This document shows, piece after piece, positions 1 to 29,541 of a DNA stretch of 29,541 nt (positions are counted from its first letter, which is position 1; every line of letters starts with the position of its first letter). Source of the DNA: a bacterium. Its GTDB lineage: Bacteria; Desulfobacterota; Deferrisomatia; Deferrisomatales; Deferrisomataceae. The notes under the pieces were generated by a model. That model was not told where the DNA came from. It saw only the letters and a program-made list of their open reading frames with translations, and searched no databases. The translations under genes and the position numbers were made by a program. Where the stretch lies: contig JALUTY010000085.1 in assembly GCA_027021615.1 (NCBI GenBank), forward strand, positions 1 through 29,541. Direction: 5' to 3'.

Positions 1-2
1 TG

Positions 3-428
3 CCCCCAGCCCCGCAGGGGCCGGCAGTGGAGACGGTCGCGCCGGGCGGGAGCACCCCGGCAGGGGAAGGGGATGGGGCCGCTGCGCCCGAACCGGAGGC
101 GCCGGCCCAGGCGCCCGAGGCCCCCCAGACCCGGGAGGATCCGGCGGAGGAGACCGCAGCGCCGACAACCGCCCCTTTCACCCTGGAGATCCGAGCCACG
201 GAGAAGGCCTGGGTTCGGGTGGTGGCCGACGGCGGCGAGCCCGACGACCAAGTGTTCCGGCCCGGGGAGAGGCGCACCTACGAGGCCCGCAACGGGTTCT
301 CCGTGAAGCTGGGCAACGCCGGCGGGGTACGGTTCGTGTGGAACGGCACCCTCCTCAAGGTGCCCGGTCGGCCGGGGGAGGTGAAGGAGGTGCGGCTGCC
401 CGCGGAGCTGGAGGCCCTGCTGCCGTGA
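3..428 (+). CDS. RodZ-like C-terminal domain (DUF4115-like), 5'-truncated by window edge
   Basis: Frame open from the window start. Pro/Ala-rich linker followed by LEIRATEKAWVRVVADGG...RTYEARNGFSVKLGNAGGVRFVWNG, characteristic of the RodZ C-terminal domain. Confidence 0.75.
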   Translation, partial: PPAPQGPAVETVAPGGSTPAGEGDGAAAPEPEAPAQAPEAPQTREDPAEETAAPTTAPFTLEIRATEKAWVRVVADGGEPDDQVFRPGERRTYEARNGFSVKLGNAGGVRFVWNGTLLKVPGRPGEVKEVRLPAELEALLP

Positions 429-1279
429 TCGGTTGGCCCGGCGACCCATTGGCCGCGGCCGCGGCCAGGGCCTTGGGGCCCGCGTTCCGGGCCGAGGTGG
501 CCGTGGTGCTGGGGTCGGGCCTGGGAGAGGTGGCGGGGCCCCTGGAGCGATCTGTTCCTTTTGCTCGGGTGCCCGGACTGTCGTCCTGCGGGGTGCCGGG
601 CCATGCGGGAAGGGTCGGGATCGCCCGGGTGGCGCAGACGCCGGTCGTGGTGTTCCAGGGCCGGCGCCACCTCTACGAGGGGATCTCCCCGGGCCAGGCC
701 GCGTTCCCGATCCGCTTGGCCCGGCGGCTGGGGGCCGGACTGGTGGTGCTGTTCGCTGCGGCCGGCTCCGTGGACCCGGGGCTCGATCCCGGCACCTGGA
801 TGTTCGTGACCGACCACGTGAACAATATGGGCCGCAACCCCCTGGAAGGGGTGCGGTTTCCGGACCGGACCCCCGCGTTCGTGGACCTGACGGGGGTGTA
901 CCGCACCGATCTCTGGCCCGCGTTGGCCCGGACCCCGGGGATTCCCACCGCCCGGGGGGTGTACGCCGCGTTCGCCGGCCCCACCTACGAGACGCCGGCC
1001 GAGGTGCGGTGGGCCCGGAGCCAGGGGGCCCGGGCGGTGGGGATGTCGGTGGTGCCCGAGGCGGTGTGGGCCCGGTTCCTGGGCCTGGACGTGGTGGCCT
1101 GGGCCCGGGTGGCGAACCCCGCGGCCGGGGTCTCGGAGGCGCCGGTGAAGCACGGGGACGTGCTGGCCCAGGTCGGCCGGAACGCGGCCGAGGGGAGGGC
1201 GCTGCTCGAGGCCACGGTCCGGGCGTGGAAGGGGGAGCCCCCATCGGCCGCTACGCGGCCCTCCAACGGAGAAGGGTAA
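425..1279 (+). CDS. Purine nucleoside phosphorylase / MTAP family
   Basis: Motifs VVLGSGLG, GHAG, HLYEG, FAGPTYETPAEVRWARSQGARAVGMSVVPEAV, ANPAAG. GTG start overlaps the upstream stop (GTGA). Confidence 0.85.
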   Translation: MIGWPGDPLAAAAARALGPAFRAEVAVVLGSGLGEVAGPLERSVPFARVPGLSSCGVPGHAGRVGIARVAQTPVVVFQGRRHLYEGISPGQAAFPIRLARRLGAGLVVLFAAAGSVDPGLDPGTWMFVTDHVNNMGRNPLEGVRFPDRTPAFVDLTGVYRTDLWPALARTPGIPTARGVYAAFAGPTYETPAEVRWARSQGARAVGMSVVPEAVWARFLGLDVVAWARVANPAAGVSEAPVKHGDVLAQVGRNAAEGRALLEATVRAWKGEPPSAATRPSNGEG

Positions 1280-1450
1280 CGTGCGTTGGTCCGGGGCCGT
1301 TGCGGGCGGCGGGCATGGGGCCTGCGGTTCAGGAGCCAGAGTTCAGGGGACAGAAGCCAGAAAGAAGGCAAAGGCACTGTGGCCAAAGCGACGTCGTGGG
1401 ACCCACGGCCCGTCCCCTGACGTCTGTCCTCTGACCCCTGATTCCCATGC
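1259..1450 (-). repeat. About 190-bp intergenic repeat (family E), copy 1
   Basis: Reverse complement closely matches about 26892-27080 (e.g. GTCAGAGGACAGACGTCAG, CCCACGACG-CGCTTTGGCC, GGACCAACG-ACGTTACC) and partly 24340-24540. Confidence 0.75.
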
Positions 1451-1516
1451 CCCCCGACTCCGGTGTCGAGACGATCTTTCGACCGGCGACCAACGACTGA
1501 CGACCAACGACCGGAG

Positions 1517-1790
1517 TTACTAAGGCCTACGAAGGTATTGCCAGACGCGGGTGGGGGGCTGGCTCCGGCCGGGCGCGAGTGCGGCACCCCTTTCGCCGCG
1601 CCTTCGCATGCCGTCGTCAGCCAGGTAGGTCGGGGCGCCGGTGGCGGAAGTTCCTGAACTTCCAAGGCGATTCCGGCTTGGTGGGGGCGCGGCGACGTGA
1701 GGGGCCGCGCCCGGCTCTCCACCAGCCCCCCACCCGCTGGTTCCCTTGTGAACGCCGGGGATCTGACAATAGTTTCGTTGGTATTAGTAC
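1517..1790 (+). repeat. 274-bp structured repeat element (family A/D), copy 1
   Basis: Near-identical in inverted orientation to 21752-22025. Contains a perfect 16-bp inverted repeat GCGGGTGGGGGGCTGG (1547-1562) / CCAGCCCCCCACCCGC (1722-1737) and a central palindrome GAAGTTCCTGAACTTC (1647-1662). Confidence 0.85.
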
Positions 1791-1912
1791 ATGGAAGCCC
1801 TCGGAAGGTTGTTGAGGAGGCGGCGGAAAGGCGGGTGCGCTTGCCCCTCCGCAATGGGTGGTAGCTCCGATTTGGCCGCTGGGTTCATCACACCGATCAG
1901 CGAGACGAGACC

Positions 1913-2956
1913 TTGACCGACGAGCGAAACGAACCGACCCCGGTCCCCGAGGGGCCGATCAAGGCGGTGAGCCTCCTATCCGGGGGGCTCGACTCGATCC
2001 TGGCCACCCGGGTGGTGCAGGACCAGGGGGTGGAAGTGCTGGCTCTCCACTTCATCACCCCCTTTTTCGGGGGCCGCGGGCGGGGCCGCGAGGCCGAGGT
2101 GGAGGCGTTCTTCCGGGAGAGGTACGGGTTGAACGCCCGGGTGGTGGACGTGTCGGACGAGTACATGGACGTCCTGGCCAACCCCCGGTACGGGTACGGC
2201 AAGAACTTCAACCCGTGCATCGACTGCAAGATCTTTCTGGTGCGCAAGGCCCTGGAGATCCTGCGCCAGGAGGGGGCGCGGTTCCTGATCACGGGCGAGG
2301 TGTTGGGGCAGCGTCCCATGAGCCAGCGCCGGGACGCCATGAACGCCGTGGCCCGGCAGTCGGGCGCGCGGGACATCATCCTGCGGCCGCTTTCGGCCCA
2401 GCTGATGCCGATCACGGCGCCGGAACGTCACGGGTGGGTGGACCGGAAGAGGCTGTTCGGGTTCCGGGGCCGGTCCCGGAAGCCCCAGATGGAGCTGGCC
2501 GAGCGAATGGGGATCACCGAGTATCCGAGCCCGGCGGGGGGGTGCTATCTCACCGATCCCACCCTGGCGAACCGGGTGCGCAGGTACTTCGAGGAGGTGC
2601 CGGCGGACGAGCGTTCCAGCGAGGACGTGCAGCTCCTGCTGGCCGGCCGGCCGTTCCGGCTGCCCGGCGGCAGCTGGCTGACCCTGGGCCGGAACCAGGG
2701 GGAGAACCGGGCGGTGGCCGGCCTGGCCCGGCCCGGCGACCGGTTCCTGAAGGCCCGGGAGGTGCCGGGCCCCCTGGGGCTGGTGCGGCTCCGGAGGCCG
2801 GATGATCTGCCCCTGGCGGCCGGCGTGCTGCTGCGGTACTGCCCGAAGGCCGGTCCCGAGCACGAGGTGGGGGTGGGGCCGGCTCCGGACGACCTGCCCG
2901 AGAGCGTTCGGGCCGTGCGGGCGGCCGAGGAGCAGATCGGGGCCTGGAGGTTCTGA
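1913..2956 (+). CDS. PP-loop ATPase, tRNA thiolation-type (ThiI/MnmA-like)
   Basis: N-terminal PP-loop AVSLLSGGLDSILA, then CIDCKIF, LITGEVLGQRPMSQ, GITEYPSPAGGCYLTDP. C-terminal region resembles an NFACT-R-like domain. Confidence 0.75.
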   Translation: MTDERNEPTPVPEGPIKAVSLLSGGLDSILATRVVQDQGVEVLALHFITPFFGGRGRGREAEVEAFFRERYGLNARVVDVSDEYMDVLANPRYGYGKNFNPCIDCKIFLVRKALEILRQEGARFLITGEVLGQRPMSQRRDAMNAVARQSGARDIILRPLSAQLMPITAPERHGWVDRKRLFGFRGRSRKPQMELAERMGITEYPSPAGGCYLTDPTLANRVRRYFEEVPADERSSEDVQLLLAGRPFRLPGGSWLTLGRNQGENRAVAGLARPGDRFLKAREVPGPLGLVRLRRPDDLPLAAGVLLRYCPKAGPEHEVGVGPAPDDLPESVRAVRAAEEQIGAWRF

Positions 2957-2960
2957 CCGG

Positions 2961-5087
2961 GTGCGCCGTTCTGCCGACCTCGCCTCGTACCGCCACATGC
3001 GCTCGGTGCTCGCCACCCCGCTCACCGGCGTGCGGGGGGTGGGGCCGAAGGTGGCGGAGAAGCTGGCCCGCAAGGGGCTCCGGACCCTGGGCGACGCGTT
3101 GGTGTTCCTGCCCCTGCGCCACGAGGACCGAACCCGGCCGGCCCCTCTCCACCGGCTCGTCCCGGGCGACACCGTGGCGTTCCGGGGCCGGATCGAGTCG
3201 ATCGGGATCCGCGACTACCACCGCCGCCGGGTGCTGGAGGCCCGGCTCACCGACGGCAACGGCTGGGTCACCCTCAAATGGTTCCGGGGAAACTTCGGGT
3301 GGCTCCAGGGCCGGTATCCGCCGGGAACCGTGGTGGCGGGCTCCGGCGCCGTGCGGATGTTCCAGGGCCGGGCCGAGATCCACCACCCCGAGCTCGAGCC
3401 CCTGGAGAACGATCGCGACCCGGCCGGGTTCGAGCGGGTGGTGCCCGTGTACTCCGAGGTGGAGGGGGTCCACCCCAAGGCCCTCCGCCGAATCCTCGAG
3501 TCCGTCCTGGACCAGGCGCTCCCCGCCGTGGTGGACCTGATCCCTCCCCACCTGGCCGACGAGCTCGGCCTTCCCCCCATGGCCCGAGCGTTCCAGGAGG
3601 TCCACTTCCCCAGCCGAGGGGGGCCGGACCTGCCCCGGTGGGTGGCCCGACACCGCCAGGCCTTGGTGCTGGAGGAGTTCTTCTTCCTCCAGCTGGGGCT
3701 CCTGCTCCGTCGGGAGGGAAAGGGCCCGGTGGAGGGGATCGCCTTCCGGCCGGACTTTCGGCTGATCAAGCCCTTGCTCGACACCCTGCCGTTTCGCCTC
3801 ACCCGTGCCCAGCGCCGGGTGCTGGGGGAGATCCGGCGCGACATGGAGGCGCCCCGGCCCATGCACCGGCTGCTCCAGGGCGACGTGGGCAGCGGCAAGA
3901 CCCTGGTGGCCCTCCTGAGCGCGCTCATGGCCGTGGAGTCGGGCTTCCAGACGGCGATCATGGCGCCCACCGAGATCCTGGCCGAGCAGCACGCCCTCAA
4001 TCTGAAGCGGATGTGCCGGCCCATCGGGGTGGAGGTGGGGTGCCTGACCAGCTCCACCCCCCGAGCCGAGCGCGACGAGGTCCTCGAGGCCCTGCGCACC
4101 GGCGCCCTGCCCATCGTGGTGGGGACCCACGCCCTCATCCAGGACCCGGTGGAGTTCCACCGCTTGGGGCTCGTCGTGGTGGACGAGCAGCACCGGTTCG
4201 GGGTGCTCCAGCGGGCGGGCCTCCTCAGGAAGGGGCGCAACCCCGACCTTCTGGTGATGACCGCCACGCCGATCCCCCGCAGCCTGTCGCTCACCGTGTA
4301 CGGGGACCTGGATCTCTCGGTGATCGACGAGCTGCCCCCGGGCCGCCAGCCCGTCGCGACCCGGGTGGTGCGGGAGCGCGACCTGCCCAAGGTGTATGCC
4401 TTCGTTCGCGAGCAGGTGGGCCGGGGGCGCCAGGCCTACCTGGTGTACCCCCTGGTGGAGGAGAGCGAGGCCCTGGATCTCCGCGCGGCCACCACCATGG
4501 CCGAGCACTTCCAGGGCGAGGTGTTCCCCGACCTGAGGGTCGGGCTCCTGCACGGACGCATGCGGGCCGACGAGAAAGAAGCGGTCATGGCCGCGTTCGC
4601 GGCCGGCGAGGTCCAGGTGCTGGTGTCCACCACCGTGATCGAGGTGGGGATCGACGTGCCCAACGCCACGGTCATGGTGGTGGAGCACGCCGAGCGGTTC
4701 GGCCTGGCCCAGCTGCACCAGCTGCGGGGCCGGGTGGGCCGGGGGGCGGAGCGGTCCTACTGCGTGCTGGTGGCCGGCCGGGAGGCCGGGCGGGACGGCT
4801 GGGAGCGGCTGCGGGTGCTCGCAAGCACCTCGGACGGGTTTCGGATCGCAGAGGAGGACCTGCGCATCCGGGGACCGGGCGACCTGCTGGGGACCCGCCA
4901 GTCCGGGCTGCCGGACTTCCGCATCGGCAACATTCTCCGCGACGGACCTCTGCTCCAGGTGGCTCGGGATCTGGCCGCCCGGGTGCTCGCCGAGGACCCG
5001 GGCCTGCGGGCCGGCCGGTACCCGGCCCTCCGCGAGGCCCTGCAGGATCGGTGGGCCGGTCGGCTGGAGCTGGCCAAGGTGGGGTAG
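2961..5087 (+). CDS. recG: ATP-dependent DNA helicase RecG
   Basis: LTGVRGVGPKVAEKL, LLQGDVGSGKT, DEQHRFGV, MTATPIPRSL, TTVIEVGIDVPNA, QLHQLRGRVGRG. Start may be GTG 2961 or ATG 2997. Confidence 0.95.
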   Translation: MRRSADLASYRHMRSVLATPLTGVRGVGPKVAEKLARKGLRTLGDALVFLPLRHEDRTRPAPLHRLVPGDTVAFRGRIESIGIRDYHRRRVLEARLTDGNGWVTLKWFRGNFGWLQGRYPPGTVVAGSGAVRMFQGRAEIHHPELEPLENDRDPAGFERVVPVYSEVEGVHPKALRRILESVLDQALPAVVDLIPPHLADELGLPPMARAFQEVHFPSRGGPDLPRWVARHRQALVLEEFFFLQLGLLLRREGKGPVEGIAFRPDFRLIKPLLDTLPFRLTRAQRRVLGEIRRDMEAPRPMHRLLQGDVGSGKTLVALLSALMAVESGFQTAIMAPTEILAEQHALNLKRMCRPIGVEVGCLTSSTPRAERDEVLEALRTGALPIVVGTHALIQDPVEFHRLGLVVVDEQHRFGVLQRAGLLRKGRNPDLLVMTATPIPRSLSLTVYGDLDLSVIDELPPGRQPVATRVVRERDLPKVYAFVREQVGRGRQAYLVYPLVEESEALDLRAATTMAEHFQGEVFPDLRVGLLHGRMRADEKEAVMAAFAAGEVQVLVSTTVIEVGIDVPNATVMVVEHAERFGLAQLHQLRGRVGRGAERSYCVLVAGREAGRDGWERLRVLASTSDGFRIAEEDLRIRGPGDLLGTRQSGLPDFRIGNILRDGPLLQVARDLAARVLAEDPGLRAGRYPALREALQDRWAGRLELAKVG

Positions 5088-5090
5088 GGG

Positions 5091-6230
5091 CTAGCCTTCC
5101 GGCCCCTCTTCCATCAACCCCGCCACGATCCGCTCGGCGGCCTTCCCGTCCCAAAGCTCCGGCACGCGCCCCGCCTTGCCCCGGCCGTCCAGGGCCTTGC
5201 GGGCCTCGGTTTTGATCGCCTCCGGGTTCGTGCCCACCAGGGTGTTGGTCCCCTCCCAGATCGTGACCGGCCGCTCCGTGTTCTCCCGCAGGGTCAGGCA
5301 CGGGATGCCCAGGGCCGTGGTCTCCTCCTGGAGCCCGCCCGAGTCGGTCAGCACCAGGGCCGCGTCCTTCCAGAGGTTCAGGAAGTCCAGGTAGCCCAGG
5401 GGCTCGGTCACGTACAGCCCTGGGTTGAGCCGCCCCTCCGGCTCGGGAAGGGGCCGGAACCCGCTGTCGATCCCGAACTCGCGGGCCATCTTTCGGGTGC
5501 GGGGGTGGATCGGGAACACGATGGGCAGGTCCCGGGCCACCTCCTCGATGGCGCCCAGGAGCCGGGTGAGGACCTCGCGGCGGTCCACGTTGCTGGGGCG
5601 GTGAAGGGTCAGGACGCCGTATCGCTGGCCCGGGGCCACCGGGGGCCGAAGCCCCAGGTGCGGCAGCCGCCGCACCTGGGCAAGCAGGGTGTCGATCATC
5701 ACGTTGCCCACGAACCGGATCTTCTCCGGGGGTACGCCCTCGGCCCTCAGGTTCTCGTCGGCGTCGCGGCTGGTGGTGAACAGCAGGTCGGCCACCGCGT
5801 CGGTGACCAGGCGGTTGATCTCCTCGGGCATGGTGCGGTCGCGGCTCCGGAGCCCTGCCTCCACGTGGCACACCTGGATGCCCATCTTCACCGCCACCAG
5901 GCTCGCGGCCATGGTGGAGTTCACGTCGCCCACCACCAGCACCCAGTCGGGCCGCTCGGCCTCGCACACCTCCTCGAACCGCAGCATCACGTGGGCCGTC
6001 TGAAACGTGTGGGTCCCGGAGCCCACCTCCAGGTCCACGTGGGGGGGCGGGATCTGGAGGTCTTCGAAGAACGTCTTATACATGCGCTCGTCGTAGTGCT
6101 GACCCGTGTGCACCAGACGGTGCTCGATGGGGCGGTCGGGGTGGGTATCGTTCCAGGAGCGGATCGCACGCACGATGGGGGCGATCTTCATGAAGTTGGG
6201 CCGGGCACCCACCACGAGGAGAATCTTCAT
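5091..6230 (-). CDS. wecB: UDP-N-acetylglucosamine 2-epimerase (non-hydrolysing)
   Basis: MKILLVVGARPNFMKIAPIVRAI, HTGQHYDERM, VVGDVNSTMA, CHVEAGLRS, MPEEINRLVTD, TLHRPSNVD, LTDSGGLQEE. Confidence 0.93.
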   Translation of the reverse strand: MKILLVVGARPNFMKIAPIVRAIRSWNDTHPDRPIEHRLVHTGQHYDERMYKTFFEDLQIPPPHVDLEVGSGTHTFQTAHVMLRFEEVCEAERPDWVLVVGDVNSTMAASLVAVKMGIQVCHVEAGLRSRDRTMPEEINRLVTDAVADLLFTTSRDADENLRAEGVPPEKIRFVGNVMIDTLLAQVRRLPHLGLRPPVAPGQRYGVLTLHRPSNVDRREVLTRLLGAIEEVARDLPIVFPIHPRTRKMAREFGIDSGFRPLPEPEGRLNPGLYVTEPLGYLDFLNLWKDAALVLTDSGGLQEETTALGIPCLTLRENTERPVTIWEGTNTLVGTNPEAIKTEARKALDGRGKAGRVPELWDGKAAERIVAGLMEEGPEG

Positions 6231-6424
6231 GGGGAACGGCGCTCCTTTCGCGGGCCGGAACGGAGACACGGCGGCCCACTTTGCCACAGCCCCCGGCCCA
6301 GGGGCAACATCAACATCATGCGGCCGTGAGAGCAAACAGAGGCCAGGAGCCGCGCCGGCGGGGCTTGGAAGTTCCTAGCTTTCCAGCCTCCTAGCCTTCT
6401 AGCTTTCCAGCCTCCCCGCCGAGA

Positions 6425-6634
6425 TCACTCGTCGTCCCGGAACTGGGGCGGCAGGGGCTGGGGGCCGGGAACGATGCCGGCGATGTCCGGATCCTCGCCG
6501 TCGTCCGGTCGGGGCGGCTCTTGGGCCTTCCGCTCCCGGGCCTCGGCCCGGCGGGCCTGCTTCTCCATGCGCCGCTCCTGCCGGGCCTTCTCCCGGGCCC
6601 GTTTCTGGTAGGTCTGTTTGGTGCGTCTCGCCAT
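6425..6634 (-). CDS. Small, highly basic protein (69 aa) of unknown function
   Basis: ORF MARRTKQTYQKRAREKARQERRMEKQARRAEARERKAQ..., preceded by GAAAGGAG and adjacent to the cold shock gene. Confidence 0.6.
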   Translation of the reverse strand: MARRTKQTYQKRAREKARQERRMEKQARRAEARERKAQEPPRPDDGEDPDIAGIVPGPQPLPPQFRDDE

Positions 6635-6730
6635 GGGATGGCTCCTTTCTCGGTCGGGGCGTCGGTAACGAAAAAACGCGGGTCCCCCTGGGGGAACCCG
6701 CGCCGTTTCGTCCGTCGGGGGCCGACGGTT

Positions 6731-6934
6731 CTACACGGGCCGGACGTTGGAGGCCTGGGGGCCCTTCATGCCGGGGACCGCGTCGAACTCCACGGTCTGA
6801 CCCTCGGTCAGGGTCTTGAATCCTTCGCCCTGGATCGCGCTGAAGTGCACGAACAGGTCTGCGCCCCCGTTCTCGGGGGTGACGAAGCCGTAGCCCTTTT
6901 GGTCGTTGAACCACTTCACGGTGCCTTTGGCCAT
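6731..6934 (-). CDS. Cold shock protein (CspA family)
   Basis: [50 protein letters not shown], with RNP1/RNP2 motifs. Confidence 0.97.
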
Positions 6935-7217
6935 GTTGCCTTCTCCTTTGTCTGGGACCTCTGATCCCGGGTGTGTGTGCAACCGCGATGGCGCCAAGCC
7001 CAGACCGAGGAACCCAATCCCAGACTCCGGAACACGTCCATCCAATTGCGTCGAAAACGTCTGCGGGTGAGCGGAAACACAAAAAGCGGAAGAGGCCACG
7101 GTCGCCTCTCCCGCCTGGGTTCGCACACCGAAACTGCCGTCTTGGGCCGCGTCGCAGCCCCTTTGTTGTGGAACACACCCTACGCCCCTTAGGGGGCGGA
7201 TGCAAGGAGAAAAAGAT

Positions 7218-7973
7218 CTAGCCTTGTATTCTCTCCCCCGGCGAAGGCAGCGGGCCCACGGCGGCCAGGTAGTAGGCGAACTCCTCCTCCCCATCCACCC
7301 CGAGCACCCGGTTCATCTCCCCATCGAAGAACGCGGCCACGGGGCAGCAGCCCAGGCCCGACGCCTCGGCCGCCAACGCCAGGTTCTGGCACACGTGCCC
7401 CAGGTCCAGGCCCAGGTACCGCAGGGCCCGTTCTCCGTACTTCCACGCGGCCCGGGGGTACACGGCGGTCCACACGAACACGGCTGCCGCCCGGGCGAGG
7501 AACCCCTGGGCCAAGGCGGCCAACGCGATCCTCCGGCCGTGGTGACCTTCGTCCAGAACCTCCAGCGCGAACCCGGCTACGTCGAAATGGGCGAGGCACG
7601 GGGCGAGCCCCTCCACCGCCTGGACCGAGACGTAGGTCTCGAACGGGTACAGGGCCCCGGCCGAGGGCGCAGTACGAAGCAGACACGGCCCCTGCCGGGC
7701 GGTCACGCCCTGGCAGGCCCACAGGAGGGCCGCCAAGGCCTCGAGCGGGATCGGCTTCCCCGTGAACTCCCGGCGGGACCGCCGCCGGGCCAGCACGTCC
7801 CACAGGTCGGCCGGGGGCGTCCGGAGAGCGCCGGGCCGGGGCAGCGGAACCCGGCGACGGTCGGGATACCTCTTGAACGCCTCGGGCTTGCGGGACCAGT
7901 CGAGCCTGCGGGGCGAAAGGGTGTCGGGGTCCAGGTCGGTCAGGTCCCGCCACCGTCGGAGTTCCTCAGCCAT
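7218..7973 (-). CDS. SagB-type dehydrogenase / nitroreductase-family protein
   Basis: [94 protein letters not shown]. Confidence 0.85.
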
Positions 7974-7991
7974 GGTCCCCCTTCTCTTCGT

Positions 7992-8522
7992 TCACTGCGC
8001 GGGCTTCTCCTCGAGCAGTCGCCGGACCTTCTCCTCCATGTCCCGGCCGATATCGGGGCTGAAGCCCATGAACGAGTGCCGCAGGTACCCGGCCCGGTCG
8101 ATCAGGAAGGCCTGAGGGATCGAGGGGATGCCCCCGTAGGCCATGCGGGTGGTCTCGTCCACCCGGACCACCGGGTAGTTGAAGGTGGTTCGGGCCATGA
8201 ACTTGGCCAGCTCGTCCGGGTCCTGGTCCATGTTCATGCCGATCACCACAAGCCCCTCTTTCCGGTACTTCCGCTGGAGCTCCACCAGGTGGGGAATGGC
8301 GACCCGACACGGCGGGCACCAGGTGGCCCAGAAGTCCAGGAGTACCACCTTGCCCCGGAGGTCCGACAGGCGCACTCGGTTGCCGTCGACACTGACCAGA
8401 TCGAAGTCCGGGGCCGGCTTGGGCTGCCGACCCTTCTCCTCGGTCTTCGAGCAGGCCGACCCGAGCACGAGTAGGAACGCCACCACCAAGGCCCCCCATC
8501 CTTTCCCCCATCGAAGGCCCAT
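7992..8522 (-). CDS. TlpA/ResA-like lipoprotein thioredoxin
   Basis: Lipobox-like LVLGSAC after the signal peptide; VVLLDFWATWCPPCRVAIPHLVELQRKY; redoxin fold. Confidence 0.88.
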   Translation of the reverse strand: MGLRWGKGWGALVVAFLLVLGSACSKTEEKGRQPKPAPDFDLVSVDGNRVRLSDLRGKVVLLDFWATWCPPCRVAIPHLVELQRKYRKEGLVVIGMNMDQDPDELAKFMARTTFNYPVVRVDETTRMAYGGIPSIPQAFLIDRAGYLRHSFMGFSPDIGRDMEEKVRRLLEEKPAQ

Positions 8523-8617
8523 CACCGATCCCTCCAAACGAAACCCCAAGGAAAACAAAGGCGCAGGCCTTAGCCTGCGCCGCGTCCGCGGGGCCCCCGG
8601 CCCCGTCGGCACTACCC

Positions 8618-8809
8618 TCAGGTGAACCCGCCCCGGGGGGCGCAGGCCCCGCCCCCTGCCCCCTTGGTGTGGGTAACCACCGGGGCCCACTGGCGCTCCA
8701 TGGGTGCCCCGCACACCGGGCATCGGGGGGCATCGGCCCGGTCGCCGGAGCGAACCAGCACCTCGGTCTTCTCCCCGCATTGGGCGCACTGGAACTCGTA
8801 GAGCGGCAC
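8618..8809 (-). CDS. FmdB-family zinc ribbon protein
   Basis: MPLYEFQCAQCGEKTEVL...CPVCGAPMER. Confidence 0.85.
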   Translation of the reverse strand: MPLYEFQCAQCGEKTEVLVRSGDRADAPRCPVCGAPMERQWAPVVTHTKGAGGGACAPRGGFT

Positions 8810-8819
8810 GGCCGTTCCC

Positions 8820-9149
8820 TCACACGACCCGGTTGAGCATCTCTTCGAGCTTCTGCCGGGGCACGGCCCCCACCACCTCGTCCACCACCTGGCCGTTTTG
8901 GAACAGCTTCAGGTTCGGGATGCCGCGCACGCCGTACTTGGCCGGGGTCTGGGGGTTGTCGTCCACATTCAGCTTGGCCACGATCACCTTGCCGTCGTAG
9001 GCGGCGGCCACCTCGTCGATCACGGGCCCCATCATTCGACACGGCCCGCACCAGGCCGCCCAAAAGTCCACTAGGACCGGCTTGTCGGCCTTGAGGACCC
9101 TCTCCTCGAAGTCGGCGTCGGTCACGTTGAGCACCTTGTCTCCTGCCAT
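8820..9149 (-). CDS. trxA: Thioredoxin
   Basis: LVDFWAAWCGPCRMMGPVIDEVAAAYDGKVIVAKLNVDDNP...YGVRGIPNLKLFQNGQ. Confidence 0.95.
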   Translation of the reverse strand: MAGDKVLNVTDADFEERVLKADKPVLVDFWAAWCGPCRMMGPVIDEVAAAYDGKVIVAKLNVDDNPQTPAKYGVRGIPNLKLFQNGQVVDEVVGAVPRQKLEEMLNRVV

Positions 9150-9293
9150 CTCCCTCTCTCCTTCGCTCCGGTTTCGTTTCGCGTCGTGGGGGCGGCCCGC
9201 CGACCGGCGGGTCAGCACGCGCCTCAGCCGCCTCCTCGAATCGTCCAGTATCCCACCACCACGATCAAGAGCAACCAGATCCACCCGTCCATC

Positions 9294-9551
9294 CTACTCC
9301 CCTTCGTCCCGCGCGCATTTCTCCCGGAGGAACCGGTGCAGGTCGATGTGGACCTCGCGGGGTACCTCGTCACGCTGGGCCGAGTACTTGTACAGGACCA
9401 CGGTCTTCTTGAGGGTGTTGAGGAACGCCACACAGGGGTTGCACCCCTCCATGTGGGCCTCGATCTCGGCACAGAGCGACGGGTCCAACTCCTCGTCGAT
9501 GTAGGCCGAGAGCTGCTCCAAGATCTCTTTGCACGTCAGTTTCCGGGTCAT
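9294..9551 (-). CDS. Zinc-finger anti-sigma factor-like protein
   Basis: CKEILEQLSAYIDEELDPSLCAEIEAHMEGCNPC; translationally coupled (ATGA) to the ECF sigma gene. Confidence 0.8.
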   Translation of the reverse strand: MTRKLTCKEILEQLSAYIDEELDPSLCAEIEAHMEGCNPCVAFLNTLKKTVVLYKYSAQRDEVPREVHIDLHRFLREKCARDEGE

Positions 9552-10150
9552 GGGGTCACCGCCCGCCCCCCGTGTTCCTCGCCGTCGGCGAAGTAAGGGC
9601 TCAGCTTTTCCCGTAAGTGGATCCGGGCCCGGTGCAGGCGGGTCTTCACCGCTCCCTCCGTGGTCCCGAGGATCTTCGCCGTGTCCGCCGTGCTCAGCCC
9701 CTCCACATCCCTCAGCAGCACCACTGCTCGATACAGGGGCGGCAGCTCCTGGATCGCCCGAACCAGCAGCTCACGGATCTCCCGCCGGAGCAATGCCTCC
9801 TTCGGGTCCACCGCCCAGTCACTCACCCCCCGCTGCCGGATCTCCTCGTGGGAAGGCAATGGGAGCTCCTCCCACGAGACGGTCTCGGGCTGTTTGCGCC
9901 GCAATCTCATCAGGGCGTGGTTCGTGGCGATTCGGTACAGCCACGTAGAGAACGCGGCGTTGCCCCGGAACGAGCCGAGCTTCTTGTAGGCGCTGAGATA
10001 TGTCTCCTGCAGCAGCTCCCGCGCGTCCTCCGGGTTGCCGGTCATGCGCAGTAGCAGGCTGTAGATCCTGCCCTCGGTGCGGGTAACCAGCGCCTCGAAG
10101 GCCTCGAAGTCGCCTGCTCGAGCCCGCTCCACCAACCAGGTTTCGTCCAT
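9548..10150 (-). CDS. ECF-family RNA polymerase sigma factor (RpoE-like)
   Basis: Sigma region 2 GRIYSLLLRMTGNPEDARELLQETYLSAYKKLGSFRG..FSTWLYRIATNHALMRLRR and region 4 LPPLYRAVVLLRDVEGLSTADTAKILGTTEGAVKTRLHRAR. Confidence 0.93.
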   Translation of the reverse strand: MDETWLVERARAGDFEAFEALVTRTEGRIYSLLLRMTGNPEDARELLQETYLSAYKKLGSFRGNAAFSTWLYRIATNHALMRLRRKQPETVSWEELPLPSHEEIRQRGVSDWAVDPKEALLRREIRELLVRAIQELPPLYRAVVLLRDVEGLSTADTAKILGTTEGAVKTRLHRARIHLREKLSPYFADGEEHGGRAVTP

Positions 10151-10304
10151 TGCGACATCCTTACGATGCAGGTGGGGGCCTCGGGGTTACGGGCGCGTCC
10201 GAAGCATAAAGGAGGGGCTGGTCCTGCGCAAGAAACCCAGGAATGCCGCGGCGGCTTCGAGAGGGCACGTTTGCGGTCTTGGGGGGCAAAAAAGGGGTGG
10301 CTCA

Positions 10305-10350
10305 CCACAATATGTCGTGGTATTATTTGGCCGCCCACAAGATGTGGCGC
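10305..10350 (+). promoter_or_regulatory. Candidate tandem NrdR boxes upstream of nrdD
   Basis: CCACAATATGTCGTGG (10305-10320) and CCACAAGATGTGGCGC (10335-10350), spaced 30 bp, matching consensus ACACWATATATWGTGT at about 13/16 and 10/16. Confidence 0.65.
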
Positions 10351-10399
10351 TTTTCTTCCCTCCTAACCCCCTGTTTTCCCTACGGAAGGAGCGACGGTC

Positions 10400-12544
10400 A
10401 TGGGCGAGGTCATGGAGCTCAACCGAGGAGGCCCGGTGCCCCGCGATTCGGACGCCACCGACCGGGTGCTGTTCGTCCGAACCTCGGACATGGAGATCGT
10501 CAACTGGGACCGGAGCCGTATCGTGGAGGCGCTGGTTCGGGAGACGTTCCTCGATCGGGACACGGCCGAACGGGTGGCCGAGGCGGTGGACCAGATGATC
10601 CACCGATCTCGGATCCAGGTGCTCACTGCGCCCCTGATCCGTGAGCTGGTGGACGCGAAGCTGATCGAGATGGGCCTCGAGAGCGCCCGCCGGATGCACA
10701 CCCGGCTCGGCATGCCCCTGTACGACGTGGAGGAGCTGCTGGTCGCTCCCAACAGGGAGAACGCCAACGTTCCCCACGGACCCGAGGCCACCAACCTGAC
10801 CCTGGCCGAGAACATCAAGAAGGAGTATGCGCTCCTGGCCGTGTTCAGCCAGGAGGTGGCCGACGCCCACATGCGCGGCGACCTCCACCTGCACGACCTC
10901 GGGTTCATCGACCGGCCCTACTGCTCGGGCCAGAGCCTGGAGTATCTCAAGAGGTTCGGTCTGAACCTGCCCAACAGCTTGGCCAATGCCCGGCCGGCCA
11001 AGCACCCCGAGGTGCTTCTGGCCCACATGGTCAAGTTCTCGGCCGCGCTCCAGTCCAACTTCGCAGGCGCCATCGGCTGGGACGCGGTGAACCTGTTCTT
11101 TGCTCCCTACCTGGAGGGGCTTCCGGACCGGGACGTGGAGCAGCTCGCCCAGATGTTGATTTTCGAGTACTCCCAGCAGGCCGTGGCCCGGGGAGGGCAG
11201 GCGATTTTCTCGGACATCAATCTGTATTGGGAGGTTCCCAAGCACTTCCAGGACGTGCCGGCCATCGGTCCCGGCGGCGAGTACACGGGCAAGACCTACG
11301 GCGACTACGAGAAGGAGGCCCAGCGGTTCCTGTGGAAGCTGTTCGACGTGTACGCCGAGGGCGACGCATCGGGCCGGCCGTTCTTCTTTCCGAAGCCCCT
11401 TGTCCACATCACGGAGAAGTTCTTCCAGACCGAGGGACACGAGCGGTTCCTCCACCGGATCTGCGAGGTGGCGGCCGAGAAGGGCAACACTTACTTCGTG
11501 TTCGACCGGGGGGACACGGCCAAGATCTCCGAGTGCTGCCGGCTGGCGTTCAAGCTGGAGAAGTCGGACCTGGAGGACGCCAAGCAGCCCTGGCGGATGC
11601 GGTACTCGGCCCTCCAGAACGTGACCCTGAACCTCCCCCGGATCGCGTACCGGGCGGGGGGCGACGACACCCGTCTGTTCCAGCAGCTGACAGAGAGGAT
11701 GGAGCTGGCCGCCCAGGCCCACCTGCAGAAGAAGGCTTTTATCGAGCGCCTGCTGAGCCAGGGGGAGCGGGGCCCCCTGTCGCTTCTGACCATGAACCGG
11801 GACGGCCAGCCCTACCTGAGGATGCACCGGGTGAGCTACCTGCTCGGCATGGTAGGGCTCAACGAGATGGTCAAGATCCACACCGGCCAGGAGCTCCACG
11901 GCAGCGAGGAGGCGTTTCGGTTCGGGCTGAAGGTGATCGCCCACATGAAGCTCACGGCTGACAAGCTCGCCCGGAAGCACGGTATGCACTTCGTGCTGGA
12001 GCAGACCCCGGCCGAGTCCACGGCCTACCGGTTCGCCAAGCTGGACCTCAAGTACTACTCTCCGGCGGCCGGCTCGGCCGTTCGGGGCGACGTGGCCCGG
12101 GGCGAGGTGTACTACACCAACTCCACCCAGCTCCACGTGGGCAGCCCCACCAACCCGGTGGACCGGGTCCGGCTGGAGGGCCTGTTCCACCCGCTCATCG
12201 AGGCCGGGGCGATCACCCACCTGTGGTTGGGGGAGGAGAGGCCCCATCCCGAGAGCTTGGCCCGGTTCGTGATGAAGATCTTCCGCAACACCCATAACGA
12301 CCAGGTGGCGTTCAGCCCCGAGTTCACCACCTGCGTGGCGTGCGCCCGCACGAGCCGGGGGCTGTCGGAGACCTGCCCGCACTGCGGCAGCGACGAGGTG
12401 GAGGGGATCACCCGGATCACCGGCTACTTCACCAAGATCAGCTCGTGGAACAAGGGCAAGATCGGCGAGCTCCACGATCGGCAGCGCACGGCGGGCTACT
12501 TCTCCGGCGCCCCCTCCGCCGGGGCCGGCGCGGCAGAGGCGTGA
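10400..12544 (+). CDS. nrdD: Anaerobic ribonucleoside-triphosphate reductase
   Basis: Full-length ORF; C-terminal CVACARTSRGLSETCPHCGSDEVEGITRITGYFTKISSWNKGKIGELHDR (Zn site and glycyl-radical RxxGY); HDLGFIDRPYCSGQSLEYL. Confidence 0.93.
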   Translation: MGEVMELNRGGPVPRDSDATDRVLFVRTSDMEIVNWDRSRIVEALVRETFLDRDTAERVAEAVDQMIHRSRIQVLTAPLIRELVDAKLIEMGLESARRMHTRLGMPLYDVEELLVAPNRENANVPHGPEATNLTLAENIKKEYALLAVFSQEVADAHMRGDLHLHDLGFIDRPYCSGQSLEYLKRFGLNLPNSLANARPAKHPEVLLAHMVKFSAALQSNFAGAIGWDAVNLFFAPYLEGLPDRDVEQLAQMLIFEYSQQAVARGGQAIFSDINLYWEVPKHFQDVPAIGPGGEYTGKTYGDYEKEAQRFLWKLFDVYAEGDASGRPFFFPKPLVHITEKFFQTEGHERFLHRICEVAAEKGNTYFVFDRGDTAKISECCRLAFKLEKSDLEDAKQPWRMRYSALQNVTLNLPRIAYRAGGDDTRLFQQLTERMELAAQAHLQKKAFIERLLSQGERGPLSLLTMNRDGQPYLRMHRVSYLLGMVGLNEMVKIHTGQELHGSEEAFRFGLKVIAHMKLTADKLARKHGMHFVLEQTPAESTAYRFAKLDLKYYSPAAGSAVRGDVARGEVYYTNSTQLHVGSPTNPVDRVRLEGLFHPLIEAGAITHLWLGEERPHPESLARFVMKIFRNTHNDQVAFSPEFTTCVACARTSRGLSETCPHCGSDEVEGITRITGYFTKISSWNKGKIGELHDRQRTAGYFSGAPSAGAGAAEA

Positions 12545-12692
12545 TCCCGGCTCTGCGGCAGACCCCATACCGCCTGGACTGTGGCGCCGTAAAGCAGAGC
12601 TGTTTGAAACGTTCAGGAGACAAAAGAAGCTTTTCGCCTTCTAGCGTTCTAGCTTTCCAGCGGGTCGAAGGCCCTGAATACTGGAGGATCCC

Positions 12693-12947
12693 ATGACGCT
12701 GTTCACGAAGGTCGGGTGCGGGAAGTGCGAGTACGTGAAGGAGCGGGTGGACCTGGCCGCCCTGGGCGTGGCGGTGGAGGAGCTGGGTCCGGAGAACCCG
12801 GACGCCCTGGCCCACCTGGCCTGGCATGGGCTGGTGAACGTGGCCGAGAGCAATCTGCCGATCCTGGTGCTGGAGGACTCGAGCTACCTCACGGGAGCCG
12901 TGCAGATCCGCAAGTACCTGGAGGGCCTGGGGGGGCAGGCCGCATAG
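12693..12947 (+). CDS. Glutaredoxin/thioredoxin-like small redoxin (CGKC)
   Basis: MTLFTKVGCGKCEYVKERVDL...LPILVLEDSSYLTGAVQIRKYLEGL; RBS GGAGG upstream; located between nrdD and nrdG. Confidence 0.8.
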   Translation: MTLFTKVGCGKCEYVKERVDLAALGVAVEELGPENPDALAHLAWHGLVNVAESNLPILVLEDSSYLTGAVQIRKYLEGLGGQAA

Positions 12948-13009
12948 CCGGCCCGTGCCGGGTGTGCCGCCCTGGTGGCGGACGCGGCCCGGGATCGACC
13001 GGTGTGCAA

Positions 13010-13031
13010 GGGGCGACGGGCGCGTCGCCCC
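13010..13031 (+). other. Short hairpin in the redoxin-nrdG spacer
   Basis: GGGGCGAC-GGGCGC-GTCGCCCC, perfect 8-bp stem, no U-tract. Confidence 0.5.
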
Positions 13032-13054
13032 TCGTCGTTCGAGCGGAGGCCGAG

Positions 13055-13819
13055 GTGGCGTCACTCCCGGAGATCAAAGGATTCCTGGAAACCTCCTTCA
13101 CGGACTGGAGGGGCCGGGTGGCTGCGGTGGTGTTCCTGGCCCGGTGCAACTTCCGGTGCCCGTACTGCCACAACCACCGGATCGTGACCTCGCCCCACGA
13201 GGTGCCCACCTGGCCGTGGCTGGAGGTGAAAAGCCGCCTGAGCCGGCTCCGGGGGTGGGTGGATGGGGTGTGTGTGACCGGGGGCGAGCCGACGCTCCAC
13301 CCGGGGCTCCCGGCCCTGCTGGAGCGGTTCCGCGCCCTGGGGTTCCGGATCAAGCTCGACACCAACGGGTCCCGGCCCGGGGTGTTGGCGTCGCTGCTGG
13401 AGGCGGGGTTGGTGGACCAGGTGGCCCTGGACGTAAAGGCGCCCCTGGAGCCCGTGCCTTACCGCCGCAACGCCGGCTCCGGTTCGGACCCAGAGATCGT
13501 GGCCGCCACCTTGGAGCTCCTGTCGCCCCTGTCCGTGCCCTTGGAGCTGCGTACCACGGTCCACCCGGCGCTCCTCAGCCGGGAGGAGCTATGCCGGTTG
13601 GGTAAGGATCTGGGGCGGAGGTTTGGGGGGCGGCCCGGGCAGGTGCGGTGGATCCTCCAGCGGTGCCGAGCCGAGGAGGTGCTGGACCCAGGGCTGCGGA
13701 GCGCGCCGCTGCTGTCCCCCGAGGAGTTCGCGGTGTGGGAGCACGCGGCCCGTGCGGCGTTCTCTGAGGTAGATCCCATGCCAGTCGGGGCGTTGGCGAC
13801 AGCCCGGAAACCCGGGTGA
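13055..13819 (+). CDS. nrdG: Anaerobic ribonucleoside-triphosphate reductase activating protein (radical SAM)
   Basis: FLARCNFRCPYCHNHRIV (CxxxCxxC), VTGGEPTLHPGL, LDTNGSRPGVL, VALDVKAPL. GTG start inferred. Confidence 0.85.
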   Translation: MASLPEIKGFLETSFTDWRGRVAAVVFLARCNFRCPYCHNHRIVTSPHEVPTWPWLEVKSRLSRLRGWVDGVCVTGGEPTLHPGLPALLERFRALGFRIKLDTNGSRPGVLASLLEAGLVDQVALDVKAPLEPVPYRRNAGSGSDPEIVAATLELLSPLSVPLELRTTVHPALLSREELCRLGKDLGRRFGGRPGQVRWILQRCRAEEVLDPGLRSAPLLSPEEFAVWEHAARAAFSEVDPMPVGALATARKPG

Positions 13820-13888
13820 TTTGCGGGTGTTCGGCCCACGACTGAAGTTCCTGGAGAAGCCGAAGGCGGGATGGGGGCCGCGGGGGCG

Positions 13889-15346
13889 CTAGCCGGCCGA
13901 TCCCCCCGGCCCTCGGCCAGGCACGAAGTCTCGCCGTGACAGACCGTACCGGGCCATCTTGCGCTCGATGGTCCGCCGGGACAGGCCCGAGGCCTGGATC
14001 AGATTCTTGATCCGGCCTCCGAACCTCCGCAGGTTGTGCTCCAGGTACGCCCGTTCGAACTCCTCCACCACCCGCCCCAGCGCCTCGTCGAACGGCAGCT
14101 CCCACTCGGCCGGAGCCCCGGAGGCCTGGGCAAAGGCCTCCGCTCCCATGGCCTCGCGCAGGTGGGACTCGTGGATGATCTTGCCCCGCCCCATCACCAC
14201 GGCGCTCTCGATGATGTTCCGGAGCTCGCGCACGTTGCCGGGGTAGTCGTACCGCTGAAGGGTGCGGGCGGCCCGGGGGTCGATGTCCTCGAACCCCTTC
14301 CCGTAGGCCCGGGCGAACCGCTGGAGGAACGCGTGGGCCAGGAGCAGGATGTCCTCCCGCCGCTCCCGCAGGGGCGGCAGCTCGATGTGTACGACCCGCA
14401 ACCGATAGTAGAGGTCGTTCCGGAACGAGCCGGCCTGTACCGCCTCGTGGAGCCTCCGGTTGGTGGCGGCCACGATTCGCACGTCCACCGGCCTAGGTCG
14501 GGTCTCGCCCACCCGGGTCACGGCCGAGTCCTGGAGCACCCGCAGCAGCTTCACCTGGAGCCGGGGATCCATCTCTCCGATCTCGTCCAGGAACAGGGTG
14601 CCGCAAGAGGCGGCCTCGAAGTAACCCTGGCGGTCCGCATGGGCGCCGGTGAACGCTCCCCGCACGTGGCCGAACAGCTCGGACTCCAGGAGGTTGCCGG
14701 GGATCGCCCCGCAGTTCACCGGCACGAACGGTCCGCCCGCCCGGCGGGACTCGGCGTGGATGGCCCGGGCGACCAGCTCCTTGCCGGTGCCCGACTCCCC
14801 CTCGAGCAGCACGGTGGCATCCGTGCGGGCGGCCCGGCGCACCCGCTCGAACACCCGGAGCATCGCGGGGCTCCGGCCCAGGAGCTCCCCCTGCAGCAAA
14901 GCTGCGGCCTTCTCCCGGCGAAGCGCCCGCACCTCGTCGCGCAGGCCCTTCATCTCGAGCGCCCGGCGCACTACGTGGAGGATCTCCTCCGGTAGGAGGG
15001 GCTTGCGCAGGTAGTCGAAGGCCCCCTCCCGCATCACCTCCACCGCGGAGTCCACCGAGGCGTGGGCTGTGATGACAAGGATCTCGGTTTCGGGCTGGGT
15101 GGACTTGGTCACCCGGACCACGTGCTCCCCCCCCCGGCCGCCCAGCACCAGGTCGGTGATCACCAGGTCGAAGGGGGCTCCCGAAAGGAGAAGCTCTGCC
15201 TGCTCGGCCGAGCTGGCCGTCTCCACGGTATAGCCCTCCCGCTCCAGCACCCGGCGGAGGAGGTCGAGCATGCCGGCCTCGTCGTCCACCACCAGGATCC
15301 GGGGAACGTGTTCCGCGGCCTTCTCAGCCTGTCGGGGATGGGCCAT
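13889..15346 (-). CDS. Sigma-54-dependent NtrC-family response regulator
   Basis: Receiver RILVVDDEAGMLDLL...DLVITDLVLGGRGG; AAA+ GESGTGKELVARAIH, GAFTGAHADRQGYFEAA, GTLFLDEIGEM; C-terminal HTH. Confidence 0.95.
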   Translation of the reverse strand: MAHPRQAEKAAEHVPRILVVDDEAGMLDLLRRVLEREGYTVETASSAEQAELLLSGAPFDLVITDLVLGGRGGEHVVRVTKSTQPETEILVITAHASVDSAVEVMREGAFDYLRKPLLPEEILHVVRRALEMKGLRDEVRALRREKAAALLQGELLGRSPAMLRVFERVRRAARTDATVLLEGESGTGKELVARAIHAESRRAGGPFVPVNCGAIPGNLLESELFGHVRGAFTGAHADRQGYFEAASCGTLFLDEIGEMDPRLQVKLLRVLQDSAVTRVGETRPRPVDVRIVAATNRRLHEAVQAGSFRNDLYYRLRVVHIELPPLRERREDILLLAHAFLQRFARAYGKGFEDIDPRAARTLQRYDYPGNVRELRNIIESAVVMGRGKIIHESHLREAMGAEAFAQASGAPAEWELPFDEALGRVVEEFERAYLEHNLRRFGGRIKNLIQASGLSRRTIERKMARYGLSRRDFVPGRGPGGSAG

Positions 15347-15402
15347 GGGTCCTCGGTATGAACCCCGGGGCCCGATCCGGGGCCCCGGGGAAGCGGAGAT
15401 CG

Positions 15403-16347
15403 TCAGAACACCCACACGACGTTGAGCCAGGTGCTCGATCCCTCGGGCATGTTCTTGCCATCGAACTCCCAAAGTTGCTTGGCCACCACGCTGAACCGTC
15501 CCTGGTTCGGCCACCACTTGAGCCCAGGGCCGATCGCGGCCAGCCGGCTGCGGTCGGAGTTCTCTTTCCCGTCGATCTCGTCGTCGGTGGTCTGCCAATA
15601 GTAGAACCCGTTCACCCCGAACCGCCAGCCCGGCTTGGGGGACCATCCCACGGCCCAGTCGAAGTGGAACTCCTGGCCCGGGTCGAGATCCACCTCTTTT
15701 GTGCTGCCGGCCGGCAGGTACTCATCGTTGGTGGTGTTGAAGTCGTACATGAGCTTCACGGAGAAGTCGAACCCGTTCCACAGGTAGGTGGCTGCTAGCA
15801 CCGGCTCGAACGTCCAGTGGTTTCGCGACAGGAGCTGGGTGGATGCGTCCTCGTTGTCGTAGTTCCCGGTGGGGGCCCAGATGTCCACGGCGAACACGGT
15901 GTGGAAGTTCGGGCCGAAGTGCCACCCCAAAATGAACGGGCTGAAAATGATGTCACCGAGCCCTCCGCTGGACTCATCCACCAGGCTCGTGCCTCCGGCC
16001 TTCACATCCACGTCCGCGGTGTAGAAGGGAATGAAGGCGTGCGCCCCCCACGAGGCGCCCAGGATCTTGTAGGGGCTGACCCAGATGAACCGGGGGATCG
16101 CTGCGAACACGCTCGCGTCGAACTCCACGGGGGTCTTTTTGCCCTCGTTGTCCATGAGCCGGTCCTTGTTGATATAGACGAGATAGTTCTTGAAGTAGAT
16201 CCCGGGCGGGGGCAGGGCGCCCACCACGAAGTCCTCGGCTCCGTTGGGGTAGTGCTGGCCTCCGCCGGCTACGGCGGAGCCCGCGCACAGCGTGAGCCCC
16301 AGGACCAATCCGGTCCACCACCAGGTCATGCCGCGTCCTCTTCTCAT
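15403..16347 (-). CDS. Outer-membrane protein, MetA-pathway phenol degradation (SphA)-like family
   Basis: Signal peptide MTWWWTGLVLGLTLCAGSAVA, then NGAEDFVVGALPPPGIYFKNYLVYINKD...GGLGDIIFSPFILGWHFGPNFHTVFAVDIWAPTGNYD...; beta-barrel-like alternation. Confidence 0.7.
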   Translation of the reverse strand: MRRGRGMTWWWTGLVLGLTLCAGSAVAGGGQHYPNGAEDFVVGALPPPGIYFKNYLVYINKDRLMDNEGKKTPVEFDASVFAAIPRFIWVSPYKILGASWGAHAFIPFYTADVDVKAGGTSLVDESSGGLGDIIFSPFILGWHFGPNFHTVFAVDIWAPTGNYDNEDASTQLLSRNHWTFEPVLAATYLWNGFDFSVKLMYDFNTTNDEYLPAGSTKEVDLDPGQEFHFDWAVGWSPKPGWRFGVNGFYYWQTTDDEIDGKENSDRSRLAAIGPGLKWWPNQGRFSVVAKQLWEFDGKNMPEGSSTWLNVVWVF

Positions 16348-16409
16348 GCGCCTTCCTCCTTTCCTTGCGAAGGGGGAGCTCCGGGCTCCCCGCAGGGGGG
16401 GTGTCAGCC

Positions 16410-17570
16410 CTACACCGGATCGGACCACCAGGGCTCGAACCGGTACGGGATGGGGGTTCCGTCCAGGCGGACCCGGGCGCCGCGGCTGTCCACGGGCACG
16501 GTGACGGAGCAGGTCACGGCCGAGGAGCCCTCCCAGCGTTTCCACTTCGCCCAGACCCCCGGGTCCCGGCTCAGGGCGAACACGGCCGGCCCCACCGAGC
16601 TCATGCCCACGATCTCGGCCCCCTCGTTTCGGAGCCGCTCCATGGTCGTCCAGACCTCCTTGCCCCGGTCGCCGTGGAGCTCGATCTCCGCCCTCTTGGA
16701 ACCTCCCTGGGACAGGTCCCAAAGCACGTCTCCCACGGCCCGGAGGTCGCCGGTGAGGGCGGCCGGCAGGAGGTCCATGAACACCCGGTACACCTTTTCC
16801 CGTGCCGCCTGCTCGTCCGCACGGCGGGCGGTTTGGACCAGAGATCGATACTCTGCCGCGCCCGACGAGACCTCGGGTGCGATCTGGGGCAGAATGAGCA
16901 GGGCCCGCAGGTCCTCGGGCAGGGCGACCCGTGCCAACAGCTCACATCGGTCCGACCCCACCACCAGACCCCCGTGCAGGCCGGCCATGGCGCCCACGTT
17001 GGTCTCGAACCCGGGCACCAGACGGGGCGGAGCCGAGGAGAGCTCCTCGCAGTAGTTGTGGGCGACCAGCTTGCGCAGGTCCCGCAGATCCAGGGGCCGT
17101 CCCAAGGCCTCGTTTAAGGCCAGGGCGGCCGCGGTCAGGGTTGCCACCGACGAGCCGAGCCCCATGTGCCGCCGGCCGTGGTCCCGGGTCTGGATCTCCA
17201 CCCCGCCGGGGTATCCGGTGAGGGTGAGGAAGAGGTGGGCCAGGTGCTGCCCCAGCAGGGGGCGGCTCCCCGTGGATCGAACCCCCGGGGCGTCGATCAG
17301 CGTGACCCGTGCCCGGGAGAACAGCCCCACCGCGAACCCCACCCCGCCGCCGCCGGGGCGGCCGAGGTCAAACCGGGTCATGTCCAACACCAGGGCGTGG
17401 AGCCGGCTCGGCACCTCGGCCTCGCACACCGTCCCGGCAGGTGAGGGCTCCACCGGCCGCAGATTTCCCCCCCACGCCACCGGCCAGACGAACCGGGACG
17501 GATCGCCGGGGGAGAAGGCCAGGGCCTCCAGGGACGGGCCAGTCAACAGGGCGCCTCCTGGACCATACAT
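16410..17570 (-). CDS. GHMP-superfamily protein, beta-ribofuranosylaminobenzene 5'-phosphate synthase-like
   Basis: VPSRLHALVLDMTRFDLGRPGGGGVGFAV, TRDHGRRHMGLGSSVATLTAAALALNEALGRPLD, FETNVGAMAGLHGGLVVGS. Confidence 0.65.
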   Translation of the reverse strand: MYGPGGALLTGPSLEALAFSPGDPSRFVWPVAWGGNLRPVEPSPAGTVCEAEVPSRLHALVLDMTRFDLGRPGGGGVGFAVGLFSRARVTLIDAPGVRSTGSRPLLGQHLAHLFLTLTGYPGGVEIQTRDHGRRHMGLGSSVATLTAAALALNEALGRPLDLRDLRKLVAHNYCEELSSAPPRLVPGFETNVGAMAGLHGGLVVGSDRCELLARVALPEDLRALLILPQIAPEVSSGAAEYRSLVQTARRADEQAAREKVYRVFMDLLPAALTGDLRAVGDVLWDLSQGGSKRAEIELHGDRGKEVWTTMERLRNEGAEIVGMSSVGPAVFALSRDPGVWAKWKRWEGSSAVTCSVTVPVDSRGARVRLDGTPIPYRFEPWWSDPV

Positions 17571-17782
17571 GGTTTTGTTCTGTAGTATTCAAACATCGGG
17601 CCATCTCGTGGGGGGACGCAGGTGCATTCGGGGGGAGACGGCCGGGCGGCCCGGAGCCGATCCGTTCGGCGCCTCGTCAACTGCCGTTGAACCCGCTTGT
17701 TGGCTGCCTCTTGAGCGGATCTCACCCAGAGGGGCGGCCGTGGCGGTCGATCATAACATGAGAAATCAAACATAGGTAGGAA

Positions 17783-18895
17783 ATGACGATAAAAGGCCTG
17801 AAATACGACATTGGAGACGCACTGTGGGAAGGGGTCCCGTGCGCGGCGTTCGTAACCGACACTCGAGGACGGGTCGTGGGGTGGAACCCGGCTGCAGAGA
17901 TTCTGACCGGACGTCTGGCGCCGGATGTGGAGGGACGGCCGTGGCAGGAGGCCCTTGGTCGGCCGGACCCGGGGGGGGGGGCAGCTGACTCCCGGGGGAA
18001 CGCTTGGGTGGACACGGTGTGCGACGCCACCCGGGCGGACGGACGCCCCATGCGTCTCCGTCTCCGGTCCCGGCCCGTACGGGACCCGGCGGGCCGGCCC
18101 GCTGGCCGGCTGTGGCTGGCCACCGACCACTCCCTGCGGGACGCGGTGGACCGGAAGCTGGTTCAGTACGAGCGGCTGGCCACCTTGGGGGAGCTGGCCG
18201 CGTCCGTGGTGCACGAGGTGGGCAACCCCGTGTCGGTGATCCTGGGGTTCGCGGCGCTCCTCCAGAGCGAGACCGAGACCGACCCCGACGGATCGATCCG
18301 TCGCCGCATCTACGAAGAGGCACACCGATGCCGCACCCTGATCGACCAGCTGCTGGGCTACGCCCGCTCCGCAACGAGGGGAAGCGCGCCCGCGCCGGTG
18401 CGGCTGGCCGTGGTGGTGGGCGAGACCCTGCCCCTGGTGCGGCACCGCCTGCAGCGAGCCCAGGTGTCGGTGGACAGCCGTTTGCCCTCCGACCTGCCCT
18501 CCGTGTGGGGGGATGCGTCGGAGCTGAAGCAGGTCGTGCTGAACCTTTTGCTGAATGCGGCGGACGTGACGCCCCGCGGAGGGATGATCGAGGTTGTGGG
18601 CGACGTGGTGGAGCGGCAGGAGGAGAGAGGGGGGGACTCCCTTCTTGACCCGGTGCTGCGCCTGGAGCGCCAGACGCGGGTGAGGTTGCGGGTGGGAGAC
18701 CGGGGCCCCGGGCTCCGCGGCCAGGACCCGGAACGGTTCTTCGGACCGTTCGTGACCACCAAGGAGAAGGGCGGGGGATTGGGGCTCACCGTGTGCCGCC
18801 GCATCGTGGAGGCGTGGGGGGGGACCATCCGGCTCGAAGAGCGCGAGGGGGGAGGAGCCTGGGCCGTGGTGGAGCTTCCCGCACACGCCGGGTAA
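17783..18895 (+). CDS. PAS-domain sensor histidine kinase
   Basis: PAS FVTDTRGRVVGWNPAAEILTGR; LATLGELAASVVHEVGNPVSVILGFAALL (H-box), LKQVVLNLLLNAADVTP (N), DRGPGLRG, GGGLGLTVCRRIVEAWGG. Confidence 0.92.
   Translation: MTIKGLKYDIGDALWEGVPCAAFVTDTRGRVVGWNPAAEILTGRLAPDVEGRPWQEALGRPDPGGGAADSRGNAWVDTVCDATRADGRPMRLRLRSRPVRDPAGRPAGRLWLATDHSLRDAVDRKLVQYERLATLGELAASVVHEVGNPVSVILGFAALLQSETETDPDGSIRRRIYEEAHRCRTLIDQLLGYARSATRGSAPAPVRLAVVVGETLPLVRHRLQRAQVSVDSRLPSDLPSVWGDASELKQVVLNLLLNAADVTPRGGMIEVVGDVVERQEERGGDSLLDPVLRLERQTRVRLRVGDRGPGLRGQDPERFFGPFVTTKEKGGGLGLTVCRRIVEAWGGTIRLEEREGGGAWAVVELPAHAG
17971..17981 (+). repeat. Homopolymeric G11 tract inside the histidine kinase gene
   Basis: CCGGACCC-GGGGGGGGGGG-CAGCT, in the coding frame for DPGGGAADS. 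Confidence 0.9.
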
Positions 18896-18904
18896 CCCCT
18901 CCTC

Positions 18905-19188
18905 ATACCAAGTTGCGTTCAAACCAAGATCCGTCCGGGGGCCAGGGCAGGGGGCCTGGTTCCGGCCGTGCGGGAGTGCAGCATCCGCCTCACGCGGCCC
19001 CCGACACTCAGCCCGAGTGTCCCATGAACGGTAGAAAAGCGAACGTTGGCAATGCATTTCGGGTCACCGGCAGAGCGGGTATCGGCTGAGTGCCGGGGGC
19101 CGCGACTGTCGGAGCCACGCCCGGCGCTCCACCAGGCCCCTTGCCCCGCCGGTTCAGGGGTCTGATGGCCTTGAACGCAACTTGGTAT
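18905..19188. mobile_element. 284-bp MITE-like non-coding element with perfect 18-bp terminal inverted repeats
   Basis: Ends ATACCAAGTTGCGTTCAA (18905-18922) / TTGAACGCAACTTGGTAT (19171-19188); internal 19-nt inverted repeat with one mismatch (18995-19013 / 19085-19103); GGGGCCTGGT / ACCAGGCCCC arms. Confidence 0.8.
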
Positions 19189-19736
19189 CAGCCCCCGCCG
19201 TAAAGGAGCTCTCGCAGCCGCCGAACCACCCGGGGCACCGCCTCCAGGTGCCGGATGGGGCACGGCAGGGTCCAGTCCTGCCAGGGGCCCAGGAGCTCGG
19301 CATAGGGATCTGCGCAGGCCCGGGAGAGCCGGAGGGGCACCTGCGGGAAATGCCGCTCTAGGGTCTGTCGCAGGCACGCCACCAGCCGGTCCCGCTCGGT
19401 CTCTCCCTCTGCATGGAGGACCAGGGCCGAGGTCCCGTACCGATCCCGCCGACCCCCCAGCTTGCCGTGGAGGTAGAGGTCCGGGTGGTCCTCGGCCAGC
19501 TGGCCGAGGATCTCCATGCAGGTTGTCTCGTCCGGGGCCGCGGCCACCACCTTCCAGCAGTCCCAGGCATGGGGCAGGTCGATCTCCGTCCGGTCCGTCT
19601 TCAGTTGGTCCAGCAGCCCGGCGAGGCACGGCAGGCACCGCTCGTGGATTCGGCGCTTCGTGCGTTCCATTCGGGGGTGGGTCTCGAAGCTCCACCACCC
19701 CTCCCGGGACACCCGGTGCCCGAAATGGACCTCCAT
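19188..19736 (-). CDS. Hypothetical protein (about 182 aa; may start at 19811)
   Basis: Open frame downstream of the ligase and 61-aa gene: MEVHFGHRVSREGWWSFETHPRMERTKRRIHERCLPCLAGLLDQL...; stop codon abuts the 18905-19188 element. Confidence 0.55.
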   Translation of the reverse strand: MEVHFGHRVSREGWWSFETHPRMERTKRRIHERCLPCLAGLLDQLKTDRTEIDLPHAWDCWKVVAAAPDETTCMEILGQLAEDHPDLYLHGKLGGRRDRYGTSALVLHAEGETERDRLVACLRQTLERHFPQVPLRLSRACADPYAELLGPWQDWTLPCPIRHLEAVPRVVRRLRELLYGGG

Positions 19737-19759
19737 GGGAACGGGCCCGTCGGACCGGG

Positions 19760-19945
19760 CTACGGCGTTTTCGTCCCAGCAGGCGGCTCGAAATGGGCCC
19801 GGAGCACCCACAGGGTCCCCTCCATCCGGCGCACGTTCCGCTCCACCGCCGGGATGCCGTCCCCGGCCCGCTCCAGCTCCCTCAACGCCGAGGCCACCCG
19901 GTCCAACGCCTCGGCCACCTCACGGATCCGATCGTCCGGAGCCAT
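19760..19945 (-). CDS. Small hypothetical protein (61 aa)
   Basis: MAPDDRIREVAEALDRVASALRELERAGDGIPAVERNVRRMEGTLWVLRAHFEPPAGTKTP; ATGA overlap with the upstream ligase stop. Confidence 0.55.
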   Translation of the reverse strand: MAPDDRIREVAEALDRVASALRELERAGDGIPAVERNVRRMEGTLWVLRAHFEPPAGTKTP

Positions 19946-21288
19946 CACGCGCCTCCCTCCTTGCGAAGATCGTGGAACCTCCGGGCCTTCACCTGGTAGC
20001 GCGGCAGGCTGCCGTAGGGCTGGGGCTGGATGTCGAAGTTGAGCTGGGTCTTCCACCGGAGCCGGCTGGCCAGCTCCTTGAGCAGGCCGTCCCGGTCCGG
20101 CGGGGCCAGCCCGTCGGGCAGCTCCACCTTGAGGGTGATGTGATCCAGGTCGCCGCGCTTCTCCACGAAGATCTCGAACTCGCCGTCCAGCTCCTCGAAC
20201 GATCGGACCACCTCCTCCACGGTGACCGGGGAGAACAGCACCCCCTTCACCTTGGTGATGTGGTCCACCCGGCCGTGGACCCCCCCTTCGAGGATGCGCC
20301 AGGTGCGGCCGCATTCGCATCCGTCCGCGGCCCACATGGACACGTCCTTGGTGTCGAACCGCACGCACGGCTGGGCCCTCCGGTCGAAGGCGGTGATCAC
20401 GATCCGTCCCGGCACGCCGGGCCGGGTCACCGGGCGGTCGGAGTCAAGCTCCAGGAGCTCCACCAGGAACATGGACTCGATCACGTGCTGGCCCCCGGGC
20501 TGGTGCCGGCACTCGAACCCCCATGCGCCGACCTCGGTGGCGCCCACGTGGTCGTAGACGGGGCATCCCCAGGCGTCCTGCATGCGCTTCTTTGTCGTCG
20601 GAACCGAGGCCCCGGGCTCCCCGGCACAGGTGATCCGCCGGATGCCCCACTCCCGGGGGTCGGCGCCCAGGTCCTTGCGCGCGGTCTCGGCCATGCCCAG
20701 CACGTAGGTGGGGGTGGCCATGAAAGCGTTGGTCTTGAGCTCGCGCATCTTGAGCAGCCGCTCCCGGGTGCCCAGAACGCCCCCGGGGACCACCTCGCAC
20801 CCGAGCCGCTCGGCCCCGTAGTGGGCGGTCCAGAAGGCGATGAACACGTGGTAGCCGAAGGGGAAGAACACCCGGTCGGTGGGGCGGTACCCCTGGGCCC
20901 ACAGGATCGTGGCCCAGAGCTCCGAGAACCACTCCCAGTCGGCCCAGGTGTCGGGCTGGTACACGGGGGTGCCGGTGGTGCCCGAGGTCTGATGGTACTC
21001 GGTCACCTCCTCCAGGGGCACGCACAGGGTGTCGCCGTAGGGAAACGGGTCCGTGCCCTGGCACCGGTAGTCGTCCTTGGTCACCAGGGGCACCTTGGCC
21101 AGGTCGTCCCAGGTCCGCACGTCCTCCGGACGAAGGCCGGCCTCGTCGTACTTGCGGCGGTACATGGGGCTTCGCTCGTACACCCAGGCGAGCACCCGCC
21201 GGAACTTGGCCAGCTGGATCTCCCGGAGCCGGTCCGGGTCCAGGGTCTCGGTGATCGGGTTCCAGTACTCGGTCTCCGGGTACGGCAT
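19945..21288 (-). CDS. Phenylacetate/aryl-CoA ligase-like AMP-forming enzyme (PaaK family)
   Basis: SPMYRRKYDEAGLRPEDVRTWDDLAKVPLVTKDDYR, EYHQTSGTTGTPVY, GAWGFECRHQPGGQHVIESMFLVELL, ITKVKGVLFSP. Confidence 0.88.
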   Translation of the reverse strand: MPYPETEYWNPITETLDPDRLREIQLAKFRRVLAWVYERSPMYRRKYDEAGLRPEDVRTWDDLAKVPLVTKDDYRCQGTDPFPYGDTLCVPLEEVTEYHQTSGTTGTPVYQPDTWADWEWFSELWATILWAQGYRPTDRVFFPFGYHVFIAFWTAHYGAERLGCEVVPGGVLGTRERLLKMRELKTNAFMATPTYVLGMAETARKDLGADPREWGIRRITCAGEPGASVPTTKKRMQDAWGCPVYDHVGATEVGAWGFECRHQPGGQHVIESMFLVELLELDSDRPVTRPGVPGRIVITAFDRRAQPCVRFDTKDVSMWAADGCECGRTWRILEGGVHGRVDHITKVKGVLFSPVTVEEVVRSFEELDGEFEIFVEKRGDLDHITLKVELPDGLAPPDRDGLLKELASRLRWKTQLNFDIQPQPYGSLPRYQVKARRFHDLRKEGGA

Positions 21289-21398
21289 GGTTTCTCTCCG
21301 AGGCTAGGAAGCTGGAAGGCTAAAAGGCTAGAAGGCTAGGAAGCTGGAAAGCCAAAGACCTCCGCGATCTTTAAGCGCTGCGCCGTCACCACAAGTCG

Positions 21399-21492
21399 GG
21401 GATGCCTGGGGCCTGGTGGAGCGCCGGGCGTGGCTCCTACAGTCGCTGCATTCGGCACTCACGCACGGCCGAAACCAGGCCCCAGGCATCCC
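21399..21492 (+). repeat. Long-stem hairpin repeat element, short form of the GC-rich family
   Basis: Perfect 19-bp inverted repeat GGGATGCCTGGGGCCTGGT (21399-21417) / ACCAGGCCCCAGGCATCCC (21474-21492); interior GGAGCGCCGGGCGTGGCTCC is shared with the reverse complement of 18905-19188. Confidence 0.8.
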
Positions 21493-21533
21493 TATTGACC
21501 CGGCGGACAAACAGGCGCTATCGCTCACTGCTC

Positions 21534-21702
21534 GGACCTGCCGGAGAGCCGGGCGCGGCCCCTTAACTCGCCGCGCAGCGCCTCCGACGCTCGGATCGCG
21601 AAATGGTTCGGATTCCACCGAGTTGTCATGAAACCAGCTCTTCGGTCCCGTGCCTGCGCGGCGAATCCCATGCCCGGCTTCGCGCCCGGCCTTTAGGCAG
21701 GT
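21534..21702. repeat. Additional family member with GGACCTGCC / GGCAGGTCC arms
   Basis: GGACCTGCC (21534-21542) / GGCAGGTCC (21694-21702) and GCCGGGCGCG (21548-21557) / CGCGCCCGGC (21679-21688). GGAGAGCCGGGCGCGGCCCCTTA is shared with the 21752-22025 element. Confidence 0.65.
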
Positions 21703-21751
21703 CCCTTGCCCCGCCCTCCGAGGTGCCGCGCTTATTTTGCCGCCAGGTTAA

Positions 21752-22025
21752 TACTAACTACCAACGGAACTATTGTCAGATCCCCGGCGTTCACAAGGGA
21801 ACCAGCGGGTGGGGGGCTGGTGGAGAGCCGGGCGCGGCCCCTTACGTCGCCGCGCCCTCACCCGGCCTGGATCGCTCTGTAAGTTCAGGAACTTCCGCCA
21901 CCAGCGCCCCGGCCTACCGGGCTGACAACGGCATGCGAAGGCGCGGCGAAGGGGATGCCGCACTCGCGCCCGGCCGGAACCAGTCCCCCACCCGCGTCCG
22001 GCAATACCTTCGTAGGCCTTAGTAA
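21752..22025 (-). repeat. 274-bp structured repeat element (family A/D), copy 2
   Basis: Reverse complement closely matches 1517-1790 from TTACTAAGGCCTACGAAGGTATTGCC through GGGGATCTGACAATAGTT-CGTTGGTA. Confidence 0.85.
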
Positions 22026-22052
22026 GCTTTGGCGCGGCTGGGGAGTTCCCGG

Positions 22053-22067
22053 CGGGCCGAAGGCCCG
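22053..22067 (-). terminator. Short strong hairpin just downstream of ubiX
   Basis: CGGGCC-GAA-GGCCCG immediately 3' of the ubiX stop on the minus strand; no T-tract. Confidence 0.35.
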
Positions 22068-22073
22068 AAGGGC

Positions 22074-22670
22074 TCATCCTCCCGCCGACAGCACCTTCAC
22101 GTCGCTGCCCTTCCAGCGGCGGAACAGGTTGTGCTCGATGCGGAGCTGGTCGAGCACTTTGCCCACGGTCTGATCCACGATCTCCTCCACCGTGCGGGGG
22201 CGGTGGTAGAAGGCCACCATAGGGGGCAGGATCACCGCCCCGATGTCTGCGCACCGGCGGAGGATGTCCAGGTGCCCCTTGTGCAACGGGGTCTCCCGGA
22301 ACAGCAGGACCAGGGGCCGGCGCTCCTTCAGGGTCACGTCGGCCGCCCGCACCAGCAGGTTGTCATTGTACGAGTTGGAGATGGCCGAGGCGGTCTTCAC
22401 CGAGCAGGGGGCCACCACCATGCCCTCGGTCAGGAACGATCCGCTGGCAATGGCCGCTCCCACGTCCTCGGGGTCGTAGACCTTGGAGGCCAGGGCCTCC
22501 ACCCGCTCCGGGGTCCAGTCGCTCTCGAGCCGGATGTTGCGCCGGGCGGCCTTGGAGAGGATCAGATGGGTCTCCACCCCGAGCTCCCGGAGCACCTGCA
22601 AGAGCCGGATGCCGTACTGGGGGCCGGTGGCCCCGGAGATGCCAACCACCAATCTACGGGGTACGTTCAT
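22074..22670 (-). CDS. ubiX: UbiX-family flavin prenyltransferase
   Basis: RRLVVGISGATGPQYGIRLLQVL, VVAPCSVKTASAISNSYNDNLLVRAADVTLKERRPLVLLFRETPLHKGHL, ADIGAVILPPMVAFYHRP. Confidence 0.93.
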   Translation of the reverse strand: MNVPRRLVVGISGATGPQYGIRLLQVLRELGVETHLILSKAARRNIRLESDWTPERVEALASKVYDPEDVGAAIASGSFLTEGMVVAPCSVKTASAISNSYNDNLLVRAADVTLKERRPLVLLFRETPLHKGHLDILRRCADIGAVILPPMVAFYHRPRTVEEIVDQTVGKVLDQLRIEHNLFRRWKGSDVKVLSAGG

Positions 22671-24010
22671 CGCTCTCTCCTCGTGAGGAACCCAAGGGCC
22701 CGTTCCAATGCCGGCCCAGGGACTCGGGCCCGCCGTCCGGGTACCCGATGGTACCCGGTGGCGTCCACCCCTGCCTTGGCCGTGACCGCGTGCTCGTGGG
22801 CCGAAGGGTCGATGGGCTGGCCCTGGAGACCCGGCAGGATCACCCAGTCCCGGTCGGGCTGGGTCCGGCTCACCACGGACCACTCCACGTCCCAGGGGTC
22901 TTCCACGTCCACGTCCTCGGCCACGGCCACCACCTGCTTCACCCGGGTCTCGCGCAGCAGGATCTTCAGGAATGCCCGGATCCGGTCCGGCGTTGTCGGA
23001 GCGAGCCGGACCACCACCGAGGCGCCGTACGAGAACGGGACGGCCCGGACCGCCGTGACCTCGACCGGCACAGACCCGAGCAGGGCCTGCACGGAGGCCT
23101 CGGCCACCATGCCTAGGAGCCGGTCGGCCTCCCACCCGGTGGGGAGGAGGGCGTGGTACAGGGGGCTCTGCCGGCACCGGACCGATCTCACCACGAAGGT
23201 GGGGGTGGCGGAAAACGATACGTGGTACCCGCTGATCTCCCCGAACGGGCCGTCCGGGCGCTCGTCCGAGGGGTCGATCTCGCCCTCCAGCAGGATCTCG
23301 GCCTCGGCCGGCACCGGGATACCGGTGTGGGGGGCGCTCACCAGGTCCACGGGCTCCCCCCGCAGGGCGCCGGCCGCGGCCATCTTGTCCTCGCCGGCGC
23401 GCCCCTTGAGGGCTGCGGCGAGAAAGGTGAGCGGCTCGTGCCCCAGGGTCACAGCGGCCGGCAGGGGCCGGCCCGTCGCCTTGGCCTCGGCATACACCTC
23501 GGACAGGGGCGGGTTCAGCAGGGCCACGCCGAACCGGTCCGGCCCGCGCTGCTCCATGCGGTGGACGCCCCGGGCCACGGTGCCGGTGCGGGGATCCACG
23601 GCCGAGACCACGGCCGTAGTCAGGAACGCCCCGGAGTCGCCCTCGTAGTGGGTGAGCACGGGCAGAAGCTCCCCGATCTCTGCCGGCTCGATCGACCGTT
23701 CGAGCACGGGGCCGTCGGCCCCGGTCCGCGGCGGGACCTCGGCGGTGCACCGCTCCACGAACGCGCGGCCGGCCCGCTCCGGGGGCACGCCCAGGCCATG
23801 GGCCAGGACCTCGTCGTGGCACAGCACGTTCCCCACCACCGGCAGCGGGCCCCGGTCGGTCCGGCCCACGTGCACGGCTCGATGCTGCCGGGACGCCACG
23901 TGGAGCAGGGCCGCCACCTCGTGCCGCACCGACACGGGGCCCCCCACCTCCGCCAGGCGACCACAGGCCTGGAGGAACGCCACCACATCGGTCAGGTCGC
24001 GGAACGCCAC
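22667..24010 (-). CDS. UbiD-family (de)carboxylase paralogue 1, divergent
   Basis: VAFRDLTDVVAFLQACGRLAEV, GVHRMEQRGP, VPVPAEAEILLEGEIDPSDERPDGPFGEISGY; overlaps the ubiX start (ATGA). GTG start inferred. Confidence 0.85.
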   Translation of the reverse strand: MAFRDLTDVVAFLQACGRLAEVGGPVSVRHEVAALLHVASRQHRAVHVGRTDRGPLPVVGNVLCHDEVLAHGLGVPPERAGRAFVERCTAEVPPRTGADGPVLERSIEPAEIGELLPVLTHYEGDSGAFLTTAVVSAVDPRTGTVARGVHRMEQRGPDRFGVALLNPPLSEVYAEAKATGRPLPAAVTLGHEPLTFLAAALKGRAGEDKMAAAGALRGEPVDLVSAPHTGIPVPAEAEILLEGEIDPSDERPDGPFGEISGYHVSFSATPTFVVRSVRCRQSPLYHALLPTGWEADRLLGMVAEASVQALLGSVPVEVTAVRAVPFSYGASVVVRLAPTTPDRIRAFLKILLRETRVKQVVAVAEDVDVEDPWDVEWSVVSRTQPDRDWVILPGLQGQPIDPSAHEHAVTAKAGVDATGYHRVPGRRARVPGPALERALGFLTRRER

Positions 24011-24023
24011 GATCCGTGCTCCC

Positions 24024-24278
24024 CTACCGCCACGCTTCCGGGATGGGGTCCACCTCCTCCACCACCCGGATCGACCAGGGCTCGCCCACCCATTGCCCGC
24101 GGCCCAGGCGGGGCCACAGCCTTTCCGGGTACTTGGAGGGCTCACTCGACACCTTGGCCCGGACCACCTGGCACCGGTACTTGGCCCGGCCCGGGGTGAG
24201 GTCCCGGATCACCAGGCGGATCTCCTCGTCCTGGGGGACCTCCTGCAGGTTCTCGAAGAACGCGTCGTACTCAGCCAT
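24024..24278 (-). CDS. Small protein (84 aa), candidate gamma-type subunit of a phenylphosphate-carboxylase-like enzyme
   Basis: MAEYDAFFENLQEVPQDEEIRLVIRDLTPGRAKYRCQVVRAKVSSEPSKYPERLWPRLGRGQWVGEPWSIRVVEEVDPIPEAWR, 13 bp from the UbiD-1 start; subunit assignment rests on context and resemblance. Confidence 0.5.
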   Translation of the reverse strand: MAEYDAFFENLQEVPQDEEIRLVIRDLTPGRAKYRCQVVRAKVSSEPSKYPERLWPRLGRGQWVGEPWSIRVVEEVDPIPEAWR

Positions 24279-24339
24279 GGTTCGGACTCCTTGCCGGTAA
24301 CTTCGGTCGTCGGTCGTCAGTCTGGGCCTTCGGCCATAT

Positions 24340-24540
24340 CAGGGGCCAGAATTCAGAAGTCAGTAGACAGGGAGAAGGATCTTCGGTGCGTCGAGAGGAT
24401 CCCCCCGGGAAACCGAACTGCTTTTCGGGATTTCCTGTCTTCTGTCCGCTGAAATCTGTCTCCTGAACCGTCGGCCCCATGCCTCCGGCGTGAAGGCTTC
24501 GGACCAACAAACGTTACCCTTCCCCGTTGTAGGGCTCCGC
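24340..24540 (+). repeat. Intergenic repeat family E, diverged copy 2
   Basis: CTCCTGAACCGTCGGCCCCATGCC...GGACCAACAAACGTTACCCTTCCCCGTTGTAGGGCTCCGCAGGGGCC matches copies near 1259 (minus) and 27040. Confidence 0.6.
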
Positions 24541-24556
24541 AGGGGCCTCACGGGGC

Positions 24557-26005
24557 TTATTCGGAAAACCCGTATGCCTTCCAGTTGGCCAGCACCTTGT
24601 CCCGGATCTCCTGGGGGTAGACCGTGTCGAACGCCACGAGGATCGGGATGTCGGAGGGCTGCCAGTCCCGCGGGAACAGGCAGTCGAACAGCACCTTGGC
24701 GCCCTTGCCCATGCGGCGCTCGGCCGGGGTGGCAAACGGGTTCAAAGGAGTGCCCACGTCCCCTTCGTACACGTGGATGCCGTTGACCGGATGGCATCGG
24801 GTGCTCAGGGCGTGGATCACCTGGTTCTTGTTGTAGATGTCGGTGTTCTCGTCCACCACCACCACCATGTGGAACCAGGGGCCCAGCTTGCTGCCGAACA
24901 CCAGGTTGGCGATCTGGCGGGCGATGCCGGTGTACGCGTGACGGGTGCCGATCACCACCAGGTGGTGGGTGGACTCGGGCCACATGTACACGCCGGTGAT
25001 CGGGATGCCCTGGCTCCGCAGGAGCTTCTCCATCTCGAGGCTCAGGGAGAACGACCGCAGGAGCTGGCCCTCGTCCGTGGGCACGCCCATGTTCGACACG
25101 GTGAGGATCGGGTTGTCCCGGAAGGTGATCGCCCGGATCCGGTACACGGTGCGCCGTTCCCGGGGCGAGGTGCGGTAGCCGGTGTACTCCCCGAAGGGGG
25201 CCTCCTCGAGCCAGACGCCCGGCAGCACCTCGCCCTCGATGATGATCTCGGCGTGGGCCGGCACCAGCAGGTCGGAGGTCTCGCACTTCACCACCTCCAC
25301 CGCCTCGCCCATGAGGAGGCTCGCGAACTCGTCCTCCGGGATCGGGGAGGGCGCGCAGGCGGCCACGCCGGACAGCGGGTCCATGCCGATCACCGTGGCG
25401 AACGGCATGGGCTGGTTCCGGGGCACGTACTTGTTGAAGAACATCTTGCCCATGTCGGAGAACGGCAGCACCGGGCCCACCATGGTCTTCTCGTCGAACA
25501 CCATCTGGCGGTACATGCCCCAGTTCACCTCTCCGGTGTCCGGGTCCTTGGCCACCACCATGTGCCAGGTGGCCAGGTACCGGCCGCCGTCGCCGTCGTG
25601 GACCATGGGCGCGGGCAGGTTGAACAGGTTGGCGTCGTCGCCCGTCCACACGTTCTGCTTGCACGGGGCCCGGCTGCGGTCCACCACCCTGGGCTTGAGG
25701 GGCTCGCCCCGCTCGGTGCGCTCCACATAGGCCCTGCCGATCTCCGGGATCGGGGTGGCGGCCGGAAGCCCCAGGGACACCGCCAGCTTCCGGTAGGTGG
25801 CCAGGGGCGCGCCCAGGGCCTCGAAGCCGGGGTAGTCCTTGATCTTCTTGAAGTGGGGCGACGGGCCCTGGAGCTCGCACACCCGCCGGACGATGGCCCC
25901 GAGCTCCAGGTCCCAGTCCACCTCGGGCTCGACCGTGACCAGGTCTCCGGTGGCCCGCAGGGCCTCGATGAACTCGCGGTTGTCCTTGTAGTAGCGGTAC
26001 GCCAT
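24557..26005 (-). CDS. UbiD-family (de)carboxylase paralogue 2 (PpcA/PpcB-like)
   Basis: MAYRYYKDNREFIEALRATGDLVTVEPEVDWDLELGAIVRR, EVNWGMYRQMVF, LLVPAHAEIIIEGEVLPGVWLEEAPFGEYTGYRT. Confidence 0.92.
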   Translation of the reverse strand: MAYRYYKDNREFIEALRATGDLVTVEPEVDWDLELGAIVRRVCELQGPSPHFKKIKDYPGFEALGAPLATYRKLAVSLGLPAATPIPEIGRAYVERTERGEPLKPRVVDRSRAPCKQNVWTGDDANLFNLPAPMVHDGDGGRYLATWHMVVAKDPDTGEVNWGMYRQMVFDEKTMVGPVLPFSDMGKMFFNKYVPRNQPMPFATVIGMDPLSGVAACAPSPIPEDEFASLLMGEAVEVVKCETSDLLVPAHAEIIIEGEVLPGVWLEEAPFGEYTGYRTSPRERRTVYRIRAITFRDNPILTVSNMGVPTDEGQLLRSFSLSLEMEKLLRSQGIPITGVYMWPESTHHLVVIGTRHAYTGIARQIANLVFGSKLGPWFHMVVVVDENTDIYNKNQVIHALSTRCHPVNGIHVYEGDVGTPLNPFATPAERRMGKGAKVLFDCLFPRDWQPSDIPILVAFDTVYPQEIRDKVLANWKAYGFSE

Positions 26006-26017
26006 GGGGATCTCCCT

Positions 26018-26140
26018 TTCATGTAACTTCCGCTAGAAGGCTGGAATGCCAGGAGGCTAGAAGGCTTGGAATCCTGCCGGATTCCCATGCGTTCTAGGAA
26101 TCACCACGCCTCTTTGTCTCCACCTCACGGTCCGGAAAGC
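26018..26140 (-). repeat. Duplicated leader/spacer upstream of UbiD-2
   Basis: TTTCATGTAACTTCCGCTAG...CGGATTCCC..GC.TTCTAGG.ATCACCA.GCCTC...CCACCTCAC.GTCCGG shared with 26770-26890. Confidence 0.75.
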
Positions 26141-26217
26141 ATGGTCTAGTTTCTAGTCTCTAGACGGCCCCGCAGGGGCCTGATGGAGCTTTCGTCGTGG
26201 AGCCGGGCTCTGTGGCC

Positions 26218-26760
26218 TCAGCCCCAGCCCATGTTCGCGATCTTCTCCACCAGGGCGCCCCATCGGCCCTGGGCCCTGAGGATGAACTCGGCCAGCTCCC
26301 GCAGCATGCCCTCGCCGCCGGCCCTGCGGGTGATGAGATGGGCCGCGTCCCGGACCTCGGGGACCCCGTTGGCCGGGCACACCGCGAATCCCACCCGGCG
26401 CATGGCGCCCAGGTCGATGATCTCGTCGCCCACGTAGCACACCTCGTCGGGGCCGATGCCGATCTCGGCCATGATCTCCTCCATCTTGGCCCACTTCTCC
26501 TTGGCCGCGTACACCCGCTTGATGCCCACCTCCTGGGCCCGGGCGAACACGATTTTGGACTTGCGGGTGAGCAGCGCCACCTCGATGCCCGACATCATCA
26601 GCACGTTGGCCCCGAACCCGTCGTCGTGGTGGAACACCTGGAACTTCACGCCGTCCTCGTTGAACAGGACCATGCCGTTCGTGAGCACGCCGTGGACGTC
26701 CAGGACCACCAACTTCACGCGCTTGGCCCGCTCGATCGCATCCATCATGTCGTAGGCCAT
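26218..26760 (-). CDS. HAD-superfamily KdsC-like protein / phenylphosphate carboxylase delta-like subunit
   Basis: KLVVLDVHGVLTNGMVLFNEDGVKFQVFHHDDGFG, ALLTRKSKIV, AAKEKWAKM, CYVGDEIIDLGAMRRVGFAVCPANGVPEV. Confidence 0.85.
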   Translation of the reverse strand: MAYDMMDAIERAKRVKLVVLDVHGVLTNGMVLFNEDGVKFQVFHHDDGFGANVLMMSGIEVALLTRKSKIVFARAQEVGIKRVYAAKEKWAKMEEIMAEIGIGPDEVCYVGDEIIDLGAMRRVGFAVCPANGVPEVRDAAHLITRRAGGEGMLRELAEFILRAQGRWGALVEKIANMGWG

Positions 26761-26769
26761 GGAATGCCT

Positions 26770-26890
26770 CCTTTCATGTAACTTCCGCTAGGACGCTGGG
26801 AGGCTGGGACGTTAGGAGGTTTGAAAACCTCCCGGATTCCCGCGCCTTCTAGGCATCACCATGCCTCCTCGCCTCCACCTCACAGTCCGG
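26770..26890 (-). repeat. Duplicated leader/spacer upstream of the HAD gene
   Basis: Shares its ends and internal blocks with 26018-26140. Confidence 0.75.
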
Positions 26891-26891
26891 G

Positions 26892-27080
26892 GGCATGGGG
26901 ATCAGGAGTCAGAGGACAGACGTCAGTGGACAGGGCGTGGTCCCACGACGCCGCTTTGGCCCCAGTGTCTTTGCCCCTCTTCTGGCTCCTGTCCCCTGAA
27001 ACCCATGCCCCGCCGCCGATGGCCCCAGGACCACCAAGCGTTACCTTTCCTCGTACCGGGCCTCGCAGGGGGACTGGAGG
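26892..27080 (+). repeat. Intergenic repeat family E, copy 3
   Basis: Matches the reverse complement of 1259-1450 over most of its length. Confidence 0.75.
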
Positions 27081-27099
27081 GGCTTTTCAGTAAGCTCTC

Positions 27100-28515
27100 T
27101 CAGCCGTCCAGCCCCAGCTCCTTCCAGCGTTTCTTGATCCGCTCCACCACCTCGGGCACCAGGGCCACCTCCACCGGCTTCTGCTCCCACTCGAACGGAA
27201 CGGTGGCGTCCAGCAGGATGCGGGAGGTGATGAGCTTGTTGGAGTCGGGGTCCAGGGCGGGGTCCAGGGGCGTGGAGCGGCCGCGCTGGATGATCTGGGT
27301 GTCCCGGGCCGGATCGAACCGGGTGGCCAAGGCCCACCAGACCCGGGGCAGGTCGTCGGCGCGCACGTCGTGGTCCACCACGATCACCCCCTTGGTGCCG
27401 TAGGTGCAGGTGTTGCTGGCCACCACCGCGGCCGCCACCTGGTTGGCGTGGCCGGGGTACATCTGGCGCACGCTCACGATGGCCCAGAACCGGCCGCAGG
27501 CCTCCGGCGGCAGGTACACCGACTCGATGCCGGGGATCCGCATCTTCTCCAGCTCGGTCCACAGCGTGGCCCCGCGCACGAACGCGAGCATCCAGTGGTT
27601 GTCGGTGACCGGGCGGCCCACGGACGTGGCCCACAGGATCGGCTTGTTCCGGTGGTACACGCGTTCGACCACCATGGAGGGTTTGGGAATGGGGTGGAAC
27701 AGCTCGTCGGTGTAGTACCCGGTGTACTCGCCGAACGGTCCCTCGGGCCGCAGATCGTCGGGGTCGATCCAGCCCTCGAGCACGATCTCCGCGTCGGCCG
27801 GGATCGGAAGGCCGGTGACCTTGCCCTGGGTGACCGTGACCGGCTCGCCCCGGAGCGACCCCACCACGTCGTACTCGCTGGCCTTGGCCACCATGGCGCT
27901 TCCCGCGAGCATGAGGAGGGGATCGCACCCGATCACCACGCAGGCGGGCATCTTCTGCCCGGCCTTCTTGTACTTCTTCAGGATGCGGTCGCCCCGCTTG
28001 CCCTTGAGGATCTGGACCCCGATGCGGTTCTTCTCCTGGGCCTGCATCCGGTAGGTGCCCAGGTTGATCTCACCGGTCTCGGGGTCGCGGGTCACCAGGA
28101 ACACGGCCGTGCCGATGTAGCGGCCGCCGTCCTTCTCGAAGAACCGGGGGGAGGGGAACCGGAAGATGTCCACGTGGTCGTCGCTGTACTCGTTTTCAAA
28201 CACCGGTCCCGACTCCACCTCCTGAGCCGGGATGATCTTGTCCACCGCGAGCTTCATCCACTCGCGGGTGAGCTCGCACAGGCTCAGATGGGTGGGTTTG
28301 CCCAGGGCCAGGGCCAGCCGCTGGGTGGTGGCGAACGCACCCGTGAACACGGGGCTGTCGTAATCCTTGACGTTCTCGAACAGGAGGGCCGGCCCCTCCT
28401 GTTCCTCCACGAGCTTGGCCACGTGGCTGAGCTCCAGGTCCCAGTCCACCTCGGCGCCGATCCGCTTGAGCTGCCCCTCTTCCTCGCAGCGGGCGATGAA
28501 GTCCCTGAGGTCCAT
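27100..28515 (-). CDS. UbiD-family (de)carboxylase paralogue 3 (PpcA/PpcB-like)
   Basis: MDLRDFIARCEEEGQLKRIGAEVDWDLELSHVAKLV, EINLGTYRMQAQ, ADAEIVLEGWIDPDDLRPEGPFGEYTGYYTDE; RBS AAGGAGGG. Confidence 0.93.
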   Translation of the reverse strand: MDLRDFIARCEEEGQLKRIGAEVDWDLELSHVAKLVEEQEGPALLFENVKDYDSPVFTGAFATTQRLALALGKPTHLSLCELTREWMKLAVDKIIPAQEVESGPVFENEYSDDHVDIFRFPSPRFFEKDGGRYIGTAVFLVTRDPETGEINLGTYRMQAQEKNRIGVQILKGKRGDRILKKYKKAGQKMPACVVIGCDPLLMLAGSAMVAKASEYDVVGSLRGEPVTVTQGKVTGLPIPADAEIVLEGWIDPDDLRPEGPFGEYTGYYTDELFHPIPKPSMVVERVYHRNKPILWATSVGRPVTDNHWMLAFVRGATLWTELEKMRIPGIESVYLPPEACGRFWAIVSVRQMYPGHANQVAAAVVASNTCTYGTKGVIVVDHDVRADDLPRVWWALATRFDPARDTQIIQRGRSTPLDPALDPDSNKLITSRILLDATVPFEWEQKPVEVALVPEVVERIKKRWKELGLDG

Positions 28516-28659
28516 GTCTCCCTCCTTCGCAAAAAATCGTTTGATGAGTTGCGACTCTAGCGCCCGGTGGAGGCGGGGTCCAATCATATGTTTTGCGTTG
28601 ATGTATAAGGTGGGGTTATGCTCTTGGTCGCAGGTCGTCACCCGCCACCCGTTACTGCC
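28516..28659. promoter_or_regulatory. Divergent promoter/operator region between UbiD-3 and LysR genes
   Basis: 144-bp AT-enriched divergent spacer containing ATCATATGTTTTGCGTTGATGTAT; possible LysR-type T-N11-A site. Confidence 0.45.
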
Positions 28660-29541
28660 ATGCTCAACTTCAACCAGCTACGAACGTTCTACGAGGTCGC
28701 ACGGAGCGGAAGCTTTACCCGGGCGGCAGAGACCCTGTGCGTCACCCAGCCGGCCGTGTCGGGGCAGATTCGGGCCCTGGAAGAGGCCCTGGGGCTTCGG
28801 CTGTTCCGGCGTCGGGGGCGGAGCATGGTGCTGACCGAGGCGGGGACGCTGGTGTTCCGGCAGGCCGAGCGGGTGTTCGCCCTGGAGAGGGAGATCGAGG
28901 GGCTGGTGGAGGAGCTCCGGAACGTACGCCAGGGGCTGCTCAAGGTGGGCACCACCAAGACGTACGCCCGGTACGTGATGCCCGACATCCTGGGCCGATT
29001 CCACGCCGCATACCCCGGGATCCGGATCGTGCTGGACGAGGGGGCGTCCGCGGCGGTGGTCCGGTCGGTCCTCGAAGGCGGCAGCGAGATGGCCGTGGTG
29101 GGCCTGGCGGAACCGGTCCGGGGGCTGCGGTGCGTTCCGTTCCGGCGGGAGGAGGTGGTGCTGTTCGCCGCCCCGGGCCACCCCCTGGCGGGCCGGGGCG
29201 GGGTGGGGTTTTCGGAGCTGGCGGGGGAGCTGATGGTCCTCAAGGAGGAGGGCTCGACCACCCGCACCCTGGTGCGCGATGCCTGTCGGCGGCACGGTGT
29301 CTCGCCCAAGGTGCTGGTGGAGACCAGCAACCTGGAGTTCATCAAAGACGTGGTGGCCCGGGGGGAGGGGATCTCGTTCTTGGTTCGGTGCGCGGTGGAG
29401 GAGGAGCTGAGGGCGGGGAAGGTGGTGGAGATCCCGCTCCGGGACGAGCGCCTATGGCTGGACGTGTTCATCGTGTGCCCGGAGCCGGACGTGCTCTCCC
29501 CGGCCGCGCGGGCGTTCCTGGAGATCCTGGAGAAAAGCTAG
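28660..29541 (+). CDS. LysR-family transcriptional regulator
   Basis: MLNFNQLRTFYEVARSGSFTRAAETLCVTQPAVSGQIRALEEALGLRLFRRRGR plus substrate-binding domain; complete to TAG at 29539-29541. Confidence 0.95.
   Translation: MLNFNQLRTFYEVARSGSFTRAAETLCVTQPAVSGQIRALEEALGLRLFRRRGRSMVLTEAGTLVFRQAERVFALEREIEGLVEELRNVRQGLLKVGTTKTYARYVMPDILGRFHAAYPGIRIVLDEGASAAVVRSVLEGGSEMAVVGLAEPVRGLRCVPFRREEVVLFAAPGHPLAGRGGVGFSELAGELMVLKEEGSTTRTLVRDACRRHGVSPKVLVETSNLEFIKDVVARGEGISFLVRCAVEEELRAGKVVEIPLRDERLWLDVFIVCPEPDVLSPAARAFLEILEKS

Follow-up and report, generated by a model that had tools for sequence, protein, structure and literature searches.

As recounted in two later papers (PMC6114531, PMC7500099) that cover the carboxylase of Schuhle & Fuchs 2004, the phenol cluster of Thauera aromatica consists of ppsABC and ppcBCAD together with further phenol-induced ORFs. 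Within this cluster, ORF8 is UbiX-like and ORF14 resembles a phenylacetate-CoA ligase gene, and the D. anilini homologue of ORF14 has been assigned as a 4-hydroxybenzoyl-CoA ligase (PMC6114531). Here, we analyse a stretch of 29,541 nucleotides (the window) from a Deferrisoma-like bacterium (Deferrisomatales). The window, whose gene identities, clade membership, gene order, synteny and edge repeat we describe below, very probably carries one half, the carboxylase genes, of a canonical pps-ppc cluster for anaerobic phenol degradation. Judging from the sequence, the host would be a Deferrisoma-like iron reducer and the cluster the standard gene set with which anaerobic bacteria turn phenol into 4-hydroxybenzoate.

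Results

The minus strand carries all genes named by the original prediction, in the order it gave, as seen from ORFs, a GC3 frame check, and Pfam and NCBIfam searches (Table 1), and their identities support its central proposal of a phenylphosphate-carboxylase set of alpha, beta, gamma and delta subunits with UbiX and a CoA ligase. The two additional ORFs of unknown function that it listed do exist, but they lie to the left of position 19945, where it had let the island begin. The operon starts with ppcB, from which lysR diverges. The third UbiD gene begins 13 nt past the gamma gene, at 24010 and not at a GTG further upstream in the long ORF (following the gene call in locus L001), and its last 4 nt are shared with the start of ubiX; the start of the 61-aa ORF overlaps the ligase stop codon by one base. 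PpcB (471 aa), delta (180), PpcA (482), gamma (84) and the third UbiD (447) have exactly the lengths of their Deferrisoma orthologues, while UbiX has 198 versus 201 aa and the ligase 447 versus 449 aa; by this comparison, no pseudogene is apparent among the cluster genes.

Table 1. Features of the locus, with coordinates in the window and the basis of each assignment.
Feature	Position	Strand	Basis
LysR-type regulator	28618..29541	+	PF00126 + PF03466
ppcB, beta subunit, UbiD family (UbiD-3)	27100..28515	-	TIGR02724 equivalog
ppcD-like delta subunit, KdsC-type HAD phosphatase	26218..26760	-	TIGR01670; position as in T. aromatica
ppcA, alpha subunit, UbiD family (UbiD-2)	24557..26005	-	TIGR02723 equivalog
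ppcC, 84-aa gamma subunit	24024..24278	-	PF09662
Third UbiD paralogue (UbiD-1)	22667..24010	-	generic UbiD domains only
ubiX, flavin prenyltransferase	22074..22670	-	NF004685, TIGR00421
785-nt intergenic stretch of dispersed repeats	21289..22073		repeat families, metagenome matches
PaaK-like aryl-CoA ligase	19945..21288	-	PF14535 + PF00501
61-aa conserved small ORF	19760..19945	-	homologues at matching position in relatives
182-aa conserved protein	19188..19736	-	orthologues in other phenol loci
PAS histidine kinase	17783..18895	+	PAS + HisKA + HATPase_c
GHMP-fold protein	16410..17570	-	weak PF00288; AF2 + Foldseek
Outer-membrane channel, Phenol_MetA_deg family	15403..16347	-	PF13557, 221 bits
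Sigma-54-dependent response regulator	13889..15346	-	receiver + AAA+ + HTH_8 (Pfam); NtrC/AtoC-like NCBIfam matches

Both large subunits score well above the cut-offs of their NCBIfam equivalog models: PpcA reaches 688.5 bits against TIGR02723 (cut-off 565) and PpcB 697.7 bits against TIGR02724 (cut-off 469). Proteins of the PpcA clade share 59% identity or more with the window alpha subunit, separated by a gap from 20 other loci at 48% or less, none of which carries pps or delta; the UbiDs of the N47/NaphS2 type, that is, of the naphthalene/benzene-carboxylase type, stay at or below 48%. In a neighbour-joining tree, every window UbiD pairs with its T. aromatica counterpart, and alpha and beta group with PpcA and PpcB, apart from the N47, NaphS2 and Thermincola carboxylase-like UbiDs. 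Equivalog score, identity gap and tree thus identify the two as orthologues of PpcA and PpcB. The original prediction had named such a grouping of UbiD-2 and UbiD-3, together with adjacent ppsABC, as the outcome that would speak against its own reading, and this is the grouping found.

Of the smaller subunits, delta scores 146 bits against TIGR02726, under the cut-off of 282, and 124 bits against the KdsC subfamily model TIGR01670, above 107 (both NCBIfam). Gamma is recovered by PF09662 in Pfam (60.9 bits, above 25) and stays under the NCBIfam cut-off of TIGR02725 (62.5 versus 135.6 bits). A motif alignment shows that motif I of delta reads DVHG, with His replacing Asp at +2 (DxH), where the characterised enzyme from T. 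aromatica has DxD.

The original prediction pointed to the extra divergent UbiD as a feature that may go with another substrate. However, the T. aromatica cluster contains a third UbiD as well, and so do 24 of 25 species-representative PpcA-clade loci flanked on either side by 7 kb or more; UbiX likewise occurs in 24 of these 25 loci and ppsB in 22. The closest solved structure to the third UbiD is HmfF (6h6x, E = 3e-55), and the metal-site Asn of its N-x-G-x-Y/H-R motif is replaced by Ala. UbiX lies above both of its cut-offs (NF004685, 256 bits, above 188; TIGR00421, 246 bits, above 109). Together with the PaaK-like ligase, these two genes are parts of the canonical T. aromatica cluster. The ligase scores 230 bits against TIGR02155 (NCBIfam), so far under the cut-off of 646 that PaaK itself was rejected as its identity; by analogy with the D. 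anilini homologue, it is presumed to be a 4-hydroxybenzoate-CoA ligase. The 61-aa ORF has homologues in matching position in L004, L008/L011 and L103. Its 182-aa neighbour shows conserved Cys and Trp positions along with a CLPC motif, and 10 other delta-type phenol loci carry an orthologue; the protein matches no Pfam or NCBIfam family, and its single-sequence AF2 model (pLDDT 43) was unusable.

The position of lysR is constant across all Deferrisomatales-type loci. The PAS kinase is encoded on the strand opposite to the operon, a position conserved in L004, L006, L008, L014 and L103, and the sigma-54 response regulator shares 86% identity with its positional counterpart in D. palaeochoriense. 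The channel has homologues in the T. aromatica/Aromatoleum loci; in L008, one lies upstream of ppsA. The regulatory module also contains a conserved GHMP-fold gene, always between the kinase and the sigma-54 regulator. Its product scores below the cut-off of NF040726 (58 versus 328 bits), but is modelled by AF2 at pLDDT 90.8, and Foldseek returns ForT (6yqq/8aoz, TMq 0.63) and homoserine kinase (4p52, E = 4e-16); the predicted fold resembles that of beta-RFAP synthase/ForT.

None of the plausible ORFs in the window encodes a PEP-utilizers or PPDK_N domain; the original statement that no PpsABC gene lies in the window is therefore correct. Its proposal to look for adjacent ppsABC could be followed only in relatives, where the closest ones do have ppsA-ppsB beyond lysR. 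In the window, this adjacency is not readable, because the sequence stops at the lysR stop codon, in a multi-copy repeat that ends three assemblies. The Deferrisoma sp. locus L106 (GCA_054681715.1; PpcA 92%) reads ppsA-ppsB-...-HAD, then lysR, then ppcB; the stretch directly past lysR holds ppsA-ppsB, a flavin reductase, a riboflavin-kinase-like gene, a type-2 IPP isomerase and the HAD gene, placing a flavin/prenyl cofactor-supply set beside ppsA and ppsB. L004 and L098/L099 have the same arrangement. Three relatives, L012, L049 and L065, show no pps within 10 kb. L006, found through a protein match (80% identical PpcA), has none in 21 kb, and its lysR is followed by cell-division genes (ZapB/ZapA) and RNase Y. 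In L101, a Deferrisomatales MAG, pps is present but not linked to ppc. A ppsC-like CBS gene was seen neither in the window nor in relatives.

The last base of the window is the end of the lysR stop codon, where a MITE-like repeat of ~190 bp begins. A twin contig (L002) runs 149 nt further, into one arm of this element, which has terminal inverted repeats and of which one metagenome contains seven full copies. Three sequences, L002, L003 and the window, terminate within or at it. The window edge is a repeat-induced assembly break. The Deferrisoma contigs L103 and L107 likewise break within the lysR-HAD gap, which in L106 is occupied by a different inverted-repeat element with the linkage unbroken. 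Since close relatives have pps at the very place where a multi-copy repeat terminates the assembly, these genes are most likely merely cut off; the sequence of the source organism is known only up to the repeat, and we infer their adjacency from the relatives. The 785-nt intergenic stretch is likewise made up of repeats: one element of 267 nt, repeats of 39 nt and, immediately upstream of where the ligase gene starts, 8-nt tandem arrays (families I1, D1, D4, I3 and I8, matching contigs of metagenome Ga0256830). D. palaeochoriense has the same element at this place, annotated there as an ORF of 105 aa.

Discussion

If the chemistry follows that of the T. aromatica enzyme, PpsAB, presumably encoded just past lysR across the assembly-breaking repeat, would phosphorylate phenol to phenylphosphate, splitting ATP into AMP + Pi. 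The HAD-type delta subunit would receive the phosphoryl group, and the alpha-beta-gamma core would add CO2 at the para position to give 4-hydroxybenzoate, with UbiX providing prenylated FMN (prFMN) for the UbiD-type subunits. The PaaK-like ligase would then form 4-hydroxybenzoyl-CoA. The outer-membrane channel is a candidate entry route for the substrate, and expression may be controlled by LysR and the PAS-kinase/sigma-54 regulator pair. A literature search for Deferrisoma activity or growth on phenol returned nothing relevant.

The original prediction favoured a different substrate, non-phosphorylated or (poly)hydroxylated, carboxylated or decarboxylated by a Ppc-like enzyme that needs no phenylphosphate synthase. 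The 29.5 kb without a pps gene, the few relatives without pps within 10 kb, and the atypical delta subunit with its DxH motif and its score under the TIGR02726 cut-off would fit such an enzyme, yet we consider it highly improbable: alpha and beta are PpcA/PpcB orthologues by score, identity gap and tree, a phosphatase-type delta makes sense only if the substrate is phosphorylated, phenol clusters normally contain the extra UbiD, and the window ends at an assembly break beyond which ppsAB adjoins lysR in the nearest relatives (about 91% identical). Unlikely, but less far-fetched, is a phenol pathway whose ppsAB lie elsewhere in the genome, the repeat past lysR marking a rearrangement and not just an assembly gap. 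The unlinked pps and ppc of L101, the loci without pps within 10 kb (L006, L012, L049, L065) and the mobile-looking element exactly at the junction all point this way. However, the relatives closest by every protein, L106 and then L004 and L098/L099, keep pps linked to lysR and ppcB, and in L106 the linkage withstands another inverted-repeat element in the very same gap.

The main substrate could also be a phenol analogue that is phosphorylated and then carboxylated, such as catechol or hydroquinone via an aryl phosphate, or aniline via phenylphosphoamidate. T. aromatica is reported to carboxylate catechol using its phenol enzymes, and substrate specificity is not readable from these sequences. 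Moreover, D. anilini employs Pps and Ppc-beta homologues for aniline (PMC7500099). That aniline system, however, works with two beta-type subunits and lacks both gamma and delta (PMC7500099); the window encodes the full alpha-beta-gamma-delta set, with alpha and beta scoring as PpcA/PpcB equivalogs and a channel of the phenol-pathway OMP family next to them; an analogue as the main substrate therefore seems improbable. The carboxylase half of a phenol cluster remains our preferred reading, and the suggestion of an under-described system finds no support, as the B-D-A-C order, third UbiD, UbiX, PaaK-like ligase and channel are all found in T. aromatica.

Finally, we would like to place the locus among known systems. 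VdcBCD/ShdBCD and 4-hydroxybenzoate decarboxylases also combine UbiD, UbiX and a small subunit for reversible para-(de)carboxylation of phenolics, but lack the HAD subunit present here; the small subunit in the window belongs to the Phenyl_P_gamma family (PF09662), and a Vdc/Shd small subunit was therefore not identified. The three UbiDs score 309, 239 and 172 bits against NF041204 (VdcC), under its cut-off of 650. The N47, NaphS2 and Thermincola/Peptococcaceae AbcA-like clusters share several UbiD paralogues and UbiX with the window, and 4 of the 20 naphthalene/benzene-type loci have a gamma-like small gene, but their UbiDs form separate tree branches and none of the 20 has a HAD delta. Geobacter metallireducens and Desulfatiglans anilini follow the same pathway logic, including a PaaK-like ligase as 4-hydroxybenzoyl-CoA ligase, with reduced clusters in which gamma is missing and alpha and delta are encoded elsewhere, or only a beta homologue is present (PMC6114531); the window, by contrast, has the full set in one operon.

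The closest matches are the two Deferrisoma loci, both collinear with the window. D. palaeochoriense (L103, GCA_054656955.1) is collinear with the window from 6425 to 28821, about 22 kb at 74-88% nucleotide identity, which indicates that the window organism is a species other than these two; protein identities are 92% for PpcA, 91% for PpcB and 92% for the ligase, and the ppc genes of L106 match equally well. Across both loci, Ppc subunits, UbiX and ligase are 89-93% identical, with lower values for the third UbiD (66%), the GHMP-like protein (75%) and LysR (75%), and the non-aromatic neighbours nrdDG, ECF sigma factor, thioredoxin, peroxiredoxin and nitroreductase are shared. The repeat element in the post-lysR gap differs from that of the window, and only the L106 contig shows the genes beyond (ppsAB and the cofactor genes). 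In T. aromatica (L081), the order B-D-A-C (beta, 18-kDa HAD, alpha, 10-kDa subunit) is the same, followed by a third UbiD, UbiX, a riboflavin-kinase-like gene, a PaaK-like ligase and a Phenol_MetA_deg OMP. Identities are 60% for alpha, 62% for beta, 44% for delta, 38% (38-39%) for gamma and 36% for the third UbiD, the last three in matching position, and 39% for the ligase. The window differs in the motif of delta and the unseen ppsC-like gene, and adds the GHMP-fold gene, two small conserved ORFs and repeat-filled intergenic gaps; its LysR and PAS-kinase/sigma-54 response regulator stand in place of a one-component sigma-54 activator (PheR in Aromatoleum, PMC10715001).

Gene content of the window

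The window holds a phenol (phenylphosphate) carboxylase cluster of canonical type; its source is an undescribed, Deferrisoma-like species, and the novelty left lies in side features only, none of which is tied to function here. Because the window has a G+C content of about 69%, raw ORF lists were full of false frames; the gene map was therefore based on a GC3 frame check, Pfam and NCBIfam scans and the genes called on a twin contig (L001/L002) of 99.99% identity. These agree in all essentials with the gene list, order and strand of the original prediction. It was also right that phenylphosphate synthase (pps) genes are absent: in the Pfam/NCBIfam scans, no ORF within the 29,541 nt has a PEP-utilizers or PPDK_N domain. 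An Rfam scan of the window returned no family, and a scan for sigma-54 promoter patterns gave 6 matches versus 9 expected by chance, nothing usable.

Features of the window
Feature	Position	Strand	Remark
ppcB-like UbiD	27100-28515	minus	beta
KdsC-type HAD	26218-26760	minus	delta-like
ppcA-like UbiD	24557-26005	minus	alpha
84-aa Phenyl_P_gamma protein	24024-24278	minus	gamma
Third UbiD	22667-24010	minus	
ubiX	22074-22670	minus	
PaaK-like ligase	19945-21288	minus	
61-aa ORF	19760-19945	minus	
182-aa unknown protein	19188-19736	minus	
lysR	28618-29541		divergent; stop is the exact last base of the window
PAS histidine kinase		plus	left of operon
GHMP-fold gene	16410-17570		left of operon
Phenol_MetA_deg outer-membrane channel			left of operon
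Sigma-54 response regulator			left of operon
nrdD/nrdG and housekeeping genes			farther left
8-nt array, ligase leader	21295-21374		
8-nt array, ppcA leader	26024-26079		
8-nt array, HAD leader	26787-26826		
8-nt array, epimerase leader	6367-6419		
139-nt repeat	25997-26135 and 26752-26890		ppcA and HAD leaders
267-nt element	1517-1783 and 21759-22025		two inverted copies
MITE-like element	29539-29541		begins at lysR stop; continues in L002 7656-7807

Farther left (7218-7973, 7992-8789, 8820-9284, 9294-10150 and 10400-13819) lie a SagB-type nitroreductase, a peroxiredoxin, a thioredoxin, an ECF sigma/anti-sigma pair and nrdD/nrdG, the anaerobic ribonucleotide reductase, in a neighbourhood that is collinear with Deferrisoma palaeochoriense. 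These neighbours fit a strict or facultative anaerobe.

Family assignment of the carboxylase subunits

Both large subunits pass the equivalog models of phenylphosphate carboxylase, alpha with 688.5 bits for PpcA (TIGR02723, cut-off 564.6) and beta with 697.7 bits for PpcB (TIGR02724, cut-off 468.95), and they are 60% and 62% identical, respectively, to their Thauera aromatica counterparts. For a wider survey, an alignment of alpha homologues was scanned against one genome per species and the loci were annotated by tblastn. The PpcA proteins of T. aromatica, Aromatoleum and Sulfuritalea are 59-62% identical to the window alpha; the UbiDs of N47, NaphS2, Thermincola and others come next, sharply lower at no more than 48%. 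The three UbiDs of the window each group with their positional counterpart from T. aromatica when placed in a neighbour-joining tree, beta falling in the PpcB clade. By sequence, then, the two large UbiDs are assigned as PpcA and PpcB: the scores, the identity gap and the tree all place them there. Close grouping with the characterised PpcA and PpcB was one half of what the original prediction said would refute it; the other half, adjacent pps genes, holds in the nearest relatives. On the same three lines of evidence, a benzene or naphthalene carboxylase of the AbcA type and a VdcBCD system were rejected. For VdcBCD, the three UbiDs score 309, 239 and 172 bits against the 650 of NF041204 (VdcC), and the VdcB score is 237 against 290 (NF041206). 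Phthaloyl-CoA decarboxylase was set aside because alpha and beta pass the PpcA and PpcB cut-offs. For the T. aromatica enzyme, phenylphosphate-dependent carboxylation, exchange between 14CO2 and 4-hydroxybenzoate and oxygen sensitivity have been described (PMC6114531).

The two small subunits, in this enzyme a gamma of ~10 kDa and a delta of ~18 kDa, are more divergent. Gamma passes PF09662 (60.9 bits, threshold 25), stays under the equivalog cut-off of TIGR02725 (62.5 versus 135.6 bits) and is 38-39% identical to the syntenic T. aromatica gamma. Delta, 44% identical to the T. aromatica protein and likewise syntenic, passes the KdsC subfamily model and reaches 146 bits against the PpcD equivalog TIGR02726 (cut-off 282). 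Its low score is due to HAD motif I, which reads LDVHGV (residues ~20-25), with His replacing Asp at position +2. In a motif alignment, every PpcD orthologue examined of the deltaproteobacterial or Firmicutes type had DVHG, and the betaproteobacterial Thauera, Aromatoleum and Sulfuritalea retain DVDGV. Loci of the Syntrophorhabdus and Desulfosarcina types have two tandem delta-like genes. All four subunit genes of the window adjoin on one strand (24024-28515) in the order B-D-A-C, identical to that of T. aromatica.

The third UbiD and the accessory genes

The T. aromatica locus (L081) runs sigma-54 regulator, ppsA, ppsB, ppcB, delta, ppcA, gamma, third UbiD, ubiX, riboflavin-kinase-like gene, PaaK-like ligase and outer-membrane channel. 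The extra, divergent UbiD that had looked like an oddity of the window thus has a positional counterpart there. We further counted genes in 25 species-representative PpcA-clade loci with at least 7 kb on each side: the third UbiD, UbiX and the riboflavin-kinase-like gene each occur in 24/25, ppsB in 22/25 and the ligase in 14/25. Neither pps nor delta was found in any of the 20 loci with an alpha identity below 50%. Judged by synteny and these counts, the third UbiD is a regular member of phenol clusters. In it GPFGE is retained, as is the Arg of the N-x-G-x-Y/H-R motif; the metal-site Asn, present in HmfF (6h6x), is replaced by Ala (ARGVHR), and the Thauera counterpart has Gly. The stop of this gene and the ubiX start share 4 nt, and 24/25 clade loci keep the two genes together, which makes a role tied to prFMN handling conceivable.

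The ligase fails the PaaK equivalog TIGR02155 (229.9 bits, cut-off 646.3); it resembles PaaK in fold only and is an orthologue of the ligase in phenol clusters. In T. aromatica, the phenol cluster includes a UbiX-like ORF8 and a phenylacetate-CoA-ligase-like ORF14 (PMC6114531). The start of the helical-looking 61-aa ORF shares one base with the ligase stop, and the 182-aa protein has CLPC and CWK motifs; both have orthologues in many delta-type phenol loci and none in Thauera. A single-sequence AF2 model of the 182-aa protein was unusable (pLDDT 43).

Location of the phenylphosphate synthase genes

Where, then, are the pps genes? The contig of D. palaeochoriense (L103) is collinear with window positions 6425-28821, with 89-93% identity in the Ppc subunits, UbiX and ligase, and it also ends about 140 nt past lysR. 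The gap is spanned by a contig of 62 kb from Deferrisoma sp. (L106), with ppc identities to the window equal to those of L103: tgt is followed by ppsA, ppsB, a flavin reductase, a riboflavin-kinase-like gene, a type-2 IPP isomerase and a HAD-IA gene, and then by lysR and ppcB. L004, with an alpha 87% identical to that of the window, and L098/L099 have the same layout. Some more distant relatives (L006, L012, L049 and L065) have no pps within 10 kb, and in one Deferrisomatales MAG pps is unlinked from ppc.

The stretch of 149 nt beyond lysR in the twin contig L002 recurs as a ~190-bp MITE-like element at seven sites in one JGI metagenome (Ga0256830; full copies L091-L097), on contigs without a ppc locus. 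Its aligned copies have ~16-nt terminal inverted repeats, CCCGCATGATTCATGA...TCATGAATCATGCGGG. We had considered this stretch as the tail of a convergent gene; six-frame translation and BLAST against relatives gave no match to the end of a HAD or ZapB gene, and the idea was dropped, as the stretch is a repeat. The window, L002 and L003, three independent assemblies, all terminate at or within the element, and the lysR-HAD gap of Deferrisoma sp. holds a different inverted-repeat element; in that gap two other assemblies (L103 and L107) break. The absence of visible pps genes is therefore most likely an effect of the assembly and window edge, with no bearing on the biology. The original prediction had read that absence, with the extra UbiD, as a hint of another substrate; in the nearest relatives pps adjoins ppc, and the window itself stops at a repeat. 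When the homologues of L004 PpsA were searched for a ppsA of the organism itself, the best matches came from different species, in which PpcB is no more than 81% identical, and a search for a longer contig with the window proteins returned only the 7.8-kb twin and a 1.7-kb contig. Going by the relatives, pps probably adjoins ppc in the window's own strain as well, and its presence somewhere in that genome is more probable still.

Repeats within the operon

Gaps of 339, 212, 278 and 785 nt separate operon genes, whereas those in L004 measure 10-30 nt. They are filled by dispersed repeats common to metagenome Ga0256830 and other intergenic sites of the window. The copies of the 267-nt element are 93% complementary, and D. 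palaeochoriense has the element between ubiX and the ligase as well (L103 6116-6473), where it has been called as a 105-aa ORF: this "protein" is a copy of the repeat. Tandem 8-nt arrays, CTAGCCTN on the coding strand, lie in 5' leaders just upstream of start codons and are rich in CCUCC/CCUUC, like the anti-Shine-Dalgarno sequence. The 139-nt repeat ends in both leaders in a ...ctagcggaagttacatgaaaggagg... ribosome-binding region. Arrays and repeat may serve to control translation or be mere repeat debris.

Discussion

By homology with T. aromatica (PMC6114531, PMC7500099), PpsAB would convert phenol to phenylphosphate, with ATP going to AMP and Pi; delta would strip the phosphoryl group to leave an enzyme-bound phenolate, alpha-beta-gamma would carboxylate the phenolate to 4-hydroxybenzoate, and the ligase would form its CoA thioester, with UbiX providing prFMN. 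Between ppsB and lysR, L106 (4504-7387) has a flavin reductase, a CTP-type riboflavin-kinase-like gene, a type-2 IPP isomerase that passes its equivalog cut-off (298 versus 281) and a HAD-IA phosphatase. L004 also has cofactor genes (1314-1865 and 5709-6775), with a Nudix gene upstream of ppsA. We infer that the Deferrisoma sp. set could supply FMNH2 and dimethylallyl phosphate and, with UbiX, make up a self-contained prFMN set.

What is the GHMP-fold protein doing in the regulatory module? In L004, L006, L008, L014 and L103 its gene is found between those of the PAS kinase and the sigma-54 regulator, a placement kept in every Deferrisomatales-type ppc locus examined. Its many invariant residues include RPGGGG, DHxxxHxGLGS, FETGVG, GSKRAE and GMSSVGP. 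The protein fails both beta-RFAP synthase models (NF040726, 58 versus 328 bits; TIGR00144, 44 versus 113.5). The AF2 model has high confidence (pLDDT 90.8); ForT, an enzyme that depends on PRPP and resembles beta-RFAP synthase, is nearest to it by TM-score, and homoserine kinase by E-value. The nearest homologues are from Deferrisoma; the family also occurs, in other contexts, in Desulfotomaculia and methanogens, for example in Desulfoscipio gibsoniae (L105) beside PRAI-, ADH- and DeoC-domain genes. We regard it as very unlikely that the protein is a working part of the Deferrisomatales phenol system and not a bystander. Of the roles to be considered, it may convert 4-hydroxybenzoate, with PRPP or ATP, into a signal for the two-component system; less likely, it is a cheaper, ATP-to-ADP phenol kinase, which, if true, would bear on how energy-limited anaerobes afford phenol activation, a question raised in PMC6114531. 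The DxH delta of the window's clade could be tied to the same altered mechanism.

This analysis disposes of a false lead: the synthase that seemed "missing" is most likely explained by the window edge, where a repeat broke the assembly, and the "extra" UbiD is a regular part of phenol clusters. Iron reducers of the Deferrisoma type, which have no record as phenol degraders in the literature searched, have a complete phenol cluster with alpha, beta, gamma and delta, accompanied in the closest relative by a full prFMN-supply set. The strict-anaerobe version also offers three minor, testable oddities: the DxH delta, the third UbiD without the metal-site Asn and the GHMP-fold gene in the regulatory module. 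Compared with known systems, the delta of the window has DxH, whereas that of T. aromatica has DxD; and the window combines LysR with a PAS kinase/sigma-54 response regulator pair, whereas the textbook phenol cluster has a one-component activator of the PheR type (PMC10715001).
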